From IMG/VR virus record IMGVR_UViG_3300028577_000006: 64,000 nucleotides of DNA, one strand, 5' to 3'. Below, in pieces: positions 1 through 64,000 of the stretch; positions within the stretch are counted from its first letter, which is position 1, and every line of letters begins with the position of its first letter. This DNA is from a virus. Its lineage: Duplodnaviria; Heunggongvirae; Uroviricota; Caudoviricetes. Below the pieces are notes generated by a model. The model made no database searches. It saw only the letters and a program-made list of their open reading frames with translations, and was not told where the DNA came from. The translations under genes were made by a program, and so were the position numbers.

Positions 1-155
1 CATGCACACGGCGCTGCACGCGGTGCAGCTGATGACCCTGGTTCCGTTCTCCAGCTTCTCGTACATCCACACGTCGTACCGTGCTCGCGCACGCGATGTC
101 AAGAGTGTGTCGCAAGCGCTTGACGAGCAGGCGCGCGCGAGCGTATTGCTGGGCA

Positions 156-503
156 ATGACGGCAGAAGCAGTCGAAGAGGCGGAGCGCGCGTTCGACCAG
201 GCCAGAGTCGCGCTCGAAGATGCACGCAAGCGGATGCGTGAGGCGCGGACGAAGTACGACGACGAGCAGGCGCGGAAGCTGATGGCCATCGAGCGCGAGA
301 TCGGTTCGATGCAGCAGTCGTCGCAAGACTTGGGCGAGCGCATCGCTGACGCTGCGCGCTCGCACGGGAATCTCTGCGTGGAGAACGGCGAGGCCTACAC
401 GTCGCCGCAGTGGAGACGCTTCCGAACGCTTCTCGCCGCACTCGTCAAGCGCGCGAGCGAAGCGGAAGCCCGTGTGTCGGAAGCCAGTGTCGGACAATCT
501 TGA
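156..503 (+). CDS. hypothetical coiled-coil protein (ORF extends to 81)
   Basis: ORF 81..503 with internal ATG at 156; Glu/Arg/Ala-rich helical sequence; first gene of + strand block. Confidence 0.35.
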   Translation: MTAEAVEEAERAFDQARVALEDARKRMREARTKYDDEQARKLMAIEREIGSMQQSSQDLGERIADAARSHGNLCVENGEAYTSPQWRRFRTLLAALVKRASEAEARVSEASVGQS

Positions 504-560
504 CGCACAGAAACGTGCGGCGTACTGTCGCGCTTCGCTGGGCACTCACGGAGGAATCGC

Positions 561-1373
561 ATGACGGAGTTCGGAGATCGGATCAAGGCGTATCGAGCAA
601 ACAAGCAGCTGACGCAGCCCGAGGCGTGTCTGCGGCTCTTTCCGATCAAGCACAAGGACTCGAACTACAACTCCCGCAACGTCTGGATCTCGCAGATCGA
701 GAACGGTCACAGCGTGATGTCCGAGAGCGCACCGGACTTCATCAACGTCATGCGTGAGCTTCGTCTCGAAGAGACCGAGCTGCTGAAGATGCTGCACGCT
801 GGTCAGAAGGAAATCCGGGCAGCCAAGGAAGCGACCAAGGAAGCCAGGAGCAAGTCGAGCAGCGCGAGCGCGACGCTCCAGGCGAACAAGGCCATCGACG
901 ATGCTCTCGCGGGGCTGGCGCCGCTCGCTCCGGCGGCCGACCTGGCCAGCAGGACCGGTGAGAAGAGGCCCGTCGGTCGACCACCCGGCCGAAAGACCAC
1001 GCGTCGGCCTTTCGTCGCTGTGGCGAAGAACGATGCCCCGCGGCTGCCGACGGTGGGCGAGAGCAGCGCGGCCAGCGCGGTCGAGGCGCTCGTCGGAGAC
1101 CTCAGCGTCGTGATGCAGAAGCGCTCGGCATCGACACAGGTGCGCGCGATTCATCACCAGACGCTTGGCGAGTTCGTGAAGCGCGTCGCTTCCGTCACGC
1201 TCATCGTGAGTCGCGGCGACACCAGCGATATCGGCGCGCTTGCGGAAGACCTCAGCCACGTCATGCAGAAGCGAGCCGCCTCGGAACACATCCGGAGGCT
1301 ACCGCACCAGGCGCTCGGCGACTTCGCCAAGCAGATGGTCACAGCCGCCGTGAAGCTCCAGGAGCGCGCGTGA
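561..1373 (+). CDS. XRE-family helix-turn-helix DNA-binding protein with internal ~35-aa tandem repeat
   Basis: N-terminal KAYRANKQLTQPEA HTH-like segment; GGAGGAA SD 6 nt upstream of ATG; C-terminal duplicated module DLSVVMQKRSAS.../DLSHVMQKRAAS... Confidence 0.65.
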   Translation: MTEFGDRIKAYRANKQLTQPEACLRLFPIKHKDSNYNSRNVWISQIENGHSVMSESAPDFINVMRELRLEETELLKMLHAGQKEIRAAKEATKEARSKSSSASATLQANKAIDDALAGLAPLAPAADLASRTGEKRPVGRPPGRKTTRRPFVAVAKNDAPRLPTVGESSAASAVEALVGDLSVVMQKRSASTQVRAIHHQTLGEFVKRVASVTLIVSRGDTSDIGALAEDLSHVMQKRAASEHIRRLPHQALGDFAKQMVTAAVKLQERA

Positions 1374-1810
1374 GCGAGACGCCAGCCCGGGGCAAGGTCT
1401 ACATCGCAGGATCGTCGAAGGAGATCTCACGTGTTCGGAAATGGATCGCAGCGCTGCGCGCCGCTGGATACGAGATCACCTGCGACTGGACGATCGACGT
1501 CGAAGCGGCCCAGAAGCTCGGGCGGCTGCCGACGGACGAAGAGGCCATCCCGCTCGCCATCATGGACATGAACGGCGTCCTCAACGCCACGATCCTATGG
1601 ATGCTGCGACCCGACACCGAGAGCACTGGCGTACACTCGGAGATCGGCATCGCCCTCGGGTGGAACGAGGCGATCAAGCGCTTCGGCGTGGGCGAAGAGC
1701 GTCTCGTCACGATCGCCAGCGGCGGCAACTCCAAGAACATCTTCTCGCTGCTCGCCGACCGCGTCTTCGCAACCGACGAAGAAGCCTTCGAACACCTCAC
1801 GAACTGGTGA
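1370..1810 (+). CDS. nucleoside 2-deoxyribosyltransferase-like protein (tentative)
   Basis: GTGA overlap with upstream stop; N-terminal KVYIAGS motif reminiscent of YxAGP of deoxyribosyltransferase-like folds. Confidence 0.45.
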   Translation: MSETPARGKVYIAGSSKEISRVRKWIAALRAAGYEITCDWTIDVEAAQKLGRLPTDEEAIPLAIMDMNGVLNATILWMLRPDTESTGVHSEIGIALGWNEAIKRFGVGEERLVTIASGGNSKNIFSLLADRVFATDEEAFEHLTNW

Positions 1811-1815
1811 CCAAG

Positions 1816-2313
1816 ATGGCCGTGCCTCCCAACAAGACCTCGCGACGACGACGCGTCCCGAAGTGCGGGCGCTTCTGGGTTTGGGTCGAGTACCGTCACT
1901 CGTCCGACGACCTGGACACATGGATCCACCACGTCGCCGGACACGGCTCCAGCGGCGGTGGACACGGACTCGATGACGACATGCGCGACCTGTCGTGGGA
2001 CATCTCGTCGAAGCCTTCCGCGATTGCGATGGGCCGCCGCATCGCGAAGGTCATGGCGCTCGCACGCTCGAAGGGCGACTGGCACGCGTACGTCACGGAC
2101 ACGCAGTCCTACGACGAGAAGAACGAGCGGAAGACGCGCGTCTGGTCTGCGGGAGGCATTCAGGACCCGGCCCGCTGGACCATGACGATCTCCGAAGGCT
2201 TCCTGAAGCCTTTCCTCAAACACAAGAACAAGCGCGTGCGAGCGCGTGCGAAGGCGATGATCGAGCAGCAGAGGACCGCGAAGGCGCTGCTCAAGAAGAA
2301 GAGGAAGAAGTGA
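1816..2313 (+). CDS. hypothetical protein with lysine-rich C-terminus
   Basis: in-frame ATG 5 nt after previous stop within ORF 1441..2313; upstream part of that ORF is antisense-like Arg-rich. Confidence 0.45.
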   Translation: MAVPPNKTSRRRRVPKCGRFWVWVEYRHSSDDLDTWIHHVAGHGSSGGGHGLDDDMRDLSWDISSKPSAIAMGRRIAKVMALARSKGDWHAYVTDTQSYDEKNERKTRVWSAGGIQDPARWTMTISEGFLKPFLKHKNKRVRARAKAMIEQQRTAKALLKKKRKK

Positions 2314-2603
2314 CGAACGCATACGCGATCGCCTGGCTCGGTGAGCTTGGCGGCGTCCAGTACATCCAGATCGCGAGCGAGTCGCCAGACTGCATCGAGC
2401 GCCACGGCGTCTACCCGTTCCCGGTGCTCATCCTGAGCACCCAGGGCAAGACGTTCGCGGACGCTTCGCGCGGCTGCAAGGAGATGCTCGCGCAGCGCGT
2501 GCCGTCGTGGCTCCGCTTCATGCGAAACCCATCGCACCTCCAACAGCTGAGCAAGAGTGCTGCCGTGATCAAGGCCTCGGGGCGTCTCCTCAAGACGCGT
2601 TGA
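2310..2603 (+). CDS. hypothetical protein
   Basis: GTG at 2310 overlapping previous TGA (GTGA); protein-like composition from VTNAYAIAWLGEL. Confidence 0.45.
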   Translation: MTNAYAIAWLGELGGVQYIQIASESPDCIERHGVYPFPVLILSTQGKTFADASRGCKEMLAQRVPSWLRFMRNPSHLQQLSKSAAVIKASGRLLKTR

Positions 2604-2622
2604 CTACGAAAGCGAGAACCAC

Positions 2623-2994
2623 ATGGGTGATCAAAACGAGACGATGAACTGTTCGGACGCGATGAAGCTCGTGCTGGAGCACGGCGCGCGCGTCACACGG
2701 CGTGGATGGCGTGAGGCCCACAGGGCCGGCTGGTCCTCATGGGTGTCATCCATGCACATGAGCCACTTTCCCGGCGTCCGTTCCGAGTTCGTGCGATTCC
2801 ACAATGGGAGCACATCCCTCGGCTTCGGCACGCCGTCCGTGTATCAAGCGTCTACCGGCCCGTCTGAATCAGACCCGACTTCTTTTCGTAGCAACGTCAC
2901 CTTCGAGTGGACGCCAAGCATGGACGACATCGTCGCTACGGACTGGTACGTCATCGAGGGCGACTCGGCAGCGTGGGAGACCAAGGCCGAATGA
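2623..2994 (+). CDS. DUF2829-family protein (paralog 1; alt. start 2644)
   Basis: SDAMKLVLEHGARVTRRGW ... DWYVIE pattern typical of phage DUF2829 proteins. Confidence 0.6.
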   Translation: MGDQNETMNCSDAMKLVLEHGARVTRRGWREAHRAGWSSWVSSMHMSHFPGVRSEFVRFHNGSTSLGFGTPSVYQASTGPSESDPTSFRSNVTFEWTPSMDDIVATDWYVIEGDSAAWETKAE

Positions 2995-3692
2995 CCGGAA
3001 ACTTCCGGGACAAGATCCAGCCGCTCGTCAACCAGCTGCTCGACGCCTGCGCTGAGGCCGACTTGGACTGCGTGACGGTGATTCGACCAGATCCATACGA
3101 AGGACACGACGGACAATCGCTCCACGCGATCAACCTGGACGTGACCATGAAGGGCAACGTCGACAATGGCCGGCCCAACCTACGACTGTCCCGCAGCTAC
3201 ATGAACGTCGGCGACAAACCTTTCACGCTAAACATGCCGCCTCGGGGCGGAGCGGAACGACTTTCTGTGGGCGGCGTCAACAAGAAGGACAGCGACATGA
3301 ATAGCATCGATGGGCCGATGGATGCGATGAGCTTTTCGCAGGCGCTGAGCCTCGCTGCGAACGAAAGCGCACGGATCACACGACCGTTCTGGTCCTCGAA
3401 TGGCGAGCTTGTGTGGGTCGGCATCCTACGCGCCGAGTGTATTGGCGCCGTCAGTCCCCACGTCACCAGTTACGCCGTGTGGCATGTCGCGGCGATGCCA
3501 GATACTCGACCAGACATCGGCGATTCAGGCATGCTGTTCTACATGGCGGAGCAGACCATGCACAAGACGACCGATCGCGACGCCGCTCCGATCGTCTACC
3601 ACAGAACCAACGTCACCTTGGGCTGGAAGCCTTCGGCTGACGACATGCTCGCGGTGGACTGGACGATCATCGACAACGGGATGGCCGAGTGA
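2991..3692 (+). CDS. protein with C-terminal DUF2829 domain (paralog 2)
   Basis: ATGA overlap; C-terminal MSFSQALSLAANESARITRPFW ... DWTIIDNG matches DUF2829 pattern. Confidence 0.55.
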   Translation: MTGNFRDKIQPLVNQLLDACAEADLDCVTVIRPDPYEGHDGQSLHAINLDVTMKGNVDNGRPNLRLSRSYMNVGDKPFTLNMPPRGGAERLSVGGVNKKDSDMNSIDGPMDAMSFSQALSLAANESARITRPFWSSNGELVWVGILRAECIGAVSPHVTSYAVWHVAAMPDTRPDIGDSGMLFYMAEQTMHKTTDRDAAPIVYHRTNVTLGWKPSADDMLAVDWTIIDNGMAE

Positions 3693-4054
3693 ACTTCTCC
3701 GAAGCGCTCCACCTCGTCGTGCACGAGAACGAGAAGGTCACGCGCGCCATCTGGCAAACCGAAGGGTGGGCACGTTCCGCTCAGGCGTCGTGCGACGTTG
3801 GCTCCAAGCTCTGGATCATGACGCTGCTCCCAGGCATGTTCGGCCTGTCGTCCAGTGACGATGACTATTTCTCTGCATTCGGTGGATACGGCCGGCGCCC
3901 GGTCGACAATCAGCCACGGCTTCTTCGCGTCACGTTCGGGCCACTGCGACAGCACAGCGACCCGCCGTCGCGGTTCAATCGCGTGGCGGAATGGATGCCC
4001 GACATGGAGGACATGCTCGCGACGGACTGGATGACCGCGGCAGCCATCCCATGA
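3689..4054 (+). CDS. DUF2829-family protein (paralog 3)
   Basis: ATGA overlap; MNFSEALHLVVHENEKVTRAIW ... DWMTA. Confidence 0.6.
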   Translation: MNFSEALHLVVHENEKVTRAIWQTEGWARSAQASCDVGSKLWIMTLLPGMFGLSSSDDDYFSAFGGYGRRPVDNQPRLLRVTFGPLRQHSDPPSRFNRVAEWMPDMEDMLATDWMTAAAIP

Positions 4055-4335
4055 CCCGCATGTCGATCGAGCCGCACGGGCCGGCCCAGCGTTACGACAC
4101 GATTCGGATCGAGAACGACCGAGAGCGCTCGGCTGCCGAAGCCAGGCAGTTCGCGGTCAGGCTGCACCCGGACGTCGACCGGATCGTCATCACCGGTCGC
4201 AACGGCTACTTCTTGTACGAAGAGTACGTTCTGCGCGGTGATGGCGTCTGGATCGACAAGCATCCGCCGCGCGAAGGAGAAGGCTCCTCCATGCACCGCG
4301 TGATCAGCTACATCGTCCGACGCCTGTTCCCGTGA
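4051..4335 (+). CDS. hypothetical protein
   Basis: ATGA-coupled ORF. Confidence 0.4.
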   Translation: MTRMSIEPHGPAQRYDTIRIENDRERSAAEARQFAVRLHPDVDRIVITGRNGYFLYEEYVLRGDGVWIDKHPPREGEGSSMHRVISYIVRRLFP

Positions 4336-4389
4336 CTGTCTGACGATGCTGCGTTTTGCGGTTGCACAGACGCGTTCTGGCGCGTAGAA

Positions 4390-4710
4390 GTGTGTCGTAT
4401 GCACCTGACCGCAACGAAGCCCAGCGATCTGCGCCCGGAGTTGCTGCGATTCGCGCTCGCCATGGAGAACCAGCTTCGGGAGAACGACTGGAAGCGCCAC
4501 TGGCGAGGCGACGGCGGGCGTGGTGGTGGATGGGGTGCGATGCGCTGGTCAGACATCGCGAACCGCATTCGAGGCGAGCTGACCGAGCTTCGTACGCTCA
4601 TGAAGAGCACGCGTCTGCGAAGCCGCGATGACTTCAAGGAACGCGTCACGAAAGAAGCGGCCGACGTCGCCAACTTCGCGATGATGATGTCCGACATCTA
4701 CGGAGAGTGA
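4390..4710 (+). CDS. MazG-like nucleotide pyrophosphohydrolase (all-alpha NTP-PPase)
   Basis: C-terminal EAADVANFAMMMSD motif typical of phage MazG-like proteins; ~105 aa. Confidence 0.55.
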   Translation: MCRMHLTATKPSDLRPELLRFALAMENQLRENDWKRHWRGDGGRGGGWGAMRWSDIANRIRGELTELRTLMKSTRLRSRDDFKERVTKEAADVANFAMMMSDIYGE

Positions 4711-5192
4711 TCGTGGCCTACCGAGATCACGATCCGGAGATGGCTTCTGTCCTGATTGCTCGGGCGGAGCGCGCAAGCCGCAGGTCGACGAGGATGATCC
4801 GCAACGCGTTGCTACGTGAACGGCGACTTGCTGTGATCGCAAGCGGCTGCGCAATCTTCTTCGCTGGCTGGGCAGGGATGCTCATCGCTTGGTCAAGCGA
4901 CCTGGCCTCCATGCGGAGCGCCGACCCGGCGCTGTGTGAAGCGGCGCGCGACGAACAACGAGCAAGCGACGAAGAAGAAGCGAACGCCGCTGCCTTCGCG
5001 GCTTCGTCACTGGCAGATCGGAACCTCTACGACACCGCCATCGACATGGCGGAAGACTGCGAGAGGATCCGCAACCGCGCCGTCGCCGCCGAGCACGAGC
5101 GCGCCATCCACATGGTCGACGAGTGCGCAGCGGAGCGAGAGACGCTGCGTCATGCGATGATCGGACGCGGACCGATCACGGTGGGCCAGTGA
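4707..5192 (+). CDS. hypothetical membrane protein
   Basis: GTGA overlap; predicted TM segment LAVIASGCAIFFAGWAGMLIAW. Confidence 0.4.
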   Translation: MIVAYRDHDPEMASVLIARAERASRRSTRMIRNALLRERRLAVIASGCAIFFAGWAGMLIAWSSDLASMRSADPALCEAARDEQRASDEEEANAAAFAASSLADRNLYDTAIDMAEDCERIRNRAVAAEHERAIHMVDECAAERETLRHAMIGRGPITVGQ

Positions 5193-5575
5193 GCACCGTG
5201 GAGACGCCGGCCGACCTGCTCTTGGTACTGAGCACGCTGGGCTTCAAGACCTGGGGCGTGTACGGCTGGCTGGAGCGCGCACGCACCGAACATCCGGTGA
5301 ACCGCTTCGTCGACCGCTACGACACTGCGCCGGCAGACATCTGCCGCACGCTCGCGATCCACGTTGCGCGCCTGCCGAAAACGCGCCCCTACATCCCGCG
5401 CGATGCCGACTCGGTGCGGTCCGCGTATCCCGCTGTGGAAGTCGAGCGCGCGATCTTCAACGCATACTGCCGCTCGCTCGCAACCGGAGTGCCGCTTCAG
5501 CAGGTTCGACAAGGCGCGTTCGCACACATCTACCTGCCGGGCAAGGCCCAGTACGCTGACGACAAGCAGCGCTGA
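5189..5575 (+). CDS. hypothetical protein
   Basis: GTGA overlap at 5189-5192. Confidence 0.4.
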   Translation: MSTVETPADLLLVLSTLGFKTWGVYGWLERARTEHPVNRFVDRYDTAPADICRTLAIHVARLPKTRPYIPRDADSVRSAYPAVEVERAIFNAYCRSLATGVPLQQVRQGAFAHIYLPGKAQYADDKQR

Positions 5576-5577
5576 CC

Positions 5578-6876
5578 ATGGCCTACGTGAAGAAACGGTG
5601 GACGGTCGAGCACAGCTGGTTCTGTTCGGCGTGCAAGACGCAGGTCCAAGGCCGGCACCTCACGTGCCCGAAGTGCGGCAAACCGAAGAGCGACGAGAAC
5701 TACGACGAGCGCAACGCTACGAGGCTGCCGGCGGTCACAGATCCAAAGCTCATCGCGATCGCCAGCGGAGGGCCCAACTGGGACTGCGCGTTCTGTCGCT
5801 TCGAGAACCGTAACCGCGCGGCGGTGTGCGCCCAGTGCGGCGCTGCGAGCCGTACCGTCAACGACATCCGCGCAGCCGTAGGATTCGCCCCCATAGCGAT
5901 GTCGAATGCCGTCTACCCAGCGATTCCGAAGATCGTGCCGGGGGCGCGCGAGTCGATCGAGACCCAACCCGGCGTGCACGCCGTATCTTCATCGACATCG
6001 ATCTTTGCGCCAGGGCCCGGAGACAAGCGTACCGCGACGCCGTCTGCCGGCGGCTACCGCGATGCTCCCGTGAAGCGGATCGACGAAGAGGCCGTCCCCT
6101 CTCCGCCGACAGAAACGCCGAAACCTCGCCGGAGTCGGTTCGATCCCGGAGCAAATCGCGCCGCGGTGCTGGTACTCGCTTGCGCCGGATCAATCGCCGC
6201 CTTCATCGCGCTGTTCGTGTGGCTCCTGACGCCATGGCACGAGCACGTGCACATCGTCGGCGCCACCTGGGCGCGATGGTGCGAACTTCAGCATCGAGAG
6301 ACGCGTCATGATCAGGACTGGGGATCGCCACCAGGAGCGTTCAACATCTCGTGCGTATCGCGGCAACATGGAACACACGAGTGCAACCCCTACGATTGCC
6401 GCCCGCACGACGTCGACTGCCGCTGTCATCAAGTCGCAGACGGCGAATCGTGCGACACACAGTGCAGCTCCGGTGGCAACGGCTTCAGTGATTGCGAAGA
6501 GGTCTGCGAGACCGAGTACACAACCGAGTGCGACACGTGTACGGAGTACGACACGTGCTACGAGCAGTGCCCGACATACGACGACTGGTGCGACTACGAC
6601 TACTACGCGTGGCCAGCGGTCGCGCACGCAGCAGCGGCAGGAACTGACCGCGACGAGGTCATCTGGCCCGCCGTGCCAGCGACCGACCTGAACTCGGGCA
6701 TGTACCGCGTCGTTCGCGACGAGGAGTACCACGTCACGTTCAGCAACCAGAACGGCACGTGGAACGCAGAACCAGGCTCCGAAAGCGATTTCCATCGCTT
6801 CCACACCGGCGCCGCGTGGGACATTCAGGTGACGCACGCAGGCGCCGTCACGCCCATCCACGAGGAACATCCATGA
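5578..6876 (+). CDS. RanBP2-type zinc-finger / zinc-ribbon protein with TM helix and cysteine-rich acidic C-terminal domain
   Basis: N-terminal CxxC..CxxC ribbon and WDCAFCRFENRNRAAVCAQCG (RanBP2 ZnF signature); hydrophobic segment; >25 Cys in C-terminal 100 aa. Confidence 0.55.
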   Translation: MAYVKKRWTVEHSWFCSACKTQVQGRHLTCPKCGKPKSDENYDERNATRLPAVTDPKLIAIASGGPNWDCAFCRFENRNRAAVCAQCGAASRTVNDIRAAVGFAPIAMSNAVYPAIPKIVPGARESIETQPGVHAVSSSTSIFAPGPGDKRTATPSAGGYRDAPVKRIDEEAVPSPPTETPKPRRSRFDPGANRAAVLVLACAGSIAAFIALFVWLLTPWHEHVHIVGATWARWCELQHRETRHDQDWGSPPGAFNISCVSRQHGTHECNPYDCRPHDVDCRCHQVADGESCDTQCSSGGNGFSDCEEVCETEYTTECDTCTEYDTCYEQCPTYDDWCDYDYYAWPAVAHAAAAGTDRDEVIWPAVPATDLNSGMYRVVRDEEYHVTFSNQNGTWNAEPGSESDFHRFHTGAAWDIQVTHAGAVTPIHEEHP

Positions 6877-7091
6877 GCTTCAGAGGCATCATCCGGCAGC
6901 TGCGCAAGCAGAGCGAGGACGAGAAGATCGCACAGGAGCTTCGCGACTCCGCGGATGCGATGTGGACCAACGTCATCCAGCGCTCTCCAGTCGCAAGTTA
7001 CGCCGTGCGTGAGCAAGCCGAACGCGAACTCGACAAGATTCTCGGGCGTGTGCACAAAGCCATCCGCGCGTACGACGAGAGGCAGAGGTAG
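6873..7091 (+). CDS. small hypothetical protein
   Basis: ATGA overlap. Confidence 0.4.
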   Translation: MSFRGIIRQLRKQSEDEKIAQELRDSADAMWTNVIQRSPVASYAVREQAERELDKILGRVHKAIRAYDERQR

Positions 7092-7094
7092 ATC

Positions 7095-7574
7095 ATGAAG
7101 AAGTGCCAGAGGTGTTCATCGGTCCGCGTCGCAAACATCGGCGGTAAGTGCAGCGACATGTGCGGCTACTCGGTCGGCGACGGAGACGCGCTCGACGGGT
7201 ACGTCCCTGGCGACATGGGCATCGGCGGCGGCGACTACATCGAGTTCGATTTCTGCCTGGACTGCGGCCAGATCCAGGGCCAGAAGAGGAAGACGGCGAT
7301 GACTGATGACAAGCAGCCGATCGGCTACACGCTCGGCGACGACTACTCGAAGGTCAATGACTTCTCCAGGTCACAGCCGGTGTACGAGATCACTCCGGAA
7401 CAGGAGGCGCTGAAGCTCCGGATCCAGGAGAACGCCGAGGCGCTCAAGGCAATCCAGGAAGAGGCGCGCGCGCTTGCGAACGCGTGCAAGCATCCAATCT
7501 GGAACGACACGGGCGGCTTCCTCTACTACGAGCGCCGCTGCTTCATCTGCGACCAGCACATCGACGACATCTGA
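7095..7574 (+). CDS. zinc-ribbon protein
   Basis: SD GAGG upstream; CQRC...CSDMC...CLDCG and C-terminal CFICDQH. Confidence 0.5.
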   Translation: MKKCQRCSSVRVANIGGKCSDMCGYSVGDGDALDGYVPGDMGIGGGDYIEFDFCLDCGQIQGQKRKTAMTDDKQPIGYTLGDDYSKVNDFSRSQPVYEITPEQEALKLRIQENAEALKAIQEEARALANACKHPIWNDTGGFLYYERRCFICDQHIDDI

Positions 7575-8548
7575 TGCTGATCCCGGAAGAAGATCGAGAT
7601 GCGCTCGCGCTCGGCCGAGGCATCCTGACCGTCACGAAGGCGCTCGGAGCGCTCGCTCGCGGCGTGCTATCCGCCAGCAGCGCGGCGGCCGATGACATGC
7701 AGCAGAGCGGCGTGCGCGGCGCGATCGCCAGCTCGCTTCGTCGCGCAGCAGAAAAGCTCGATCGCAACAGCTACGTAAACGATCCGCCCTTTCCGCCGCC
7801 GAGCTTCGCGACCCCCGCGCCGCGTTCGGCGTGGAGTGATCCGGCAGCAGCGCCGTGGAGTCCAACTGAAGAGGACATCGACCAGATCGACGCGGCGTTC
7901 TTCGGTGGAAGCGACGATCGGGTGATGCCCGATCTCCGAGCAGCGCCTCAAGCCATACAGACGGCTGCGGTTACGAACCCGCTGTTCGATCAGCCTGGCC
8001 ACGTCGGAGTGATTGCCCACGTTCTCGCCGACCATCTTCACGCATCACTAACCAACAACGAGAACGAGCGCGACTGCGCACGAGACATCGCCAAGTCGCT
8101 CGGCGGCGAAGACATGGCGACCGTGCTGGCGTGCACGGACAGGCAGGTATACATCGCGGTCCGCAAGGCCGCGCATATGAGCCTCGGTGCCGTGAACGAG
8201 AAATACGTCGTTGGCGTCATGCGCGCGCTGCGGTCGATGTACGTGAGCGGCGCCTCAAATACATACCGCGGGAATGGGAACGGATACGCGCCGTTCAGTT
8301 CCGCGATCGGTCCGACGCCCGCCGACGACGATATGATCGAGTCGATCGTCACGCCGAGACCGGACGCTCAGATGGCAGAAGCACGCATCGAGCCTTGGCC
8401 TGCGCGGAACATGGACGACGCTGATGACGATCACGACCGTCTGGGCGGCGGCGTCGAAATACGAGACGACGAGTCCGAAGAGCGTGAGCTGAGTGTCGAT
8501 GCCGAAGAGCAGGCGATGCGCGACCTCGACGAGTCTGTCGGCGTCTAG
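7574..8548 (+). CDS. hypothetical protein with acidic C-terminus
   Basis: ATG overlapping previous TGA; last gene of + block before convergent junction. Confidence 0.45.
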   Translation: MLIPEEDRDALALGRGILTVTKALGALARGVLSASSAAADDMQQSGVRGAIASSLRRAAEKLDRNSYVNDPPFPPPSFATPAPRSAWSDPAAAPWSPTEEDIDQIDAAFFGGSDDRVMPDLRAAPQAIQTAAVTNPLFDQPGHVGVIAHVLADHLHASLTNNENERDCARDIAKSLGGEDMATVLACTDRQVYIAVRKAAHMSLGAVNEKYVVGVMRALRSMYVSGASNTYRGNGNGYAPFSSAIGPTPADDDMIESIVTPRPDAQMAEARIEPWPARNMDDADDDHDRLGGGVEIRDDESEERELSVDAEEQAMRDLDESVGV

Positions 8549-8849
8549 CGCTCGTCCTCCGGATCTGTCTCTCCAGGCCGAGCCCCAACCGCGCCGCCAA
8601 GCGCATCCAGCGACTTCTGCGCGTGATCGCGCGCGGCGGCGGCGTGCTGAGCCGCCTCTCCCATCGCCGGCAACGTTGTCGACGAGATTCTGCGTCCGCG
8701 TCGTGCCGCCGCGCGAACAACACGCCATGCGTATCGTTCGGTCTCGGTCAGCATGACAGCGGTTGCATCGAGAAGTCCGATCGCCGCATCAAGGTCCATG
8801 CCGTATCGTAGCAGACAGACCAGTGGAGTCGCGGCGAGTCAGCAACGAG

Positions 8850-9644
8850 TCAGCGGCGCTTCACCCCTACGGGTGAACGCTTTGCTGCCGCCTTGCGCGC
8901 GGCGACGATCGGATCTTCGCTCGAAGCGGGTGACGCTCCCGCCACACCACCGAGCATCGAGACATCGCCAGTCGCCATCGCGTTGACCTCGGCCGCGTTG
9001 AAGAGCGAAGCGCCGGCAGCGCCACGCACGACGCTGCCATACTGCGTGTGCGACATCTGGCGGCTGCGCAGCACAGCCTGACTCGTGGCGCCGTAGAGAG
9101 CTTCGGTGCCCATCTTGCTGCCCTGATATCCCGCCGTTGCGCCCTTGCTGACGCCAAGCGAGTCCCCAGCAGCGAAGGCGTCGATGTTCGCGGCAGCGAA
9201 CACGAAGAGCCAGCCGCCCTCCTCTTGGTGCTCCTTCACCATGGCCCGAAGCTGGGCGGACGTGAACTCCTTCGAAGCGTTCTCGGCGCCATCCGTGTGC
9301 ACGACGACGATCACGCGCTCGGGACGTTCTGCCACGGCCATCGCGTCGATCTTCGTGCCGAGCGAAGTGACAGATCGCCCCAGAGCGTCGTTCAACGCCG
9401 TGTTGCCTCGCGGCACGTACGTCAGCGCCGTGAGGTCAGGCACATCCGCAAGCGGCATGTGCATGAAGTCTTCCTGGTACTCGTGGTCGAACTGAACGAG
9501 TGACACGAAGCATGGCGTCGGGAGCACGCGCTGCTCCGCGATCAGCTTGTTGAACCCGTCGATGACCTGCTGTCGCACGCCCGACATCGACATCGATCGA
9601 TCGAGCACGAACATGATCTCCGTGGAACCCGCAACATCCGTCAT
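8850..9644 (-). CDS. von Willebrand factor A (vWA) domain protein
   Basis: FVLDRSMSMSG DxSxS MIDAS motif; internal ATG at 9644 overlaps stop of upstream small ORF (ATGA). Confidence 0.7.
   Translation of the reverse strand: MTDVAGSTEIMFVLDRSMSMSGVRQQVIDGFNKLIAEQRVLPTPCFVSLVQFDHEYQEDFMHMPLADVPDLTALTYVPRGNTALNDALGRSVTSLGTKIDAMAVAERPERVIVVVHTDGAENASKEFTSAQLRAMVKEHQEEGGWLFVFAAANIDAFAAGDSLGVSKGATAGYQGSKMGTEALYGATSQAVLRSRQMSHTQYGSVVRGAAGASLFNAAEVNAMATGDVSMLGGVAGASPASSEDPIVAARKAAAKRSPVGVKRR
8862..8885. terminator. hairpin GTTCACCC-CTAC-GGGTGAAC at convergent gene junction
   Basis: 8-bp GC-rich stem overlapping the 3' end of the vWA gene at the + / - block boundary. Confidence 0.3.
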
Positions 9645-9772
9645 CGCTTCCTCGCCTTCTTCGTCTTCTTCGCCACCTTCGACACGTACTGAACCAGAGC
9701 TTCGACCGGAAGCCTGATCGACTCGCAGCGATCTTCCATTCGCTTGATCGAGTAACCGCCCTTGAAGTTCAC
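9641..9772 (-). CDS. small basic protein (43 aa, tentative)
   Basis: GTG at 9772 overlaps upstream TGA and its own stop overlaps vWA ATG. Confidence 0.3.
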   Translation of the reverse strand: MNFKGGYSIKRMEDRCESIRLPVEALVQYVSKVAKKTKKARKR

Positions 9773-10176
9773 GTTGGGTGCCTTCCGCTGCGGCGCTCGT
9801 CGAGCGCGGACTGGGCGCTCTTGCCGCACGTATCGCAGTAGCTTTCTGTCTCCGACGTGCCCGCCCCGCAGAAGCGGCACTGCTCATCTCGCATCGGAAC
9901 GATCCGCAACTGTGGCGGCTCCCCTCCGTACTCCATCTTGAACTGTTCACGCGCCTCCTGAAGGCTGAAGGCCTCGACGCCCGTGTGCAGACGCTCGCGC
10001 TCGGTTGGGAAAGCGCGCTGCATGCGATTCGCCATATACGAATCCCGCTCGTGCCAGCTGACGTCGTACCAGCGAGTACGCTCGGCGTTGCGATTGGCGG
10101 CGTCTCCGAGACGCGTCAACTGCCGCTCGATCAACAGAAGAACGGTGCTCGCGTTCGGACGCTTCGGACCTGCCAT
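9769..10176 (-). CDS. hypothetical protein with C-terminal zinc ribbon
   Basis: CRFCG...CDTCG pair. Confidence 0.45.
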   Translation of the reverse strand: MAGPKRPNASTVLLLIERQLTRLGDAANRNAERTRWYDVSWHERDSYMANRMQRAFPTERERLHTGVEAFSLQEAREQFKMEYGGEPPQLRIVPMRDEQCRFCGAGTSETESYCDTCGKSAQSALDERRSGRHPT

Positions 10177-10224
10177 GAGCTAGGACCCTACCGACTGTCA
10201 GACAGCACGTCAACGGCTTCCGAC

Positions 10225-10452
10225 TCACCTGCCGTCCCAGCCTTCGACGCGTGCCAGTTCGAGAAGGTCGACCGGCTCGGGGCCCGTGCCGGCCTGTCGC
10301 CACATCATCACGTGCGCCTCGGCAACGTCAACGAAGCGCACCGGCTCTGACACGTGACCCACGAGCGTCATCCAGCCGCCCGCTGGCTTCCACTCCCAGA
10401 TCGGCGCACAGAGCACGCGCCCGTCCTTCATGTTCACGGTCGCGTCACGCAT
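10225..10452 (-). CDS. hypothetical protein
   Basis: ORF only. Confidence 0.35.
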   Translation of the reverse strand: MRDATVNMKDGRVLCAPIWEWKPAGGWMTLVGHVSEPVRFVDVAEAHVMMWRQAGTGPEPVDLLELARVEGWDGR

Positions 10453-10497
10453 AGAGCGTTCCGTGGGGGATTCGTCGCCTGGTCCGATACTTCGATC

Positions 10498-11241
10498 TCA
10501 CAGGGCGCACAACGCGGCAACAAGATCTTGTTCCGCGGTCCCAGTGACCTCCAGCGTCCACGGCGTCGGCGGCCCGAGCCACGATGCTGGATCAATGCGC
10601 ACGAGCGGCGTGGCGCGCTGCGCTGCACGCGTCGGCAGATCGTTCGCTGGGTACACCGAGCCGGACGTGCCGCAGACGACCACGAGATCTGCTGCCTCCA
10701 CCGCCGCGTAAGCGCGCCGCATGTCGACTGGCTCGCCGAATAGGACCACGTCAGGCCGCGCAGGACGGCCGCACTTCGGACAATCCGGCGCCACGGTGCG
10801 CGGCTCGGCGTCCGGCCACGACGGGTGCTTGCGGCGCTCCTTGGCGCAACGCGTACGAAAGAGCGAGCCATGAAGCTCCACTACGTCTTCGGTGCCGGCC
10901 AAGCGGTCGAGACCGTCGATGTTCTGCGTCACGACCGTCAGTGCCTCGACGCGCCTCGACCAGGCAGCAACCGCACGGTGCGCGGCGTTCGGTCCGTTCG
11001 CGAGCACGGCGCCGCGGATTGGTCCCCATAGCTCCCAGAGGTCGTTCCACCATGCCCGACGCTCGGCCGGATCGCTCATCTTGGCCGGCGGCGGCTTCGA
11101 TCGCTTCTCCCGCTCGGGATGGTCGGTCCAGAGACCACCGGAGCCGCGGTACGTCGGCAGCCCCGACGCCACCGAGAAGCCGGCGCCGGTGACGAGCACG
11201 GGCCTGCGAGCGCGGCGCACGAGCGCTTCGAGATCACTCAT
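10498..11241 (-). CDS. Sir2-family NAD-dependent deacylase/ADP-ribosyltransferase
   Basis: GAGFSVASGLPTYRG, TQNIDGL, two CxxC pairs; internal ATG at 11241; upstream part of ORF overlaps a tRNA. Confidence 0.8.
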   Translation of the reverse strand: MSDLEALVRRARRPVLVTGAGFSVASGLPTYRGSGGLWTDHPEREKRSKPPPAKMSDPAERRAWWNDLWELWGPIRGAVLANGPNAAHRAVAAWSRRVEALTVVTQNIDGLDRLAGTEDVVELHGSLFRTRCAKERRKHPSWPDAEPRTVAPDCPKCGRPARPDVVLFGEPVDMRRAYAAVEAADLVVVCGTSGSVYPANDLPTRAAQRATPLVRIDPASWLGPPTPWTLEVTGTAEQDLVAALCAL

Positions 11242-11311
11242 TCGGGGGCCAGGAATCGAACCTGGATTCGCGGTGCCAAAAACCGATGTCCTGCCATTAG
11301 ACGAACCCCGA
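11241..11311 (-). tRNA. tRNA-Gln (anticodon UUG)
   Basis: cloverleaf with T-arm CCAGG-TTCGATT-CCTGG, anticodon loop TTTTGGC, U1:A72 as in bacterial tRNA-Gln; U7.C66 mismatch shared with the tRNA-Gln(CUG) at 25138. Confidence 0.55.
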
Positions 11312-11314
11312 GCA

Positions 11315-11692
11315 TCACGCCGCGGGGGCTCGTTGCTGCTCGGCCTGAGCCTTCGCGGCGAGCTTCTGCTGGCGGCGCTCAGCGGCACGCGCCTTCACGA
11401 GCGCGCGCTGCTTGGCGTTCTTCTTCGTGTTCGCACGACAGAGCTTGCAGTTGGTCGCGAGCATCGACAGCACCAAACGCGTGCCGTCTTCCGGCCACCC
11501 GCCGTCCGACTCCTGCTCCACCGACACCTTCGACGGCTTCATGCCGGCGGCCTCGGCCATCTGCACGAGATCGACCAAGCTGCCGCCGCAGTCATCGATG
11601 TTGATCGTACACGTGTCCTGAACGCGATTGCGCCAGTCGGCGGAAACGCCGTGGCTCACGTACGGAACGATCTTCTTCTTGGCCACACACAC
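11315..11692 (-). CDS. hypothetical protein
   Basis: ORF between two tRNAs; annotated ATG overlaps tRNA-Glu 3' end by 5 nt, GTG at 11686 is an alternative start. Confidence 0.4.
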   Translation of the reverse strand: MCVAKKKIVPYVSHGVSADWRNRVQDTCTINIDDCGGSLVDLVQMAEAAGMKPSKVSVEQESDGGWPEDGTRLVLSMLATNCKLCRANTKKNAKQRALVKARAAERRQQKLAAKAQAEQQRAPAA

Positions 11693-11758
11693 CGTGGGAG
11701 AATCGAACTCCCGTAGACTGATGGAAAGTCAGTCGTCCTACCACTGGACGAACGGTGC
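11688..11758 (-). tRNA. tRNA-Glu (anticodon UUC)
   Basis: complete cloverleaf: acceptor GCACCGT/ACGGTGT, D GTCC/GGAC, anticodon stem ACTGA/TCAGT loop CTTTCCA, T GGGAG-TTCGATT-CTCCC. Confidence 0.8.
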
Positions 11759-12048
11759 AAAATCTTCGAGCAAGGGTCGCGCACGGGTATGGGCCTCGCG
11801 GCCCGATCTTTTGCAAAAAGGGATAACCGTGTTGCATCGGCTCGAAGATCAGAAACAAAACAGAGCAAGGTTTTGAACGCGGGCGGTTGGGTCGGGTTAT
11901 TAGCCCGATGCATGATTGCGGTAACCCGTGATCGTCGGCTCTGTCGAAAATCCTTTCAGAGATAGTAGCGGACGGTGATAACACAGGCAAGGTGGTGCTG
12001 GACGGGTCAAATGATAGATAACCGTCCAGCTTCGGCCTGTGCGTTAGA
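11759..12048 (-). ncRNA. candidate Y RNA (YrlA-like) locus downstream of rsr
   Basis: 290-nt non-coding, lower-GC, hairpin-rich region immediately 3' of rsr and abutting a tRNA: long-range pairing 11763-11771/11840-11848, hairpins at 11791-11804, 11939-11962, 11997-12030; the only support is position next to rsr. Confidence 0.35.
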
Positions 12049-13803
12049 TCAACCTCGGATGAAGTCGGCGATGACCGCCGGAGCCGCAGCGTCCATGCCC
12101 ACGACGTCGAGCATGCCCGCGTCGGTCGGATCTGCGATGGTGAACGGCGAGGCTGCCGTGGCCACGACCACGAGCTTCGCCGGGATGTTCGTCTTCTGAC
12201 GATAGCGCTGGAGCGCGATGTGCGGGTGCACCTTGCCCGCGTACGTCTCGTTGTCGGTGTAAACGCAGAACGCTTCGAAGGTCTTGTCGCCTTCCAACGC
12301 GTAAAGCATCGGCTGCGAACAGTCGGTCGAGCCCATCGGCAGAGCGCGCATGATCTGCAACGCCTGTTCGAGCTTCGTGGACTTGGTGATGTTGATGGGA
12401 GTCGTGCCCGCGCCCGCGCCCGCGCCACGGCCGCCGCCGGACGTGAAGCCGATCATGTGCGTGCTCTCTTCCACCCGTGCGGTCACCATGGCCATGACGG
12501 CCACTGCCTCACGGTGGGTGATGCACGAGTTCATGATCGGCGAGTCCATCGAGCCGGAGATGTCCAACGCGAGCAGGTGCGACTTGCCCGTCGACTCCAC
12601 CGACTCGAACGCCGTGTAGAAGACGCTGTCGAGCGCATCGACGATCGGCTTCACCGCCGACCAGGTCAACGTACCCTTCTCGCCATGGCCCTGTGCATAC
12701 GTACGCAGCGCCAGAAGCACTGCGAACGGGTGCAGCCGCGACTTCTTGATCGCGTCGTAGTTGGTGAGCTTGTCGATCACGCGCTTCGACGCATCCGACT
12801 TCGGCGTGAGGAGACCGTTCGCCGTCATGCGGCCGAGGTTGCGCACGAGCGCATGCATCGGCATCGAGTCGAGCAGCGCATCCCAGGTCTCCGGCTTGCC
12901 GAGGAACTGCGACGGCACCATCTCGTGCGTCAGGCGATGCTCACGGATGAGCTTGAGCAGCGTCGTGTAGTCGACGTCCGGCTTCCGGATCGTCTCGAAT
13001 GCGCCGATGAGTCCCGGCATGCCGTCTCGCGACAACGCCGGCTGACGCTCGGTGAGCGAAGCTGCGAAGTCCTTCGCGGACAGCGAGTCCACGCCAGCAG
13101 CATGACGACGGTGCGCACGCGCTGCCTGATCCTTGCGCTGGATGGAGCGCTCGTCGAGTGAGCCTGCCACGACCCAGCGGAAGAGCGCCGACATGACCGT
13201 GTCGTCACTCTTCGGGTGAGCCTGACGCATCACGTCGCGGTGCGACCGTCCGTTGCGCTGCTGGTACTTCACCAGCTGGTATGCGAGCGAACCCGGATCA
13301 CGCGACGTGTACCACGCCGCGACCGCGCGCTTCAGCGCCGAGCCCCAGCCGCGAAGCTGCTCGACCTGGTCGATGAACTCGAACAGGTGCGCGCCGGTGC
13401 GGCAGACACGCGGCAACGCCGCGAGCGCAAGGCGACGCACGACCACATCCCCGTGGGACGCAGCGATTGCCAGCGCGAAGATCGCCGGGCTGTTCTTCGG
13501 CGCTCGGCCGGACTCGCTCACCGCAGCGATCTGCTCGATCGCCGCCGCCGCGTCATCCGCCAGACACTCCGTGAGCGCCTTCGCGTTCTCGCGCACGAGC
13601 TTCTTCTCCGTCGAGTGGTACGTGCCACCCTCGGCGCCGAGCACGAGGAATCGATCCAGCTGCTTCCAGCGATCGACCTCGAACGTGAAGCCGCCAGCGT
13701 TGTTCTTCACCTGGCGCGGATCGGCCTTCGCCATCTGCGTCGCGTTGGCGTTGACGCCGGACTTCTTGCCCGACTTGGTAACGTGCTGTGCGTAGTTGGA
13801 CAT
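12049..13803 (-). CDS. rsr: Ro60-like ribonucleoprotein Rsr (TROVE domain + C-terminal vWA)
   Basis: 584 aa; TROVE-like N-terminal two thirds and C-terminal LALDISGSMDSP MIDAS motif; classic 60-kDa SS-A/Ro architecture. Confidence 0.85.
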   Translation of the reverse strand: MSNYAQHVTKSGKKSGVNANATQMAKADPRQVKNNAGGFTFEVDRWKQLDRFLVLGAEGGTYHSTEKKLVRENAKALTECLADDAAAAIEQIAAVSESGRAPKNSPAIFALAIAASHGDVVVRRLALAALPRVCRTGAHLFEFIDQVEQLRGWGSALKRAVAAWYTSRDPGSLAYQLVKYQQRNGRSHRDVMRQAHPKSDDTVMSALFRWVVAGSLDERSIQRKDQAARAHRRHAAGVDSLSAKDFAASLTERQPALSRDGMPGLIGAFETIRKPDVDYTTLLKLIREHRLTHEMVPSQFLGKPETWDALLDSMPMHALVRNLGRMTANGLLTPKSDASKRVIDKLTNYDAIKKSRLHPFAVLLALRTYAQGHGEKGTLTWSAVKPIVDALDSVFYTAFESVESTGKSHLLALDISGSMDSPIMNSCITHREAVAVMAMVTARVEESTHMIGFTSGGGRGAGAGAGTTPINITKSTKLEQALQIMRALPMGSTDCSQPMLYALEGDKTFEAFCVYTDNETYAGKVHPHIALQRYRQKTNIPAKLVVVATAASPFTIADPTDAGMLDVVGMDAAAPAVIADFIRG

Positions 13804-13844
13804 GACGGAACCTCCCAGAACGAATACCCAGAAAACCAGAACAA

Positions 13845-13917
13845 CGTCTCGTGCGAGAATCGAACTCGCGTCATCTGTTCGAGAAACAGAGGGCCTGGGC
13901 CACTAGCCGAACGAGAC
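13845..13917 (-). tRNA. tRNA-Glu (anticodon CUC)
   Basis: acceptor GTCTCGT/ACGAGAC, anticodon stem TCTGT/ACAGA loop TTCTCGA, T GCGAG-TTCGATT-CTCGC. Confidence 0.85.
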
Positions 13918-13945
13918 ACAGACAGAATAGAAAACCGAAGAAGCG

Positions 13946-14599
13946 CTACTGCTTACGCCGACCGATTCGTTTTCGCGCAATACCATAAGCATCAAGCCAT
14001 TTTCTGATCGTTACGTCAGACACGCCATATTCGCGAGCCAGCGCCAGCGCAGGCTTGTCAGCAACGGCTTCCAACTGCGCTCGCGATGGCTTTGCCACGC
14101 GCTCGGCGCTGTGGGAGCGCTGCCGCGCGCGACCCAAGCGCTCGCTGCTGCAAGCAACACACCGCCGCTTCGCGCCTCCAGCCTTCGTAACTTCGATCCA
14201 CACGTTCGCCGGATCTTCCAAACTGTGTCCGGACTTGCACTCCGTTTTTCGAGAGTTGAGACCAACGAAGCCCTCTCCGCGCCGCAGATTTATTCCGTCG
14301 GTTACCGGCTCTAGGTGAGAGGGCTTCACGCACAGGTGCACGCGACACAGGTGGTCAAGCACTTGCCACTCTTCCAGCGGCAGGCCCGAAGCGATGTACG
14401 CGATCCGGTGCGCGTACCGCGTTTCGTGTGGAGCCAGAATAAACACACCGTACGGCTCCGGGTTCAACCGGTTTTCCTTGCTGCGTGAACTGCCACGCCA
14501 CAGCCAGCAGCCGTTGTCAGCTAACTTCTCGACGAGAGACCAAAAGGCCGCCTTCTGGCCTTCGTCCATGTCACGAATCAGCTGGTCTTTTGCTACCAT
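13946..14599 (-). CDS. HNH homing endonuclease with C-terminal HTH
   Basis: NGCWLWRG ... HRIAY ... HLC motifs of HNH_3; C-terminal DNA-binding helix; sits between tRNA genes. Confidence 0.75.
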   Translation of the reverse strand: MVAKDQLIRDMDEGQKAAFWSLVEKLADNGCWLWRGSSRSKENRLNPEPYGVFILAPHETRYAHRIAYIASGLPLEEWQVLDHLCRVHLCVKPSHLEPVTDGINLRRGEGFVGLNSRKTECKSGHSLEDPANVWIEVTKAGGAKRRCVACSSERLGRARQRSHSAERVAKPSRAQLEAVADKPALALAREYGVSDVTIRKWLDAYGIARKRIGRRKQ

Positions 14600-14606
14600 A
14601 TATGAA

Positions 14607-14691
14607 CGGAGAGCAGAGGACTCGAACCTCAGAGCCTAAGCTCGACGCGGTTTTCAAAACCGCCGCTGCACCTTGCAGACCGTTACTCTCC
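14607..14691 (-). tRNA. tRNA-Ser (anticodon UGA), class II with atypical D-arm
   Basis: acceptor GGAGAGT/GCTCTCC, anticodon stem GCGGT/ACCGC loop TTTGAAA, extra arm GAGC-TTAG-GCTC, T-loop TTCGAGT; D-arm does not fold canonically. Confidence 0.5.
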
Positions 14692-14732
14692 AGGAGCCTG
14701 CCACAGCATTTCGCAGCAGGCAAGAACTTCTG

Positions 14733-14984
14733 TCAGACACTCGTTCCGGCACGTTTTGCGGCGCGACGGATGCGCTTCCTGACGAACTCGGCGACCTCCT
14801 TGGTGTCCGCCAGATCGAGCATGCCGCCGCGGTTCACGCAGCTGTTGTATGGGTGCCAGAACTGGCCGTACTGCAAGAAGTCTTCGGCGTCTGACATCAC
14901 GCAACCACAGCGGCGGCAAACGGCTTTGCGATGCCAGTTCTCGCCGTTCATCTTTCGCATCTTCTCGCTGAGCATGGCGATCAC
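14733..14984 (-). CDS. small zinc-finger protein
   Basis: CRRCGC ... H..C Cys/His cluster. Confidence 0.4.
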   Translation of the reverse strand: MIAMLSEKMRKMNGENWHRKAVCRRCGCVMSDAEDFLQYGQFWHPYNSCVNRGGMLDLADTKEVAEFVRKRIRRAAKRAGTSV

Positions 14985-15092
14985 TCCTTCAGCAGGCCGT
15001 CCCAGTTCCCGCGAATGTAGTCCTTGTACCGGATCTGATTTCCGGAACGGTGGTCGGTGACCTGCCCGTCCTGAGCGCGGATCGTACGCACC

Positions 15093-15666
15093 TTATCGGC
15101 ACTCGCCACTGCCTACCTGCTGCCGGCGACTGTCGGACCGGGCCTGCAAGCTCGCAGCGTCTCGTTGCTCCTGGATGCGCGCTCGGAGGATCTTGTACGC
15201 GATGTCTCTGTTCGCGTGCTGCGAGCGCTCGTTCTCGACGCGCACCTTCAGCCCGGTTGGCTTGTGCGTCATCTGAACAGCAGAGTTCGTCACGTTGCGA
15301 TGCTGGCCACCAGCGCCAGAGCCACGACACGTGATCCACTCGATGTCGCGATCGTCGATGTGGATCTGCGGGCCCTTCGGCTCGTCGAGCACCGCGACCG
15401 TCACCGTCGAGGTCTGCACGCGCCCGCGCTTGTCGTTCGGCGGCACACGCTGCCACCGATGACCACCAGACTCTTGCGCGAAGGCCGCGCTCGCTCCCTT
15501 GCCGCTCGCCTGGAACGACAAGAAGCCGGAACGCTCTTCGACTAGAGCGTAGTCAAAGACCCCTCCGCTCCATCATCCGCGCGTACACGCCGAACTGCTC
15601 GACCACGAGGGCCTTCGCATCGTCGCCACCTTCGCCAGCACGAATCTCTACGATCACCGTTTCCAT
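15093..15666 (-). CDS. truncated class-I release factor homolog (RF2/PrfH-like, GGQ domain) requiring +1 frameshift
   Basis: ORF 15553..15831 (from internal ATG 15666, SD GAGGAGG) encodes ETVIVEIRAGEGGDDAKALVVEQFGVYARMMERRGL and stops at UGA; the +1 frame continues as DYALVEERSGF...HRWQRVPP...RGSGAGGQHRNVTNSAVQMTHKPTGL...ENERSQHANR (ORF 15093..15521), together matching RF2 domains 2-3 incl. GGQ; lacks domain 1 and has PPN in place of SPF. Confidence 0.7.
15550..15572 (-). promoter_or_regulatory. prfB-type programmed +1 ribosomal frameshift site (GGAGGGG-U-CUU UGA C)
   Basis: mRNA reads AUG AUG GAG CGG AGG GGU CUU UGA CUA C: SD-like GGAGGGG 1 nt upstream of slippery CUU U followed by in-frame UGA C, same heptamer as E. 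coli prfB. Confidence 0.7.
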
Positions 15667-15676
15667 CACGACCTCC

Positions 15677-16573
15677 TCAGAGAACCACACGGGCGCGAAG
15701 CCCGTCCAACATGTACTTGATGTCGCGCTCCACCAAGCGTCGAAGCCCCTCGCACTCGGTGCACACGGTACGCGTCCGAAGATCTTCGCCGTGTTCGCAG
15801 TACGGCGGCACACGTCTGATCGAGAAGTCATCGTCGAGACTGAGCCTCAGCGTCGCGCCGTCGAAGTCGTGTCCGATCAAACGATGTCGAAAGACAGCGC
15901 TTTGAACGTCTACATGCTCGACCACGTGACACTTCGGCGTGCTGGCACTGCCCTTCTGACGGATCTCCACGAACGCACCAGGCCGGAGCGACTGCCACGT
16001 CAGCCGCTTCTCCTCGGCCGCTTCCCGCTTTCGACGACTCTCCTCTTCTTCGTACTCCAGAGCTTCGCGCGCCCATTCAGCGCGCTCCTCCGGCGTGTTC
16101 TCGTCGGGGAACTCCTTCAGCATCTCCGGCGCGCAACGCTGCGCGACCTTCTCGTTCTCACTCTTCTCGTGCTGCGTGCGCTTGCCGCGCTTGTAGACCT
16201 CGCGGTAGCTGTAGACGCCCGTCTTCGAATCGCATGACCAGGAGTGGCCGACGATCTCGACCTTGATGTCGAGCCCGTCGAAGAGCGCGCGTCCCTTCCG
16301 GAAGTCGTCGGTGAACTTGCTCTTCTTCTCGAAGAACAACCCCGGAGTGCCGCTGAAGTTGCCGAGTAGCTCGACGTACTTGTCCGTCTCGCGCAGCGCG
16401 ACGTTGTACCAGATGCCACCCGATCCGTACGCGTGGTTGCCGAGCTTGCTCACCATCGGCCACGAGTAGTAGCCATCGCGTCGTCCGCCAAAGGCTGGCT
16501 TAGTGGCCTTCTTCTTCCACTTCGCGCGATCTGGTCCGCTGACCCGAACTCGGTACTGCCACGTGTCGCCCAT
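15677..16573 (-). CDS. hypothetical protein (298 aa)
   Basis: stop overlaps SD of release-factor homolog; protein-like composition. Confidence 0.5.
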   Translation of the reverse strand: MGDTWQYRVRVSGPDRAKWKKKATKPAFGGRRDGYYSWPMVSKLGNHAYGSGGIWYNVALRETDKYVELLGNFSGTPGLFFEKKSKFTDDFRKGRALFDGLDIKVEIVGHSWSCDSKTGVYSYREVYKRGKRTQHEKSENEKVAQRCAPEMLKEFPDENTPEERAEWAREALEYEEEESRRKREAAEEKRLTWQSLRPGAFVEIRQKGSASTPKCHVVEHVDVQSAVFRHRLIGHDFDGATLRLSLDDDFSIRRVPPYCEHGEDLRTRTVCTECEGLRRLVERDIKYMLDGLRARVVL

Positions 16574-16586
16574 TCACTACCTCACA

Positions 16587-16668
16587 TGGAAAGCGGAGGA
16601 GTCGAACCCCTGCGCCGAAGCGCCGCTGGTTTTCGAGGCCAGTCCTACACCGCGTAGGTTCACCTTCC
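16587..16668 (-). tRNA. tRNA-Ser (anticodon CGA), class II
   Basis: anticodon stem CTGGC/ACCAG loop CTCGAAA, long extra arm, T-loop TTCGACT. Confidence 0.65.
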
Positions 16669-16677
16669 AAAGACACA

Positions 16678-16759
16678 CGGAGAGAGCAGGAATCGAACCT
16701 AAACGCCGAAGCGTCAACCGGGTTCCAACCGGTCCTCAGACCATCCGAGATCACCCTCC
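16678..16759 (-). tRNA. tRNA-Ser (anticodon GGA), class II
   Basis: anticodon stem ACCGG/CCGGT loop TTGGAAC, extra arm GACGC-TTCG-GCGTT, T-loop TTCGATT. Confidence 0.7.
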
Positions 16760-16911
16760 ATCACGCCGGCACTGTTGCTCAATCAACCGTTTCTCTCGCT
16801 TCTTGAAGCGACGCTTGACTCGTCGCTTCTCCGCGGCGGGCGCGGTCTCCCACCACTCAGGATTCTCATGCTTTGGATTGTGCAGAAGATGCTTCTTCAT
16901 GACTGTGCCAG

Positions 16912-16995
16912 CGGAAATCGGAGGTCTCGAACCCCACGGCCGTAACCGCGACATCGTGTAGCACACGAGCCCAGCACCTCGCTGGTTCGACTTCC
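16912..16995 (-). tRNA. tRNA-Ser-like (anticodon GCU), class II, atypical
   Basis: acceptor GGAAGTC/GATTTCC, D CCAG/CTGG, T-loop TTCGAGA; anticodon arm ambiguous (loop GTGCTAC). Confidence 0.45.
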
Positions 16996-17002
16996 AAAGG
17001 AA

Positions 17003-17470
17003 CTACTTCTTGCCGGCGAGCTTCCGCAGCCGAGGCAGCAGAGGCTTCACCAGCACATCGAACGTGGTCCAGTACGCGACAAGCAGCTTGCGCCGCTTGA
17101 ACGACGGAAACCACAGCGCGATACCGATCGCCTCCACGTCGCGCAGCGTGGTCGCGGTGTCGTCGCTGGTATGCTCGAAAATATGGTTGAGACAGAGCGC
17201 GTGGCCACCGAGCACGGCCTGACGCGCGAAGCGCAGGTGCACGCTACTGCTGCACACGCCATGTCCCGCATCGACACCAGGCCCCTTGCGCACCGAGGCC
17301 CACAGCCTCCCGTCGCATCGAGGACCAGCGCCGTGCCCGTCGCACCAGGGGACATGACAGACTTCCCGTCGTAGGCGTCGCAGGACTTGCCGTCGCCTGA
17401 TGCGCCCGAGCGCCTCGTGGGCGACGCTTCGGATTGGACTCGCCGGCAAGCCGGCCCCACGCACCTTCAC
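17003..17470 (-). CDS. hypothetical protein (start uncertain)
   Basis: C-terminal half protein-like; N-terminal part Arg/Gly-rich and overlapped by other frames. Confidence 0.3.
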   Translation of the reverse strand: MKVRGAGLPASPIRSVAHEALGRIRRRQVLRRLRREVCHVPWCDGHGAGPRCDGRLWASVRKGPGVDAGHGVCSSSVHLRFARQAVLGGHALCLNHIFEHTSDDTATTLRDVEAIGIALWFPSFKRRKLLVAYWTTFDVLVKPLLPRLRKLAGKK

Positions 17471-17509
17471 GAGCAGCTGAAGCCCTCGCGTTCGAGCCCA
17501 ACGGAGGGC

Positions 17510-17686
17510 TCACCAGTACCAACCCGCGTCTCGTCGAGGCGGGCCGATCCGTTCGTACTTCTTCGTGCGCAGCAGATGCTTGGTGCGCGCGCGGTAGCGC
17601 TGGTTCAGCCAGCGGCGATACCAAGACGGCGAGCCGTCAGGGAAGCGGCTGTGATCGTAGCCGCGATGATGAAACGTTCGAGCCAT
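17510..17686 (-). CDS. small basic protein (58 aa), paralog of 18231..18404
   Basis: MARTFHHRGY...SWYRRW...GWYW; 5' leader with hairpin CCGGAG-UUUUUU-CUCCGG followed by SD GGAGGA. Confidence 0.45.
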   Translation of the reverse strand: MARTFHHRGYDHSRFPDGSPSWYRRWLNQRYRARTKHLLRTKKYERIGPPRRDAGWYW

Positions 17687-17753
17687 CGTGTCCTCCGGCC
17701 CGGAGAAAAAACTCCGGATACCTAGAACACGGCACCCTTTCTGTCGTGCTGCG

Positions 17754-18113
17754 TCATACGCTGCTTTCCCTTCGCTCCAGAAGCTCTGCGCTCGGAACGA
17801 TGAGCCCGGCCTTCTCCGCCTCTTCGCGGAGCACGCCCATCGCACAGTGACACGGGTTGCCGTCGCACCAGCCGCCGGAAGAGATCCCAGTGTCTTCACA
17901 GATCGTGCACTCGATGCCCTTCTCTTCGCGCTGCTTCGCGCGCCACTCGTCGGTGTGACCCGTGTCGATGTCGCGGATCCCAGCGCTTGCGGCTTCGAGC
18001 ATCTCGATGGCCTGGTCGAACGCGGCCGAAAACCGAGCGCGGGCACGCACGAGCCTCAGCGCCGTGTCGCTGAACGCGTTCGAGACCCGCTCCGCTGCTC
18101 TGCGCTGCGTCAT
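17754..18113 (-). CDS. hypothetical zinc-binding protein
   Basis: CTICEDTG...CDGNPCHC cluster. Confidence 0.45.
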   Translation of the reverse strand: MTQRRAAERVSNAFSDTALRLVRARARFSAAFDQAIEMLEAASAGIRDIDTGHTDEWRAKQREEKGIECTICEDTGISSGGWCDGNPCHCAMGVLREEAEKAGLIVPSAELLERRESSV

Positions 18114-18153
18114 GTTCCTCCGACGGTGTCAGACACTGTTGCGCACGTCAAGA

Positions 18154-18225
18154 TCGGGGTGACAGGAGTCGAACCTGCCGGATCCAGTCCCCCAGACTGG
18201 CGGTCTGCCTCTGACCAACACCCCG
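18154..18225 (-). tRNA. tRNA-Pro (anticodon GGG)
   Basis: acceptor CGGGGTG/CACCCCG (shared with the other two Pro tRNAs), anticodon stem CCAGT/ACTGG loop CTGGGGG. Confidence 0.85.
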
Positions 18226-18230
18226 ATGAG

Positions 18231-18404
18231 CTACCAGTAGTAGCCGTACCTCTTCTTCAGCAACGGCAGCACGTCGAAGCGGCCGGTGCGGATCATGTGC
18301 TTGCAGCGCGCTCGATGGAGCCGCGCCTTCATGCGACGATACGACGACGGTTCGAGACCGCGCTCCGCGCGCGCTCGGTTGTGGTGATGATGCGTGTGGG
18401 CCAT
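18231..18404 (-). CDS. small basic protein (57 aa), paralog of 17510..17686
   Basis: MAHTHHHHNRA...SYRRM...GYYW; same hairpin-plus-SD leader architecture. Confidence 0.45.
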   Translation of the reverse strand: MAHTHHHHNRARAERGLEPSSYRRMKARLHRARCKHMIRTGRFDVLPLLKKRYGYYW

Positions 18405-18495
18405 GGCTTTCTCCGGCCCGGAGGAGATCTCCGGGTCATAAGCGCATGACGCTGCTCTTCTTCTCCATGACGACCTCTCAGTGCTAGCATCGGAC

Positions 18496-18759
18496 ATGGC
18501 CGACGAAGATCTCTACGTGGACGAGACGCCGACCCGAGAAACGCATGCTTGCGCGTTCTGCGAGCAGCACATCGACGGCGATGAAGTGGTGCGACGGCAC
18601 GCGCGTCGCGGCTGGCTGCCGTACCATCCGGCCTGCGCGCCCGATGTCGAGGAAGGCTTCCAGTTCGGCTTCCGCATTCGCTGTGGCACGTTCTCCTACG
18701 ACAGTGGCAGCCGGAACCAGTTCCACCCGATGCGGTGGCGTCCGCCGAAGATCCTCTGA
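18496..18759 (+). CDS. small Cys/His-rich protein
   Basis: ATG at 18496 inside ORF 18481..18759; preceded by GTGCTAGCAT motif. Confidence 0.4.
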   Translation: MADEDLYVDETPTRETHACAFCEQHIDGDEVVRRHARRGWLPYHPACAPDVEEGFQFGFRIRCGTFSYDSGSRNQFHPMRWRPPKIL

Positions 18760-18760
18760 G

Positions 18761-18985
18761 TCACGTCGGCGGCACCGGCTTCCGCCGTGTCCGACCCATG
18801 CCGAAGTAGCCGCCGAACGACTCGCCGTCCGTACGACGCTCCGCGCGAGCGCCGATGCGCTTCCACTTCGAGCGCGAGCGCGCGATGTGCGGCGCGTCGT
18901 TGTCGCGACCGGGCATCCGCTTCCACTTGGGACCGTGTTCAGTCCGCTTCTCTTCGTCGCGCCGGTAGTTGTCGTGGTTGCTCAT
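18761..18985 (-). CDS. small basic protein
   Basis: SD GGAGAG 6 nt upstream of ATG. Confidence 0.35.
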   Translation of the reverse strand: MSNHDNYRRDEEKRTEHGPKWKRMPGRDNDAPHIARSRSKWKRIGARAERRTDGESFGGYFGMGRTRRKPVPPT

Positions 18986-19000
18986 GCTGCTCTCCGTAGT

Positions 19001-19516
19001 TCACGCCGCCGCCGCAAGATACGGACGCCACGTCTCGGGCACCGTGTTCAGGTCGAACTTCTTGCTGACGATCGGAAGCCAGTCGGGCTTCCTCGGAACA
19101 CGGAGAAGCGTCATGCCAGCTTCGGCCGGCGTGCGGTTCGCCTTCTTCGCGTTGCACACGTAGCAGGCCATCACGATGTTCTCCCACTCGGTCTTGCCAC
19201 CACGCGAACGCGGAAGCACGTGGTCGTAGTTCAGGCCGCGCGGCTCGAACGAGACGCGACAGTACTGGCACGTGTGACCGTCACGCAGCAGGACGTTCTG
19301 CCGCGAGAACTTGATCGAGACCTTGCGGACCCGACCCTTGCGCAGCTTCCGGATCACCGACGGCATCTGCATGATGACGCTCGGCGAGCGAAGCACTTCC
19401 GCAAGCTCCTCGACGACCTCGGCCTTGCTGTCGTAGAGCATGCACACGGCACGCTCCCAGCTGATGATCCGCTCCGGTCTGTAGAACATGTCCAGCACCA
19501 GTACTCTGTTTTCCAT
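19001..19516 (-). CDS. HNH endonuclease (McrA-like)
   Basis: CQYC ... NYDHVLPRSRGG ... WENIVMACYVCNAKK. Confidence 0.75.
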   Translation of the reverse strand: MENRVLVLDMFYRPERIISWERAVCMLYDSKAEVVEELAEVLRSPSVIMQMPSVIRKLRKGRVRKVSIKFSRQNVLLRDGHTCQYCRVSFEPRGLNYDHVLPRSRGGKTEWENIVMACYVCNAKKANRTPAEAGMTLLRVPRKPDWLPIVSKKFDLNTVPETWRPYLAAAA

Positions 19517-19533
19517 TGGACCCTGGCCTGTCT

Positions 19534-19616
19534 TGCGCGCAGCAGGAGTCGAACCTGCAAGTGCCGAAGCACGGCGGTGTTTGAAGCCGCTACGTTAGCC
19601 GTTCCGTCATGCGCGC
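19534..19616 (-). tRNA. tRNA-Leu (anticodon CAA), class II
   Basis: acceptor GCGCGCA/TGCGCGC, anticodon loop TTCAAAC, extra arm GTGC-TTCG-GCAC, T GCAGG-TTCGACT-CCTGC. Confidence 0.8.
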
Positions 19617-19699
19617 ATGTTGGTGTTTCGGTTCGAAGAGTATGTCGTAAGCGTCTGGGATGCAAGCCTTTCTGACCTCGTGCTAGCATCACGAGCATC

Positions 19700-20662
19700 A
19701 TGCCGATTCTCTACGCCACCGACCCTCGTCGCCTCGGCTACGTGTGCGACGACTACGACATGCCAGTCCGCGATCTGCTCACGGACAAGTGCTACCCGAA
19801 CTACTGCGTGGCCGAAGCGGCCGGCGTGAAGAACTGGGACTACGAATGCAACATCGACATTCGTTTCCCGGCCCCGATCGACGAAGCGCAGGCGGCCCCT
19901 GCGGGCACGTTCGTCTACGGCGGCGGCGATGATGGCAGTGGATGGGATGGCGGCAGCAGCTGGATCGGCGGTTCTCCGTGGCGCCGCCGTCGACCGGGCG
20001 CGCCGCCAAGCGGCGGGGGCCGCAGCGGTGGCGGCGGACCGGGCGGCACTGACCCGTCAGCATCCCCACCCAGCACGCCGCCTGGGCGCTCTGTCGACTG
20101 GAGACCCAGTCCCGGTCGCACGATCTTCCGGGGCGCCAGCACGCCAAGCAGTGGCAGCGGGATCCACACGAACCCCGCCGGCACCACCGGCGGCGGAGTC
20201 ACGCTGGTCGGGGACGGAACACAGAGCACCAACTCCACGCTCGCAACGACACCGGGCCGTGGCGGAGCAACGCTCATCGGCGACGGGACCCAGGCCGGCG
20301 GCAGCACGCTCGCGCGCGCGATGCAGCAGATGCAGCTCGTACCGCAGCTCCAGCGTGCGGCACCCATGCGGGAGACCACGCAGTACCAGGCCGCGCCTCA
20401 GCACTCCACCGCCGTCACCACGCGGCGCGACGACCGGCAATACCAGGCAAGCTCGCGCCCGTCGCAGACCGCGCTCACGACCTCGTCGGGCAAGGCCACC
20501 CTCACGACCGCACAACGCAGCGGGCTGACCAGCCGTGGAGGCGGAGGGCGAGTCTCGCGAGCAATGCACGGCCTCGGCGACTTCACGACGCAGACGCTTC
20601 CGGGCGCCGTGTTGCTGTTCGGCGGAGCGCTGATCGTCGGCAGCTACCTCGCGACGCGCTGA
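19700..20662 (+). CDS. low-complexity Gly/Ser/Thr/Pro-rich protein with C-terminal TM anchor
   Basis: preceded by GTGCTAGCAT motif and a 6-bp hairpin; several alternative-frame ORFs overlap (GC-rich low complexity), so moderate confidence. Confidence 0.4.
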   Translation: MPILYATDPRRLGYVCDDYDMPVRDLLTDKCYPNYCVAEAAGVKNWDYECNIDIRFPAPIDEAQAAPAGTFVYGGGDDGSGWDGGSSWIGGSPWRRRRPGAPPSGGGRSGGGGPGGTDPSASPPSTPPGRSVDWRPSPGRTIFRGASTPSSGSGIHTNPAGTTGGGVTLVGDGTQSTNSTLATTPGRGGATLIGDGTQAGGSTLARAMQQMQLVPQLQRAAPMRETTQYQAAPQHSTAVTTRRDDRQYQASSRPSQTALTTSSGKATLTTAQRSGLTSRGGGGRVSRAMHGLGDFTTQTLPGAVLLFGGALIVGSYLATR

Positions 20663-21189
20663 GCTTGGCTTCGCAGCGCGGCGTTCATCTGCGCGTGAGC
20701 AGCCGTACACTCGGCGCACCGACAGCCGCACGTGTACTTCGAATGCGTACCACACTTGGCTCGTCGATCGGGACTCGCTGCCCAGGCCTTTTTTGCTGAC
20801 GATGCTCCAGCGCACCGTTTTCCGCAGAACGCATCGGCAGTGGCGCCTCGCTTCTTGGCGGCAGCGCGTGCAGCGCGCCGTTCGCGCAGGAACACCACAC
20901 CACACTCTGCGCACGTAGTGGCGCAATACTTGTCCTCTTCCGGAAGACGTTTGTGATCTGCTGTGTGCTGAGCGGTAGACTTTATTTCCAGGTTGTCCGG
21001 CCTGTTATCACCTTTGTTCTCGTTTTGATGGTGCACTTCCTCGTCGCGGCGCAGCGCTCGGCCTAAGTGCGCTTCCATGACGAGACGATGTACGTACAGG
21101 GTGGCGCGCGATCCGTCCGACCTTTTCACCGAAAAGTATCGGTAACCGTTTGGCATGGTGTACGGTCCGTAACGCTTTTCTTCCGTCAT
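20644..21189 (-). CDS. HNH homing endonuclease
   Basis: YVHRLVMEAHLG ... EVHHQNENKGDNRPDNLE HNH_3 motif; annotated ORF start (21252) would overlap tRNA-Leu, so internal ATG 21189 used. Confidence 0.7.
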   Translation of the reverse strand: MTEEKRYGPYTMPNGYRYFSVKRSDGSRATLYVHRLVMEAHLGRALRRDEEVHHQNENKGDNRPDNLEIKSTAQHTADHKRLPEEDKYCATTCAECGVVFLRERRAARAAAKKRGATADAFCGKRCAGASSAKKAWAASPDRRAKCGTHSKYTCGCRCAECTAAHAQMNAALRSQAQRVAR

Positions 21190-21224
21190 TTTGCGCGTAT
21201 ACCATGTCACCACGTTTCTGTAAA

Positions 21225-21308
21225 CTGGGATCGACAGGAGTTGCACCTGCACGGGCTTTCGCCCACACGGCCCTCAACCGTGCGTGTCTGCTAGTTCCAC
21301 CACGATCC
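21225..21308 (-). tRNA. tRNA-Leu (anticodon GAG), class II; T-loop TGCAACT
   Basis: D region GTGGTGGAACTAGCAGACACG resembles bacterial tRNA-Leu; anticodon stem CACGG/CCGTG loop TTGAGGG; G at position 55. Confidence 0.65.
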
Positions 21309-21314
21309 CGCGAA

Positions 21315-21398
21315 CTGCCGAGAGGGGGAATCGAACCCCCACGGGATTTCTCCCACACGATTCTGAATCGTGCGCGTCTACCAGATCCGCCACCTCGG
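21315..21398 (-). tRNA. tRNA-Leu (anticodon CAG), class II
   Basis: acceptor GCCGAGG, anticodon stem CACGA/TCGTG loop TTCAGAA, T GGGGG-TTCGATT-CCCCC. Confidence 0.8.
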
Positions 21399-21408
21399 CC
21401 AAGGCACC

Positions 21409-21481
21409 ATGCACGACCAGAGGATCGAACTCTGCAAGGGCGGTATGTGACACCGCTGCCGTCTCCAGCTGGCTCGTCGTG
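21409..21481 (-). tRNA. tRNA-Val (anticodon CAC)
   Basis: acceptor GCACGAC/GTCGTGC, anticodon stem GCGGT/ACCGC loop GTCACAT. Confidence 0.75.
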
Positions 21482-21576
21482 CAGACAAAACGATCGTCAG
21501 CGACACGCTGAAGCAAACGAACGGCAGGCTCACAGCGCTCCGGCGTCCTCTCCACTGTCCTCATGCTGACGATCTA

Positions 21577-21648
21577 GTCGGGGTGGGGTGAATCGAACAC
21601 CCGGTTTCCTGTACCCGAAACAGGCGGAATACCACTTTCCTACACCCC
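21577..21648 (-). tRNA. tRNA-Pro (anticodon CGG)
   Basis: acceptor CGGGGTG/CACCCCG, anticodon stem CCTGT/ACAGG loop TTCGGGT. Confidence 0.85.
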
Positions 21649-21715
21649 GAAGAACACTGCGGTTCTGATCTCTCCTGAACGGATGCCTGAGCACGTAGCC
21701 TTCCAGGTCAGAACC

Positions 21716-21787
21716 ATCGCTACGGACGGAGTCGAACCGCCTTCTGCCACCCGTATGAGAGGTGTGCCTGACCGTCAGGTACGTAGC
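21716..21787 (-). tRNA. tRNA-Met or Ile2 (anticodon CAU), elongator type, short D-loop
   Basis: acceptor CGCTACG/CGTAGCG (C1-G72 paired), anticodon loop CTCATAC, T GGCGG-TTCGACT-CCGTC. Confidence 0.55.
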
Positions 21788-21826
21788 GTCATTGCGGCCC
21801 CGAGAGTCGCACTCGGTTGTCCTGGG

Positions 21827-22282
21827 TTATGAGCCCTGGCTGGCATCTCCACCTGCACCGCACAAGCTCTGCTCTTCAGACACGAAGATCGGTCCGTGAT
21901 GGCCTAGCCTCGCGCCACACGACCTTGAACACGCCACTGTCATCGTCTTGTTTCTACCGGCCCTAAGACGCAGTACGTACTCCTTTATTTCGAAGGGCTT
22001 CTTGCACCAGGCACAAAACCTGGTCACGGAAGGCTGTTCCTGGTGATGGCGCGAATGCTCGCCACGCATGACGACTTCCAGATTGCTTTCGTCGTTGTTC
22101 GTCTTGTCGTGATCAGCGTGGTGCACCACTTCACCCGGAAGCAGGAGCCGGCCAAGGCAGTTCTCGGCGATGACGCGGTGCAGCGGGTACAACCCCTTCG
22201 CGTTGCGTTTTGGATGCGGCGGATCGGTCCGCGCATACTTGTACCCGCCACCCTTGCACGTCGATGTGATCTCGAAGAGCAT
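21827..22282 (-). CDS. HNH endonuclease
   Basis: HHADHDKTNNDESNLEVVMRGEHSRHH HNH motif; C-terminal Cys pairs; embedded in tRNA array. Confidence 0.7.
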   Translation of the reverse strand: MLFEITSTCKGGGYKYARTDPPHPKRNAKGLYPLHRVIAENCLGRLLLPGEVVHHADHDKTNNDESNLEVVMRGEHSRHHQEQPSVTRFCAWCKKPFEIKEYVLRLRAGRNKTMTVACSRSCGARLGHHGPIFVSEEQSLCGAGGDASQGS

Positions 22283-22292
22283 TTTGCCACCA

Positions 22293-22364
22293 CGCTCTCG
22301 GAAGGAATCGAACCTTCGTTCCTGGCTTCGGAAACCAGTGCCCTATCCGCTGGACGACGAGAGC
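22293..22364 (-). tRNA. tRNA-Arg (anticodon CCG)
   Basis: acceptor GCTCTCG/CGAGAGC, anticodon stem CTGGT/GCCAG loop TTCCGAA. Confidence 0.85.
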
Positions 22365-22371
22365 AAGACAG

Positions 22372-22443
22372 CGTCCTCACAAGGATTCGAACCTTGAATG
22401 CAGCGTCCGTAGCGCTGAGTGATATCCGTTTCACCATGAGGAC
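22372..22443 (-). tRNA. tRNA-Arg (anticodon ACG)
   Basis: acceptor GTCCTCA/TGAGGAC, anticodon stem CAGCG/CGCTG loop CTACGGA. Confidence 0.85.
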
Positions 22444-22452
22444 AAAGGCACA

Positions 22453-22526
22453 CGCTCCGGGCGGGACTCGAACCCGCGACCAGCCGCTTAGAAGGCGGCT
22501 GCTCTGATCCACTGAGCTACCGGAAC
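22453..22526 (-). tRNA. tRNA-Arg (anticodon UCU)
   Basis: D GCTC-AGTGGATCA-GAGC, anticodon stem GCCGC/GCGGC loop CTTCTAA. Confidence 0.85.
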
Positions 22527-22653
22527 AAGGTTTCTAGCAAGGTTCGTAAGATGGCATGATGACGGCTGCTCTGCCACCTGAGCTACATCCGCACGGGCGG
22601 AAGGTTGGACTCGAACCAACGACATGCTGTTTGGGTAACCATCTGACTTCGGC
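22527..22653 (-). pseudogene. degenerate tRNA-like pair: 58-nt acceptor+T-arm element (22596..22653) and tRNA 5'-half-like segment (22527..22595)
   Basis: 22596..22653 has T-arm GTTGG-TTCGAGT-CCAAC and acceptor-like ends but no D/anticodon arms; 22527..22595 begins GCGGATGTAGCTCAGGTGGCAGAGC (canonical acceptor-5' + D-arm) then loses tRNA structure. Confidence 0.35.
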
Positions 22654-22659
22654 TAGAAG

Positions 22660-22728
22660 AGGGGCGACACAGAGTTGCACTGTGCTTCATCGGGTTGCAG
22701 CCGATGTCCTTCGCTGGAAGCTCGCCCC
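22660..22728 (-). tRNA. tRNA-Cys (anticodon GCA); T-loop TGCAACT
   Basis: acceptor GGGGCGA/TCGCCCC, anticodon stem ATCGG/CCGAT loop CTGCAAC. Confidence 0.7.
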
Positions 22729-22866
22729 AAGTTCTCTGGCAAGGGTCGTCGTTGGATATTACGGCGTTCTACTCTTGAACTACGCCCTCCATAGAAAGGG
22801 AAGGCGGCTGGAGTCGCACCAGCGTTACCGGCTCCATATGCGGTAACCAACAACATCGGCCAGAGA
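22729..22866 (-). other. structured 138-nt spacer with T-arm-like hairpin (GCTGG-TGCGACT-CCAGC) and 7-bp hairpin GTTACCG/CGGTAAC; no tRNA fold found
   Basis: hairpins seen in sequence; acceptor pairing absent. Confidence 0.3.
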
Positions 22867-22937
22867 AGCGATCGGCGAGAATCGAACTCGCGTCTCCTGG
22901 GTGGAAGCCAGGGGCCAAGCCACTTGACCACAATCGC
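22867..22937 (-). tRNA. tRNA-Gly (anticodon UCC)
   Basis: anticodon stem CCTGG/CCAGG loop CTTCCAC, T GCGAG-TTCGATT-CTCGC. Confidence 0.8.
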
Positions 22938-22948
22938 ATTGGAACCAG

Positions 22949-23022
22949 AGCCGACGATAGGACTTGCACCTACACCCTCCTCCTTACCAAGGAGGCGCAC
23001 CAGCTACTTGTGCTACGTCGGC
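22949..23022 (-). tRNA. tRNA-Thr (anticodon GGU); T-loop TGCAAGT
   Basis: acceptor GCCGACG/CGTCGGC, anticodon stem CCTCC/GGAGG loop TTGGTAA. Confidence 0.75.
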
Positions 23023-23027
23023 GAAAG

Positions 23028-23098
23028 AGCCGGCCACCAGAATCGAACTGGCCTCTAACGGCGTACAAAGCCGCTGCATCCCTTGATGCTAAACCGGC
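23028..23098 (-). tRNA. tRNA-Thr (anticodon UGU)
   Basis: anticodon loop TTTGTAC, T GCCAG-TTCGATT-CTGGT. Confidence 0.75.
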
Positions 23099-23102
23099 AC
23101 CA

Positions 23103-23173
23103 AGCCACCAGCGGGAGTCGAACCCGCACCTTCGGTTTACGAAACCGGTGCTCTGCCTCTGAGCTATGGTGGC
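23103..23173 (-). tRNA. tRNA-Thr (anticodon CGU)
   Basis: acceptor GCCACCA/TGGTGGC, D GCTC-AGAGGCA-GAGC, anticodon loop TTCGTAA. Confidence 0.75.
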
Positions 23174-23177
23174 GACA

Positions 23178-23248
23178 TGGACCTCCCGGGAATCGAACCC
23201 GGATCAGCAGCTTGCAAAGCTACTAGTCTCCCATTGACGTAGAGGCCC
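23178..23248 (-). tRNA. tRNA-Ala (anticodon UGC)
   Basis: G3:U70 pair, anticodon stem GTAGC/GCTGC loop TTTGCAA. Confidence 0.8.
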
Positions 23249-23253
23249 ATCAA

Positions 23254-23324
23254 AGCGGCTCGGGGGAATCGAACCCCAGTGGTCAGTGTGGCACACTGAC
23301 TGCGGACCACCCGCTACGAGCCGC
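23254..23324 (-). tRNA. tRNA-Gly (anticodon GCC)
   Basis: acceptor GCGGCTC/GAGCCGC, anticodon stem TCAGT/ACTGA loop GTGCCAC. Confidence 0.75.
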
Positions 23325-23475
23325 AAACAAAACTTGGGTGGATAGACCGGATTTTCACCGGCGCGCGCCGAGCTTACTGACTCGCCGCTCTGAACTGGGT
23401 CTCGTTTCCGGGCCGTTCCTCTCCCGTACTCCTCGTCCCAGCCGGATGCTGAACATCGCCTGAGCTACTATCCAC
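23325..23475 (-). ncRNA. ~151-nt tRNA-like structured RNA (8-bp acceptor-like stem GTGGATAG/CTATCCAC, D-arm-like TAGCTCAGG, T-arm-like CCGG-TGAAAAT-CCGG)
   Basis: occupies the slot between tRNA-Gly and tRNA-Ala; internal hairpins GGATG-TTCAG-CATCC etc.; no canonical anticodon arm. Confidence 0.35.
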
Positions 23476-23548
<73 letters not shown>

Positions 23549-23585
23549 GTTGCACTTCTGTCCGACACTCGCTACGCTCGCCGGC

Positions 23586-23987
23586 ATGGAACTTCCCGAC
23601 AAGATGCAGAAGGAACTCGCTGACGGCCTCCTGATCGCGTATCGCGTGAAGGAAAGCAAGCTCGACTACTCGCTGATGAACCGGCCCGAGCCGAACCTGA
23701 CCAGTCTCGACGACCACGCTCTGGCCACCGCCATCGTCCTCGCCGGGCGCGAGTTCAAGATCGTGGTCGACGACACCATCATGAAGAGCGAGCGGATCGC
23801 CCGAGACGACGGTCGGACCGTGACGTACAACGAGGCGATCGACATCAACTGGGAAGACCGCATCATCCGATCCACCCGTCGCAAGGACATGACGCTCGAC
23901 GTTCTCGCCGGCATCGTGACCCAGCTGGTGCGCGATGCCGCCGCGCCCACCGGCAGCCCCAGGCCGAGCCCGGGCAAAGCGAACTAG
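23586..23987 (+). CDS. hypothetical protein inside tRNA array
   Basis: ORF 23550..23987; internal ATG 23586; protein-like composition. Confidence 0.45.
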   Translation: MELPDKMQKELADGLLIAYRVKESKLDYSLMNRPEPNLTSLDDHALATAIVLAGREFKIVVDDTIMKSERIARDDGRTVTYNEAIDINWEDRIIRSTRRKDMTLDVLAGIVTQLVRDAAAPTGSPRPSPGKAN

Positions 23988-23988
23988 A

Positions 23989-24059
23989 TCGTCGAGCGGA
24001 GAATCGAACTCCGGTACGTCACGAGTCGGGTGACTGCCTTACCACTGGGCTACTCGACG
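23989..24059 (-). tRNA. tRNA-Val (anticodon GAC), C33 in anticodon loop
   Basis: acceptor CGTCGAG/CTCGACG, anticodon stem GTCAC/GTGAC loop CCGACTC. Confidence 0.6.
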
Positions 24060-24122
24060 TTGGTTCCGCTGGTTGAATGGCCATCCCGCGTCGGCCCATG
24101 GAACCAACGCGCGCGCAGCGGA

Positions 24123-24195
24123 TGGGCACGGTGAGACTCGAACTCACAGTCGCTCCCGTATCAGGGGAGTGCACTAACCATTGTGCTACGTGCCC
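24123..24195 (-). tRNA. tRNA-Ile (anticodon GAU)
   Basis: acceptor GGGCACG/CGTGCCC, anticodon stem CTCCC/GGGAG loop CTGATAC. Confidence 0.85.
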
Positions 24196-24198
24196 GAA

Positions 24199-24274
24199 GC
24201 GTCCTTGGCAAGAGTCGAACTTGCGACCGACCACTTAGGAAGTGGTTGCTCTGTCCAGCTGAGCTACAAGGACG
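24199..24274 (-). tRNA. tRNA-Arg (anticodon CCU)
   Basis: acceptor CGTCCTT/AAGGACG, anticodon stem ACCAC/GTGGT loop TTCCTAA. Confidence 0.8.
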
Positions 24275-24277
24275 TAG

Positions 24278-24350
24278 GGCGAGTGACGGGAATCGAACCC
24301 GCTAATAGTAGGACCACAACCTACCGCCTATCCATTTGGCTTCACCCGCC
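24278..24350 (-). tRNA. tRNA-His (anticodon GUG) with encoded G-1
   Basis: extra 5' G pairing with discriminator C73 (bacterial His identity), anticodon stem GTAGG/CCTAC loop TTGTGGT. Confidence 0.85.
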
Positions 24351-24367
24351 ATAAAAACCAAGACACT

Positions 24368-24440
24368 TGGAGCTAGCCGGAATCGAACCGGCGGCCTTCT
24401 GGCTGCGAGTCAGACGCTCTCCCAACTGAGCTATAGCCCC
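24368..24440 (-). tRNA. tRNA-Ala (anticodon CGC)
   Basis: G3:U70, D GCTC-AGTTGGGA-GAGC, anticodon loop CTCGCAG. Confidence 0.75.
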
Positions 24441-24447
24441 AGACACA

Positions 24448-24519
24448 TCGGGGTGACAGGACTCGAACCTGCGTTGACGTGCACCCAAAGCACGTGCCCG
24501 ACCACTGGGCGACACCCCG
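24448..24519 (-). tRNA. tRNA-Pro (anticodon UGG)
   Basis: acceptor CGGGGTG/CACCCCG, anticodon stem CGTGC/GCACG loop TTTGGGT. Confidence 0.85.
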
Positions 24520-24611
24520 TTACAAGTAGGCAAGGGTTGAAGGTCGGAAATGGGCCTTTCGGCCCAGTCTTTGGTATTGGTAAAGAGATAACCAACCTTC
24601 TTCGGCCTACA

Positions 24612-24685
24612 CGCCTCTGGCGGGAGTTGAACCCGCCTCGACCCTGCTTGACAAGCAGGCGTCCACGCCGGTGGACTTCAGAGGC
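24612..24685 (-). tRNA. tRNA-Asp (anticodon GUC); T-loop TTCAACT
   Basis: acceptor GCCTCTG/CAGAGGC, D GTCC/GGAC, anticodon stem CCTGC/GCAGG loop TTGTCAA. Confidence 0.8.
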
Positions 24686-24890
24686 AAAGACACATGCCCT
24701 TCCCTGGTATCGCTCCAGGCCCTTCTCCTTTTCAGAGAGACGCTTCCACTTGGTTAGCTTGAAGGGCGAATCACGGTACCGGTTGCCGACGCACGCGTGC
24801 TTAGTGCGTTTTCCGCGTCAGCCGCAAGCTTGATCACTGCCTGCCGCACCGACGTAGCGCGCCACCAACAACTTGGCCTGGTACCGTGAA

Positions 24891-24961
24891 CAGGTCGTGC
24901 AGGAGTCGAACCTGCTCGACACGAGATTTGGAATCTCGCCGGCTGCCTCAGCCTACGACCT
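24891..24961 (-). tRNA. tRNA-Trp (anticodon CCA), atypical D-arm
   Basis: acceptor AGGTCGT/ACGACCT, anticodon stem CGAGA/TCTCG loop TTCCAAA, T GCAGG-TTCGACT-CCTGC. Confidence 0.65.
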
Positions 24962-24964
24962 ATA

Positions 24965-25052
24965 CTGACCCTGAAGGAATCGAACCTCCGCATGCCTTAT
25001 GAGGGCCTCTCGGTTAACAGCCGAGCGCTCTGGCCAACTGAGCTAAGGGTCA
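24965..25052 (-). tRNA. atypical 88-nt tRNA with anticodon GUU (Asn) and a 19-nt extra arm
   Basis: acceptor TGACCCT/AGGGTCA, canonical D GCTC-AGTTGGCCA-GAGC, anticodon stem CTCGG/CCGAG loop CTGTTAA (U33, A37), then AGGCCCTCATAAGGCATGC inserted before T-arm GGAGG-TTCGATT-CCTTC. Confidence 0.55.
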
Positions 25053-25058
25053 ATACGT

Positions 25059-25110
25059 GGCTGGCGCCAAGATCGGCGCCAGCCTTCTTCTTCGGTTCTT
25101 ATTCAGTTTT
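25059..25110 (+). terminator. intrinsic-terminator-like hairpin (10-bp stem GGCTGGCGCC/GGCGCCAGCC) followed by T-rich tract, + strand orientation
   Basis: perfect 10-bp GC stem, 6-nt loop, then TTCTTCTTCGGTTCTTATTCAGTTTTC. Confidence 0.45.
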
Positions 25111-25137
25111 CAAGGCTGCACTAAGCAGCACGAACCA

Positions 25138-25208
25138 TTCCGGGGCGAGGAATCGAACCTCGATTAGCAGAGCCAGAACCTGCCGTCCTGCCATTAGACG
25201 AACCCGGA
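25138..25208 (-). tRNA. tRNA-Gln (anticodon CUG)
   Basis: U1:A72, D-arm TCGTCTAATGGCAGGAC identical to tRNA-Gln(UUG) at 11241, anticodon loop TTCTGGC, T CGAGG-TTCGATT-CCTCG. Confidence 0.75.
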
Positions 25209-25279
25209 TGGGTTGTGGGGGAATCGAACCCCCGTCGGCCGGGTAAGAACCGGCTGCTCGACCACTGAGCTAACAACCC
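25209..25279 (-). tRNA. tRNA-Lys (anticodon CUU)
   Basis: acceptor GGGTTGT/ACAACCC, D GCTC-AGTGGTC-GAGC, anticodon stem GCCGG/CCGGC loop TTCTTAC. Confidence 0.85.
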
Positions 25280-25302
25280 GCTTCACATCAACACGCTGCC
25301 AC

Positions 25303-25375
25303 TGGGAGCGACGGGACTTGAACCCGCATCGTGCGGATTAAAAGTCCGCTGTTCTGACCGTTGAACTACGCTCCC
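25303..25375 (-). tRNA. tRNA-Lys (anticodon UUU); T-loop TTCAAGT
   Basis: acceptor GGGAGCG/CGCTCCC, D GTTC-AACGGTCA-GAAC, anticodon stem GCGGA/TCCGC loop CTTTTAA. Confidence 0.85.
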
Positions 25376-25379
25376 GCTT

Positions 25380-25580
25380 CTACGCGGCAGCGCGTTTCTC
25401 CTCTCGCCCTTCGACGCCAAGGACCGTGCGACGGTCCACCGAGGACATGCCCGACCAGAGCGCGTCGAGTTCGTCCTGAAGCCGATCGGCTTCACTTTCC
25501 GCGCCCACATGCGTACGCGCGAGCTTCAGCTTCTCGCGGGTCCGTCGGTAACGCTCGATGATGTGGAAGCTCATGACCAT
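25380..25580 (-). CDS. small hypothetical protein (66 aa) between tRNA-Lys and tRNA-Tyr
   Basis: ORF fits exactly between two tRNAs; charged helical composition. Confidence 0.4.
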   Translation of the reverse strand: MVMSFHIIERYRRTREKLKLARTHVGAESEADRLQDELDALWSGMSSVDRRTVLGVEGREEKRAAA

Positions 25581-25591
25581 GTTCTCTCTGA

Positions 25592-25673
25592 TGCCGGCTA
25601 CTGGAATCGAACCAATGCACCCCGAAGGGAAGCGCGGTTACAGCGCGCAGAACGTCCATCGTTCACAACCGGC
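25592..25673 (-). tRNA. tRNA-Tyr (anticodon GUA), class II (bacterial type)
   Basis: D GAAC-GATGGAC-GTTC, anticodon stem GCGCG/CGCGC loop CTGTAAC, long extra arm TTCCC-TTCG-GGGTG. Confidence 0.85.
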
Positions 25674-25675
25674 AG

Positions 25676-25709
25676 AAACGAAAAAGGGCACTCGGTTTCC
25701 CGGGTGCCC
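25676..25709 (-). terminator. rho-independent terminator (GGGCAC-N12-GTGCCC then UUUUUCGUUUCU) immediately 5' of tRNA-Tyr
   Basis: 6-bp GC stem followed by U-tract on the - strand. Confidence 0.55.
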
Positions 25710-26085
25710 TCGTGGTTGCTGGACCTTTGTCCGTGCGTCCTACGAGGGCTTCCTGGGCTTCTCCTGATTCTGATGCGCGTAGAAGCCCGACCACGCGCAC
25801 ACGACTCCGCGATCGCTACCGAGTCGCGGCAGCGTCGTGGAAATCATGGTAGCGAAGGTCGTTGTCACGGAGGGTGGTTTCTCGTTCGGTGGAGCGTCGG
25901 CCCCGGTCTCATGTGTCTGACACATCGAAGGATGGCGGGTCAAGAAGAAAAAGCAGAGCAGGAAAAAATCGTGCGGAGACCTGCCTACATCGAAACCGAG
26001 GCCCGACGTGGTGAACGCCGGGCCTCGTGGGAACGCGGCGAACCTCGCCGCTGGAGATGATCATGCGCCGAAAACGACCGGCGCG

Positions 26086-26556
26086 CTACCGGCGCAGGTG
26101 ATTGCGGGACCACCACCGTTCTGACGGGAACTGCTCCTCGCAGATCTTCCACTGCTCCACGGCGTCGGTAATCCAGGCCTTCTTCTGCACGTCGTACAGA
26201 AAAAGTGGCTTCCGATTTCCGCGTGTGCACTTCGCCGCGAAGAGCACGTCCCGCCCTCGGCCGGCGTCTTCCGTGTCGAAGATGACGACGAGCTGATCGA
26301 CAGACTTCACGAAGGCGCGCGTCGGTTCACGACCTTCTTCCATCCACGTGTGCGCCTCTTCCCAAGGCGCGCGGAGAATCTCCGGCGGAGATTTGCAGAA
26401 GCGGCGCGCAGCATGCTCAACCAAGCGACCCGTCCCCCGCTGTCCGCGACTCACGATCGTGAGTGCCTCTCCGTGACGCTCTACCAGCCGCTGCACGCAG
26501 CGATCGAGCAGCGGCGCATCGTCGAACAGGCGCGATCCGATGACTCCGACGCGCAT
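26086..26556 (-). CDS. SLOG/DUF2493-like Rossmann-fold protein (YspA-related, tentative)
   Basis: MRVGVIGSRLF ... LTIVSRGQRGTG pattern. Confidence 0.45.
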   Translation of the reverse strand: MRVGVIGSRLFDDAPLLDRCVQRLVERHGEALTIVSRGQRGTGRLVEHAARRFCKSPPEILRAPWEEAHTWMEEGREPTRAFVKSVDQLVVIFDTEDAGRGRDVLFAAKCTRGNRKPLFLYDVQKKAWITDAVEQWKICEEQFPSERWWSRNHLRR

Positions 26557-26583
26557 CAGCCCCGACTTGCCGCGATCGGCTCG

Positions 26584-26808
26584 CTACACCTGACCACGGA
26601 ACACCACGCTGTACTTGGGCACGATGCGCTCGTCACCGATCTCCGCCGCGCTCGCGTGAGGCAGCCGAGTCGCCTCCAGAAACCGCACGCGGTAGTACTT
26701 GTTCGTCTCCCCAGTCACCTCGACTGAAACCGAACTTCGCCCCGACCATCCATCGAGACACATGCGAGCCGCCTTCGGCTCCATCTGCTTCACTTCCGAC
26801 TTCTTCAC
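26584..26808 (-). CDS. hypothetical protein
   Basis: ORF upstream of S24 peptidase. Confidence 0.4.
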   Translation of the reverse strand: MKKSEVKQMEPKAARMCLDGWSGRSSVSVEVTGETNKYYRVRFLEATRLPHASAAEIGDERIVPKYSVVFRGQV

Positions 26809-27135
26809 CTACGCCTCCACCTTCACCAAGCGTCCGTAGACCTGGGACCGATTCACCCAGCCGTTGAGCCTGCCATGATTGTTTCCAATCAGGAAGCCTC
26901 GGTTGAGGTCCACGGACTTCACGAGGTGGAGATAGTAGGACGAGCGGACGAAACAGAGAACGACGTCGTCGACCTCTGGATCGGCCACGAGAGGTTCGAC
27001 CGTACACAGCTGCCCAGACTTGATCCGGGGCGTCATCGAGTTGCCTCTGGGCCGGAACGAAACCGTCTCGCCGGCCACGAGCTTCTCGGCGTACGGCTTG
27101 GCCCAGCCATCCCTCACGCTCAGCCCTTCACGCAC
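26809..27135 (-). CDS. S24-family (LexA/UmuD-like) peptidase domain protein
   Basis: GNSMTPRIKSGQL matches the GDSMxP serine-nucleophile motif of S24 peptidases; no HTH domain. Confidence 0.6.
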   Translation of the reverse strand: MREGLSVRDGWAKPYAEKLVAGETVSFRPRGNSMTPRIKSGQLCTVEPLVADPEVDDVVLCFVRSSYYLHLVKSVDLNRGFLIGNNHGRLNGWVNRSQVYGRLVKVEA

Positions 27136-28283
27136 ATGATCTGCTTGAGCTTCTCGTGGATCGTCACGAGGTCAGCCTGGTTGGCCATGACCTGGTCGAT
27201 GTCCTTGTACGACATGGGGATCTCGTCGAGCACGCTGCTGTCCTTGCGGCACTCGACGCCCGCTGTCGCTGACGCAAGATCGTCGAGCGTGAACGTTCGC
27301 TTCGCTTCGCCGCGCGACATGCGGCGGCCGGCGCCGTGTGATGCCGAATGGAACGACTCCGGGTTGCCGAGGCCCTTCACGATGTACGAGCACGTTCCCA
27401 TCGAGCCCGGGATGATGCCCCACTCGCCTGCGCGCGCCGAGATCGCGCCCTTGCGTGTGACGATAACGTCCTCGCCGAAGTGGCACTCGTGGCTGACGTA
27501 GTTGTGGTGACAGGAGATCGGCTCGAAGAATGCCACTCCGGGTACCATCGAACGCAAAACATCCTGGTAGATGACAAGCATCACCTGACGATTCTCCTTC
27601 GCGTATCGCTGCGCCCATTCCAAATCGTGAACGTAGGCCGCCATCTCTGGCGTCTTCGAAAGAAACACGGCGAGATCACGGTCCGGAAGAAGGGCGTTGT
27701 GTGCGAGCTTCTTCGCTCGCTTGATGTGGATCTCGGCCAGGCACTTTCCGATGTTGCGTGAGCCCGAATGCAGCATCATCCACACGTGATCGTGTGAATC
27801 CAGGCACAGCTCGATGAAGTGGTTCCCGCCGCCGAGCGAGCCCATCTGCTTCATCGCCGTGCCGTACTTGTCCGCCACGCTCTCGTCAAGATCCTTGAAG
27901 CTCGCCCAGAGTGCCGACTTACGCGCGCTCTTGTGCATCGAGTCGTGTCCGTTCGGACCAAGCGGAATCACCTCTTCGATCTTCGACCGAAGATCTTTCA
28001 GCGAATCCGGAAGATGGTGCGACGTCATGTTGGTCTCGACCGCCAGCATGCCGCAGCCGATGTCAACTCCCACGGCAGCGGGCGAGAGCGCGTCCTTCAT
28101 CGCGATCACCGAGCCGACGGTCGCGCCCTTCCCGAGGTGCACGTCTGGCATGACCGCGACGTGCTTGAACGCCCACGGAAGCGCAGCGATGCCCTTCAGC
28201 TGATCGATCGCAGCCGACTCTACCTCGTGTCGGTTCGCCCACATCTTGATGGGAACCACCTTGCCCTGAAGCTCGTCGATCAT
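27120..28283 (-). CDS. rtcB: RNA-splicing ligase RtcB (3'-phosphate/5'-hydroxyl RNA ligase)
   Basis: 387 aa; metal-binding His/Cys-rich motifs (GGNHFIE, HSGSRN, AHNA) typical of RtcB. Confidence 0.9.
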   Translation of the reverse strand: MIDELQGKVVPIKMWANRHEVESAAIDQLKGIAALPWAFKHVAVMPDVHLGKGATVGSVIAMKDALSPAAVGVDIGCGMLAVETNMTSHHLPDSLKDLRSKIEEVIPLGPNGHDSMHKSARKSALWASFKDLDESVADKYGTAMKQMGSLGGGNHFIELCLDSHDHVWMMLHSGSRNIGKCLAEIHIKRAKKLAHNALLPDRDLAVFLSKTPEMAAYVHDLEWAQRYAKENRQVMLVIYQDVLRSMVPGVAFFEPISCHHNYVSHECHFGEDVIVTRKGAISARAGEWGIIPGSMGTCSYIVKGLGNPESFHSASHGAGRRMSRGEAKRTFTLDDLASATAGVECRKDSSVLDEIPMSYKDIDQVMANQADLVTIHEKLKQIMCVKG

Positions 28284-28306
28284 GACTCTCTCCCGCCTTC
28301 GTCGCC

Positions 28307-28549
28307 TCAGTTCGGATCGTTCGCTATCAACCAGTTCGCAAAACGCACGCCGTGCCCTTCCGTGCCACCGATTTCATCCACGATCTGCATGAAGCGCTGC
28401 GCTATTTCGTTGTGACGAACGACGTCTTCGATCGTCTGACCTTCCGCCATCAGCCAGCGCAGATACTGACCCAGCGAAACCTTGTCTGCCAAGTCCATCG
28501 TTACGTGCAGTGATTCCTTGTCTGCGCCTACGTCAATCTTAGCCCTCAT
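28307..28549 (-). CDS. small hypothetical protein (80 aa) upstream of rtcB
   Basis: internal ATG 28549 with SD AAGGTGG; upstream part of annotated ORF is Arg-rich. Confidence 0.45.
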   Translation of the reverse strand: MRAKIDVGADKESLHVTMDLADKVSLGQYLRWLMAEGQTIEDVVRHNEIAQRFMQIVDEIGGTEGHGVRFANWLIANDPN

Positions 28550-28560
28550 GCTGCCACCTT

Positions 28561-30543
28561 TCACGTCGACCTCCAAAAGATCTCCTGCGCCTCCACGCAA
28601 AGCTCGTTGAGCTTCGCCACGTCTGGCGCGTGCCGCAACGTTGACTCCTTGTACAGCGTCTGCATCTCTGCGTCCTGCTGTTCGGCCCACTCGACCAGCC
28701 TCTCGTACGGCCACTCGCCTGCGCGGATCGCGAGAAGCTCCTTCGCGTCCGGACGCCGCACGATGACACCTTGGCCCTCCAAGATCTCGCGACACATGCG
28801 CAAGAGTCTGACGAGGTGCATACCGTGTTTGGTGTTGCCGTGGATCGCGATCTTGCCTTCGCGCCGTGTCACCAGGATCTCGTTAGGCACCGTGAAGCAA
28901 ACGATTCTTGCGCCAGTCATCCGCAACAAGTCTAGTGACTGGCTGTCCGGAGCCAGACGCACGTGCGCCGCTATACGTCGGTCACCAACGTAGACCTGAT
29001 ACATGGGCCCTTTACCACCCTCGTAAACGTACGGCCCCCATACCTGCGACACGATGCCCGACGACACGCACATCACCTGGACATCATCAGCCAGTTGCTT
29101 CGACGAGGTGTAGTACACGCGGCTGTGTTCGCGTTCCGTGCCATCCCCGGCGACCATCACTTCCAGCAGCAAATCGACCTGTCGCCTGGAAAGCTCGCGC
29201 GTCCAGTCAGGCAACCGCAACGATGCAGATCCAACGCCACAGCACCGCTCGACCCAACCAGCCCGAGTGCGGTCAGCAATCGTCCACACGTGCTCATCGC
29301 ACGCAGCCGAACGGTGCTCGTCGGCTTGGTGCGTGTACGCGTACCTCCGGATGGCATCCGGAAACTTCACCATCAACCCGTCCATGTACGGCTGCTGACG
29401 GCCTCCGACCTTCTGCGAGATCCGCAGCACAGATGCGCTTCCGTCCGCCAGACGCTTACCCACGCACCCTTCGGTGACGTAACAGCCCAATAGAACAAGA
29501 TCGTCGTCTGACACCGGATACTCGACTTCGGTCGCATCAGCAGTCAGCCGCGTATGAAACCCGGACCGCCGATCGGCCAAGAGATCACGCAACGGCCGCA
29601 GCGTCCAATCGGCACGGTCCGCGGCGAACTCCCAAGAAAACCCGTTGGTTTTGCTGCGGTGTGCCGGCGACACCAACATTCGATGGTTCATGGTCACGGC
29701 ACAGTTGGAGTGCTGCGGATGCAAAACGGCGATCTCCCCGTCGAACGGCTTGGCCACGCGCTCGGTGAAGCCCTGGTACTCGATGCGACCCGTACGCGGA
29801 TTCAACGTTCCCACGCGCGCGTCGTCGGGGATGTCGTCATACCGCTTCCAGCCGCTTTCGGTCAGGAACTCGGTGTCGTCCAAGTAGCAGTCGTAGCCAT
29901 GCTGCGCTTCGAGCGCCGCGCGCTTCTGGTTCCGATCCGTCTTCCATCGCTCGTGCGAGTTCCACGCATCGAGCGCGGCCTTGTACTTCTTCTCCTTCGC
30001 CACGAGGTCCATGACGTTGGCGTCGCCGGCCATGCCTTCGGCGGCCATCTTGTCGAAGGCGCCCATCATGTCGGGCGTGATCTTCATCTCGGTGGAGAGG
30101 CCGTACTCCTTGCGCGTCGGCTTGTGGTCTGGCGGGTTGAGCAGGTAGCCACGATGCGTGCGGATCCGCTTCAGTTGGCTGACCGCATACCCGCTGAACG
30201 TGTGCCGCGCCTTCTTCGACAAGAAGAGGTCGCGGTTCTCACGGATCAGTCGTCCTGCCGGATGCTGGAAGAGCACGTCCGAGTCATCGACGAAGAGCAC
30301 CTCGATGATGTTCGGGTTGCAGTCGGCAGCCAGGTTGCAGAACTTCCGGATGTCGTAAACGACCTTGTCTTCCGGCTCCATCTGCTGGTGCTGCTCGAAG
30401 CTGTACGCGAAGCCCAGCACGAAGTTCTTCGGCGAGACCGCGAAACCCTTCGTGTCGATGTCCGACGTCGGCAAGCTGGTGCCGTACGCGTGGCTGCCGT
30501 GCCGCGCGAGGAAGACGGTGTGCTTGGCGATGTCGAAGTGCAT
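28561..30543 (-). CDS. Pol-beta-superfamily nucleotidyltransferase (RNA-repair-associated type) interrupted by an intein
   Basis: N-extein RHGSHAYGTSLPTSDIDTKG (GS..DxD NTase motif); intein CYLDDTEFLTESGW ... two LAGLIDADG blocks (LLGCYVTEG, LLLEVMVAGDG) ... VCFTVPNEILV...IAIHGN followed by Thr. Confidence 0.7.
   Translation of the reverse strand: MHFDIAKHTVFLARHGSHAYGTSLPTSDIDTKGFAVSPKNFVLGFAYSFEQHQQMEPEDKVVYDIRKFCNLAADCNPNIIEVLFVDDSDVLFQHPAGRLIRENRDLFLSKKARHTFSGYAVSQLKRIRTHRGYLLNPPDHKPTRKEYGLSTEMKITPDMMGAFDKMAAEGMAGDANVMDLVAKEKKYKAALDAWNSHERWKTDRNQKRAALEAQHGYDCYLDDTEFLTESGWKRYDDIPDDARVGTLNPRTGRIEYQGFTERVAKPFDGEIAVLHPQHSNCAVTMNHRMLVSPAHRSKTNGFSWEFAADRADWTLRPLRDLLADRRSGFHTRLTADATEVEYPVSDDDLVLLGCYVTEGCVGKRLADGSASVLRISQKVGGRQQPYMDGLMVKFPDAIRRYAYTHQADEHRSAACDEHVWTIADRTRAGWVERCCGVGSASLRLPDWTRELSRRQVDLLLEVMVAGDGTEREHSRVYYTSSKQLADDVQVMCVSSGIVSQVWGPYVYEGGKGPMYQVYVGDRRIAAHVRLAPDSQSLDLLRMTGARIVCFTVPNEILVTRREGKIAIHGNTKHGMHLVRLLRMCREILEGQGVIVRRPDAKELLAIRAGEWPYERLVEWAEQQDAEMQTLYKESTLRHAPDVAKLNELCVEAQEIFWRST
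28834..29889 (-). mobile_element. intein (~352 aa) with LAGLIDADG homing-endonuclease domain
   Basis: Cys1 block A, block F-like VCFTVPNEILV, C-terminal HGN then +1 Thr; two LAGLIDADG motifs. Confidence 0.65.
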
Positions 30544-30547
30544 GGCT

Positions 30548-31030
30548 CTAGCTCCAGTCGACTTGTAGGCCCCAGCAGGTCTTGACATCGTAGACCTTGC
30601 GAAGAGCAGAGAGTTCTTCGGGGAACTGCCCCTCGAACAACGCCATCTCCGCCTCACGGTCCACGCCGGCCAGATCTACGTGATGGCTCGCGCCTCTATC
30701 TCCGTTCAGCCTCAAGCCGACCGAGCCTCGGATGTTCGGTACGAAGTAGACGACGTCCTCGTCCTCGTCATCACGGATCGACGACAGGCGCTCGCTCTCG
30801 CCGAGCGCTTCGTGCGGCGACGGTCGACCCTTCACCAGCTTCGTCGTCTTGCCTGTCGCAGTGCCACACGTGGCGCAGAACGACGAGAGCGCAGCCTGCA
30901 TCCAGGTCTCGCGCTTCTTCCACTGCGCACACTTCGAGTTCGTGCACCCGTACACATCTACCTCGCGCTCGCTTGGCTCTGCGGTCGCCTCGGCATACGG
31001 CCCGACGTACATGCTCATGTAGAGACCCAT
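30548..31030 (-). CDS. hypothetical zinc-ribbon protein
   Basis: CTNSKC ... CATCG Cys pairs; start uncertain (GTG 31057 or ATG 31030). Confidence 0.4.
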   Translation of the reverse strand: MGLYMSMYVGPYAEATAEPSEREVDVYGCTNSKCAQWKKRETWMQAALSSFCATCGTATGKTTKLVKGRPSPHEALGESERLSSIRDDEDEDVVYFVPNIRGSVGLRLNGDRGASHHVDLAGVDREAEMALFEGQFPEELSALRKVYDVKTCWGLQVDWS

Positions 31031-31031
31031 G

Positions 31032-31499
31032 TCACTCCACCTCCGTGAGCTGGGCACGACGTCGTGCCTGCTTCACCCTCTCGACCGCCTGTGCCAACTG
31101 TCGCTGCGTCGCTGCGTCTTTCACCGGGAGCGGTCCCGCAGACAGCGCCTTCGCCTCCGATGGACCGTAGCCCTTGTAGCGCACGCCCCGGCCACGCACG
31201 CGATGACCCTTCTGCTCTGGAAGCTGCGTGAACCACGCCGGCTTCACCATGCCGAGCTTGTGGGCAACCGCGAGAGCGCGCTTCGGGCTGATGCCGTGTA
31301 GCTCCAAGAGCTTGCTCGAAGCCTCTTGATACGCCTCGGTCGCCGCTCGTTCCTCGGGCGTCTGACGCGTCAGCCACCAGTTCGCCGGAGGGCATGCCGC
31401 ATCGAGAGCGTCCGCGTGCGCATAGAGTCGCTCGACCTCCTGCTGGAGGCCGGCCACTCTCTGCGCGCCGCGTAGCTTCCGTACGAGCGGCTTCATCAC
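31032..31499 (-). CDS. hypothetical protein
   Basis: ORF; alternative frames in the same region are Arg-rich artifacts. Confidence 0.4.
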   Translation of the reverse strand: MMKPLVRKLRGAQRVAGLQQEVERLYAHADALDAACPPANWWLTRQTPEERAATEAYQEASSKLLELHGISPKRALAVAHKLGMVKPAWFTQLPEQKGHRVRGRGVRYKGYGPSEAKALSAGPLPVKDAATQRQLAQAVERVKQARRRAQLTEVE

Positions 31500-32467
31500 T
31501 ACTGGCTCGGACTGTCGGTGGGCAACACCACTCGGATCTGCTGTGCCGCAGAGGTCGGCACGAAGATCGTACGCGTCGTCGTGCTCGACACCACCGCTCT
31601 GAACGCATCGATGCGGCGCGCTTCGAGGACCGCCGGAGACAACGAAGCCGTCTGTAGACGTGCCGCATCAGCTTCGCCTTGTGCTCGAATGCGCAGAGCG
31701 TCGGCCTCGCCCTGCGCTCGGATGATCGCCTGCTGCGCGACGTCACGCGCTTCGGTCTGAGCGCGCTCTGACTCGGCCTGCGCCGTCAGCAGCTGCTGCT
31801 GGCGCTGCGCAGTCTCCTGTCGCTGCTGCTGCACGGCTGCGATGGACTGATCGAGAGACGCCGGAAGATCGATCGCCTGAAGCAAGATGTTCTCGACGAT
31901 GACAGCGCCAGGAGAGATGGAGCGGCTTCGCAACGCATCCTCCACGCGCGCGAGAACAAGGAACTCCATCCGATGCTGAAGATCTGCGCGCTGATCGATG
32001 AGGTTCACGGCGGTGAACTCGCTCGCGGCGTCGCGCACAGCGGTTCTCACGATCGGATGAATGATCGTGTCCGCATACGCTGAGCCGTAGGCCGAAAAGA
32101 CCTGCGGCGCGAAAGCCGGCGCCAGGTGGTACTGCACCGTGCAGCTGAGCGTCACCGCAAGCTGGTCGCGTGCGAGCACTTCGACTGCGGCGCCACGTTC
32201 GACCGTGCTCTCCACGCCGCCCTGCGCATCCGGCGTTCCGGAGTTGCCCATCTCGTAGGCCTGCGTGCGCGTGGACATGGTCTCCACGTGCATCCCGAAC
32301 ATGGGCGTCCAGTGGAAGCCGGGCGGATAGATCCAGTCGTGCACCTGCCCCCACTCGACCGCGACGCCCACTTCACCAGGATCGACCTGGCTCGTGCATC
32401 CGCATCCGACCGCCAAGCTGGACAGCACAACCACGAACAGAACCAGAACGGAAAATCTCATCTTCAT
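31499..32467 (-). CDS. SPFH/band-7 (prohibitin/HflK-like) domain lipoprotein
   Basis: signal peptide with lipobox LAVGC; SPFH-like core; C-terminal coiled-coil with AQGEADALRIRAQGEADAARL repeat. Confidence 0.65.
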   Translation of the reverse strand: MKMRFSVLVLFVVVLSSLAVGCGCTSQVDPGEVGVAVEWGQVHDWIYPPGFHWTPMFGMHVETMSTRTQAYEMGNSGTPDAQGGVESTVERGAAVEVLARDQLAVTLSCTVQYHLAPAFAPQVFSAYGSAYADTIIHPIVRTAVRDAASEFTAVNLIDQRADLQHRMEFLVLARVEDALRSRSISPGAVIVENILLQAIDLPASLDQSIAAVQQQRQETAQRQQQLLTAQAESERAQTEARDVAQQAIIRAQGEADALRIRAQGEADAARLQTASLSPAVLEARRIDAFRAVVSSTTTRTIFVPTSAAQQIRVVLPTDSPSQ

Positions 32468-32475
32468 GATCTCGA

Positions 32476-32700
32476 CTACCTCTTGGTGTTCACACGCAGG
32501 TCATCACGAGTGGAAAGCTCGTTCAGAAGTTCTTCCGTCGGCGCCTTTTCCAGCGCCTCGGCGACACGCGTGTTCACGAGCGCCTGCTTCACGCTGGCAT
32601 CACGCATGGCGAGGTACCTCCGCCAGAGCCAGCTCGCGACGAGTGCGACCAGGGCTCCGGCGAGCATGCCGGCGAAGAAGATCGATTCGATTCGAATCAT
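32476..32700 (-). CDS. small membrane protein
   Basis: N-terminal TM IFFAGMLAGALVALVASWLW. Confidence 0.4.
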   Translation of the reverse strand: MIRIESIFFAGMLAGALVALVASWLWRRYLAMRDASVKQALVNTRVAEALEKAPTEELLNELSTRDDLRVNTKR

Positions 32701-32918
32701 GGGGCCTTACCTTCTGATGCGAGAACCTCGCGCAGGCGCTCTACAGCGAGATCCCAGTTCATATCCGCGTAGTCCGGCACGCCGCCCGTGGGTGACCGGC
32801 TGCGGTTGATGATGTCGTCGGCTTCGACAACACCGCGACATGCGAGTACGAGAGCATCTGCCTGCTCTTGCGTCATGACGAGCCCGCCAGACGCAGGTCG
32901 GCCAGCTTCGTACGACAC
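32697..32918 (-). CDS. hypothetical protein
   Basis: ATGA-coupled ORF. Confidence 0.35.
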   Translation of the reverse strand: MSYEAGRPASGGLVMTQEQADALVLACRGVVEADDIINRSRSPTGGVPDYADMNWDLAVERLREVLASEGKAP

Positions 32919-33058
32919 TCCACTTCGTACTCGTGCAGACCGTCACGCTGCGCGCAGCGGATGTCGACTTCGAGATCTGCGATCTCCGCCGCCAACAGCT
33001 CCGCAGCCGTGTACCGATGCGGTCGCACGTACCGCTTCCTCGTCGCCATGACCACCAC
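32873..33058 (-). CDS. hypothetical protein
   Basis: short ORF. Confidence 0.3.
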   Translation of the reverse strand: MVVMATRKRYVRPHRYTAAELLAAEIADLEVDIRCAQRDGLHEYEVECRTKLADLRLAGSS

Positions 33059-33131
33059 TCCACTCTGCGCGCTTGATGGCGCGCTTCACCCAGCGGGCAG
33101 GAGTGTGTCGCAAGCGCCGCAGATCGTCAAG

Positions 33132-36032
33132 TCAGTCGTCGTTGACGCGCTGCTTGATGGCCCAGTCGACGACGTACTTCTGCGCTTCGGCAAGCGTCGG
33201 CATTTTCTTGCTCGGTGGACCGCCGCCTCGCGTCATCACGTAGAAACCGGGCTGGTCCTTCTCGATGCGCACGTCGAGCGCTCCGGAGCGTCCGGCGTTG
33301 TACTGCGAGTCGGACTCGTCCGACTGCTTCACGCGCCAGGACGATGGCTCCAAGATCAACTCGCTGCCGAACGGGAACCACACGAGGTTGTCGGAGTAGC
33401 GGCGGTGGATGTTGTTGGCGCGCTCGTACGCGCCGATCGCGCTCGGCGTTTTGTCGTCGAGCCTGCGTGACGTGTAGTACGCGCTGTTGTCGCCTTCTTC
33501 GTCGACAGCGAAGCGGAACACTTCAGCGCCGCGCTGGCCAGAGTAGCCCACGCGCAGAACGTACTCGACGCCTTCGTCCGTCTTGCCGCCCTTGACCCAC
33601 GTGTACACGCCGATGCTGCTCGGCGCCTCCACCTTCGCGCGCGGATCGAGCGGCAGCTGCTTCCATGCCAACCGCGCCGCCTCGCGCGCCTGCTCGTCAG
33701 TGATGTCTCTGAACACGTCCTTCTCGGCGAGCGCGTCGTGAAGCTTGATCGTGTTTTTCGGCGAGATGATGAACTCGGAGCGCAGGTGCGGATGGGCTCG
33801 CATGTCCGTGAGCGCCGACTCCGGGGAGACGTAGTGGTACGTCAGGTCTTTCGCGATCTGCTCGGCGGTCGCGTTGCCCTCTTCGGCCGAGCGCAGGCCG
33901 CTGTAGTAGAAGCCGTCCCACGCTTCCATCGCGTACGCGACGCGCCCCACGATCACGTCCCACGGAAGCCGTCCTGGCTTCGAACCTGCTGCCGCTTTCT
34001 TCGCGGCTCCTTCCTCACGCGCCTGCACGTTGACGGCCTTCAAGATCTTCTTCGCCGCCGACTTCATGCCGAACGCGATCTTGATGTTCTTCGTCAGCGC
34101 GTACGCGTACGCCTGATCGTGCACGCCGAAGCCCTGCATGTGCGTCACCTCGTGGATGACCGATGCGCAAAGCTCTTCGAGGTCGCTGTCGCTGCCGAGG
34201 TCGTAGCGATCGTCCTCTTCCTCGTACTTGAAGTCGCCGAGCGACTTGAGCGAGATCGGATTCAGCAGCAGCCAGTGCACGCCGCCGTGATTGAGCGCGG
34301 CGGCGGCCATGGCCATCTCGCGGCCTTCCGGATCGGTCTCCGTGTCGAAGACCCAGCCCACGCCGAACGGCTTGAACAGGCCCAGCTGGATGAGCGCGTA
34401 CTTGCAGAGTTCGGCCCACAGTCGGATCAGGCGCAGGTACTTCGGCTGCATCGACGCTGGTTCGAGCTTCTTCGGCACCTTGTAGCCTGGCAGCGTCTGC
34501 TCGATCAGGAAGTCGGGCTTCCATGCTGCCATGCGGATCGCGCCAGCGACCTGCTCGATCTTCAGCAGCTCCACGCCGCCGAGCACCGCGCGCACAGCCT
34601 CCGCGTGCGGCGCGAGATCGACTTCGTCCGCTTCCGATCCCTCCTCCGACTGGAACGAGATGCGCTGATCGATGATGACCTGCACGGCCGCTTCGAGAAC
34701 GTTGTCGCTGATGGAGAACGTCTTGCCCACCTTCTTGGGCTCCATCTCCTTCAGATCGAACTTCTCCAACGTACGCGCGGCGACTTCCGACGCGATGCCT
34801 TCACGCGTCGTCAGAGGTCCAGTGCCCTGGATCACCTTGCGGAAGCAAAGATCGTTCGCTCGCTGCGCCTTCAGCGCGCTCATCGGATCGACCGACAGCT
34901 TCCTCACGAACTGCTTAACCGTGTCGCGCGCCGACGACTCCCACGAGAGCGCGTCGCGCTTCTTCGTGAACACAGAGCGTGGCGGCGCCATGATGTCGAC
35001 GTAGACGATGCCCTTGAAGCCGCCGTCGCCCGAGTCGTTGCCCGACTCCTCGAACATGAAGACGCCGTTGCCGCGGATGTAGACGCCGTGCCGGCGCGCC
35101 CGCGGCTGGTGATAGATCTCGATCGTGCCGACCTCGTTTCCGGAGTCCAGCTTGATCGGACCCTTGTGCACGAGCGTGCCACCGCGCAGATCGGCATCCA
35201 CGCGCTTTCCATTCACCGTCGTGACGATGCCAGGCAGGTAGCTTCGTTCAAGAAGCGACATCGCGAAGTCGCCGCTAGTCGTGCGGTTCATCGGCATCCA
35301 CACCTTGACCTCGGTGCCCTGCATCGGCGGCTGACCCGCCTCGATGCCCGGCATGAAGAGATCTTCGTGTCGACCACGGGCGACGAGATCCCGCGTACGC
35401 ACTTCGTACCCGAGCCACGGCGTGAGGATCAGCTCCTTCGCATCGCCGAAGCCGCCCACCGAGCCGGCTTCCTTCACCGAACCGCCGCGCGTGAAGAAGG
35501 CCGCGCGTAGCGTCGTCTCATCCATGCCGGTACCGTTGTCGCGCGCGGACACGAGCATCGCCGGGGTCGACTCCTTCGTGTCCGGATCGACGAACGTGTC
35601 TTCGCGGCAGACCCAGTCGAAGCGCGTAGCGCGCGCATCGCGGCTGTTCTGCGCGACTTCGCGCCACCAAGCGAGTTCCCACTTGTCGTAGCTCTCGATG
35701 CGCCGAGCGTAGTAGTCGCCCGTCGTGCCCCAGCCGATCGTCGGCGGGTTTCGCTCCATCGCTGCGCGGACTTCGAAGTGCAGCACGCTGCCTTCGACGA
35801 AGAACGTCTCTTCGCCCATGCGCATGAGCGGATGCCACTCCAGCGCCTTCACAACGCCGTACGCCTGCTGTCCGGTCGTCGTGTAGTACTTGCCTGGCGT
35901 GGTCAGGAACTCGTCGATCGACGCGATCTTCTCGACCAGCTCCGGCTCGCCGTTGTTGACGAGCTTCGGATTGCGAGACGAACGCTTCGGCATCCGCGAG
36001 GTGCGCTTGGGCCTACGTGATGTTCGCTTCAT
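33132..36032 (-). CDS. large GHKL-type ATPase domain protein with HExxH motif and RTSRR-type N-terminal tail (966 aa)
   Basis: VSARDNGTGMDETTLRAAFF ... GGFGDAKELIL resembles N/G1/G2 boxes of GHKL ATPases; VIHEVTHMQGFGVHDQ HExxH; N-terminus MKRTSRRPKRTSRMPKRSSRNPK. Confidence 0.6.
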   Translation of the reverse strand: MKRTSRRPKRTSRMPKRSSRNPKLVNNGEPELVEKIASIDEFLTTPGKYYTTTGQQAYGVVKALEWHPLMRMGEETFFVEGSVLHFEVRAAMERNPPTIGWGTTGDYYARRIESYDKWELAWWREVAQNSRDARATRFDWVCREDTFVDPDTKESTPAMLVSARDNGTGMDETTLRAAFFTRGGSVKEAGSVGGFGDAKELILTPWLGYEVRTRDLVARGRHEDLFMPGIEAGQPPMQGTEVKVWMPMNRTTSGDFAMSLLERSYLPGIVTTVNGKRVDADLRGGTLVHKGPIKLDSGNEVGTIEIYHQPRARRHGVYIRGNGVFMFEESGNDSGDGGFKGIVYVDIMAPPRSVFTKKRDALSWESSARDTVKQFVRKLSVDPMSALKAQRANDLCFRKVIQGTGPLTTREGIASEVAARTLEKFDLKEMEPKKVGKTFSISDNVLEAAVQVIIDQRISFQSEEGSEADEVDLAPHAEAVRAVLGGVELLKIEQVAGAIRMAAWKPDFLIEQTLPGYKVPKKLEPASMQPKYLRLIRLWAELCKYALIQLGLFKPFGVGWVFDTETDPEGREMAMAAAALNHGGVHWLLLNPISLKSLGDFKYEEEDDRYDLGSDSDLEELCASVIHEVTHMQGFGVHDQAYAYALTKNIKIAFGMKSAAKKILKAVNVQAREEGAAKKAAAGSKPGRLPWDVIVGRVAYAMEAWDGFYYSGLRSAEEGNATAEQIAKDLTYHYVSPESALTDMRAHPHLRSEFIISPKNTIKLHDALAEKDVFRDITDEQAREAARLAWKQLPLDPRAKVEAPSSIGVYTWVKGGKTDEGVEYVLRVGYSGQRGAEVFRFAVDEEGDNSAYYTSRRLDDKTPSAIGAYERANNIHRRYSDNLVWFPFGSELILEPSSWRVKQSDESDSQYNAGRSGALDVRIEKDQPGFYVMTRGGGPPSKKMPTLAEAQKYVVDWAIKQRVNDD

Positions 36033-36433
36033 GACTCTCTCCTTCGCCCGACGAAGACGTCCAGCTCCTTCACGCCGGAATCGCGCGCAGCGTACAGTCG
36101 GTGCGCACCGTCAAACATCTCCATGCGTCCGCGGCGCAAGATCTCGCCCGTGATCGAGTCATACTCCGGCTTGCCTTCCGTCATCACCAGCGCGGGGATG
36201 TCGAGACCACCGCTGCGCATGATCGTCGTGTACTCGCCCGCCTTGCGCTTCGACATGGGCGAGACCGACGGCAGGTCGGACACGCTCCAACGTTCCAGCG
36301 TCCAGTCGTACCTGTCGCCCTTCGGGATGTGCAGCGACCGGCCGCCAATGGCGTCCGGATCTGTCCAATCCAAATGGCTCTGCACCTGCCTAAGCGTCGC
36401 AGGCAGGAGCGCCGTCGGATTGCGACGGCTCAT
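36029..36433 (-). CDS. ParB-like nuclease (ParB/Srx) domain protein
   Basis: GKPEYDSITGEILRRGRMEMFDGAHRLYAA resembles the ParB N-terminal DGHHR box. Confidence 0.5.
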   Translation of the reverse strand: MSRRNPTALLPATLRQVQSHLDWTDPDAIGGRSLHIPKGDRYDWTLERWSVSDLPSVSPMSKRKAGEYTTIMRSGGLDIPALVMTEGKPEYDSITGEILRRGRMEMFDGAHRLYAARDSGVKELDVFVGRRRES

Positions 36434-36624
36434 TTGCCGTATCCGTCTCGGTACCAGCCTGTCCCCTTGAGCACGAAGCCTCCGGCGTGGATGAGACGCT
36501 TCACGTCGCCGCCACAGCTTTCACGCACGCACTTCTTCAGCGGCGCATCGGTGATCTTCTGCTCGGCCTCGAAGCCGTACCCACACGTCTTACATTCGTA
36601 GTCGTACGTCACATGCGGCTCCAC
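36430..36624 (-). CDS. FmdB-family zinc-ribbon protein
   Basis: YDYECKTCGYGFEAEQKITDAPLKKC..CGGDVKRLI..GFVLKGTGWY matches FmdB/CxxC-x19-CxxC zinc ribbon. Confidence 0.65.
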   Translation of the reverse strand: MEPHVTYDYECKTCGYGFEAEQKITDAPLKKCVRESCGGDVKRLIHAGGFVLKGTGWYRDGYGK

Positions 36625-36761
36625 GATGCGTCCAGCGGACGCGGAAAAACATGACGCATCGTACCATCCGGATGAGCGGCCGGCGAGTGTCAGACAGTGC
36701 CGCCGTGCTGCCGATGTCTGACGGTTGCTCCGATGCCTGCGTCCTGGTACCGTCGGGAGGT

Positions 36762-37016
36762 ATGCGTCGAACGAGTCGGAGACGGGCGACGGCGCCGAAA
36801 ACCATCACGCTGGTCGTTCAGCGTGCGCCGGAAGGCGGATGGTGGGGGTTCGTTCCGTCTCTTCGCGGCGTGTACGGGCAGGGTGAGACGCGGGCGAGTG
36901 CTCGTCGTGAACTCGTGACCGCGCTCGACGAGGCGCTCGCGACGTACCGAAGTCTCCGGCAGAAGCCGCCGTTCGAGAGCGTGCTGATCGAAGACGTAAC
37001 TCGCGCGGCTTCGTGA
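36762..37016 (+). CDS. hicB: HicB-family antitoxin-like protein
   Basis: SD GGGAGG upstream; VVQRAPEGGWWGFVPSLRGVYGQGETRASARRELVTALDEALATY resembles HicB/UPF0150; begins MRRTSRRR. Confidence 0.6.
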   Translation: MRRTSRRRATAPKTITLVVQRAPEGGWWGFVPSLRGVYGQGETRASARRELVTALDEALATYRSLRQKPPFESVLIEDVTRAAS

Positions 37017-37020
37017 CGCC

Positions 37021-37203
37021 GTGAACAGACGAGAGCTTCTTCAGGCTATGCAGGCGTACGGCGCGGTCTTTGTGCGCGAAGGCGGCAAGCACAGCGTCTA
37101 CAGAAACCCGCGTACCGGGACGCTTATGTACGTGCCGCGTCACAAGCAGATCAAAAAGCCGCTGGCGGAGTCATTGGTTCGCGACGCGCAGGCGTCTGTC
37201 TGA
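37021..37203 (+). CDS. hicA: HicA-family mRNA interferase toxin-like protein
   Basis: LLQAMQAYGAVFVREGGKHSVYRNPRTGTLMYVPRHKQ typical HicA (GxH..hxhP.H); 4 nt after hicB. Confidence 0.65.
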   Translation: MNRRELLQAMQAYGAVFVREGGKHSVYRNPRTGTLMYVPRHKQIKKPLAESLVRDAQASV

Positions 37204-37313
37204 CCGCGCTTGCGCGCCACAGGGCCGCGCGCTACACGCCAATAGATGTCCGACGACGAGACTCCGCGCCTTCGCCGTGAAAACACCGTCCTCCGCGAGG
37301 AGCCAGGGCACTC

Positions 37314-37703
37314 ATGAGGGCGGCGATGGTCGGTACGTCTGGGGGCGCAATCGTGCATTGCGATCTCGCCGAAACGCCGGAGCAGCAGCAGATTGGGCTG
37401 TCGCGCGCACGCTTCGCGCCGAAGGCGATGCTCTTCGACTTCCGTGTGCCACGGATCGCGAGCATGACGATGCACGAGACAGCCGTTCCGCTCGGTATGA
37501 TGTTCATCGACGAGAACGGCACCGTGCGGCAGATCGTGCGGCGTGCAGGGCCTGGCAATCCCGTGCCGTACACGTGTCCGATCCCAGTCCGGTGGGTGCT
37601 CGAAGCGACACCCGCAGAAATCGAGCGACTCGAACGCGCTGGCGCACGCGCTGGGATGGATGTCACGATGTACTTGCCCCACAGCCGGACGATCGCCGCG
37701 TGA
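37314..37703 (+). CDS. DUF192-family protein
   Basis: DLAETPEQQQIGLSRARFAPKAMLFDF ... MHETAVPLGMMFIDENG pattern. Confidence 0.55.
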   Translation: MRAAMVGTSGGAIVHCDLAETPEQQQIGLSRARFAPKAMLFDFRVPRIASMTMHETAVPLGMMFIDENGTVRQIVRRAGPGNPVPYTCPIPVRWVLEATPAEIERLERAGARAGMDVTMYLPHSRTIAA

Positions 37704-37885
37704 TGGACGTCCGCGTCGATGCGCTGCGAAGAATCGTCGGCAAGGCGAAACGCGCTGCTCGCGTCTGCGAACTAGACCCACACGCGTGGGCTCGTGGTGT
37801 GCGCGCCGAGTGTCCGGCAGACGTGGCGGTGATTGGTCATCGCGATTTCCAACACCTCGTGCGATGGGCCTGGCGCTTGCCATGA
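37703..37885 (+). CDS. small hypothetical protein (tentative)
   Basis: ATG overlapping DUF192 stop (TGATG). Confidence 0.25.
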   Translation: MDVRVDALRRIVGKAKRAARVCELDPHAWARGVRAECPADVAVIGHRDFQHLVRWAWRLP

Positions 37886-38151
37886 CCGACGACCGACGCG
37901 TTCTCCCCGATGGTGTGCACGTCTACCGATCGAAGTGGGATCGGCCCGGAATCGGCTTCTATTCGGGCTCGAACGTCGCGGACGAGGGGCCGGACCCGAT
38001 CCCGGGAGTGGTCGAGCGCGACTTCGTTCGACGCGTCCACGAAATGACTGTGATGTCTGAACGTGTACGCCAGCACATCCGTGAGGCGACGGAGCGACGA
38101 CGAGCGCTCAACGATCGGCTTCGCGCGCTGCTGAAGCGCCTAGATCCCTGA
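37864..38151 (+). CDS. small hypothetical protein (tentative)
   Basis: C-terminal part of ORF 37543..38151. Confidence 0.25.
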   Translation: MGLALAMTDDRRVLPDGVHVYRSKWDRPGIGFYSGSNVADEGPDPIPGVVERDFVRRVHEMTVMSERVRQHIREATERRRALNDRLRALLKRLDP

Positions 38152-38529
38152 CCACGCGAAGCCGAGCATGCGCAACGCGAAGGTCACGACCTCGCGCGCT
38201 TGCTGGTCGCCATCGTTTGCACGGCGAGCCAGTAGGCGCAGGAACGTATGCAGCACTTCGAGATCGCGGAAGGTCACTCGAATCTGACCGCGCTCCCTCA
38301 CCGCGATGATGCGGTCGTCGTCGTACGCGAACTCGCGAATGCAGCGAGTCGCCTCTTGCCCCACGATCGCGGCGTCATCGTCATCGTCGAGCGGCAGCGT
38401 GAACATGTCCGGCGGCGGACACAGCGCGCTGTCGCCGTGCTCCATGAATCGCCACACGTGTCTGACGAATCGGTCGTAGGAGGGGACTTCTCCCGGCCGA
38501 AGCGGGAAGAAGACGAGGGCACGAGACAT
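38140..38529 (-). CDS. hypothetical protein
   Basis: ORF with acidic DDDDD stretch. Confidence 0.4.
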   Translation of the reverse strand: MSRALVFFPLRPGEVPSYDRFVRHVWRFMEHGDSALCPPPDMFTLPLDDDDDAAIVGQEATRCIREFAYDDDRIIAVRERGQIRVTFRDLEVLHTFLRLLARRANDGDQQAREVVTFALRMLGFAWSGI

Positions 38530-39170
38530 CAGCCAGCGGCTTTCCGGACGCTCAGCATCGCATCACGGGCACGCCCGATCTCCTCGAACTGTGCGCGAGC
38601 CGCTTCCTTCACGCCCGACGGGGCATCGGCGGGAACCATGTCCGGATGGCACTTGAAGGCCATCGTCTTGTAGGCCTTCTTGATCTCGGCCTCGGTCGCG
38701 TCGATCGAGACACCCAGGATTTCGTACGGCGTACGGCTGCTCGTGAAGCCTGACGTCGCCTGACTCGCCGCTTGCTGCGCCTTGCGAGCCGCCGCCTGTG
38801 CTGCTGCCTGCGCGGCAGCACGCGCCTGCGCGGCGGCACGCTCACGGAGCTTCGCGGCTCCGGCGTCCCAGAGAAACTTGTAGCAAGTCTTGCAGGTGCC
38901 GTAGCCGTTGTTCGGATGAACCTGCTCCATGCCGCCCACCTGAAACGACTTCGTACACGCCGCGCACGTGAAGATCTTGGCCGTGTAGTCGGCAGGCAAC
39001 GCAGCCGTTGCGGCCTGATTCACCCGCTGAGCAGCGCGGAAGCCGCCCTGCTGAGCCACCTCGAACCCCCGCTCGACTGCACGCACGGCGGCGTCGCTGA
39101 GGGCCTCTCCGAAGACGTCCTGCACGTCTCCCAGAATGTCTTCGATCCCGAGCTTGCGCGGTCGCGGCAT
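38529..39170 (-). CDS. J-domain (DnaJ-like) protein with N-terminal Cys cluster
   Basis: C-terminal TPYEILGVSIDATEAEIKKAYKTMAFKCHPDM with HPD tripeptide; CAAC...CKTC upstream. Confidence 0.7.
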   Translation of the reverse strand: MPRPRKLGIEDILGDVQDVFGEALSDAAVRAVERGFEVAQQGGFRAAQRVNQAATAALPADYTAKIFTCAACTKSFQVGGMEQVHPNNGYGTCKTCYKFLWDAGAAKLRERAAAQARAAAQAAAQAAARKAQQAASQATSGFTSSRTPYEILGVSIDATEAEIKKAYKTMAFKCHPDMVPADAPSGVKEAARAQFEEIGRARDAMLSVRKAAG

Positions 39171-39211
39171 CCGTTGAATGTCGCTGATTTAGCGTCCCAA
39201 ATCAAGCCGAA

Positions 39212-39454
39212 CTAGATGCCGGTGAGGAGGCCCAGGCCGAGGCTGGCCATCTCGCCCTTCTCGTCGCCGAGGCTCTCCCTGAGCTTCCTGCGCTTCCACG
39301 ATGAGAGCCAGAAGAGGCCGCCCAAGACAGCGATGCCGCCGCCAACGAGGACCACCATCTCCGTCGTGATGCCGCTTCCGCCGATGCCGCCCGACGGATA
39401 CGATTGACCAAGCGGTCGCGTCTGACGTGGCTCGCGAGGGTATCGGTAGCTCAT
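39212..39454 (-). CDS. small membrane protein (MSYR family N-terminus)
   Basis: starts MSYRYP; TM VVLVGGGIAVLGGLFWL. Confidence 0.45.
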   Translation of the reverse strand: MSYRYPREPRQTRPLGQSYPSGGIGGSGITTEMVVLVGGGIAVLGGLFWLSSWKRRKLRESLGDEKGEMASLGLGLLTGI

Positions 39455-39464
39455 CTCGGCGTCC

Positions 39465-39950
39465 TCAAATCACAGGCGCTGCATTCGGAACGCAGACAAA
39501 GCGGCTGTCGGTCGGACGAAATGCCGAACGCAGTCCCGCAGGACACGAGTAGCAACCCACGCCGGTGGTTCCTGCCGCGATGCCCTGCTGGCACGCAGCG
39601 TCAGTACGTGGCGTCGCAGGCGTGCCGGCTGCCAGCGCCGCTGTCACGGCCTGCTGGTGAGACGCGAGCGCAGCGATTCCAGCTCGTGACTGTTGCTCGT
39701 TCCGGTACTGATGGTACTCGTAGTACGCGCCAGCCAGGACGATCTCGCCGACTGCGACACCAAGCGCGACTCGCTTCCCCGTCTGCTTCGAACCGGTCGC
39801 CCCGCGCGCGAGCGCACCAGCTACCGTAGCCACGCCAAGACCGCCAAGCGCCAAGGCGCCGAAGTAGATCACCAGTTCCGCGCCCAAGCCTTCGCCAGCG
39901 CCAAGGGCGCGCGGCGATCTGCGACGGTCGAGTCGACGGCGGTAGCTCAT
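39465..39950 (-). CDS. membrane protein (MSYR family N-terminus)
   Basis: starts MSYRRR; TM segments. Confidence 0.45.
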   Translation of the reverse strand: MSYRRRLDRRRSPRALGAGEGLGAELVIYFGALALGGLGVATVAGALARGATGSKQTGKRVALGVAVGEIVLAGAYYEYHQYRNEQQSRAGIAALASHQQAVTAALAAGTPATPRTDAACQQGIAAGTTGVGCYSCPAGLRSAFRPTDSRFVCVPNAAPVI

Positions 39951-40021
39951 CTATTTCTCCAAAGACGAACGGCGCCATCACGCATGAAGCGCGTGGCGAC
40001 GCTCATCTGCTCTGGTGCGCC

Positions 40022-40282
40022 TCAGACAACCACGAGCGTGCCGAGACCCGAGACCGCCGGTGGCGGCGTCGGCTGCACGACGGTCGGCATCGGAGCAGGC
40101 AGCGCGACGGCGGTCGGGGCTGCTGCTGCATGGTGGTTCATCCACCAGCGGTACGCGAGGTAGCCGCCGCCAGCGAGCAAGATCCAACCGATCGTGTCCG
40201 GGTTGCGACGCATGCGACGATGACCGCGGTTGCGACGGACGCGGCGACGAACGTTCTTCTTCGAGTGTCTCTTCTTTGCCAT
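40022..40282 (-). CDS. small basic membrane protein
   Basis: MAKKRHSKKNVRRRVRRNRGHRR then TM IGWILLAGGGYLAYRWW. Confidence 0.35.
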   Translation of the reverse strand: MAKKRHSKKNVRRRVRRNRGHRRMRRNPDTIGWILLAGGGYLAYRWWMNHHAAAAPTAVALPAPMPTVVQPTPPPAVSGLGTLVVV

Positions 40283-40299
40283 GACGATTCTCCTTCTAG

Positions 40300-40845
40300 C
40301 TAGAGACCACCCAGGCCGTCGCCAGAGTCGCCCATTCCATCACGCCGCCGCTGAGGGAGAACGCCATTCGACGCGTTCGCCGGATCTACTTCGTAGCTAC
40401 CAAGCGACTGCGAGTCGCCCTCGTACGGTCCCGACTCGTAGCAACCCATGCCGAGCGTGTCGCGCATCGGTCCGATCGGACGAGCGCCTGGCACCGCACG
40501 ATTCGCGTTCGCACGATCGGCACGCTGCGCCTCTGCCATCTGCTGCTTCCAGATCGCGCACGACTCGTTCGCATGCCTGAACAGGCCGGGCGAGTGACAC
40601 GGGGACTCGGTCCATTGCTGCGCAACCTGCTGCTCATGCGTGCCGCTGAAGCCAGGCTCCGTCACGTAGTCGATGTGGTGCGTGTAGTTGAGCGGCATGC
40701 CGATCATGAAGTCGGGCCCCCATCCATACGGCGCGTACACCGCACCAGCAGGACCAGAGCGCGCAGCGTACGGCGCGATCCCGCCCGCGAAGTACGTCGT
40801 AGGAGCGACGCCCGGTATCCCCAGGCCTGAACGACGGTAGCTCAT
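40300..40845 (-). CDS. hypothetical protein (MSYR family N-terminus)
   Basis: internal ATG 40845 (MSYRRSGLGIPG) overlapping upstream stop (ATGA). Confidence 0.45.
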   Translation of the reverse strand: MSYRRSGLGIPGVAPTTYFAGGIAPYAARSGPAGAVYAPYGWGPDFMIGMPLNYTHHIDYVTEPGFSGTHEQQVAQQWTESPCHSPGLFRHANESCAIWKQQMAEAQRADRANANRAVPGARPIGPMRDTLGMGCYESGPYEGDSQSLGSYEVDPANASNGVLPQRRRDGMGDSGDGLGGL

Positions 40846-41135
40846 CGGACCCCCTGCGCTCGAAGCTGATCGCCGATCTCGTCCATCACCATGGCCATCT
40901 CCTTGGAGATCGCCGCCCATTCGCGTGCCAGCACCGGGCTGAACTCCGTACCGGTGAGCGTGCACGCCAGATCGCGCGCCATCATGTACGCGGCCAGGGC
41001 CGGCAACACACGCGAGTTCTCCAGCTCGTCTTCGGCCTTCGTCAGAAGATGGTCGATGTCGCGCAGCGTTGCTGTCGCGGAGAAGTTTCGGCGGGAACGA
41101 CGCTTCGGTCGCCGCGATGTGCGGCGGCGTTTCAT
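40842..41135 (-). CDS. hypothetical protein with RTSRR N-terminal tail
   Basis: MKRRRTSRRPKRRSRRNF. Confidence 0.45.
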   Translation of the reverse strand: MKRRRTSRRPKRRSRRNFSATATLRDIDHLLTKAEDELENSRVLPALAAYMMARDLACTLTGTEFSPVLAREWAAISKEMAMVMDEIGDQLRAQGVR

Positions 41136-41887
41136 TCCTCGCTCTCGTCCATCTCTTGGTCGACCAGCTCATCTTCTTGCGTGGTAGTCCAGTCGTCCGC
41201 GTTGCTGACGCCGTCGAAGGTGCCCTTCCTGATCGTTTCGCCGAGATTCTCGATCTCGACGCGCACGTTCCGGCCGTGACCTCCGCTTTCGGCAAACACT
41301 GCCGCCTGGTCGTACAAGACTGCATCGCACGGTTTCTCGGTGCCGAGCGGCTTCGTCCAGACCCCGGGCTTCGCCTTGAGCCTTCCCCAGCCGAGTCGTT
41401 CGAGTTCCGGAGCCTCCTCGACCGCCAGCGTCTCGGCTCGCATGCGCTGCTTGGCCTCACCATGGATCTCGGTGCCGCCCCACTCCCACGACGGAATGCA
41501 GACGATACCGGGCTCCTTCACGCAGCGGATCGTCGTGTGACCGATGATGGTCATGTCGACCGTGGCAGCGTCGTACACCTTGTTCTGCTTGGCCTCCGAC
41601 AGCTCGTCCCAGCCGCCAGCCGGCCACTCGATGCCTTCGTCCTTGGCGGCGGCCTTCATGTCGGCGTCGCTGATGACCGAGAAGATTCCACAGGTCTTCG
41701 GGTCGTCGAGATGGTCAACCGCGTACTCGAACGCGTCTTCGAAGTGATCGGCCCACACGAGCAGCTTCGTGTCCCCGTACGCGCCGAAGTGCATGAGGAA
41801 CAAGCCGCCACGATCGGCATCGCTCGTGTTCACCACGTCTAGGCCCTTGAACTCGTCGCCTGGATTTTTGCGCGATCGCTTCGTCAT
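41132..41887 (-). CDS. hypothetical protein with acidic C-terminus
   Basis: 251-aa ORF, ATGA-coupled. Confidence 0.5.
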   Translation of the reverse strand: MTKRSRKNPGDEFKGLDVVNTSDADRGGLFLMHFGAYGDTKLLVWADHFEDAFEYAVDHLDDPKTCGIFSVISDADMKAAAKDEGIEWPAGGWDELSEAKQNKVYDAATVDMTIIGHTTIRCVKEPGIVCIPSWEWGGTEIHGEAKQRMRAETLAVEEAPELERLGWGRLKAKPGVWTKPLGTEKPCDAVLYDQAAVFAESGGHGRNVRVEIENLGETIRKGTFDGVSNADDWTTTQEDELVDQEMDESEE

Positions 41888-41896
41888 AACGACCCC

Positions 41897-42676
41897 TCAA
41901 TAGTTGAACACGACCTGATGGAGCGTGTTCGTGCCGCCGCCTGCGCGGTTCAACGACTGACCAGTGCCGCCGTTTGGCAACACGCCAGGTGCCGCCGGCT
42001 CGACCGCCGTAGCGCTCCACAGGTCTGTCATGCCCGGCGCCGCGACCACCTGCTGCTGCTGCTTCACATTCGCGAACCAGTCCTGGATGTCGCTCTGGGT
42101 GAGATGCCCGGTGCCGCCCACCAAGCCGTTGAAGATGCCCTGGATCGTCAACGGCCTCGTCGCAGCCACGTAGGTCGGACCGCTGAGCGATGAGTACGGA
42201 TTATTCTGAAGTGGCAGTCCATCGATCCACACCTGGAACACGGAGCCAGGGGCGCTCGGATTTGGGTACACGGACACGAGGCCCACGGTCACCGTGACGC
42301 CCGGAAGATACGGCTGGAGCACGCCAACAGAGCGAGCGCTCGGATTCGCCGGGTCGGTGAGCAAGAGCCCATCGATTGCATTCGTCGGGTTGACGTTGAC
42401 GATCGTAAACTCGTTGTCGATGTCAATCGACTGGTCTTCGTACTCGATGAAGATGCCGCTCGTGTTCACGACCTGAGCGTCGACTGACGAAGGCCCGCTG
42501 CCGAGGGCAACGAAGCCGAACCAGAACGGTGGCGGACCGTGCGTGAACGACGGAGATGCCGCAGTGGCGTTGTACGTCGCGTTCAAGAACCACATGCCGA
42601 CAGGAGGCTGCTGGGCGAATCCGCCGGAACGGCGTTTCCATCCAGATTTCCAGAGCATTCCTTTCGATGCGGTCAT
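41897..42676 (-). CDS. structural-like protein (beta-rich, Asn/Thr/Gly-rich)
   Basis: composition typical of tail/fiber-like proteins. Confidence 0.5.
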   Translation of the reverse strand: MTASKGMLWKSGWKRRSGGFAQQPPVGMWFLNATYNATAASPSFTHGPPPFWFGFVALGSGPSSVDAQVVNTSGIFIEYEDQSIDIDNEFTIVNVNPTNAIDGLLLTDPANPSARSVGVLQPYLPGVTVTVGLVSVYPNPSAPGSVFQVWIDGLPLQNNPYSSLSGPTYVAATRPLTIQGIFNGLVGGTGHLTQSDIQDWFANVKQQQQVVAAPGMTDLWSATAVEPAAPGVLPNGGTGQSLNRAGGGTNTLHQVVFNY

Positions 42677-42693
42677 GTTGTTTGGTCTATGCT

Positions 42694-42801
42694 GGCAACT
42701 AGAAGGTGAGGCTGGGGTCGCTACGGGGCTGGGCGCCTCGACGTACGGAGATCCTCTGGGTTGGATTCGTCGTCAGACCCCAGCCCCACCTTCTAGTTGC
42801 C
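42694..42801. repeat. 27-bp near-perfect inverted repeat (GGCAACTAGAAGGTGAGGCTGGGGTC / GACCCCAGCCCCACCTTCTAGTTGCC) flanking a 54-nt loop
   Basis: intergenic between two structural-like genes. Confidence 0.7.
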
Positions 42802-42803
42802 AA

Positions 42804-43490
42804 TCACGTACCACCCTTGCTCAAACGGTTGAGGATCCTGTCCATCTGCAACTCGGGAATCAAGAACCCGTTGATCTCGACCGACAGCAGCTTGGTCTCG
42901 AACGGGGGGGCGCGCAGCGCCGTAACCGTCGCCTCGATCGTCTGGCCTGGCCGCACGTACGATGCGAACGACTGTAGGCCAAGCTGCGACGGGCCTGCGA
43001 ACGGGTAGAAGCTGCCCTGTCCTGGCGTCGGAGGATAGACCGTCTGCGCGCCCTTGCCAGCGTTGACGACAACAGGGTCGCCGTTCGACGTGAGATTCGT
43101 AGAGAAGTCCGTTGTGCCGCGGCCACCGACCTTGAGCGAGAAGCCGAATACGGTGGTCAGGCGCGAAAGAGGAACTTCCTCGACGTCTTTTGGATCGATG
43201 CCCGTGTTCTGGTAGACGCGAAACGTCGAGTTCTGAAGAACGATGACGGCCTCTTGTGGAGCCTGGATCTTGAGCACGGGGATCGCGCGCGGATACGGCG
43301 GCGCACCCTGGATCGCCACCGGGATCGGATAGTTGGCGAAGAACGCGCGCTGGAAGAACGTCAGCTGCTGCGACGGCAGGAACTGGAAGTACGCGTCCTG
43401 CACCTGGACGGGCGTCACCGCGATCGCGATTTCTTCCTGCGGAAGCGGCGAGCTTCCCTGACTGTTCAAGAGCGCTGGACGGCCACGCAT
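42804..43490 (-). CDS. structural-like protein
   Basis: 228-aa ORF, Pro/Gln/Phe-rich. Confidence 0.5.
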   Translation of the reverse strand: MRGRPALLNSQGSSPLPQEEIAIAVTPVQVQDAYFQFLPSQQLTFFQRAFFANYPIPVAIQGAPPYPRAIPVLKIQAPQEAVIVLQNSTFRVYQNTGIDPKDVEEVPLSRLTTVFGFSLKVGGRGTTDFSTNLTSNGDPVVVNAGKGAQTVYPPTPGQGSFYPFAGPSQLGLQSFASYVRPGQTIEATVTALRAPPFETKLLSVEINGFLIPELQMDRILNRLSKGGT

Positions 43491-43852
43491 CAGCCACCTC
43501 CGCTCAGAACAGGCACGCCACGCGTGTACGCATCGACCGCCGCCAAGACCTCACCCGTCACAAACGGATGCAGAAGATCGCCATTGGCACCGATCGGAAT
43601 GTGGCCTCGCGATGCCGCCCAAAGCGTGCCTGCGACCGTACCGGTGGCTGCCAACGTCTTCGCGAGGGCTGGATGCGTCGGCATGGCCAACGTCAGTGTG
43701 TTGCCGATGATGCGCGTGGCATAGAAGCCGAGCGCGCTGTTGACGCAGAACAGCGCGTACCACTGGGCATCGCGGAAGGCTCCGCGCATGGTCACTGGCT
43801 TGCGTCCGTTGCGGCGTGCCTTCGGACGTCGCGATGTGCGACGACGCGTCAT
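43490..43852 (-). CDS. hypothetical protein with RTSRR N-terminal tail
   Basis: internal ATG 43852: MTRRRTSRRPKARRNGRK. Confidence 0.45.
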   Translation of the reverse strand: MTRRRTSRRPKARRNGRKPVTMRGAFRDAQWYALFCVNSALGFYATRIIGNTLTLAMPTHPALAKTLAATGTVAGTLWAASRGHIPIGANGDLLHPFVTGEVLAAVDAYTRGVPVLSGGG

Positions 43853-43856
43853 GACG

Positions 43857-44786
43857 TCAGACCGCCGGGCTCTCGGCCTGGAGGATCTTGTAGCCACACA
43901 TGGTGAAGTAGATCGTACCACCGATGGCGACGGGCACGCGACCCACGTCTCCGGTTGCTGCCGGATCTGGCGCTGGCGTCTGATCGCCCTCGGCGAAGCC
44001 GTTCGGCAGCGTTGCGTAGTTGACCTCGGCGAACCCGAGGTCATGCATCAGCGTCATCTTCCACGTCACCGTGGAGCCGCGCTCGAAGAAGTCGCCCACC
44101 GGAAGGTAGAGCGGCCGATCGAACTCGGAGAAGATGTAGCGCGAAGGCATCGGGATCTGGTTCTGACGGTTTCGGTTCGAACCGTTGTCCTGGATCTCGA
44201 AGAGATAGTCGATCTCACCAGGCCGGAACGTCTGCACCGCCTGTGCGCCAGCGATCGAGATCGGACCGACCTGCGCGCCGATGTACGCGCCCGAGAATGG
44301 ATCTGCCGTCGAAGCGACTGGACGAAAGCGTCCCGACAGCGGCGTGATGACCTCGGTACCGGCCGGCGGATCGTTCGGGCGACCGCCGGTGTCTCCGATC
44401 GTGTACGGGCCGATCGAGTACGTGCGCATGAGGAACGCGCTCATGTAGCTCGTGCAGACGAACGGGCCATCCATCGAGATCTGCTTGTTGTCGACGAGCA
44501 CGGACCCGGCGAGGGTGAAGTTCGGGTCCGTGGGCCCCGGGATATCGATGCTGAAGTTGAGGAAGTACGGGACACGCTTGCCCGGGATGTCCTCGATGTA
44601 TCTGATGCGCTTGGCCGCCTTCGAGACGGAACCGCGCAGCGACTCCAACTCAGCCTTCTGAGACTCGTAGTCTCCAGTCAGCTTGTTGTAGCGCTCGTTC
44701 AGGAGCTTCTGTCGCGCGAACAGACGCTGATGCGTCTCTTCCATGGCGCGAAGTGTCTTCGTCAGCTCGGGATCGTAGTTCGGCAC
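43857..44786 (-). CDS. structural-like protein with N-terminal coiled coil
   Basis: 309 aa; coiled coil then Gly/Pro-rich beta-like domain. Confidence 0.55.
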   Translation of the reverse strand: MPNYDPELTKTLRAMEETHQRLFARQKLLNERYNKLTGDYESQKAELESLRGSVSKAAKRIRYIEDIPGKRVPYFLNFSIDIPGPTDPNFTLAGSVLVDNKQISMDGPFVCTSYMSAFLMRTYSIGPYTIGDTGGRPNDPPAGTEVITPLSGRFRPVASTADPFSGAYIGAQVGPISIAGAQAVQTFRPGEIDYLFEIQDNGSNRNRQNQIPMPSRYIFSEFDRPLYLPVGDFFERGSTVTWKMTLMHDLGFAEVNYATLPNGFAEGDQTPAPDPAATGDVGRVPVAIGGTIYFTMCGYKILQAESPAV

Positions 44787-45007
44787 TGTGAACCTTCCTT
44801 TGGCCGGCGGATTTCTCCCTGTGGCCTCGGCTGGTTATGCGCCCGCACCATGCGGGACTTCATCAGGCTCCGAATGAGCCATCGGGTCGATCGCAGATCG
44901 CCCTACATCAAACAGGAAGAAGCGCCGGCCGCGTCACCACGACCGGCGCCTTCCTCATCCATCAGCAGCACTCTCGGATCCGAATCACGCTTGCGCGTGA
45001 AGCAAGA

Positions 45008-45790
45008 TCAGAGAACGTCGCGCGAGTGGATGCCGTCGAGGACATACTTGATGTCCTTCTCGATGTCGTCCTCACCAGCGACCGAGAGGCCGGTGCCCGT
45101 CGCGGTGCCGGTCGTGAGACCGGAGCCGCTGATGATCGCGTTCGGGCTGTTGTCCGGCACGAGGCCGTTCAGCTGCTCGATTGCCGACGCGCCGGTCGTC
45201 TGACCGATCGGCGAGGCGATCGCGATCACCTGGAAGCCCTGACGGGGCGGGATGAGGATCGGACGCGCCAGGCGCATGAGCGCGCTCGACGTCGGCACGC
45301 CGTTGTTCGCGCGCGGGAGGCGCGAGTCGGCGAAGAAGCCGTCGAGACCACCGGCCATCGGGGTGTACGCGGTGAACGTCGTGAGCTGCGGCTTGTCACC
45401 AGCGACCATCTGCCAGAAGAACTGGTTCTGGGTCTGGTGGTAGAGCTTGTGCACGCGCATGACGCGGTCCGGATACACGCCGTTCACGTTGCCGATCGGC
45501 TGGGGCGCGCCCTGCGTCACGACGACCGGCGCTTCCGGGTTGAACCGGAAGTACGTCCAGACGCGCACCGCGAGGGTGATGTACGTCTGATCCGACGGGA
45601 AGAAGCCGCCCGTGGTCAGGTTCGACACCGAGATGTCGGCGCCCTGACGGACGAACAGCTGCGCGCGGTTCGGGACTGCTCCGAACACGCCCTGGTTGGT
45701 GGATCGAAGATCCACCGAACCATCGACGCGGATGAGGCTGTCGTAGAACGGCTGATGAACACGCTCGCGGGTACCAACGATCTTCGGCAT
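45008..45790 (-). CDS. putative major structural protein, paralog A (260 aa)
   Basis: SD GGAGAC-N6-ATG; 196-nt structured lower-GC upstream region; first ~100 and last ~110 aa nearly identical to paralog B. Confidence 0.6.
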   Translation of the reverse strand: MPKIVGTRERVHQPFYDSLIRVDGSVDLRSTNQGVFGAVPNRAQLFVRQGADISVSNLTTGGFFPSDQTYITLAVRVWTYFRFNPEAPVVVTQGAPQPIGNVNGVYPDRVMRVHKLYHQTQNQFFWQMVAGDKPQLTTFTAYTPMAGGLDGFFADSRLPRANNGVPTSSALMRLARPILIPPRQGFQVIAIASPIGQTTGASAIEQLNGLVPDNSPNAIISGSGLTTGTATGTGLSVAGEDDIEKDIKYVLDGIHSRDVL

Positions 45791-45986
45791 TGTCTTGTCT
45801 CCGAGTTTCCGGGGCCACCCTAGGGTTTATTCCCCCGGAAACGACAGCACTCCACTCGGTGCCTATCCACTGGTTTGTTGCGACGACCCTCCCTTGCGGG
45901 TTTAGATCGTCTCTGCGTTCCGAAACCTCTCAGCGGTAAGAGGCTTTCACCCGTCAGCTACCGGAACGCAGAGAATCTTGTTGCGA

Positions 45987-47483
45987 CTACAGGACATCCC
46001 TCGAATGGATGCCGTCCAGGATGTACTTGACGTCCTTCTCGATGTCGTCTTCACCGGGGACCGAGAGACCGGTGCCGGTGCCGAACCCGGTCGTGAGACC
46101 GGAGCCGCTGATGATCGCGTTCGGGCTGTTGTTCGGCACAAGGCCGTTCAGCTGCTCGATGACCGACGAGCCAGTCGTCTGGCCGGTGGGCGAGGCGATG
46201 GCGACAACTTGGAAGCCCTGACGGGGCGGGATGAGGATCGGACGCGCCAAGCGCATGAGCGCGCTCGACGTCGGCACGCCGTTGTTCGCGCGCGGGAGGC
46301 TGTTGCCATTCGCGCCGCCGAACCCGGAATCCGTCGCCGCGCCAGGCGCAGCCGGATCGAACGGATCGAGCTGAAGCTGGTTGTCGTCGAACGTCACCGA
46401 CGCGGACTGAGCGAACGCGCGACCAGTCAGCGTTGCTGCATGGGCGAAAGTGACAGTCGTAGCGGCGATGAGGTTGCCCTGCATCGACGCAGTCGTGTTG
46501 ACCGTGATGGCACCGGTCGACGTGAAGTAGACGTTGTGTGCGCGTGCTCCGTTGACCAGAACGATTTGTGCAGCGGGGCCGACCGTGAATGCACCGAGCT
46601 GGAAGACGAACGTGGCATTCGGATTGCCACCGCCATTCAGCGTGAGAACACCTGCGCCAGCAGTCAAAGAGCTGGCGCCGTGGAAGTATACGCCTGGTGC
46701 GAACGTGAGTCCACCAAGTTCCGCAGCGCCAGTGTTGGTTCCAGACAGGGCGTTGAGCGCTGGCACCGCGACCGCGGACAGGTAGGTCTGTGCCGCCGTG
46801 GCAAGGCCATCGGCATCAACGAAGCCAGTCACGACACCGGGCGGGAATCCGGTGATCGTCGGGCTGGTTGGTCCGACACCAATGTTGCCACCAATCGTGG
46901 TTCCAGCAGCAACGACGTTTGTGACGCCGGCCGATCCTAGCACGATGAACTGTGCTGCGGGGCCCAAAAATGGATCGTTCTGAATCGCTCCGGCCGCACC
47001 TGGCCTCGCAACACCGTTGCCGGCGAAGTAGCCATCGAGACCACCAGCCATCGGGGTGTACGCGGTGAACGTCGTGAGCTGCGGCTTGTCACCAGCGACC
47101 ATCTGCCAGAAGAACTGGTTCTGGGTCTGGTGGTAGAGCTTGTGAACGCGCATGACACGATCACGCGGCGCGCCCGGGATCGTGCCAATCGGCTCTGGCA
47201 ATCCCCGCTGCACCGTGACCGGCGCTTCCGGGTTGAACCGGAAGTACGTCCAGACGCGCACCGCGAGGGTGATGTACGTCTGATCCGACGGGAAGAAGCC
47301 GCCCGTGGTCAGGTTCGACACCGAGATGTCGGCGCCCTGACGGACGAACAGCTGCGCGCGGTTCGGGACTGCTCCGAACATGCCCTGATTGGTGGATCGA
47401 AGATCCACCGAACCATCGGTGCGGATGAGGCTGTCGTAGAACGGCTGATGAACACGCTCGCGGGTACCAACGATCTTCGGCAT
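45987..47483 (-). CDS. structural protein paralog B (498 aa) with inserted ice-binding-like (DUF3494) beta-helix domain
   Basis: shares MPKIVGTRERVHQPFYDSLIR...NPEAPV N-term and LPRANNGVPTSSALMRLARPILIPPRQGF...DGIHSRDVL C-term with paralog A; central ~240 aa with LGSAGVTNVVAAG...NVYFTSTGAITVNTTASMQGNLIAATTVTFAHAATLTGRAFAQSASVTFD. Confidence 0.65.
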   Translation of the reverse strand: MPKIVGTRERVHQPFYDSLIRTDGSVDLRSTNQGMFGAVPNRAQLFVRQGADISVSNLTTGGFFPSDQTYITLAVRVWTYFRFNPEAPVTVQRGLPEPIGTIPGAPRDRVMRVHKLYHQTQNQFFWQMVAGDKPQLTTFTAYTPMAGGLDGYFAGNGVARPGAAGAIQNDPFLGPAAQFIVLGSAGVTNVVAAGTTIGGNIGVGPTSPTITGFPPGVVTGFVDADGLATAAQTYLSAVAVPALNALSGTNTGAAELGGLTFAPGVYFHGASSLTAGAGVLTLNGGGNPNATFVFQLGAFTVGPAAQIVLVNGARAHNVYFTSTGAITVNTTASMQGNLIAATTVTFAHAATLTGRAFAQSASVTFDDNQLQLDPFDPAAPGAATDSGFGGANGNSLPRANNGVPTSSALMRLARPILIPPRQGFQVVAIASPTGQTTGSSVIEQLNGLVPNNSPNAIISGSGLTTGFGTGTGLSVPGEDDIEKDVKYILDGIHSRDVL

Positions 47484-48112
47484 CAGCCACCACCCATCTG
47501 GCCTGAGAACAGCTGACGCGCGAACACGCCACCCGCGTAGCCGTGATCGGCCGCCGCGAACGGCGTCGTCACCTGCTTGATCTGAGCTTCGTTCTTCGCG
47601 CGGAACGCCAGGTCCCTCGGGATGATCGTCGAGACGCCTGGCGGCTGGGGAAGGTATCCCAATCCGAGCATACCCTGATACGGAGCACCGTAGTGAGCGA
47701 CATCGACCAGCGGGTCAGAAAGCCCAGACACGTTGCTGGGAGTGAGCGTGGGCGACGAGGTCATCGTCGCAGACGACGGAGCCGTCTGAACGACATTCGG
47801 CAAGAACGGCGTGATCGCCGCGATGCCCATGCCGGTCGCGAGTGCCTGGCTGATCTCGTCGGACATGCCGACGCCACCGCCCATGGTCACGGCAACCGCA
47901 CCACCAGCCGCGCCGGTGATGAGCAGAAGCATCTTCGGGTCCAGAGTCGGAAGTAGACGCTGGGTGACGTTGGAGGTCAGCCACGAGGTAAGCAGAATGC
48001 CGCCTGCGCCAACGAGTGCAGGCACGACGAGACGCTCGATGACGCCGAATCCGGCACCTTCTGCGTTCCGACGAAGCCTGTTGCGGCGTGAGCGACGGTT
48101 CTGCTTCCTCAT
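47483..48112 (-). CDS. hypothetical structural-like protein with RSRRNR N-terminal tail
   Basis: MRKQNRRSRRNRLRRN; C-terminal GGVFARQLFSGQMGGG shared with next gene. Confidence 0.5.
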   Translation of the reverse strand: MRKQNRRSRRNRLRRNAEGAGFGVIERLVVPALVGAGGILLTSWLTSNVTQRLLPTLDPKMLLLITGAAGGAVAVTMGGGVGMSDEISQALATGMGIAAITPFLPNVVQTAPSSATMTSSPTLTPSNVSGLSDPLVDVAHYGAPYQGMLGLGYLPQPPGVSTIIPRDLAFRAKNEAQIKQVTTPFAAADHGYAGGVFARQLFSGQMGGG

Positions 48113-48140
48113 GACCTACTCCAGTGTTCGGACGGGTCGC

Positions 48141-49151
48141 TCAGAACATGCCGGCGAAGAGGTTGCGGGCGAAGAGGCCGCCTGCGAATCCCTTGCCTTC
48201 CGGCGTGACGAGCGAGGTCGGGATCGCGACGTCGCGGGGCATGATCTTCGAAACCGGGACGGCTCCGTCGGTCGGCGTCTGGGTCGAAACCCATGGCGGC
48301 TGGTTCTTCGCGTAGAACTTCGAGAGGGTGGAGTCGGCTTCCTGGCCGAGACCCGCCGCTGCGTAGTACGACGCGTCGCCGAGACCCGACATCGGCTGAT
48401 CGACGTACTCGCCGACGCCAGCGGCTGCTTCCATCGGAGTGCCGGCCGCGGCCTCCATCACGTCCATGAGGCCATCGACGCCCTCCTGGTTGGCAGGGTC
48501 GATGCCCTCCTGGTAGCCGGCCGCCGCGTAGAACGTCTGGCCCATGCCAGCCGCCGCGTAGTACGTGTCAGATCCCATGCCGTGCGTGGGATCGTTGACG
48601 TACGCGCCGAGGCCGCTCATCGGCTGGTCGACGTACTCGCCGAAGCCGCTCATCGGCTGATCGACGTACTCGCCGAGGTACGGCAAGAGCGCCGTACCGC
48701 GAAGCAGACGTGCGAAGAGCGCGAGGCCCATGCCCGTCAGGATCGGCGCGACGTTGTCCGTGACGATGTTCTTGTGACCCGCGCGGCTCGCCCACGTGGC
48801 GACTCCGAGGGCACCCGCGACAAGCGCGGCGTTCACGACGCTCTTCGTGGCGAGCGCCTGGTCCGCCGTCTGGCCGGTGTTCAGGACGCCACGAACCTGA
48901 TCGTTCATCGCGGCTGCGTTCGAGAGACCGTTCGCCGCGAGGAAGCCCGCCGTCGCCCAGCCTGCCGGCATGGCGATGTCCGTGAGCAAGTCCTTGCCGT
49001 AGAGCTTGAAGAAGTTCCGGCGGAGCCGGCCCTTCCGCGCGCCCTTGCGGTTCGGCTTGAGGATCACGTAGTTCGGGTTCTTCTTGCTGTGACGGCTCTT
49101 CTTGCTGTGACGACGCTTGTGCTTGCGGCCCATCGACTGCCTCCTGTTCAT
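48141..49151 (-). CDS. hypothetical structural-like protein with basic N-terminus and GEYVDQPMSG repeats
   Basis: N-terminal KKNPNYVILKPNRK; three GEYVDQPMSG repeats; C-terminal GGLFARNLFAGMF. Confidence 0.5.
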   Translation of the reverse strand: MNRRQSMGRKHKRRHSKKSRHSKKNPNYVILKPNRKGARKGRLRRNFFKLYGKDLLTDIAMPAGWATAGFLAANGLSNAAAMNDQVRGVLNTGQTADQALATKSVVNAALVAGALGVATWASRAGHKNIVTDNVAPILTGMGLALFARLLRGTALLPYLGEYVDQPMSGFGEYVDQPMSGLGAYVNDPTHGMGSDTYYAAAGMGQTFYAAAGYQEGIDPANQEGVDGLMDVMEAAAGTPMEAAAGVGEYVDQPMSGLGDASYYAAAGLGQEADSTLSKFYAKNQPPWVSTQTPTDGAVPVSKIMPRDVAIPTSLVTPEGKGFAGGLFARNLFAGMF

Positions 49152-49183
49152 TTTTCCTGGCGGACTTGTTCGCGAACCGCCGA

Positions 49184-50614
49184 CTACTTCGCCTTGCGCG
49201 ACGTGCGCTTGTGCTTTGCCTGGAGCGACCGAGCGAGTTCAGGACCCCACTTGCCTCGCTTGGAGTGAGCGCGACGAGCAACCCCACCGAAGGTGAAGTG
49301 ACGCGTGTAGCCCGGGAGACGCTTGCCACCGACGAGAACCGTCGACTTCCTGGACGTGCCCGGCCTGTAGAGGACGGTCTGCGTGGATCCGGTCAGGAAG
49401 TTCGGGCGCGAGCGACGACGACGCGAGCTGCGACGCGAAGCGCGCTTGCGGCGGCTGTTGCGGCGCGACCGGCGCTTGCGGCTGTTGCGACGTGCGCGGC
49501 GCGACGTGCGACGACGGCTGTTCCGGCGCGAAGCACGCTTCGAGCCACGGCGACGCGAGTTGCGACGTGCGCGGCGCGACGTGCGCTTGCGGTTCGGGAT
49601 GATGAAGTAGTTCGGGTTCCGGCGCGACGTGCGACGACGGCTGTTCCGGCGCGAGTGACGACGAGCATTCGCGGCCATCTCACCAGCGAGCGGTGAGCCG
49701 TACATGTGGAACGCAGACCGGAAGGTCGGCGATCCAGACACGTGCTTCTTGGAAGCGCGCTTCTTGGAGCGGCGCTTCTTGGAAGCCTTCTTGGAGGCGC
49801 CCTTCTTCGAAGCCCGGGCTCGGGCCTTGCTACCCTTCTTGGAGGCGTTGCGGCGCGAGGTGCGCTTGCGGCTGTTGCGGCGGGCGCGGCGCGACGTGCG
49901 ACGACGGCTGTTGCGACGAACGCGGCGGCGCGGGTTGCGCGACGCACGCTTGCGGCGGCTGTTCCGGCGAACGCGACGGCGCGGACGATTGCGGCGCGAG
50001 GTGCGCTTGCTGCGGCGGCTGTTCCGACGCGACGCTCGGCGACGCGATGCTCGGCGACTGTTCCGGCGCGACGTGCGACGACGGCTGTTGCGGCGCGAAG
50101 CGCCCTTGCTGCGGTGGCTGTTGCGACGGGCGCGGCGCGACGTGCGACGACGGCTGTTGCGACGAACGCGGCGGGCGCGGCGGCTGTTGCGACGGGCGCG
50201 GCGCGACGTGCGACGACGGCTGTTGCGACGAACGCGGCGGGCGCGGCGACGCGGGTTGCGGCGCGAGGCGCGCCTCGAACCACGACGACGACGCGAGTTG
50301 CGACGAGCCCGGCGACTTCCGCGGCGGCGACTGTTCCGACGCGACGTACGACGACTCCGGCGGCTGTTCCGACGAACGCGGCGATGCGCGTTGCGGCGCG
50401 AGACCCGGCGACGCGATGCTGGACGCGAGTTCTTGCGCGAGCGACGGCGACGGCGACCACCGATGCCGTTCGCGACGATCGCCATCAGACCGCCGCGCTT
50501 GCGACGAATCTTCGCAGTACCGGGAGCCGGGCGCGACGTACGCTTGTGCTTCCGGCGACGACGACCAGCGTTGCTGCGCATCGCAGCACGCATACCGGGG
50601 AGATTGTATGCCAT
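49184..50614 (-). CDS. protamine-like arginine-repeat protein (476 aa; ~25 copies of RRNSRRRTSRRA-type units)
   Basis: internal ATG 50614 with SD GGAGGAAGAG; frame chosen because its motifs (RTSRR, NPNYFIIPNRK) match tails of neighbouring proteins; region is open in 4 frames. Confidence 0.5.
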   Translation of the reverse strand: MAYNLPGMRAAMRSNAGRRRRKHKRTSRPAPGTAKIRRKRGGLMAIVANGIGGRRRRRSRKNSRPASRRRVSRRNAHRRVRRNSRRSRRTSRRNSRRRGSRRARRNSRRRRGSRRASRRNPRRRARRVRRNSRRRTSRRARRNSRRARRVRRNSRRRTSRRARRNSHRSKGASRRNSRRRTSRRNSRRASRRRASRRNSRRSKRTSRRNRPRRRVRRNSRRKRASRNPRRRVRRNSRRRTSRRARRNSRKRTSRRNASKKGSKARARASKKGASKKASKKRRSKKRASKKHVSGSPTFRSAFHMYGSPLAGEMAANARRHSRRNSRRRTSRRNPNYFIIPNRKRTSRRARRNSRRRGSKRASRRNSRRRTSRRARRNSRKRRSRRNSRRKRASRRSSRRRRSRPNFLTGSTQTVLYRPGTSRKSTVLVGGKRLPGYTRHFTFGGVARRAHSKRGKWGPELARSLQAKHKRTSRKAK

Positions 50615-50898
50615 CGAACTCTTCCTCCGCCTTGGGTTCTGACCAGGGTGTTGCTGCGATCGGGAACGTGCCCTGACCGCGGACGTGAACAGGCCCGCTC
50701 GTCGAGAAGGACGACCCGGATTGAGAACCGCCAGAGTCGTCACGCCACCGGGATTCGGTGCCATGCCAGGCGTACGGTCGTATGACCGCGCTGCCTTCTC
50801 TGTCGATCTCCGATATACAAGGGTCATTTCAGACGCACGTCTCCCGTGCGACCGACCCCGTAGCGGAGAGAGAGCAAGCGCCCTCGGTCTTCGAGAGA

Positions 50899-50939
50899 GA
50901 AGTTACTGGTGGTCATAGAGCGGGTCAAGACTTTTTTTC
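50899..50939 (-). promoter_or_regulatory. sigma70-like promoter TTGACC-N17-TAACTT with upstream A-tract
   Basis: on - strand: AAAAAAAGTCTTGACCCGCTCTATGACCACCAGTAACTT; ~280 nt upstream of the Arg-repeat gene start. Confidence 0.4.
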
Positions 50940-50986
50940 GGATCCGATGTCGATTTCTGATGCTGCCTGTCAGCAGACTCCGAATC

Positions 50987-51187
50987 TCACGCCGGGATGA
51001 GTGTCTTCTTGGTTGTGTCGTCCGTATGCGCTTCCTCTGCGTCGGGGGCGACTCGATTGAGGCGCGTGCTGATGCGCGGAAAACCAGGATGAGACTTCTT
51101 CACGCCCCGCGCAGCCTTGCGGAAGGCGATCAGCGCTTCCCTCATCTCGACGACTTCCTTCGGATCACGACTGTCGGACATAGCCAC
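50987..51187 (-). CDS. small hypothetical protein
   Basis: ORF. Confidence 0.35.
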   Translation of the reverse strand: MAMSDSRDPKEVVEMREALIAFRKAARGVKKSHPGFPRISTRLNRVAPDAEEAHTDDTTKKTLIPA

Positions 51188-51538
51188 TCACCTCCGTCCA
51201 ACCGGGCGCTCGCCGCGCTGGTTGTTGATCTCGTGCAATCGATGATCCATGTTTTCGAGCATGTGAACCACACGCTCAAGCGTCTTGATGATGTTTTCCG
51301 ACGCGCCCTCTGTCTCCGTAGCGAGGCGCACCTGCTCTTGCAGCGTGGCAGAGAAATCACGCGTGGCAGTGAGCAGCACGTCGCGGACGTCCTTCGCATC
51401 TTGGACGCGCGCCGCCTGCACCTCGTTCAGCTTCTGCGTCTGAAGCCAAGCGTAGCGAGCCATCGGCACCAGGACGAGCAGGAATACGGCGCCAAACGCC
51501 CCCCACTGCTGCACGATCGTATCGGTTCCGGGAGGCAT
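51188..51538 (-). CDS. membrane/coiled-coil protein
   Basis: TM FGAVFLLVLVPMARYAWL then coiled coil. Confidence 0.4.
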   Translation of the reverse strand: MPPGTDTIVQQWGAFGAVFLLVLVPMARYAWLQTQKLNEVQAARVQDAKDVRDVLLTATRDFSATLQEQVRLATETEGASENIIKTLERVVHMLENMDHRLHEINNQRGERPVGRR

Positions 51539-51541
51539 GGC

Positions 51542-53866
51542 TCAGCCGTCGATCCCGTCCTTGAGGACGCGCAAGTCGCCACCGCACATGATCGCGAGGA
51601 AGCCTTCGCTCCCGTCGTCCTGCGGCTTCGGCGAGTAGATGGCGAGCATCTTCCCGTCCGGAGCGCACAGCAACCAGCAGTCGCGCGCGGACTGCTTGGC
51701 ATCAACCTCTTCCCATTCGCCGTTGTTGCGACGAAGGTCTGCACCCTGGAACTTGCCGAGGCGTGTCCACGCCTTCGGATACGCGCGCGGCGAGCGCATG
51801 GTTCCGTTCTCTCGAATCGTAGCCGGATCTGCGAAGGCTGCGTTCTCGTAGAACATCGTGCCCTTGCCGTGCTCGTACTGCACCTTCTCGCTCTTGCCGT
51901 GAAGATGCTTGTAGTCGATGTCGTTGCCGTCCTTGTACCACTTGTCTGTCTTGTAGCTGACGGCGGACGCGTCGCCGATGCAGACCAGACGCGCTGGCGG
52001 CTCGTGATCAACGTCAACCACGTCGAGTGGGGCCTTCGCGTGGAACAGCTCGTACTTGTCCATCGCGGCGTCGACATCGCCGCCGCGTCGACCGCTGAAT
52101 CGATCTGGATCGACTGGGCGGCCGAAGAACCGGCCCATCACGCCAGGGCCTTGACGATGCTCTGGCATTGACTCGGTACCGTTGCGGCGCGCTGACCGGC
52201 TCGTACGCTTGGCACCCGGATGACCAGAAGTACGCTTCTGGCGGCTGTTGCGCTTCGGATTCCGCACCTGGAGACGGTCGCCATCCGATGCATCTCGACC
52301 TTCAACGCGACGCATCGCCTCGGCCTGCTGAGGACTCGCATCCTCGCCCACCGTGATATTCGCTCGCATCGATGCGCGCAGATCGGAAAGCGGATCGCCC
52401 ACATTCTCCTCCATCTTCTTCTTCGAACGACTCGTTCGCTTGGGCCTTGACTCTTCGGGGCCCACTGGCGCGACGCGGCTCAACTCGGTCTCTTGCTGAC
52501 CTCGGAACTCGCCGTGCTTCTTGATTGTAGCCTTGACCCTGACCTTCTTGCCAGCTGCTTCGTGCACGGTGAAGTCGAATGGCCACGAAGAGCCGAACCA
52601 CTTGAAGGCGTACCCCTTCTCCGGGCCGTCAACGCCACGGAACGTGCACAGGTACGAAGTCCCGTACGTCGTCTGAAGAGGGCGCGCGTCGATGAAGTCC
52701 AGATTCAGCGTGATGCGCTCGTTCAACGCGCCGTAGTGGCCCGCGACGCGGCTACCATCTTCGGCTCCAGCAAGGCGCGCCATCGAACGCTGGTACGCTC
52801 CCGGGATCGATGCGACTACGCCTGCGCTACGCGCCGTGACCACGCCGGAGATGAGAGCGGTACGGCAGTTGTAGCCGTAGTCGGTCAGCTTCGACGGATC
52901 GGAATCGGCAAACTCCTTCATCGCCCAGTCGACGATTTTTTTCGCGGTAGCCCTATCTTCCGACGTCGGCTGGTTCTGCTTGGCAATCTCGTGAGCAGTC
53001 GTGCCGCGCGGGAAGCAGAGATCCCAGATCTGATCTGCTGTCGCCGTACCCACGCGCCCCTGCTCGTACGCCTGCGTGCGCGAGATCCATCCGTGCTTCG
53101 CCACGACGTGGACAGTGAGTGCGATGAACTCTTCGATGTCGACCGCAAGCGCCATGCGAGCGCCGCCGCCCTCGCCCCACTCTTCCATGCCGCGCGCAAC
53201 GTCGAAGATTGCGAAGAGCGTCTCGGCCTGGTTTGCCATCGAGAGCGGATCACCATGGCCGCCGAGGAAGTCGAGCAAACACGTACGACCGACGACCGAG
53301 TGCCGGCCGTCGTCATGCACGAGCACGAAGACGGTCGATCGATCCCGCTTCGTCATGCAGTGATCGCAGCGCGTGGGGTCAACGGTGCGATACTCGGTCG
53401 GCAACGTCTCGCCCGGCACAACGCGCAGCCACGGGCCGCCACCACTGTCGGACTCTTCGCCGTAGTCGATGCATGCGATCAGGCGCCAACCACGAAGACG
53501 TGGCTCGGCACCGGCCACCAGTACCGGCGTCACTTCGCCACGCAGTGTCTTCGTGCGCTCGACATACTCTCTGCCGCCGTGCGCGCTCTCGACCGCGCTC
53601 ACCGTCGTGGACGGGATCGTCGTGTAGTACGACGTGCCCTTCTCCAAGATCAGCGGCCTCATATTGAGGCGACGTGTGCGCTTCTGGAGACGATCGATCT
53701 CTCGCTCCAACAGCGGGAGCTTCTGCTGCGGGATCCAGAACAAACCGACTCTGTAGCCGTCCGCTTCGAGCGTAGCTTTGCGCGCGGTCAGACCGGAGTC
53801 AGCGCGCTTCTCCATGCCGGAACCACTCTCCGAGTTCGGACGGAGCTTCGAGGACACGTACGTCAC
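51542..53866 (-). CDS. large two-domain hypothetical protein (774 aa) with internal KRTSR-rich basic linker
   Basis: central RPKRTSRSKKK...RNPKRNSRQKRTSGHPGAKRTSRSARRNG between two globular-looking halves. Confidence 0.55.
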   Translation of the reverse strand: MTYVSSKLRPNSESGSGMEKRADSGLTARKATLEADGYRVGLFWIPQQKLPLLEREIDRLQKRTRRLNMRPLILEKGTSYYTTIPSTTVSAVESAHGGREYVERTKTLRGEVTPVLVAGAEPRLRGWRLIACIDYGEESDSGGGPWLRVVPGETLPTEYRTVDPTRCDHCMTKRDRSTVFVLVHDDGRHSVVGRTCLLDFLGGHGDPLSMANQAETLFAIFDVARGMEEWGEGGGARMALAVDIEEFIALTVHVVAKHGWISRTQAYEQGRVGTATADQIWDLCFPRGTTAHEIAKQNQPTSEDRATAKKIVDWAMKEFADSDPSKLTDYGYNCRTALISGVVTARSAGVVASIPGAYQRSMARLAGAEDGSRVAGHYGALNERITLNLDFIDARPLQTTYGTSYLCTFRGVDGPEKGYAFKWFGSSWPFDFTVHEAAGKKVRVKATIKKHGEFRGQQETELSRVAPVGPEESRPKRTSRSKKKMEENVGDPLSDLRASMRANITVGEDASPQQAEAMRRVEGRDASDGDRLQVRNPKRNSRQKRTSGHPGAKRTSRSARRNGTESMPEHRQGPGVMGRFFGRPVDPDRFSGRRGGDVDAAMDKYELFHAKAPLDVVDVDHEPPARLVCIGDASAVSYKTDKWYKDGNDIDYKHLHGKSEKVQYEHGKGTMFYENAAFADPATIRENGTMRSPRAYPKAWTRLGKFQGADLRRNNGEWEEVDAKQSARDCWLLCAPDGKMLAIYSPKPQDDGSEGFLAIMCGGDLRVLKDGIDG

Positions 53867-54195
53867 TCGTGGTCCTGCGTCAGGAAAAAGACGACCGCGC
53901 CGCCTGCAAGCGCCGCAAGCACGTACTTGAATGTGTTGCTGTCCGTAGCGTCGTCGAGGCCGAGCGGAAGACCGCCGACGCGGCGGATCTCGCCATGGGC
54001 CATTTGGTCGTAGCCCATGAACTTCGTACCGCCGGGCAGAGTCTTGATCTGCGTGTCGGGGTCAGCGCCGATCGGACCGACGCCCGTGGGCTTCGGCGGC
54101 TTCGGATCATCGCCGACGGACACGGGGGTGCTGTCCGCGTAGATCTTGTACGCGTTCTTGTCCCAGTCCCATACGCTGTAGAGAGCCACCTTCAA
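53863..54195 (-). CDS. small membrane protein
   Basis: C-terminal TM LAALAGGAVVFFL. Confidence 0.4.
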   Translation of the reverse strand: MKVALYSVWDWDKNAYKIYADSTPVSVGDDPKPPKPTGVGPIGADPDTQIKTLPGGTKFMGYDQMAHGEIRRVGGLPLGLDDATDSNTFKYVLAALAGGAVVFFLTQDHE

Positions 54196-54218
54196 TCTCC
54201 GTCCGTGCCTTCTGTGGT

Positions 54219-54506
54219 TTACCAGATACGACTCAGATAATCATGGACTTCGTCGCGCTCTGGCACAGAAAGATGATGACCCAAGTATGCACCTTCCAGG
54301 TGCGCTATCGCTCGGCGATAGAAGGTGGAGCTATCGTCGAACTGGCCAACTTCGCGTAGGTACGAACGGCGGTCAGCAACATCCGGAAGCAGTCGAACGA
54401 GCACAGAACCTGGCTTCTTTGTATTGCGGCGGCTTCTGCGTTTACGGCGACTCGTACGCTTTGGGCGACGGCTATTCCTCTTCGACTTCCTGCTCGTACG
54501 CTTCAT
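54219..54506 (-). CDS. hypothetical protein with RTSRR N-terminal tail
   Basis: MKRTSRKSKRNSRRPKRTSRRKRRSRRN. Confidence 0.45.
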   Translation of the reverse strand: MKRTSRKSKRNSRRPKRTSRRKRRSRRNTKKPGSVLVRLLPDVADRRSYLREVGQFDDSSTFYRRAIAHLEGAYLGHHLSVPERDEVHDYLSRIW

Positions 54507-55366
54507 CGCGCTCTCCTGCTCGTTCGGTTCTTGCGGCGACTGGTGCGCTTGCGCCCGTTCGCGTGCGTGTACTTCCCGGGGACCTCAGCTGCGACCTTCG
54601 AGATGAAGTCGGCGACGTACTTCGCCATCGCCTCTGGCGACCCGCTCTTGCCGCGCAGCTTCGAGAGCGCAGGCGGAGCACCATACAGAGAGATCCTCGT
54701 CTCGACCTTCACCTTGCCGCCCGGCGGAGGCTCGCCAAGCGCATCGGCGAAACCGTATACCGTGATGAGCATGCGGTTGTTCGAGCCTTCGGCGCCGCCG
54801 CCGCGCTTCTCGCGCACGCGCTCGACCGGCAGGTTGATGAAGTCGACGAAGACCTGCGAGTGACTGCCCATCATGCCGGAATGGCACGAGAGCGCCTTAC
54901 CGTGCGTGTCGACCATGGACTTCACCGCTTCGCAGAACTGCGCGGCGTCCATGCTGCCGACGTTCGCCATCAGGCGCGCGCGGTCTTTCGGCTCCAGCGT
55001 CAGGTACGAGTTGCCCTTCGCGTCGAGCACGTAGGCGCTCTTCAGGCTGCGGTCGCCCATCCACTGCGCCATCGTAGACGAGCGCATGTCAGACAGCGGG
55101 CCAGTGCCGAGCGGGACCTTGCGGCCCGAGCCATCGATGCCGACGCCGCGGTACAACGGCGGTGGGTTGCGTCTCGACCGGCCGCGATTGCGCGCCATCG
55201 TCTTGCCGAACACGCGGCTCCACGAGACTGGGTTTTTTCCATGTGCCCAGGCCGCGTGTGCGCCAGGTGTCGAGCGAGCCCCGAGGCCCGCGTCAGCGGC
55301 CCACTGATCGAACGTCAGGCCTTCACGGTTGCGCGAAGCGAAGTTCTTGCGACTGCGACGACGCAT
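54503..55366 (-). CDS. hypothetical protein with basic N- and C-terminal RTSRR tails
   Basis: MRRRSRKNFASRNR ... GRKRTSRRKNRTSRRAR. Confidence 0.5.
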   Translation of the reverse strand: MRRRSRKNFASRNREGLTFDQWAADAGLGARSTPGAHAAWAHGKNPVSWSRVFGKTMARNRGRSRRNPPPLYRGVGIDGSGRKVPLGTGPLSDMRSSTMAQWMGDRSLKSAYVLDAKGNSYLTLEPKDRARLMANVGSMDAAQFCEAVKSMVDTHGKALSCHSGMMGSHSQVFVDFINLPVERVREKRGGGAEGSNNRMLITVYGFADALGEPPPGGKVKVETRISLYGAPPALSKLRGKSGSPEAMAKYVADFISKVAAEVPGKYTHANGRKRTSRRKNRTSRRAR

Positions 55367-55369
55367 GGC

Positions 55370-56596
55370 TCAGTTCGCCGCCTTTCGATGGGCGCGGTGA
55401 TGAGCGATGCCCCTGCGCTTCGACGACTGCGTCGCGAGCCAGGTGGACTGCATCCCGTACTTCTTCCACACCGCTGGGTAGTGCCTCAGGATGAACGTTC
55501 GGATCGCCATGTAGTCGCTCGCGTTGCGCACGCGGCCCATCTTCATGTACGAGATCGCATCGCGAGCGCCCTTCGCGCTCTCGATCGGCCAAGCGCGGTC
55601 CTTCGGGAAGACGAACTTCGAGTTGGGAAGCTTCGATCGACGCTTGCCGGAGAGACGCGGATTGCGTGCGATGCCGTTATGACGGGCAAGGCCGCGACGC
55701 GCACGGCTCCGGACCGGACCGCCCTTCGAGACCCAGACTCGATTTGACGACTTGAACCATCGCTCCAAACCATGGTCGACCATGACCGAGTCGCCGTTGC
55801 CGTTCTTCTTCTTGAACTCCTGCCAACCGAACACGCCATCGCGCTGCCAAAAGCGACTTCCAACCCCAACCGATCCAAAGCCGGTCTCTTTCCACGGCGC
55901 ACCGCGCTGCCAATCCGGCGGCGGGTTTCTCCGACTGGCGCGCTTGCGCGAACTGCGTCGAGCACGGCGCGCACGACGTGACGTGCGCTTGCGCGACGAG
56001 CGCTTGCTCTTCCGGCTCGTGCGCTTGGCGCGGCTGCGACCGTTGCGCGCCGGGCCCGGCGACTTGATGTAGAACGTCTGGTTCGGGCGGCTCGACCGAC
56101 GACGACGGTTCTTCGAGATGGGCGGGATCGGGATGTAGAACGTCTGGTTCGCGCGCGAGCGGCGGCGCGCGCGATTCGCCACGACCTTCACGACCTTCTC
56201 CTTCAGGTCGCGATCGACCTCGGTCACCTTCACTGGGCTACGGCCCTTGTGGAGATCTTGATGATGCTTCGCCACACGCATCGCCACAGCCTTGCCGAAC
56301 GGCCCGCGCACGACGCCACCCGCATGCACGTAGAAGCGCTGAGCGCTGCCCGCGCGAATCTGCTGCGTCCAGTAGTCCTCCGGGTTGCGGCGACTGCTCC
56401 GACGCGGCCGGCCGCGCGAGTCGTACGACCCAGGGTGCGACATGCCGTAGTCGTAGTTCGTGTTCCGGCGTGACGTGCGCTTCGAACGCGACCGGCGCTT
56501 GCCCTTCAAGCCTCGCGATGCGCGACGGCTGTAGCCGTTCTTCCTCGACGTCCTCTTGCGTGAGTGACGCTTCTTCCTGCTGGTTCGCTTCGCCAT
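55370..56596 (-). CDS. hypothetical protein with long RTSRK-rich N-terminal region
   Basis: MAKRTSRKKRHSRKRTSRKNGYSRRASRGLKGKRRSRSKRTSRRN. Confidence 0.5.
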   Translation of the reverse strand: MAKRTSRKKRHSRKRTSRKNGYSRRASRGLKGKRRSRSKRTSRRNTNYDYGMSHPGSYDSRGRPRRSSRRNPEDYWTQQIRAGSAQRFYVHAGGVVRGPFGKAVAMRVAKHHQDLHKGRSPVKVTEVDRDLKEKVVKVVANRARRRSRANQTFYIPIPPISKNRRRRSSRPNQTFYIKSPGPARNGRSRAKRTSRKSKRSSRKRTSRRARRARRSSRKRASRRNPPPDWQRGAPWKETGFGSVGVGSRFWQRDGVFGWQEFKKKNGNGDSVMVDHGLERWFKSSNRVWVSKGGPVRSRARRGLARHNGIARNPRLSGKRRSKLPNSKFVFPKDRAWPIESAKGARDAISYMKMGRVRNASDYMAIRTFILRHYPAVWKKYGMQSTWLATQSSKRRGIAHHRAHRKAAN

Positions 56597-56607
56597 GATG
56601 ATCTCCT

Positions 56608-58240
56608 TCAGCGCTTGGAGCGCGAACGACGCTTGCCCTTGAGACCGCGCGACGCCTTGCGACGCCAGCCGTTCTTGCGTGACCGGCGATTCGCCGTCGA
56701 CTTTGCTGCGGACTTCGAGGCCGCCGTCTTCGGCTTCCTCGTCACCATGTAGATGATGCCGCCGACGGTGACGACGCCAACCGCCGCCATCACCGGCCAG
56801 TACCAGCTGGTGGTCGTGTCGGTGTACGCCGTGGCGGGCACGGCCGCGGTCGTTGCTGCCGGGGTCGTCGCTGCCGACTGGCCCTGCGTGCCCGCGATGA
56901 TGCTTCCGGCAACACTGCCCGCGGTCGTGAGCGCGGTACCCCAGTCCTGCGCCGTGTGATCAGGCTGCGATACCGTCTTGGTCACCTGACCAAGCCCGAT
57001 GCGAGCGTCGCGCCTGCCAGCGAAGTAGCTTCCTGGATTCGACGCGATCAGAGCCCGCAGCGCCGCAGGGCTCATTCCCGGATCTGCGCCCATGCCGACC
57101 ATCCGGCCAGCGAAGTAGCTGCTCGGGTGCTTCGCGATGATCGAGCGGAGACGTGAGGCGTCGATGCTTGGTGCTGCGCCGAGGCCTGCCATCGTTCCCC
57201 TGCCGGCGAAGTAGCTGCCCGGGTGCTTCGCGATGTGCGCACGCAGCGCTTCAGCGCTCATGCCGCTCAGGCCTGCCATCGTTCCCCTGCCGGCGAAGTA
57301 GCTGCCCGGGTGCTTCGCGATGTGAGCGCGGAGCGCTTCAGCGCTCATGCCAGAACCTGTCGGTGCCCTGTAACTCATAGCGTTCTCCCTGCCGAGACCC
57401 GTGTACCCACCGAGACCAACAACGGCGGCCTTCGGAATCGTGACGCTCTGCGCCGCCGCGCGGATTGCCGCCGCTTGACGCTGCGCCGCCAAGGCCACGT
57501 TGTCCGTTGCTGCGCCGGTTGCATCAACGAAACTGCCAGCGTTCCGAAGCGCCGTGCCCCATGGCGTGATCCCCAACGACGTGAGACCGTAGTTCCGCAC
57601 CGTGTCACGCTGAAGCGGAATCGGGACGCCCTCTGGACGGGGCGCCGTGAGACCGTAGTTCCGCACCGTGTCACGCTGAAGCGGGATCGGAAGGCCCTCG
57701 GGACGGGGCGCCATGAGGCCGACGAGCGTGTCGCGCACAATGCGCTCCTGCGTCCTGCCGGCGGCTCGGCCCCTGCGCTCCGGCTCGTCATCCGGTCGGC
57801 ACTGATAGACACTGACGGTCGTGTAGGCGCCCGCGCCTGCGCCGCCGGTCACGGTGACGTTGCCACGCGTGTACGCGTCCGTGGAAGTGCTCGTTGGTGA
57901 GCGAACTTCGGTGCTGGTCGACGTCGATGTCGGGCTTCGGACCTCGGTGCTGGTCGACGTCGATGTCGGGCTTCGGACCTCGGTGCGCGTCGGGCTGCTG
58001 TCGTTCGAGTTGCCGCGCGTCGGGCTGCTGTCGTTCGAGTTGCCGCGCGTTGGGACGAGCGGCAGCACGGCTGGCACTGCACGCACGGTCGGCACCGCCG
58101 GAACTGCTGGCACGGCCGGTACCGCCGGAACCTGGCCGAGCCCCAGCATTCCGAAGAACCGACGGACGGCATCGCCGCGCTGCGGTTGACGCACGATGAC
58201 AGTTCGCGCTGGACGCTGGATCGGTGCCCTGTAGCTCATG
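56608..58240 (-). CDS. repeat-rich protein (544 aa; MSYRAP N-terminus, four ~27-aa MSAEALRAHIAKHPGSYFAGRG repeats, C-terminal TM + basic tail)
   Basis: internal ATG 58240 overlapping upstream stop (ATGA); upstream part of annotated 780-aa ORF is antisense-like Arg/Ala-rich. Confidence 0.5.
56990..57360. repeat. tandem DNA repeats (~66-81 nt units, about four copies) encoding the HIAKHPGSYFAGR repeats
   Basis: two perfect adjacent copies around 57180-57310 plus degenerate flanking copies. Confidence 0.6.
57900..58050. repeat. short tandem repeats (36-nt x2 and 33-nt x2) encoding TEVRSPTSTSTS and TRGNSNDSSP repeats
   Basis: direct repeats seen in sequence. Confidence 0.5.
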
Positions 58241-58922
58241 ACCTTCTCCCTGCCCGGCGGCGCCGGCCATTCTTCTTGCTTCGATTGCTGGTCACCGCTC
58301 GGCGACGATAGAAGTAAAACGCGACGCCACCCAGAAGCAGCGCGCCTGCGGCAACGCCGCTCGCGACCAGTACCGTCTGCATCGTCGCGGCGGCGGCGGC
58401 CGTCTGCTCTGACGGCTGCGCGCCGGTACTCGACTGCACTGCGACGCCTGCCGGCGGCGCGGGCGGCGGCGGAACCGAGCCGGTCGGGTACACGTACAGA
58501 TCTGTGCGACCCATCGGCATGTTCACGCGGAACCGTCGCATGATGATCTGCGACTGCGGACTGATGCGCAGCGCACCCTGAAGCAGCGCATCGCGCAGCT
58601 GCGTCGCGTACGAGATCGCAGGCGCATTCGCATTCGGACGCCACTTCGCGTAGACGTAGCCGCCGGTAACCCAGCGCACGTCGTCGACCGAGTTGCCGAG
58701 CGCCGTGAGCGTGTTGCGCACGTTGTCGAGCACGCTCAACGCGGCCTGTTCCGCGGTGATGTTGACCACCGAAAGCGTCGCATCGAGCCACGGCACCGTC
58801 GCCGCGAGCGGAGGCATGTACACGTACGAGCCAACGACGAATGCGTTCACGTCGCTGTTGTTGACAGACGGCACCGGGCTCGGCGTCGTGCCGGCCAGCG
58901 CGAGTGGAGCGCGGTAGCTCAT
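58236..58922 (-). CDS. hypothetical protein (MSYRAP N-terminus; C-terminal TM + RRRR tail)
   Basis: internal ATG 58922, ATGA overlap with upstream stop. Confidence 0.45.
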   Translation of the reverse strand: MSYRAPLALAGTTPSPVPSVNNSDVNAFVVGSYVYMPPLAATVPWLDATLSVVNITAEQAALSVLDNVRNTLTALGNSVDDVRWVTGGYVYAKWRPNANAPAISYATQLRDALLQGALRISPQSQIIMRRFRVNMPMGRTDLYVYPTGSVPPPPAPPAGVAVQSSTGAQPSEQTAAAAATMQTVLVASGVAAGALLLGGVAFYFYRRRAVTSNRSKKNGRRRRAGRRS

Positions 58923-59587
58923 CGTGTCCTCTGACGGCGGCGACGCGCACGGCGACGGCGTGAGCGTGGGTTGTTGAGCAACGCTGCCGGACTGAAGGCG
59001 CGCGCGGTGCGTCCTACCGACGAGATCATCCAGGCTCCGAGTCCGAGCACAACGATGCCGCCAGCTCCGACCACGCCCCATACCCACATCGGCTGGCCGA
59101 AAAGCAGCCGATCTGGATGCGTCTGATCGACGGGGGCGATTCCAGAAGCGCGCGGCTGCTGTCCGGTGATCGCCGTGTAGCGCTGTTCGAAGGCGTTGTA
59201 TCGACCGGCATCTTCGCGAGCGGTCGTGACCGGCGTGGCGCTCGACCCCGACGGCCACGCGTCGTGGTACGTCTGCCAGTGCGCGAGGAACGACGTCTTG
59301 AACGGGGCGTATTCCTGCCGCAGCTGTGCGCCAGCGCCGGAGTTCGGCACATTCGCGTTGATGTCCTGATCCAGCTGCGAGACCGCGTTCAAGATCGAGT
59401 TGTAGAACGTCGAGATGTCACCACTCGACCAGATCGTGTAGTCGGGAATCGTGAGCGCACCCATGCCCGACGTTGGCGTCTGATCGACTCCAACGGTGTC
59501 CCAACGGCGTGGACCCGACACAGGCAAGATCCGAGTCCTGCTGGTCAAGAACCCGCTGCCGTTGATCTGCGGCGCGCGGTAGCTCAT
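58919..59587 (-). CDS. hypothetical protein (MSYRAP N-terminus; C-terminal TM + RRRARRRR tail)
   Basis: ORF; ATGA overlap with upstream gene. Confidence 0.45.
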   Translation of the reverse strand: MSYRAPQINGSGFLTSRTRILPVSGPRRWDTVGVDQTPTSGMGALTIPDYTIWSSGDISTFYNSILNAVSQLDQDINANVPNSGAGAQLRQEYAPFKTSFLAHWQTYHDAWPSGSSATPVTTAREDAGRYNAFEQRYTAITGQQPRASGIAPVDQTHPDRLLFGQPMWVWGVVGAGGIVVLGLGAWMISSVGRTARAFSPAALLNNPRSRRRRARRRRQRTR

Positions 59588-60042
59588 GCCCGTCTCGCGA
59601 TCTTAGACCGTCGGTGGCGCCGAGTCGACTTCTTGCCGTTCATTCGAATCGTCTTGGCAGCGAGTCGCGACTTCACAGGCTGAGACGGAGCCATGTCGCC
59701 TGGAAGGAAGTCTGACCAGACCATCATGCCGTCGATGCCGTCGTGAACCGCAGCCTCTTGCCAGTCACGGCTCCACACGGTCGGAGCCGGCTTCCAACGC
59801 TTGTGATCGTAAGCGATGGCCACGAGCACTCCTGGAACGTGCTCGTAGCCGAAGTACGCGACGGCTTTCGCCTCTTCGCGTGTGTGATCTGCGGTCGTGC
59901 CGCGCAGCATCTGGCGGCCGGCCTTGTCGTAGAACGCGTAGCCCCAATCATCGCGCCCGAACATCGACTCGAAAAAGCCGCCGTTGCGACGCACCTTGCG
60001 GTGGCCGCGACTGGTCCTCTTCCTGCTCGTTCGCTTCGTCAT
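59584..60042 (-). CDS. hypothetical protein with RTSRK tails
   Basis: internal ATG 60042 (MTKRTSRKRTSRG). Confidence 0.4.
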   Translation of the reverse strand: MTKRTSRKRTSRGHRKVRRNGGFFESMFGRDDWGYAFYDKAGRQMLRGTTADHTREEAKAVAYFGYEHVPGVLVAIAYDHKRWKPAPTVWSRDWQEAAVHDGIDGMMVWSDFLPGDMAPSQPVKSRLAAKTIRMNGKKSTRRHRRSKIARRA

Positions 60043-60044
60043 GA

Positions 60045-60680
60045 TCAGCGCTTTCGCTTTCCGGCGAGCGTCCGTCCCCACGGACGCTTCTTCACGCCCT
60101 TCTTCCAGACGGTCTCTTCGAGCATAGACATGAAGTTCTTGCCGACGTACCCGCTGCCGGCATAACGCGCGATCTCCAGGTGATCGACCGTCATCTCCGG
60201 ATCATCCAGGTACGACTTCGCGACCTTGCGTGCCTCTGCGAGTGTCATGTGCTCGCTGACCTTCATGTCGCGCGGCGCATGCATCACGAACTCGCCGCCG
60301 TTGGTCGGGACGCCGTAGAGATTCCAAGCGTCTTCCGGATCGAGCCGCACGTAGTACGTCTGTTCGTACGAGGCGCGATGGTTCGCGCGAGAGCGACGCG
60401 GGTTCGATGCGTACGGCGTCCCCCCGTCATCGCCCTTCTCCGAGAGGAAGCGGCGCCATGCGGCGTCAGCCTTCTCGCCACTCTGCACGCGACGAAGGCT
60501 CGGCCAGTAGAGCACGCGGTCGCCCTTGCGGACCTTGCGTCCCTCGTCGTCGTGGCTGTCGTACTTCGCGGTGATCCACATCGGATCGCCGCCGTACGTC
60601 TGCCGACGAGGGCGCGGGTTCGCGCGACTCGTACGCCTGCGCGTGACGAGCGCCGACTTCTTGCTGGTCCGCTTGCTCAT
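60045..60680 (-). CDS. hypothetical protein with RTSRA N-terminal tail
   Basis: internal ATG 60680 (MSKRTSKKSALVTRRRTSRANP). Confidence 0.4.
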   Translation of the reverse strand: MSKRTSKKSALVTRRRTSRANPRPRRQTYGGDPMWITAKYDSHDDEGRKVRKGDRVLYWPSLRRVQSGEKADAAWRRFLSEKGDDGGTPYASNPRRSRANHRASYEQTYYVRLDPEDAWNLYGVPTNGGEFVMHAPRDMKVSEHMTLAEARKVAKSYLDDPEMTVDHLEIARYAGSGYVGKNFMSMLEETVWKKGVKKRPWGRTLAGKRKR

Positions 60681-60682
60681 GT

Positions 60683-61600
60683 TCAGCGCTTGTTGCGACG
60701 CTTGCCGCGATTTCTGGCCATGCGACGCGTCATGCGAGTCGACGGGCGTGCCATGGTGCGCGATGCGCGAGAGGGCGACGTGCTCACGGTGGTGGTGCGC
60801 GGAGCAGGCGTACGACGCTTCCAGATCATGTAGCCAACACCGCCGGCAATCACCACGCCTCCCGCGATGAGCGCAGGGATCAGCCACGCTGGCTGCGTCG
60901 AAGATCCTTCGTCCACGAGCACGGCCTGGCCATTCGGGTCGACACCGACCACAGCGGACGTGTCCGTAGATGCAGCGCCAGGCTTGCTACCGGTCGATGG
61001 CGACGTGCTCGTTGACCGAGCAAGCGTCGTAGACGTAGTGGTCGAGCTGGACGGGCGCGACGGGTCCGACACCGCCGGAAGCGCGGCGAGCTGCTGAGCC
61101 AGTGTCTTCGAGACAGCAACCCAGCCTGACACGCGTGCAGTCGGAGGAACGTTTGCCGCAGCCGGCAAGCCCGGACTGATGGCGTTGAGGGCCGCGAGCG
61201 TGATCGGACCAGACTGGCCGTCCACCAAGATCAACGCGCCACGACTCGCGTTCTGTGCGCGCCAGGCGTTGATCGCGCGCTGTACCCAGTGCGCATCGAT
61301 CTGCCAGTACCTGGCGTCGGAATCGGTGCGAAACGAAGCCGCGGGCATACCCAGCGGTGCTCCGCCGGTTTGACCAAGGCCAGCCATCTGGAACGTCACG
61401 GGCACGTGGCGTGCGACGCGAGCGAGACACGCGCCCTCGTCCGCCATCTGCGTGCAAGCGCGCGCCATGCCATCCCAGTACTTCTTCATCTGTGCGGGCG
61501 TCGACAGCTGGCCAAGACCAGCCGTCGCGGACGCGCGCGCGCCATCGCCGTAGCTGGGGCCCACCGTCCTGAAAGGAGTTCCTCCTGCTCGGTAGCTCAT
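60683..61600 (-). CDS. hypothetical protein (MSYRAG N-terminus; Ser/Thr-rich linker; C-terminal TM + basic tail)
   Basis: ORF; ATGA overlap. Confidence 0.45.
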   Translation of the reverse strand: MSYRAGGTPFRTVGPSYGDGARASATAGLGQLSTPAQMKKYWDGMARACTQMADEGACLARVARHVPVTFQMAGLGQTGGAPLGMPAASFRTDSDARYWQIDAHWVQRAINAWRAQNASRGALILVDGQSGPITLAALNAISPGLPAAANVPPTARVSGWVAVSKTLAQQLAALPAVSDPSRPSSSTTTSTTLARSTSTSPSTGSKPGAASTDTSAVVGVDPNGQAVLVDEGSSTQPAWLIPALIAGGVVIAGGVGYMIWKRRTPAPRTTTVSTSPSRASRTMARPSTRMTRRMARNRGKRRNKR

Positions 61601-61869
61601 CGCGAACTCCTCTTCCTGCGTGATGTGCGCTTGTTTCGCCGGCTCGTGCGCTTGCGGCCACGGTTCGCTGCGATCGCCCGCTGCTCGGCGTACAGACCAT
61701 TCGTGATGATCTTGTACGCTTCGCTCGCGGGCCGACCCGCCCGGATCAGGTTCAGCATCGTGTCGGCCACGTCGTCGCCGAAGTGCGCGAAGGCAAGCGG
61801 CGGAACGCCGTATTTGGTGGCGTACTCACTGCGCCAACGCGTGATCTTGGATGTAGCGTCCCCACTCAT
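61597..61869 (-). CDS. hypothetical protein with C-terminal RTSRR tail
   Basis: GRKRTSRRNKRTSRRKRSSR. Confidence 0.45.
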   Translation of the reverse strand: MSGDATSKITRWRSEYATKYGVPPLAFAHFGDDVADTMLNLIRAGRPASEAYKIITNGLYAEQRAIAANRGRKRTSRRNKRTSRRKRSSR

Positions 61870-62297
61870 CGGCTCTTCCTCCTGCTGCGACGGCGGCTGC
61901 GGTTCGGAACCGGTGCTTCCACGCCGAGGCGCGTGGCGATGACTGCCTTCTCCGCGGTGAACCCATGGTCGCGCACCAGCAGATAGAACTGGTGCGCGAC
62001 GTCGTCGCCGAAGTTGGCGACGGGTTCAGGATCCTTGGAGAAGATGGCGACCGTCTCCTCGTACGCCTTCTTCAGCGGCACACCCTCATCGAGCAGCGTG
62101 TGCATGCGAGCGATCGCGTCTTCGCCAGCGTGCTTCAGGTCAGACGCCTTCACGCCGTACTTCTCGGCGTAGCTACGCTTCCACATGGCGATCAGATTGC
62201 CCGCGCGCACGCCGGGCGTGCCGCCGTTGCGGCGCGAGGTCCGCTTGCGACTATTGCGCTTGGACTTCCTGCTGGTTCGACGCTTCGCCATCTTCAT
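61866..62297 (-). CDS. hypothetical protein with N- and C-terminal RTSRR tails; paralog of 61597..61869
   Basis: internal ATG 62297 (MKMAKRRTSRKSKRNSRKRTSRRN); shares AEKYGV / helical core with previous gene. Confidence 0.45.
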   Translation of the reverse strand: MKMAKRRTSRKSKRNSRKRTSRRNGGTPGVRAGNLIAMWKRSYAEKYGVKASDLKHAGEDAIARMHTLLDEGVPLKKAYEETVAIFSKDPEPVANFGDDVAHQFYLLVRDHGFTAEKAVIATRLGVEAPVPNRSRRRSRRKSR

Positions 62298-62301
62298 CTC
62301 C

Positions 62302-63063
62302 TCAGATCGACTGGCCCTCGTCACGGAGGGCATCGACGTACTCTTCCCATTCCTTGCCGCGCTTGCCGTTGGGGCGCGGATAGAAACCAACGACGCCGCT
62401 GCCGTGATCGGTAGCCGTGAGACCTTCCTTCGAAGCGAACTTCTCCAGATCGGCCATCGGCAGCGTGACGCCTGTCGAGCACTTCACGGTGACGAGCGGC
62501 GAGCACGGCTTGCAGTACTTCTTCGCCTCGTCGGCGTCCGTGTAGATCTTGATGTCCTTCATCGGCAGGCCACGGCGACTGACGAACTTCGTCAGCTGCT
62601 CGCCGAAGGCGCTGCGACTCGGACTCCACCCGCTCGACTCGGTCGAAGCCGGCAGCGCACGCGATGCACGGTCATCATCGCCGTCGTCATCTTCGCCGCC
62701 GTCGTTCTTCTTCGACTTGCTGCCGTTCTTGAAGAGTAGGTAGCCGCCGCCGAGCACGCCGATGCCGATGAGACCCCAGCCCCACACGGGCACGCCAGCG
62801 TACCGGTTGGTCAGCATGTTGCCCGCCGTCTCTGGCGTTGCGACTGCCGCCGGTGTCGCACCCGGGATCACGCCCTGCGCGAGCGACAGCGGGTAGAACT
62901 GCTGCGGCTGAGCCATCGCAGGCTCCGCGTCGGAGTAGTAGTCCTGCGGCATCCCATCGTGTCCTTCGACCTGCATGGGGTGTCCTTCGGCACGAAGCTG
63001 CTGCTCCTGTGCCGCCTGCCGCTCGAAGTACTGCTGTTCCATCTCGTCGAACTCGTCGTCCAT
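62302..63063 (-). CDS. acidic membrane-associated hypothetical protein
   Basis: 253-aa ORF with TM GWGLIGIGVLGGGYLLF and DDDGDDD stretch. Confidence 0.5.
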   Translation of the reverse strand: MDDEFDEMEQQYFERQAAQEQQLRAEGHPMQVEGHDGMPQDYYSDAEPAMAQPQQFYPLSLAQGVIPGATPAAVATPETAGNMLTNRYAGVPVWGWGLIGIGVLGGGYLLFKNGSKSKKNDGGEDDDGDDDRASRALPASTESSGWSPSRSAFGEQLTKFVSRRGLPMKDIKIYTDADEAKKYCKPCSPLVTVKCSTGVTLPMADLEKFASKEGLTATDHGSGVVGFYPRPNGKRGKEWEEYVDALRDEGQSI

Positions 63064-63105
63064 GTGCCCAGCTTTCTGTGAGGTGCCCAGAGAAACAGAA
63101 GATGA

Positions 63106-63576
63106 TCAGCGACGGCTACGGCGCGAGCGCCGCTTGCCATTGCGGCGTGCGCGCCGACGATTCGCGGTTGCCTTCGCTGGCGCCCGCTTGCTCGACATGA
63201 CGACGAACCCGACCGTGAGCAGAACGGCGCCACCGATGAGCGCGATCGGCACCCACGGGATGTCGCTGCTCGTCGAAGCGCCGTAGTCCACCGGCATCGT
63301 TGCCGTCGCGTACGGTGAATACGCCGACTGGCTCGGATCGACCTGCGGCGATGTGCCGCTCTTGTCGATCGGAGACGCGGTCGCGGTCTTGCCGCCGGAC
63401 GTTGCCAACTGCGAGATCAACGTGTCCGAAGCTGGCGAGACATCGGGCGTCGTCTGGCCGAGCGGCTCACCGTCGAACAAGTTCTTGCGGAAGATGCCGC
63501 GACTGCCCTCGGGGCCGCCGCTCAGGGCCTCTCCGTTGAACAGGTCATTGACGAACAATCCGTTGCTGTGACTCAT
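63106..63576 (-). CDS. hypothetical membrane protein with C-terminal RRRARR tail
   Basis: TM IALIGGAVLLTVGFVVM then ANRRRARRNGKRRSRRSRR. Confidence 0.45.
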   Translation of the reverse strand: MSHSNGLFVNDLFNGEALSGGPEGSRGIFRKNLFDGEPLGQTTPDVSPASDTLISQLATSGGKTATASPIDKSGTSPQVDPSQSAYSPYATATMPVDYGASTSSDIPWVPIALIGGAVLLTVGFVVMSSKRAPAKATANRRRARRNGKRRSRRSRR

Positions 63577-63586
63577 GACTTTTCCT

Positions 63587-63880
63587 TCACCGAGCCCTAC
63601 GGCTCGTCCTCTTGTTGCGACGACTCGTGCGCTTCGCTCGGCGTGAGCCGCGCTTGTTCTTCCTGACCTTCATCCACGAGCGATACTCACCAGGCGTCAC
63701 GTTGATGCGCGTGTACGTCCTGGCGATCGTCGGGAATCCGCCCTGTGCCAGTGCAGCCTTGCCGAGATACCCTTCATCGACGAACGTCGAAGAGTGGCCC
63801 GTGTCGTCAAAGATGATCCAGCCGCGGCGAGGGTTGCCGCTCGTGTCGTTCGTCGTCGAGATGTAGACGGCGAGCATCAA
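63587..63880 (-). CDS. hypothetical protein with C-terminal RTSRR tail
   Basis: RKNKRGSRRAKRTSRRNKRTSRRAR. Confidence 0.45.
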   Translation of the reverse strand: MMLAVYISTTNDTSGNPRRGWIIFDDTGHSSTFVDEGYLGKAALAQGGFPTIARTYTRINVTPGEYRSWMKVRKNKRGSRRAKRTSRRNKRTSRRAR

Positions 63881-64000
63881 CGGCTCCGACGGCTGTGACG
63901 GCGGCGCGAGTTGCGGCGCGTCTTCTTGCGATTCTTGCGAGCGCGACGTCGGTTCGGAGTCGAAGGCTCGCTCGACTCTTCCTCGTAGCTGCTGCTGCCG
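63877..64000 (-). CDS. 3' end of a further - strand gene (partial, runs off window)
   Basis: ATGA-type junction at 63877-63880; Arg-rich C-terminus. Confidence 0.25.
   Translation of the reverse strand, partial: GSSSYEEESSEPSTPNRRRARKNRKKTRRNSRRRHSRRSR

What the first reader, a model, noticed from the sequence alone, without database searches (positions are those of the whole stretch)
24965..25052. 88-nt tRNA with anticodon GUU and a 19-nt extra arm
Asn tRNAs are class I with a 4-5-nt variable loop. This one has canonical acceptor, D-arm, a 5-bp anticodon stem and a 7-nt loop (U33, GUU, A37), but a 19-nt insertion (AGGCCCTCATAAGGCATGC) before the T-arm. The insertion can itself form a small hairpin exposing CAU. 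It could be a tRNA with an insertion or intron-like element, a recoding or suppressor tRNA, or a decoy.
Basis: seen in the sequence. Interest (0 to 1): 0.55.

Follow-up and report, generated by a model that had tools for sequence, protein, structure and literature searches.

The report
Phage tRNA-Asn with an extra arm
This is a real asparagine tRNA gene in a 37-tRNA array of a phage-like genome that carries an extra hairpin arm, and it belongs to a recurrent type of phage tRNA-Asn that I could not find described in the literature and that also occurs in cultured E. coli phages, where it can be tested.

Summary
On the minus strand, 25052..24965, lies an 88-nt tRNA (Rfam tRNA 61 bits; ARAGORN Asn-GTT). 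It has the full Asn signature: GUU, A37, G73 and U1-A72. It has a class-I D arm and a 19-nt variable region.

A normal actinophage tRNA-Asn has the same D and anticodon arms. The difference is about 14 nt inserted in the variable loop. The gene is identical in at least three independent assemblies, so it is not an artefact. It is the only Asn tRNA in the array.

It is not a one-off. Motif scans found 45 distinct long-arm GUU tRNAs, nearly all in dense tRNA arrays of viral contigs. They make up about 9% of viral tRNA-Asn genes with this motif. In arrays not selected for Asn the share is 17%, against 2.6% for other class-I tRNAs. Their acceptor ends match normal phage tRNA-Asn, not Ser or Tyr. 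E. coli phage 4MG has one, annotated plainly as tRNA-Asn.

Best reading: a working Asn decoder with a class-II-like arm. The arm may give resistance to host tRNA nucleases; that step is inferred. An intron reading is rejected and recoding is unlikely. I found no paper on this class.

The parts
24965..25052 (-). tRNA-Asn(GUU), 88 nt, no encoded CCA. 5' end at 25052, discriminator G73 at 24965.
   Evidence: ARAGORN; Rfam RF00005 61.1 bits, full length; sequence.
25016..25018 (-). Anticodon GUU (positions 34-36), within the loop CUGUUAA (25020-25014). Anticodon stem CUCGG (25025-25021) pairs with CCGAG (25013-25009).
   Evidence: Sequence; ARAGORN.
24990..25008 (-). 19-nt variable region AGGCCCUCAUAAGGCAUGC. 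Hairpin GGCC/GGCA: 3 Watson-Crick pairs plus a G.A, loop CUCAUAA, 3' tail UGC. The net insertion relative to a normal tRNA-Asn is about 14 nt.
   Evidence: CM alignment shows a 16-nt insert; alignment with Gordonia phage Cucurbita tRNA-Asn; fold; sub-family alignment.
24973..24989 (-). T arm GGAGG-UUCGAUU-CCUUC (canonical T loop).
25027..25043 (-). Class-I type D arm: 4-bp stem GCUC/GAGC, 9-nt loop AGUUGGCCA with G18 G19. G15 can form the Levitt pair with the last variable nucleotide, C48.
   Evidence: The D stem, D loop (apart from 3 of its 9 positions) and the whole anticodon arm match the normal-size tRNA-Asn of Gordonia phage Cucurbita.
11241..25674 (-). Array of 37 tRNA genes, all on the minus strand. 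The Asn gene is its only Asn tRNA. It lies 2 nt upstream of tRNA-Trp and 85 nt downstream of tRNA-Gln(CUG).
27120..28283 (-). RtcB RNA ligase gene just upstream of the array. Context only: an RNA-repair module.
   Evidence: phrog_1075, E=6e-139; PF01139 on identical contigs.
12049..13803 (-). Ro60 (TROVE + vWA) gene inside the array. Context only.
   Evidence: Pfam PF05731 and PF25045.

Best explanation
It is a working asparagine tRNA of a large phage-like genome. A standard class-I tRNA-Asn body has acquired, or inherited, a short class-II-like variable arm.

Proposed mechanism:
1. It is transcribed with the other 36 tRNAs of the minus-strand array and cut out by host RNase P and 3' processing enzymes.
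2. The host enzyme adds CCA, since none is encoded.
3. It is charged through the ordinary Asn identity set: G34-U35-U36 and G73 for AsnRS or non-discriminating AspRS, and U1-A72 for GatCAB.
4. It reads AAC and AAU. The extra hairpin projects from the core between positions 45 and 46-48, as in Leu, Ser and Tyr tRNAs, which ribosomes accommodate.

Shown here: the gene, its intact Asn signature, its status as sole Asn tRNA of the array, and its membership of a recurrent, structurally maintained, phage- and array-restricted class of long-arm tRNA-Asn.

Inferred: that it is expressed and charged with Asn.

More speculative (about 0.3): the arm is kept because it makes the phage copy structurally unlike host tRNA-Asn. 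That could block host defence nucleases that cut tRNA-Asn in or beside the anticodon stem and variable region.
For: tRNA quality and Asn identity:
- Full-length Rfam match of 61 bits. GUU, A37, G73 and U1-A72 are present, all stems pair, and a G15-C48 pair is possible.
- The D stem and the whole anticodon arm are identical to those of a normal 76-nt actinophage tRNA-Asn, and the D loop differs at 3 of its 9 positions. The main difference is about 14 nt in the variable loop.
- It is the only Asn tRNA among 37. In 15 other arrays of at least 15 tRNAs a long-arm GUU tRNA is likewise the only Asn gene.
- The sequence is identical in three independent assemblies that cover it and in a diverged relative.

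Recurrence:
- The motif GGCTGTTAACC-N17-40-GGTTCGATTCC gave 29 viral loci. All were called tRNA-Asn of 82-92 nt.
- In 185,579 species genomes it gave only 19 hits. Ten are long-arm Asn, and seven of those sit in arrays of 12-40 tRNAs on MAG contigs.
- Among the first 120 viral loci with the Asn motif, 11 are long and about 109 normal, roughly 9%.
- In arrays not selected for Asn, 8 of 48 Asn tRNAs are at least 80 nt, against 18 of about 690 other class-I tRNAs (Fisher p=1e-4).

Structural maintenance of the arm:
- 21 of 45 variable regions fold better than 95% of shuffles, mostly as 3-6 bp stems with GAAA loops.

Identity of the class:
- Long-arm GUU tRNAs have G73 in 98% and U1-A72 in 69%. 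Normal phage Asn tRNAs have 94% and 72%. Phage Ser has G1-C72 in 92% and A3-U70 in 81%. Phage Tyr has A73 in 100%.

Sub-family:
- Four other lineages have a class-I D arm and the variable arm N-GGCC-loop-GGYY-YRC. The window's is A-GGCC-CUCAUAA-GGCA-UGC. Three of these lineages were found without any constraint on the arm.
- Their other stems covary fully, while the arm stem is conserved in sequence.

Plausibility of an anti-defence role:
- RtcB, RlaP and Ro60 flank or sit in the array.
- Whole tRNA genes have been swapped between close relatives.
- PARIS AriB cuts tRNA-Asn(GUU) at 40|41, and T5 tRNA-Asn helps escape (PMC12409363).
- Hairpin-tagged variable arms are compatible with translation (PMC7590224).
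Against: - There are no expression, processing or charging data for this or any long-arm tRNA-Asn.
- The window's own hairpin is weak (3 Watson-Crick pairs, p=0.18). Its loop is 7 nt, not the usual tetraloop.
- Identity with the relative L051 carries no weight, because the flanking DNA there is also about 99.8% identical.
- The variable loop faces class II synthetases such as AspRS and AsnRS (established structural knowledge), so an arm there might hinder charging.
- G73 plus a long arm are also the main SerRS determinants, and this tRNA happens to have G2-C71, A3-U70 and C11-G24.
- Long arms also occur in CAU, Ile-UAU and a few other class-I phage tRNAs, so the feature is not exclusive to Asn.
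- RtcB shows no association with long-arm Asn loci.
- The host is unknown.
Confidence: 0.6

Rival explanations
1. The insertion is a neutral or mildly harmful accident in a redundant phage tRNA gene. The tRNA either works despite it or is on its way to becoming a pseudogene, and the arm has no function of its own.
For: The window's hairpin is not significantly more stable than shuffles (p=0.18). Its loop is atypical at 7 nt. Phage arrays carry other oddly long class-I tRNAs (Met, Ile, Lys, Cys, Pro, Arg). Array tRNAs duplicate host functions, so constraint may be relaxed. Conservation in L051 is uninformative.
Against: Everything else in the gene is canonical, and it is the sole Asn tRNA of the array. 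Long arms are 6-7 times more frequent in Asn than in other class-I isotypes. They are kept as stable hairpins in dozens of unrelated phages. The same GGCC/GGYY arm recurs in lineages whose other stems have fully diverged. Such tRNAs are essentially absent from cellular chromosomes.
Confidence: 0.2
2. The arm changes identity. With G73 and a long variable arm the tRNA is charged by SerRS (or another class-II-tRNA synthetase) and inserts Ser at AAC and AAU, giving deliberate recoding or ambiguous decoding, as proposed for allo-tRNAs and shown for nematode nev-tRNAs.
For: G73 plus a long arm are the main SerRS determinants (PMC7609411, PMC5389517). This tRNA also has G2-C71, A3-U70 and C11-G24, as read from the sequence. 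These are E. coli Ser identity elements by established knowledge. nev-tRNAs show that arm-bearing tRNAs with class-I anticodons can be mischarged (PMC3333845).
Against: The 1:72 pair is U-A, as in Asn, not G-C as in 92% of phage tRNA-Ser. The class as a whole has the acceptor profile of tRNA-Asn, with C2-G71 in 62%. The arm has 3-4 unpaired nucleotides at its 3' base, like Tyr, whereas phage tRNA-Ser has 0-1 and stems of 4-6 bp. Arm orientation is what SerRS reads, by established knowledge. The D arm is class-I type. GUU plus G73 is a strong AsnRS/AspRS identity set. As the only Asn tRNA of the array, a Ser-inserting version would be harmful.
Confidence: 0.07
3. It is not used for decoding. 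It acts as a decoy or sponge (for example for a tRNA-Asn- or tRNA-Tyr-directed nuclease), or as a tRNA-like RNA with another role, for example linked to the neighbouring Ro60 and RtcB system.
For: Its arm geometry is Tyr-like, and GUU differs from the Tyr anticodon GUA by one base. Defence nucleases cut the tRNA-Tyr variable loop (PMC13096335). Some long-arm GUU tRNAs sit next to a normal tRNA-Asn (12 of 44 loci). A few have non-Asn ends: U73 in L058 and L165, G1-C72 in L058, L163 and L165. Overexpressed phage tRNA can partly protect host tRNA (PMC13096335).
Against: In this window there is no other Asn tRNA, and the gene keeps every Asn determinant including U1-A72. Thirty-two of 44 loci show only the long form.
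Confidence: 0.08
4. The 14-19 nt segment is an intervening sequence that is removed after transcription. The neighbouring RtcB ligase reseals the tRNA, giving a normal 74-nt tRNA-Asn.
For: RtcB is the tRNA-splicing ligase of archaea and eukaryotes, and its gene lies about 2 kb upstream. Archaeal tRNA introns can sit in the variable loop, by established knowledge.
Against: ARAGORN's intron search gives no intron model. By inspection no bulge-helix-bulge motif can be drawn around the insert. No splicing endonuclease was found among the neighbouring ORFs. Bacterial tRNA introns are group I, over 200 nt, and lie in the anticodon loop. RtcB is not associated with the other long-arm Asn loci. Phage RtcB is generally a repair enzyme. 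The arms in the class look like stable class-II arms with tetraloops.
Confidence: 0.02

Closest known systems
Bacterial class II tRNAs (Leu, Ser, Tyr, Sec)
   Same: A stem-loop inserted between positions 45 and 46-48. In the long-arm Asn class the arm has 3-4 bp, a tetraloop and a 3-nt 3' tail. That is the geometry of phage and bacterial tRNA-Tyr.
   Different: The anticodon and acceptor identity are those of Asn, a class-I isotype. The window's D arm is class-I type with a 4-bp stem. Its arm loop is 7 nt.
Normal-size phage and bacterial tRNA-Asn (e.g. Gordonia phage Cucurbita gene 28)
   Same: Same D stem and a nearly identical D loop, identical anticodon arm, GUU, G73, U1-A72, and a variable loop that begins AGGC.
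   Different: The normal gene has a 5-nt variable loop. The window gene has 19 nt.
Annotated long tRNA-Asn genes of cultured rV5-like phages (Escherichia phage 4MG KF550303 61200-61285; Cronobacter GAP31; Enterobacter EC152; Klebsiella VIK251)
   Same: GUU anticodon, G73, 86 nt plus CCA, a 4-bp variable arm with a 4-nt 3' tail, located in a tRNA array. In the 3-kb array stretch examined it is the only Asn tRNA found.
   Different: G1-C72, a class-II-like D arm, encoded CCA, and an unrelated arm sequence. The records annotate it simply as tRNA-Asn without comment.
allo-tRNAs and (8/4) tRNAs of bacteria and phages (Mukai et al. 2017, PMC5389517)
   Same: Natural bacterial or phage tRNAs with a long variable arm and non-Ser/Leu/Tyr anticodons, often in polycistronic clusters on mobile DNA.
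   Different: allo-tRNAs have 8/4 or 9/3 acceptor/T-stem configurations, Sec-like D arms and Ser or Ala identity. This tRNA is 7/5 with a class-I D arm and Asn identity.
Nematode nev-tRNAs (PMC3333845)
   Same: Arm-bearing tRNAs that carry anticodons of class-I amino acids.
   Different: nev-tRNAs are tRNA-Leu bodies charged with Leu. Here the body and acceptor end match the anticodon (Asn).
Phage tRNAs that escape defence nucleases (T5 tRNA-Lys/Thr/Asn against PARIS AriB, PMC12409363; T5 tRNA-Tyr against retron-Eco7 and Septu, PMC13096335)
   Same: Phage copies of targeted isoacceptors that differ from the host copy near the cleavage site. tRNA-Asn(GUU) is a documented target, and variable-loop differences are a documented escape route for tRNA-Tyr.
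   Different: The known escapes are base substitutions, not the addition of a whole arm. No nuclease has been tested on a long-arm tRNA-Asn.

Membership tests
tRNA (Rfam RF00005) | Cloverleaf with a 7-bp acceptor stem, D arm with G18 G19, 5-bp anticodon stem, 7-nt loop with U33, and a T arm with a UUCGAUU-type loop | tested here: met
   61.1 bits against a gathering score of 29, model positions 1-71 of 71; ARAGORN call.
Bacterial tRNA-Asn | Anticodon GUU with A37 | tested here: met
   Loop CUGUUAA.
Bacterial tRNA-Asn | Discriminator G73 and U1-A72 first pair | tested here: met
   Sequence. The same profile is seen in normal phage Asn tRNAs.
Bacterial tRNA-Asn | Class-I architecture with a 4-5 nt variable loop | tested here: not met
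   19-nt variable region; 16-nt insert relative to the model; 14 nt relative to the Cucurbita tRNA-Asn.
Bacterial tRNA-Asn | Aminoacylation with Asn (directly or via Asp plus GatCAB) | not testable with these tools
   Needs charging assays.
Class II tRNA (Leu/Ser/Tyr type) | Variable arm of at least 10 nt forming a stem-loop | tested here: inconclusive
   The region is 19 nt, but the hairpin has only 3 Watson-Crick pairs, -3.1 kcal/mol, p=0.18. It is supported indirectly by the sub-family alignment.
Class II tRNA (Leu/Ser/Tyr type) | Anticodon and acceptor identity of Leu, Ser or Tyr, and a class-II D arm | tested here: not met
   GUU, U1-A72 and G73; a 4-bp class-I D stem.
allo-tRNA / (8/4) tRNA | 8/4 or 9/3 acceptor/T-stem configuration | tested here: not met
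   7-bp acceptor and 5-bp T stem. The eighth ARAGORN pair is U(-1).G73.
Intron-containing tRNA | Group I intron, or a bulge-helix-bulge motif with a cognate endonuclease | tested here: not met
   No intron model. No bulge-helix-bulge motif can be drawn, by inspection. No endonuclease was found in neighbouring ORFs.
Phage/array long-arm tRNA-Asn (class delineated here) | GUU anticodon and G73, a 12-25 nt variable region with a short hairpin and a 2-4 nt 3' tail, located in a dense tRNA array of a viral or mobile contig | tested here: met
   The sub-family motif N-GGCC-loop-GGYY-YRC is shared with L058, L163 and L169, and with L165 in the variant form UGCC.
Nuclease-resistant phage tRNA (anti-defence) | Resistance to a host tRNA nuclease that cleaves the host isoacceptor | not testable with these tools
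   Context only: RtcB, Ro60 and RlaP; tRNA cassette swapping; literature (PMC12409363, PMC13096335).

The most novel reading that the evidence does not exclude
Phages maintain a distinct class-II-like lineage, or several convergent lineages, of tRNA-Asn. Its extra arm is an adaptation rather than an accident. Most plausibly it is a steric shield that makes the phage Asn decoder resistant to host defence nucleases that cut tRNA-Asn in the anticodon stem or variable region (PARIS-type Toprim, Septu/PtuAB-type, colicin-E5-type). Alternatively it is a handle that changes which enzymes charge or modify the tRNA. The window's tRNA would be the high-GC representative of this class.
Probability: 0.3. 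Interest if true: 0.75.

Novelty: new variant of a known kind. Interest (0 to 1): 0.6.

Why it matters
Textbook tRNA biology restricts long variable arms in bacteria to Leu, Ser, Tyr and Sec. The arm is a major identity and recognition element.

About one in ten phage tRNA-Asn genes of one common motif carries such an arm, while cellular chromosomes essentially never do. That points to a phage-specific selective pressure on tRNA shape, and tRNAs are now recognised as a main battleground between phages and bacterial immunity.

The same type of gene is present in cultured E. coli phages such as 4MG. Charging, decoding fidelity and nuclease resistance can therefore be tested directly with standard E. 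coli tools.

There is also a practical point for annotation. These genes are currently labelled plain tRNA-Asn, and their unusual length goes unremarked.

Tried and rejected
- Repeat or mobile-element origin of the insert. GGCCCTCATAAGGC has no other copy in the window beyond chance, even with up to 3 mismatches.
- Close relatives among cultured phages. There is no near-identical DNA, and a 966-aa ORF has no tblastn hit in 50,697 phage records. Ro60-based locus retrieval in IMG/VR found nothing.
- Evidence of constraint from the relative L051. The gene is identical, but the flanks are about 99.8% identical too, so there is no statistical power. My first MAFFT-based per-tRNA comparison was misaligned in places and was replaced by BLAST-based counts.
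- Intron. ARAGORN's intron modes changed nothing.
- Origin from a class II tRNA by anticodon mutation (Tyr GUA->GUU or Ser GCU->GUU). Rejected for the window gene because the D and anticodon arms are those of a normal tRNA-Asn. Rejected for the class because the acceptor profile is that of Asn.
- Resemblance of the arm to those of the array's own Ser, Leu and Tyr tRNAs. Only the 3' tail UGC is shared with Tyr.
- Association of long-arm Asn loci with RtcB, Ro60 or RlaP. None was found within the fetched flanks.
- Host assignment. The best RtcB hits are Stenotrophomonas phages at 65% and Ro60 hits reach 41-44% across several phage groups, so it is unresolved. PHROG and Pfam scans of 20 large ORFs gave almost no phage hallmark genes. 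'Phage' therefore rests on the array, the HNH endonucleases, and the phage-like RtcB and Ro60.
- Literature. Six searches and six papers read found no description of long-arm tRNA-Asn.
- A weak STnc40 Rfam hit on the plus strand at 25022-25086 (23 bits against a gathering score of 45) was taken as chance.
Full report
**1. The observation**

The feature lies on the minus strand. ARAGORN finds 37 tRNA genes in the window, all on the minus strand between 11241 and 25674. One is tRNA-Asn(gtt) at 24964-25053. Rfam's tRNA model matches 24965-25052 end to end with 61.1 bits (gathering score 29, E=2e-11).

- a perfect 7-bp acceptor stem
- a 4-bp D stem
- a 5-bp anticodon stem
- U33, GUU and A37
- a 19-nt variable region
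- a canonical T arm

The first pair is U1-A72. The discriminator is G73. No CCA is encoded.

The covariance-model alignment shows a 16-nt insertion in the variable loop. The minimum-free-energy fold of the whole molecule is the cloverleaf plus a GCC/GGC hairpin with the loop CUCAUAA. ARAGORN draws a slightly longer arm: A-U, G.A, G-C, C-G, C-G.

The hairpin is weak taken alone. It has -3.1 kcal/mol, and 18% of shuffles of the 19 nt do as well.

The gene is not an assembly error. The neighbouring RtcB protein is encoded on eight contigs from several samples. Three of the five retrieved stretches cover the tRNA and carry it base for base. No alternative cloverleaf with a standard variable loop exists.

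**2. What kind of tRNA body it is**

BLAST of the 88 nt against 50,697 phage records gives only half-length matches. They stop where the variable region begins.

The best match is the normal 76-nt tRNA-Asn of Gordonia phage Cucurbita. It has the same D stem and an identical anticodon arm, the D loop differs at 3 of its 9 positions, and its variable loop is AGGCU. The window reads AGGC-[CCUCAUAAGGCAUG]-C. So this is a class-I tRNA-Asn body with about 14 extra nucleotides. It is not a Tyr or Ser tRNA with a mutated anticodon.

The insert has no other copy in the window. ARAGORN's intron modes return the same intron-less gene. By inspection there is no bulge-helix-bulge motif, and no splicing endonuclease was found among the neighbouring ORFs.

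**3. It is not a one-off**

I scanned IMG/VR for the Asn anticodon loop and the T loop separated by 17-40 nt (GGCTGTTAACC...GGTTCGATTCC). By my own rough estimate, chance should give less than one hit; the collection scan reports no chance expectation. The scan returned 29 loci. ARAGORN calls every one a tRNA-Asn(gtt) of 82-92 nt inside a tRNA array.

The same scan over one genome from each of 185,579 bacterial and archaeal species gave only 19 hits. Ten are long-arm tRNA-Asn, and seven of those lie in arrays of 12-40 tRNAs on MAG contigs. Ordinary chromosomal tRNA-Asn genes therefore essentially never look like this.

A metagenome scan found a syntenic relative of the window, L051. It is 80-98% identical and carries the identical gene. 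The scan also found two more unrelated examples.

Two frequency estimates agree that the form is common in phages:
- When the gap was allowed to span normal and long variable loops, the first 120 viral loci contained 11 long and about 109 normal genes, roughly 9%.
- An anticodon-free version of the motif retrieved 103 tRNA-bearing loci that were not selected for Asn. In them, 8 of 48 distinct Asn(GUU) tRNAs are at least 80 nt. For all other class-I isotypes the figure is 18 of about 690 (odds ratio 7.5, Fisher p=1e-4).

Long arms are not exclusive to Asn. CAU tRNAs (20 of the first 118 anticodon-free hits) and one Ile-UAU lineage (6 hits) also have them.

**4. Properties of the class**

There are 45 distinct long-arm GUU tRNAs.
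- The variable region is 12-25 nt, most often 16-17.
- It usually forms a 3-6 bp stem capped by a GAAA-type tetraloop.
- It has 1-3 unpaired nucleotides on the 5' side and 3-4 on the 3' side.
- 21 of 45 fold better than 95% of shuffles, where about 2 would be expected by chance.

The 3-nt 3' tail is the geometry of phage tRNA-Tyr. In the same arrays tRNA-Ser has 0-1 unpaired nucleotides there and tRNA-Leu has 2.

The acceptor ends are those of tRNA-Asn:

| tRNA group | Acceptor-end profile |
|---|---|
| Long-arm GUU | G73 98%, U1-A72 69% |
| Normal phage Asn | G73 94%, U1-A72 72% |
| Phage Ser | G1-C72 92%, A3-U70 81% |
| Phage Tyr | A73 100% |

Among 44 non-redundant loci, 12 also hold a normal tRNA-Asn, and in 10 of these it is within 300 nt. 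In 15 arrays of at least 15 tRNAs the long-arm gene is the only Asn tRNA, as in the window.

**5. The window's sub-family**

A scan that fixed only the class-I D arm, the anticodon loop and a long gap placed no constraint on the arm itself. It found three further lineages with closely similar arms. A fourth lineage, L169, came from a scan that did fix the arm motif.

| Source | Variable arm |
|---|---|
| L163, L166 | A-GGCC-GUAA-GGUU-CAC |
| L165 | G-UGCC-UUCG-GGUU-UAC |
| L058, L146, L156, L168 | G-GGCC-UUUAUA-GGUU-UAC |
| L169 | A-GGCC-GAAA-GGUU-CAC |
| window | A-GGCC-CUCAUAA-GGCA-UGC |

On the alignment of these sequences, all seven acceptor pairs, four of five anticodon-stem pairs and three of five T-stem pairs show compensatory changes. 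The arm stem does not covary. It is conserved in sequence, with only a G.U to G-C change.

The other members come from phages with 31-39% G+C, whereas the window has 63%. The window's arm is therefore best seen as a variant of a shared design with a 3-nt larger loop. A fresh random insertion is less likely. The common AGG start could partly reflect conserved positions 44-46.

**6. Cultured examples**

A long-arm Asn sequence from IMG/VR matches annotated tRNA-Asn genes across the arm in several cultured phages: Escherichia phage 4MG, Cronobacter phage GAP31, Enterobacter phage EC152 and Klebsiella phage VIK251.

In 4MG the gene is annotated plainly as tRNA-Asn, 86 nt, inside the tRNA array. 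ARAGORN folds it with a 4-bp arm (UGGA-GCAA-UCCA), a 4-nt tail, G73 and an encoded CCA. The class is thus already in public records without comment, and it sits in an experimentally easy system.

**7. Context in the window**

- RtcB RNA ligase lies at 27120-28283 (phrog_1075, E=6e-139).
- An RlaP nucleotidyltransferase lies at 28561-30657. Both are just upstream of the array.
- A Ro60 (TROVE + vWA) gene lies inside the array.
- Three HNH endonuclease genes are interspersed in the array.

Between the window and L051 the spacers are almost identical, but whole tRNA genes have been replaced by divergent alleles. Examples are His, Arg-CCU, Gly-GCC, Cys, Met, Pro-CGG and two Leu genes. This is the signature of a tRNA region under rapid cassette exchange.

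RtcB is not specifically associated with the other long-arm Asn loci. The host is unresolved. Few phage hallmark genes were recognised. The longest contig carrying the same RtcB is 0.2-1 Mb, so the element is a jumbo-phage-like or otherwise very large mobile genome.

**8. How it most likely works**

Shown: a canonical, intact tRNA-Asn gene with an extra arm. It is the sole Asn gene of its array. It belongs to a recurrent, structurally maintained class restricted to phages and arrays, and that class has Asn-type acceptor ends.

Inferred: it is processed, receives CCA from the host, is charged through GUU, G73 and U1-A72, and reads AAC and AAU. Class-II tRNAs and engineered hairpin-tagged arms function on ribosomes (PMC7590224), so the arm need not prevent decoding.

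More speculative: why the arm is kept. tRNA-Asn(GUU) is cut by the PARIS effector AriB at 40|41, and phage T5's own tRNA-Asn contributes to escape (PMC12409363). [quoted passage not shown] An arm emerging next to the 3' strand of the anticodon stem could plausibly block such enzymes. I give this part about 0.3.

**9. Rivals**

- A functionless accident (0.2). The weak hairpin here fits. The isotype enrichment, the maintained hairpins and the conserved arm motif across diverged lineages argue against it.
- An identity switch to Ser (0.07). G73 plus a long arm, and this tRNA's G2-C71 and A3-U70, suggest it. U1-A72, the class-wide Asn profile, the Tyr-like rather than Ser-like arm base, and the class-I D arm contradict it.
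- A decoy or non-decoding role (0.08). It remains possible, especially for members that sit beside a normal tRNA-Asn. It is unlikely where the gene is the only Asn tRNA.
- Splicing of the insert (0.02). It has no support beyond the presence of RtcB.

**10. Comparison with known systems, and novelty**

The gene works like a tRNA-Asn and meets every tRNA-Asn criterion I could test except the defining class-I variable loop. It resembles class-II tRNAs only in having an arm.

It is not an allo-tRNA, because its stems are 7/5, not 8/4 or 9/3. It is not a nev-tRNA analogue, because its body and anticodon agree.

Six literature searches and six papers found no description of long-arm tRNA-Asn in phages. 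The library lacks many subscription-journal papers, so prior mention elsewhere cannot be ruled out.

I rate it a new variant of a known kind, with interest 0.6. The single gene is modest. The class it reveals would surprise a tRNA specialist and is directly testable in coliphage 4MG.

Noticed in passing
window 11981-12043 (-), immediately downstream of the Ro60 gene at 12049-13803 (-): A 63-nt match to Rfam RF01656 (nematode stem-bulge RNAs, which I recall are Y RNA homologues) scores 37 bits against a gathering score of 38, E=1e-4. Its position next to Ro60 suggests a phage-encoded Y RNA.
   Followed up: partly
window 14607-14691 and 16678-16759 (-): tRNA-Ser(UGA) and tRNA-Ser(GGA) fold with an 8-bp acceptor stem and a 4-bp T stem, and they score better on the tRNA-Sec model than on the tRNA model. 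This is the (8/4) tRNA-Ser form reported from phages and proteobacteria (PMC5389517). It may hint at an alpha-proteobacterial host.
   Followed up: partly
window 20073-27257 compared with L051 (Ga0265334_10003742): Between two close relatives the spacers are nearly identical: 5 differences in 2228 nt in one block. Individual tRNA genes (His, Arg-CCU, Gly-GCC, Cys, Met, Pro-CGG, Leu-CAG, Leu-GAG) differ at 15-31 positions each. Whole tRNA cassettes have been swapped.
   Followed up: partly
window 13946-14599, 19001-19516, 21827-22282 (-): Three HNH endonuclease ORFs are interspersed among the tRNA genes. They are possible drivers of the cassette exchange.
   Followed up: no
window 27120-28283 (-) and 28561-30657 (-): An RtcB ligase gene and an RlaP nucleotidyltransferase gene lie upstream of the array. 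The RlaP ORF also has a LAGLIDADG-like domain at residues 497-561, which could be an intein or a fused homing endonuclease.
   Followed up: no
window 25059-25084 (+): A strong 10-bp GC-rich hairpin is followed by a T-rich tract on the plus strand, making it terminator-like. It abuts the 5' end of the tRNA-Asn gene in the 85-nt spacer after tRNA-Gln. On the tRNA strand it has no U tract.
   Followed up: no
window 11241-25674: ARAGORN finds no tRNA-Phe and no tRNA-Ser(GCU) in the 37-tRNA array. The other 19 amino acids are covered.
   Followed up: no
viral loci L054, L062, L088, L093, L098, L114, L124, L140; also L001 2302-2388 and L022 4355-4441: Long-arm tRNAs with a CAU anticodon are about twice as common as long-arm Asn in the anticodon-free scan (20 against 10 of 118). 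Several begin C1 opposite A72, the mismatch typical of bacterial initiator tRNA.
   Followed up: no
L061, L085, L110, L111, L138, L143; L015 4593-4686: There is a conserved lineage of long tRNA-Ile(UAU), 94 nt in L015/L019, with variable regions mostly of 21-25 nt. A few long-arm Lys, Cys, Pro, Arg and Asp tRNAs also occur in phage arrays.
   Followed up: no
L283 (Escherichia phage 4MG KF550303) 1234-1317: The GenBank record annotates an 84-nt tRNA-Lys next to the long tRNA-Asn. ARAGORN does not call it and instead finds a Ser(UGA) gene just upstream of it, at 1140-1228. The annotation and the predictor disagree.
   Followed up: no
window 45987-47483 (-): A 498-aa ORF has an ice-binding-like domain (PF11999, E=3e-36). 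Its function here is unknown.
   Followed up: no
L164, L161, L162, L167 (giant-virus MAG contigs in IMG/VR): Several motif hits from GVMAG contigs seem, from the raw sequence, to carry extra sequence straight after the anticodon loop. That looks like eukaryote-type tRNA introns rather than variable arms. I did not examine their structure further.
   Followed up: no

What the first reader, a model, noticed from the sequence alone, without database searches (positions are those of the whole stretch)
28834..29889. LAGLIDADG-containing intein inside an RNA-repair-type nucleotidyltransferase
The NTase ORF is interrupted after ...AQHGYD by CYLDDTEFLTESGW, and the host frame resumes after ...VCFTVPNEILVTRREGKIAIHGN with Thr+1. 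Two LAGLIDADG blocks lie between. Inteins usually sit in replication or packaging enzymes; one in a putative RNA-repair NTase next to rtcB is unusual. The C-terminal junction HGN rather than HN is atypical.
Basis: partly seen in the sequence, partly recalled or inferred. Interest (0 to 1): 0.6.

Follow-up and report, generated by a model that had tools for sequence, protein, structure and literature searches.

The report
Homing intein in phage RlaP nucleotidyltransferase
A real self-splicing intein with a homing endonuclease interrupts a phage RNA-repair enzyme gene, but the same intein at the same site is already published for mycobacteriophages, so this is a new example of a known thing.

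Summary
On the minus strand, 28834..29889 encodes a 352-aa insertion (Cys1 ... His-Gly-Asn, then Thr+1) inside an RlaP (PF10127) nucleotidyltransferase gene (28561..30543). The gene sits next to rtcB and a 37-tRNA array.

Removing the 352 residues gives a 308-aa protein. It aligns without a gap to the 13 intein-free homologues aligned, and all 120 top homologues are of intein-free length (up to 84% identity). One relative has an empty site at the DNA level. The insertion models with high confidence (pLDDT 95.5) as a Hint domain plus a LAGLIDADG endonuclease, and its 14 best PDB matches are all intein homing endonucleases.

An intein in this enzyme is not unusual. The same intein at the same GYD|TKH site is published for Cluster C1 mycobacteriophage gp3 (Cali, ET08, LRRHood; 41.5% identity, matching published boundaries). 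I also found it in Pectobacterium and Prevotella Lak phages.

The 'HGN' end is conserved across the family as [H/Q]-G-N. It is shared with the Bethlehem RDF intein, which splices efficiently with a penultimate Gly. A conserved Cys at inferred block F position 4 is the only mildly intriguing feature.

Verdict: genuine intein, new member of a known kind, low-to-moderate interest.

The parts
28561..30543 (-). rlaP precursor gene: 660 codons plus stop, made of N-extein, intein and C-extein
   Evidence: ORF list and translation. Pfam RlaP PF10127 E = 8e-18 on the precursor and 9e-20 on the spliced form. The start at ATG 30543 is supported by the homologue alignment.
29890..30543 (-). N-extein, 218 aa: Pol-beta-type NTase domain (GS...SDIDTKG) and linker, ending in ...EAQHGYD
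   Evidence: Alignment A1 shows invariant G16, S17, D28, D30, D64 and D218. Pfam RlaP covers residues 9-128.
28834..29889 (-). Intein, 352 aa, Cys1 to Asn352
   Evidence: The gap in 13 intein-free homologues matches it exactly. AlphaFold2 model pLDDT 95.5, pTM 0.93. The top 14 Foldseek PDB hits are all intein homing endonucleases, best E = 1.7e-14. The family profile hits PI-PkoII at 1e-11 and the AceL NrdHF intein at 1.7e-4.
29530..29889 (-). N-terminal part of the Hint splicing domain (about residues 1-120). It includes block A (CYLDDTEFLTESGW, 29848..29889) and block B (AVTMNHRMLV, 29671..29700; Thr66 and His69)
   Evidence: All-beta secondary structure in the model. Conservation: C1 41/41, T66 40/43, H69 41/43. 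Profile match to the AceL NrdHF mini-intein over this region. The domain boundary is approximate.
28975..29529 (-). LAGLIDADG homing-endonuclease domain (about residues 121-305). Motif 1 is at 29461..29499 (Glu140) and motif 2 at 29134..29172 (Asp249)
   Evidence: Pfam LAGLIDADG_3 at 25.1 bits, above the cutoff. Profile alignment to the PI-PkoII endonuclease domain. Foldseek hits to I-DmoI and I-SceI. E140 is E or D in 42/43 and D249 is invariant in 43/43. The domain boundary is approximate.
28834..28974 (-). C-terminal part of the Hint domain (about residues 306-352). Blocks F and G are RIVCFTVPNEILVTRREGKIAIHGN (28834..28908): Cys331 = 28897..28899, His350 = 28840..28842, Gly351, Asn352 = 28834..28836
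   Evidence: A long beta-strand (319-333) followed by a terminal hairpin (338-343, 346-351) in the model. V330, F332, V334, L339, T341, R342 and G351 are invariant; C331 and N352 are present in 41/41 spliced members. The assignment of C331 to block F position 4 is inferred from the sequence pattern and strand position.
28564..28833 (-). C-extein, 90 aa, starting with Thr+1 (28831..28833): TKHGMHLVRLLRM..., the helical C-terminal domain of RlaP
   Evidence: Alignment A1: K, H, H, R and L of the D|xKHxxHxxRL motif are invariant, and the +1 position is T, S, C or G in intein-free homologues.
27120..28283 (-). rtcB RNA ligase (387 aa), co-directional functional partner of RlaP. It is context, not part of the intein.
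   Evidence: Pfam PF01139 E = 1.1e-118, full-length model coverage.

Best explanation
This is a bona fide, probably active, class-1-type intein carrying a LAGLIDADG homing endonuclease. It is inserted in the most conserved motif (G-Y-D|T-K-H) of a phage RlaP nucleotidyltransferase.

How it most likely works:
1. The gene is translated as a 660-aa precursor.
2. The Hint domain carries out an N-S acyl shift at Cys1, assisted by block B Thr66 and His69.
3. The N-extein is trans-esterified onto Thr+1.
4. Asn352 cyclises, without a penultimate His, and an O-N shift follows.
5. This releases a 308-aa RlaP with the native ...GYD-TKH... sequence and a free 352-aa intein.

The free intein would act as a site-specific endonuclease. 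It would cut intein-less rlaP alleles at about GGCTACGAC|ACCAAGCACGG in co-infecting relatives, so that repair copies the intein in (homing).

The spliced RlaP adds one or two nucleotides to the 3'-OH of damaged tRNA or RNA. It works with the adjacent RtcB ligase, presumably to protect the phage's tRNA pool from host anticodon nucleases.

What is shown here: the precise in-frame insertion, the fold, the conserved catalytic residues, the homology to published inteins, and the empty site in a relative. What is inferred: actual splicing, endonuclease activity and the recognition sequence, and the in vivo role.
For: - **Precise insertion.** Excision restores a 308-aa protein that aligns at 100% coverage. 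All 120 top database homologues have intein-free lengths of 304-384 aa, with up to 84% identity. In the 13 of them that I aligned, the gap runs exactly from C1 to N352.
- **Empty site at DNA level.** The spliced gene is 83.4% identical over about 924 nt, ungapped, to the intein-free gene in L002. The 9 nt upstream of the site are identical, and 21 of the first 23 nt downstream match.
- **Fold.** AlphaFold2 model pLDDT 95.5, pTM 0.93. The 14 best Foldseek PDB hits are TliVMA, PI-SceI, PI-PfuI, PhoVMA and PI-PkoII, with E from 1.7e-14 to 4e-9.
- **Sequence profile.** PI-PkoII at 1.1e-11 and the AceL NrdHF intein at 1.7e-4. Pfam LAGLIDADG_3 is above its cutoff.
- **Catalytic residues.** C1, T66, H69, N352, a +1 residue of T, S or C, plus endonuclease E140 and D249, are conserved across 41 spliced family members.
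- **Same allele in published inteins.** The Cali gp3 intein at 1035..2033 (Kelley 2016, Table S2) coincides with my tblastn match of residues 1-352 at 41.5% identity.
- **Same site in other phages.** Pectobacterium phage DU_PP_IV and Prevotella phage Lak-B1.
- **Signs of mobility.** The distribution is sporadic: 0 of the 120 closest exteins carry it. Intein identity (43-51%) exceeds extein identity (18-40%) against the actinophage-type hosts. Intein GC3 is 0.74 against 0.90 and 0.83 for the exteins.
- **Experimental precedent for the non-canonical end.** The Bethlehem RDF intein (317 aa, Gly316) has the same C1 / TxNH / V-x-C / xGN|S pattern. It spliced completely in E. coli, and its endonuclease was toxic there (PMC5050341).
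- **RlaP function.** Biochemistry and structure in PMC12776372 and the phage context in PMC7824862.
Against: - No Pfam or NCBIfam Hint or intein-splicing model matched. A single-sequence search of the PDB found nothing.
- Three residues that assist catalysis in textbook inteins are replaced: the penultimate His is Gly351, the block F Asp is Cys331, and the block F His is Asn336. The last two assignments are inferred.
- In the papers I could read, no NT/RlaP intein has been tested for splicing. Only the TerL and RDF inteins were.
- The closest intein relative in 5.8 billion proteins is only 58% identical, so there is no sign of very recent transfer into this lineage.
- The endonuclease could be inactive despite its conserved acidic residues.
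Confidence: 0.8

Rival explanations
1. The family splices by a hybrid or class-3-like route. The conserved block F Cys (Cys331), not only Cys1, would take part covalently, for example by relaying the N-extein thioester to the weak Thr/Ser +1 nucleophile. Alternatively, Cys1 and Cys331 could form a disulfide that makes splicing, and so tRNA repair, sensitive to redox state.
For: - Cys331 is present in 41 of 41 spliced members.
- The two free-standing relatives lost C1, H69 and N352, and they also lost C331 while keeping the endonuclease residues. This ties C331 to splicing rather than to folding.
- The +1 residue is mostly Thr or Ser, as in class 3 inteins.
- In class 3 inteins the Cys at block F position 4 sits between both junctions, where class 1 inteins have Asp.
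- A catalytic Cys disulfide acts as a redox switch in the M. smegmatis DnaBi1 intein.
Against: - Cys1 and the block B Thr-x-x-His motif, both class 1 hallmarks, are fully conserved.
- The class 3 W-C-T triplet is not present: the residues are Met71, Cys331 and His/Gln350.
- The block F position 4 assignment is inferred from the sequence pattern. I could not read coordinates of the model.
- A structural or general acid-base role for the Cys is equally possible.
Confidence: 0.12
2. The element is a resident, decaying intein. It may still splice, or may be splicing-impaired, but its endonuclease is dead and it no longer moves. It would then be vertically inherited baggage, or the rlaP gene would be effectively inactivated.
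For: - The nearest intein relative is only 58% identical.
- There is only one copy of the family in the window.
- Canonical assisting residues are missing.
Against: - The 1056-nt reading frame is intact, in a genome where a random 60%-GC frame would rarely stay open that long.
- Both LAGLIDADG acidic residues and all splicing nucleophiles are retained.
- The model is very confident across both domains.
- Mini-inteins and degraded endonucleases in this literature look different.
Confidence: 0.15
3. The 352 residues are a native, non-excised domain of this nucleotidyltransferase, for example a DNA- or RNA-binding module, rather than an intein.
For: No Pfam Hint or intein model matches.
Against: - Thousands of homologues lack it (5995 hits; all of the top 120 are of intein-free length).
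- It interrupts an invariant motif.
- It begins with Cys and ends with Asn, followed by Thr, Ser or Cys, in every host.
- Its fold is that of an intein endonuclease.
- It is homologous to published inteins.
Confidence: 0.01

Closest known systems
NT (gp3 nucleotidyltransferase) inteins of Cluster C1 mycobacteriophages: Cali, LRRHood, ET08 and others (Pope 2011, PMC3029335; Kelley 2016, PMC5050341; Gosselin 2025, bioRxiv 10.1101/2025.01.02.630785)
   Same: - Same host family (PF10127 / IPR018775).
- Same insertion point, between the Asp and the Thr of G-[YFW]-D|T-K.
- Same architecture: Hint plus an in-frame LAGLIDADG endonuclease, about 335-350 aa.
- Same motifs: CYLDDTEFLT..GW, VTxNHRM, VCFTVPNE.LVTRR and [H/Q]GN|T.
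- 41.5% identity over all 352 residues.
- The host phages are also large and rich in tRNA genes. That Bixzunavirus phages carry about 30 or more tRNAs is from my own knowledge.
   Different: - The extein belongs to a different RlaP subfamily: 308 aa against about 270-290 aa, and only about 30% identical in the NTase domain.
- In this window the gene lies directly beside rtcB and upstream of a 37-tRNA array. In Cali it is gene 3 among small unknown ORFs.
- The host phage lineage is unrelated at the DNA level.
Bethlehem RDF (phosphoesterase) intein, the mycobacteriophage intein with a penultimate Gly that was tested experimentally
   Same: It shares Cys1, block B T-x-N-H, a V-x-C block F, an x-G-N end, a Ser/Thr +1 residue and a LAGLIDADG endonuclease. 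Kelley 2016 showed that it splices completely in E. coli, that a Gly-to-His change slows splicing, and that its endonuclease is toxic.
   Different: It has a different host protein and insertion site. The relationship is distant: it was not among the tblastn hits at E <= 1e-3 and aligns only with MAFFT. The residue before Gly-Asn is Thr rather than His or Gln.
Archaeal and yeast intein homing endonucleases with solved structures: TliVMA, PI-SceI, PI-PfuI, PI-PkoII
   Same: The overall two-domain fold: a Hint horseshoe plus a LAGLIDADG endonuclease. Foldseek E = 1.7e-14 to 6e-11, TM 0.5-0.6. The profile hits PI-PkoII at 1e-11.
   Different: Sequence identity is about 10-12%. Those inteins have the canonical penultimate His and sit in V-ATPase, ribonucleotide reductase or DNA polymerase hosts.
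Class 3 inteins (MP-Be DnaB, Msm DnaBi1, Mch DnaB1)
   Same: A Cys at inferred block F position 4, a mostly Thr/Ser +1 residue, and an association with phages and actinobacteria.
   Different: Class 3 inteins lack an N-terminal nucleophile and carry the Trp-Cys-Thr triplet. This intein has Cys1 and block B Thr, with Met and His/Gln at the Trp and Thr positions.

Membership tests
Intein (class 1, canonical four-step splicing) | In-frame insertion absent from orthologues, whose excision restores a conserved host motif | tested here: met
   The gap runs exactly from C1 to N352 in 13 aligned homologues, and the top 120 hits are all of intein-free length. A DNA-level empty site exists in L002.
Intein (class 1, canonical four-step splicing) | Hint (Hedgehog/intein) fold | tested here: met
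   AlphaFold2 model pLDDT 95.5. The top 14 Foldseek PDB hits are inteins. The profile hits the AceL NrdHF mini-intein at 1.7e-4. However, no Pfam Hint or Intein_splicing model hit.
Intein (class 1, canonical four-step splicing) | N-terminal nucleophile (Cys or Ser at position 1) and block B Thr-x-x-His | tested here: met
   Cys1, Thr66 and His69. In the family they are conserved in 41/41, 40/43 and 41/43 sequences.
Intein (class 1, canonical four-step splicing) | C-terminal Asn followed by Cys, Ser or Thr at +1 | tested here: met
   Asn352 and Thr+1. Family members have N followed by T, S or C.
Intein (class 1, canonical four-step splicing) | Penultimate His (block G position 6). Common, but not obligatory. 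| tested here: not met
   Gly351 is invariant in 43/43 sequences, with His or Gln one position earlier. There is documented precedent for splicing without this His (Kelley 2016; Chen 2000 and Wang & Liu 1997 as cited there).
Intein (class 1, canonical four-step splicing) | Block F position 4 Asp. Usual, but not obligatory. | tested here: not met
   Cys331 sits in V-C-F-T-V. The position is assigned by sequence pattern and strand location, so it is inferred.
Intein (class 1, canonical four-step splicing) | Demonstrated protein splicing (ligated exteins plus free intein) | not testable with these tools
   This needs expression followed by SDS-PAGE or mass spectrometry. The papers I read do not report a test of any NT/RlaP intein.
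LAGLIDADG homing endonuclease (intein-borne, monomeric, two motifs) | Two LAGLIDADG helices, each ending in an acidic residue followed by Gly | tested here: met
   ...YVTE140G and ...AGD249G. E or D at 140 in 42/43 and D at 249 in 43/43. Both lie at the C-terminal ends of helices 128-140 and 235-249 in the model.
LAGLIDADG homing endonuclease (intein-borne, monomeric, two motifs) | Family HMM and fold match | tested here: met
   Pfam PF14528 at 25.1 bits against a cutoff of 22.5. PI-PkoII endonuclease domain at 1e-11. I-DmoI and I-SceI fold hits at 1e-5.
LAGLIDADG homing endonuclease (intein-borne, monomeric, two motifs) | Site-specific cleavage of the intein-less allele | not testable with these tools
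   A candidate target is defined from L002.
Class 3 intein | No nucleophile at position 1 | tested here: not met
   Cys1 is present and conserved.
Class 3 intein | Trp-Cys-Thr triplet (block B position 12, block F position 4, block G position 5) | tested here: not met
   The residues are Met71, Cys331 and His350 (Gln in 12/43). Only the Cys matches. The definition is from PMC2807308.
RlaP (PF10127) RNA-repair nucleotidyltransferase (host protein) | Pfam PF10127 match above the gathering score, and Pol-beta catalytic residues (G-S ... D-x-D ... D) | tested here: met
   71.8 bits against a cutoff of 23 on the spliced form. G16, S17, D28, D30 and D64 are invariant in A1.
RlaP (PF10127) RNA-repair nucleotidyltransferase (host protein) | Genomic association with an RNA ligase | tested here: met
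   rtcB lies 278 nt downstream on the same strand, with one 80-codon ORF between them. The family definition is from PMC12776372 and PMC7824862.
RlaP (PF10127) RNA-repair nucleotidyltransferase (host protein) | Addition of 1-2 NMP to the RNA 3'-OH | not testable with these tools
   This was shown only for the Pseudomonas enzymes.
Published 'NT' intein allele of Cluster C1 mycobacteriophages | Same insertion site and significant full-length sequence homology | tested here: met
   YGWD|C...HGN|TK in Cali gp3 against HGYD|C...HGN|TK here. tblastn E = 3e-67, 100% coverage, 41.5% identity. The published coordinates 1035..2033 match the hit.

The most novel reading that the evidence does not exclude
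The window's intein belongs to a broad phage clade defined by Cys1, a strictly conserved Cys at block F position 4, an invariant penultimate Gly and a Thr/Ser +1 residue. Other members are the RlaP, RDF, DNMT and some TerL inteins.

The most novel reading not excluded is that this clade uses the internal Cys covalently. That would be a class 1 / class 3 hybrid, possibly the evolutionary bridge behind the proposed phage origin of class 3 inteins. Alternatively the Cys could pair with Cys1 as a redox switch, so that maturation of the tRNA-repair enzyme is conditional.

The co-loss of C1, H69, C331 and N352 in the free-standing relatives is the only new evidence for a splicing role of C331.
Probability: 0.1. 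Interest if true: 0.55.

Novelty: new member of a known kind. Interest (0 to 1): 0.25.

Why it matters
The practical consequence is for annotation. The gene should be annotated as an intein-containing rlaP whose mature product is a 308-aa RNA-repair nucleotidyltransferase, not as a 698-aa hypothetical protein or an 'HNH/LAGLIDADG endonuclease'. Several GenBank records of the mycobacteriophage homologues carry that endonuclease label.

It also extends the known range of this intein allele. Beyond actinobacteriophages, it now includes an unrelated, largely unannotatable high-GC phage, Pectobacterium Certrevirus and Prevotella Lak megaphages. It also occurs in cellular contigs (a Lentzea genome and a Promethearchaeota MAG). 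This fits homing that targets the invariant D|TKH codons across very divergent RlaP genes.

The family offers a clean natural dataset of 41 or more sequences, plus two splicing-dead free-standing derivatives. That dataset could be used to study what replaces the penultimate His and the block F Asp. None of this changes current understanding of inteins.

Tried and rejected
- **Pfam and NCBIfam on the intein alone.** Only LAGLIDADG_3 matched, plus weak GyrA and DnaB intein-containing 'exception' models. No Hint model matched.
- **Single-sequence phmmer of the intein against the PDB.** Nothing relevant was found. The one hit, CpcN at E = 0.6, is noise.
- **phmmer of the spliced RlaP against the PDB.** There was no homologue. 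The PfRlaP structure from the December 2025 preprint is evidently not in that copy.
- **A 44-column profile of blocks F and G against the PDB.** There were no hits, so I could not anchor the block F numbering on a solved intein.
I discarded them.
- **Megablast of 26000..32000 against phage genomes.** The only match was 52 nt inside rtcB, to a Rhodococcus phage, so there is no close sequenced relative.
- **HMM of the intein family against the six-frame translation of the window.** There is no second copy.
- **PHROGs and Pfam on 20 other large ORFs to identify the host phage.** They were almost entirely uninformative.
- **The Pectobacterium CB7 paper.** Its inteins are in the helicase and NrdA/NrdB, not in the nucleotidyltransferase.
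- **Tori & Perler 2011 (PMC3133030).** It covers inteins that have both Cys1 and the WCT triplet, but it is not held in the library.
- **The native-domain hypothesis.** Considered and rejected; see the rival explanations.
Full report
**1. The observation**

The minus-strand ORF 28561..30657 reads ...RNQKRAALEAQHGYD, then CYLDDTEFLTESGW..., and ends the insert with ...ILVTRREGKIAIHGN followed by TKHGMHLVRLLRM.... Mapping residues back to the DNA shows the insert is 352 codons occupying exactly 28834..29889. Thr+1 is at 28831..28833.

The mechanically listed GTG start at 30657 is probably wrong. All homologues begin at MHFD..., the upstream ORF stops at 30548, and a GGAG precedes ATG 30543. The precursor is therefore 660 aa: a 218-aa N-extein, a 352-aa intein and a 90-aa C-extein.

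**2. Is it an insertion?**

Pfam places both exteins in RlaP (PF10127). The score rises when the insert is removed, from 65.5 to 71.8 bits.

Searching the spliced 308-aa sequence against 5.8 billion proteins gave 5995 hits. The best 120 are all 304-384 aa, cover 94-100% of the query, and reach 84% identity.

In a MAFFT alignment of the precursor with 13 of these hits, every homologue has one gap, running exactly from Cys1 to Asn352. The flanks form an invariant D|x-K-H-x-x-H-x-x-R-L motif, with T, S, C or G at the +1 position.

At the DNA level, the spliced gene is 83.4% identical, ungapped, to the intein-free gene of a related metagenomic phage contig (L002). The 9 nt upstream of the insertion point are identical, and 21 of the first 23 nt downstream match. 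So an empty site exists in a relative.

The intein's GC3 (0.74) is lower than that of the exteins (0.90 and 0.83), which is compatible with a foreign origin.

**3. Is it an intein?**

Direct HMM evidence is thin. Only LAGLIDADG_3 passes its cutoff, and no Hint model matches. A single-sequence PDB search found nothing.

Three independent lines fill the gap.

- **Sequence profile.** A profile of 43 family members hits the Thermococcus Pol intein endonuclease PI-PkoII (E = 1.1e-11) over the endonuclease domain. It also hits the AceL NrdHF mini-intein (E = 1.7e-4) over the N-terminal splicing region.
- **Predicted structure.** An AlphaFold2 model built on that alignment is very confident (pLDDT 95.5, pTM 0.93). 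It shows an all-beta N-terminal lobe, an alpha/beta core with two long helices ending at the two LAGLIDADG motifs, and a C-terminal long strand plus hairpin.
- **Fold search.** The 14 best Foldseek matches in the PDB are all intein homing endonucleases: TliVMA, PI-SceI, PI-PfuI, PhoVMA and PI-PkoII, with E from 1.7e-14 to 4e-9. Free-standing LAGLIDADG enzymes follow.

The catalytic inventory is:

- Cys1.
- Block B Thr66-x-x-His69.
- Endonuclease Glu140 and Asp249.
- Asn352.
- Thr+1.

All of these are conserved in the family.

**4. Relatives of the intein**

The intein search returned 55 proteins. Most are about 600-aa RlaP proteins. In every complete one the junctions are G-[YFW]-D|C-[YH]-x-x-x-T-E-F-L-T-x-x-G-W ... 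T-R-[RS]-x-G-x-x-x-x-[HQ]-G-N|[TSC]-K. This is therefore one intein allele that recurs at one site.

Against the annotated phage collection, 113 records match, 92 of them mycobacteriophages. The full-length matches lie in gene 3, 'nucleotidyltransferase', of Cluster C1 (Bixzunavirus) genomes, at 40-42% identity. The weaker mycobacteriophage matches (about 25% identity) fall in DNA methylase genes instead.

Cali gp3 reads YGWD|CYLDDTEFLTRRGW ... NGKVAMHGN|TKTGYH. Kelley et al. 2016, Table S2, lists the Cali NT intein at 1035..2033. Those are precisely the coordinates of my match.

These inteins have a publication history:

- They were first noted in ET08, Cali and LRRHood gp3 in 2011.
- Twenty-three 'NT' inteins were tabulated in 2016.
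- A 2025 survey again lists nucleotidyltransferase (IPR018775) inteins, and also inteins in RtcB itself.

The same allele also occurs in Pectobacterium phage DU_PP_IV (FGYD|CYLDSSTEFLT ... SFHGN|TKHAMH). It occurs in Prevotella megaphage Lak-B1 too (NYD|CYLNNETEFLT ... AFHGN|SKNMMH). Among the protein hits are a Lentzea genome and a Promethearchaeota MAG.

Against the actinophage-type hosts, intein identity (43-51%) exceeds extein identity (18-40%). Meanwhile the 120 closest exteins all lack the intein. This is the sporadic, incongruent pattern expected of a homing element.

**5. The 'atypical' HGN end**

Gly351 is invariant (43/43). The preceding residue is His (31) or Gln (12), and Asn352 is present in all spliced members.

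Kelley et al. report that the penultimate His is poorly conserved in mycobacteriophage class 1 inteins, being Gly, Lys or Ser. They also show that the Bethlehem RDF intein, which has a penultimate Gly316, splices to completion in E. coli, whereas the G316H mutant accumulates precursor.

I retrieved that intein. It is 317 aa with Gly at position 316, matching their numbering. In a MAFFT alignment it shares the following with the window's intein, Cali gp3, a DNMT intein (Dorothy gp75) and a TerL intein (GMA6):

- Cys1.
- T-x-N-H in block B.
- A V-x-C-x-x-V-P block F.
- An x-G-N end followed by Ser or Thr.

The HGN end is therefore typical of the clade and has experimental precedent.

**6. A residue worth noting: Cys331**

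By sequence pattern (V-C-F-T-V against the canonical v-Y-D-L-t-V), and by its position near the end of the long Hint strand 319-333, Cys331 occupies block F position 4. That position is usually Asp in class 1 inteins and is the catalytic Cys in class 3 inteins. This assignment is inferred. I could not anchor it on a solved structure.

Cys331 is present in 41/41 spliced members. Two free-standing relatives, P0139 and P0141, have lost C1, His69 and Asn352. They have also lost Cys331 (to Ser and Gly), yet they keep both endonuclease acidic residues.

That co-loss suggests Cys331 is tied to splicing. It does not make this a class 3 intein. Cys1 and block B Thr are conserved, and the Trp and Thr of the W-C-T triplet are Met71 and His/Gln350. 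I keep a hybrid or redox-switch mechanism as a low-probability rival.

**7. The host protein and its neighbourhood**

RlaP enzymes add one or two NMPs to the 3'-OH of damaged RNAs. They are needed to restore the function of tRNAs that lost nucleotides before ligation. They comprise an N-terminal Pol-beta domain and a C-terminal helical domain, with the active cleft between them. In jumbo phages their distribution follows that of the RNA ligases.

Here the co-directional order on the minus strand is:

- A small Zn-ribbon-like ORF.
- rlaP with its intein.
- An 80-codon ORF.
- rtcB (27120..28283, PF01139, E = 1e-118).
- A weak S24-like ORF.
- A 74-codon ORF.
- A SLOG/YspA-like ORF.
- 37 tRNA genes (25674 down to 11241), with a Ro60/TROVE gene embedded among them.

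The intein splits the protein at the first residues of the C-terminal domain's invariant motif. The unspliced precursor is therefore unlikely to be active, although that is inferred. Insertion into an invariant motif is the normal habit of inteins.

**8. Conclusion**

The finding is real, and its coordinates and junctions are exact. The element is a homing-endonuclease-bearing intein of a published allele (the RlaP/'NT' intein), found here in a new, otherwise poorly annotatable, high-GC phage rich in tRNA genes. Neither the location nor the HGN terminus is novel.

Splicing and homing remain untested for any member of this particular allele in the literature I could read. They are supported by residue conservation and by experiments on a clade relative.

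I rate this a new member of a known kind, with low-to-moderate interest.

Noticed in passing
window 11241..25674 (- strand): There are 37 tRNA genes, all on the minus strand, within about 14.4 kb. They cover all 20 amino acids, with several isoacceptors for Arg, Leu, Ser, Thr, Ala, Pro and Gly (ARAGORN; Rfam confirms most of them). A few ORFs are interspersed. The array lies immediately downstream of the rlaP-rtcB cluster. The window looks like part of a large, novel phage genome: almost no Pfam or PHROG hits elsewhere and no DNA match to sequenced phages.
   Followed up: partly
window 12049..13803 (- strand): A phage-encoded Ro60 orthologue is embedded in the tRNA array (TROVE PF05731 at 4e-44 and Ro60 vWA PF25045 at 4e-59). 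Together with RtcB and RlaP it forms an RNA repair and quality-control island.
   Followed up: partly
window 22545..22645 and 22733..22850 (- strand): Two sub-threshold matches to the Rfam YrlA (bacterial Y RNA-like) model score 36.8 bits (E = 7e-5) and 30.4 bits (E = 5e-3), against a gathering score of 69. They fall in gaps of the tRNA array where ARAGORN calls no tRNA. They could be Y-RNA-like partners of the phage Ro60. This was not verified by folding or covariation.
   Followed up: no
L008 806..1936 (P0139), and P0141 (JGI contig, no DNA held): Two free-standing proteins are 43-45% identical to the intein over its full length. They have lost Cys1, the block B His, the block F Cys and the terminal Asn, but they keep both LAGLIDADG acidic residues. 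Both genes sit immediately downstream of a Ro60 gene, and one is followed by a Macro-domain gene. They look like intein-derived free-standing homing endonucleases, analogous to HO. They are located in RNA-repair neighbourhoods.
   Followed up: partly
L003 649..2751 (Pectobacterium phage DU_PP_IV p186); L004 about 1501..2568 (Prevotella phage Lak-B1, unannotated): The same RlaP intein allele, at the same D|[TS]K site, is present in phages of Gammaproteobacteria and in Lak megaphages of Bacteroidota. The papers I read do not mention these occurrences. In GenBank the DU_PP_IV gene is annotated only as 'putative nucleotidyltransferase'.
   Followed up: partly
phage collection hits H7, H11, H15, H17 and others: Many GenBank records of Cluster C1 mycobacteriophages annotate the intein-containing gp3 as 'HNH endonuclease' or 'LAGLIDADG endonuclease' rather than as an intein-containing nucleotidyltransferase. 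The annotation of one and the same gene is inconsistent.
   Followed up: no
window 31499..32467 (- strand) and 45987..47483 (- strand): Two other annotatable genes were seen. One is an SPFH/Band-7 protein with a lipoprotein-like signal (PF01145, 2e-28). The other is a 498-aa protein with an ice-binding-like domain (PF11999, 3e-36), possibly a structural or adhesin protein.
   Followed up: no
L002 (Logan SRR21041034 contig), 8001..8927 and neighbours: The closest intein-free rlaP (84% aa identity) sits in a different neighbourhood: NUDIX, NAMPT/NAPRTase and DUF5131, with no adjacent rtcB. So the rlaP-rtcB adjacency seen in the window is not conserved even among close relatives.
   Followed up: no
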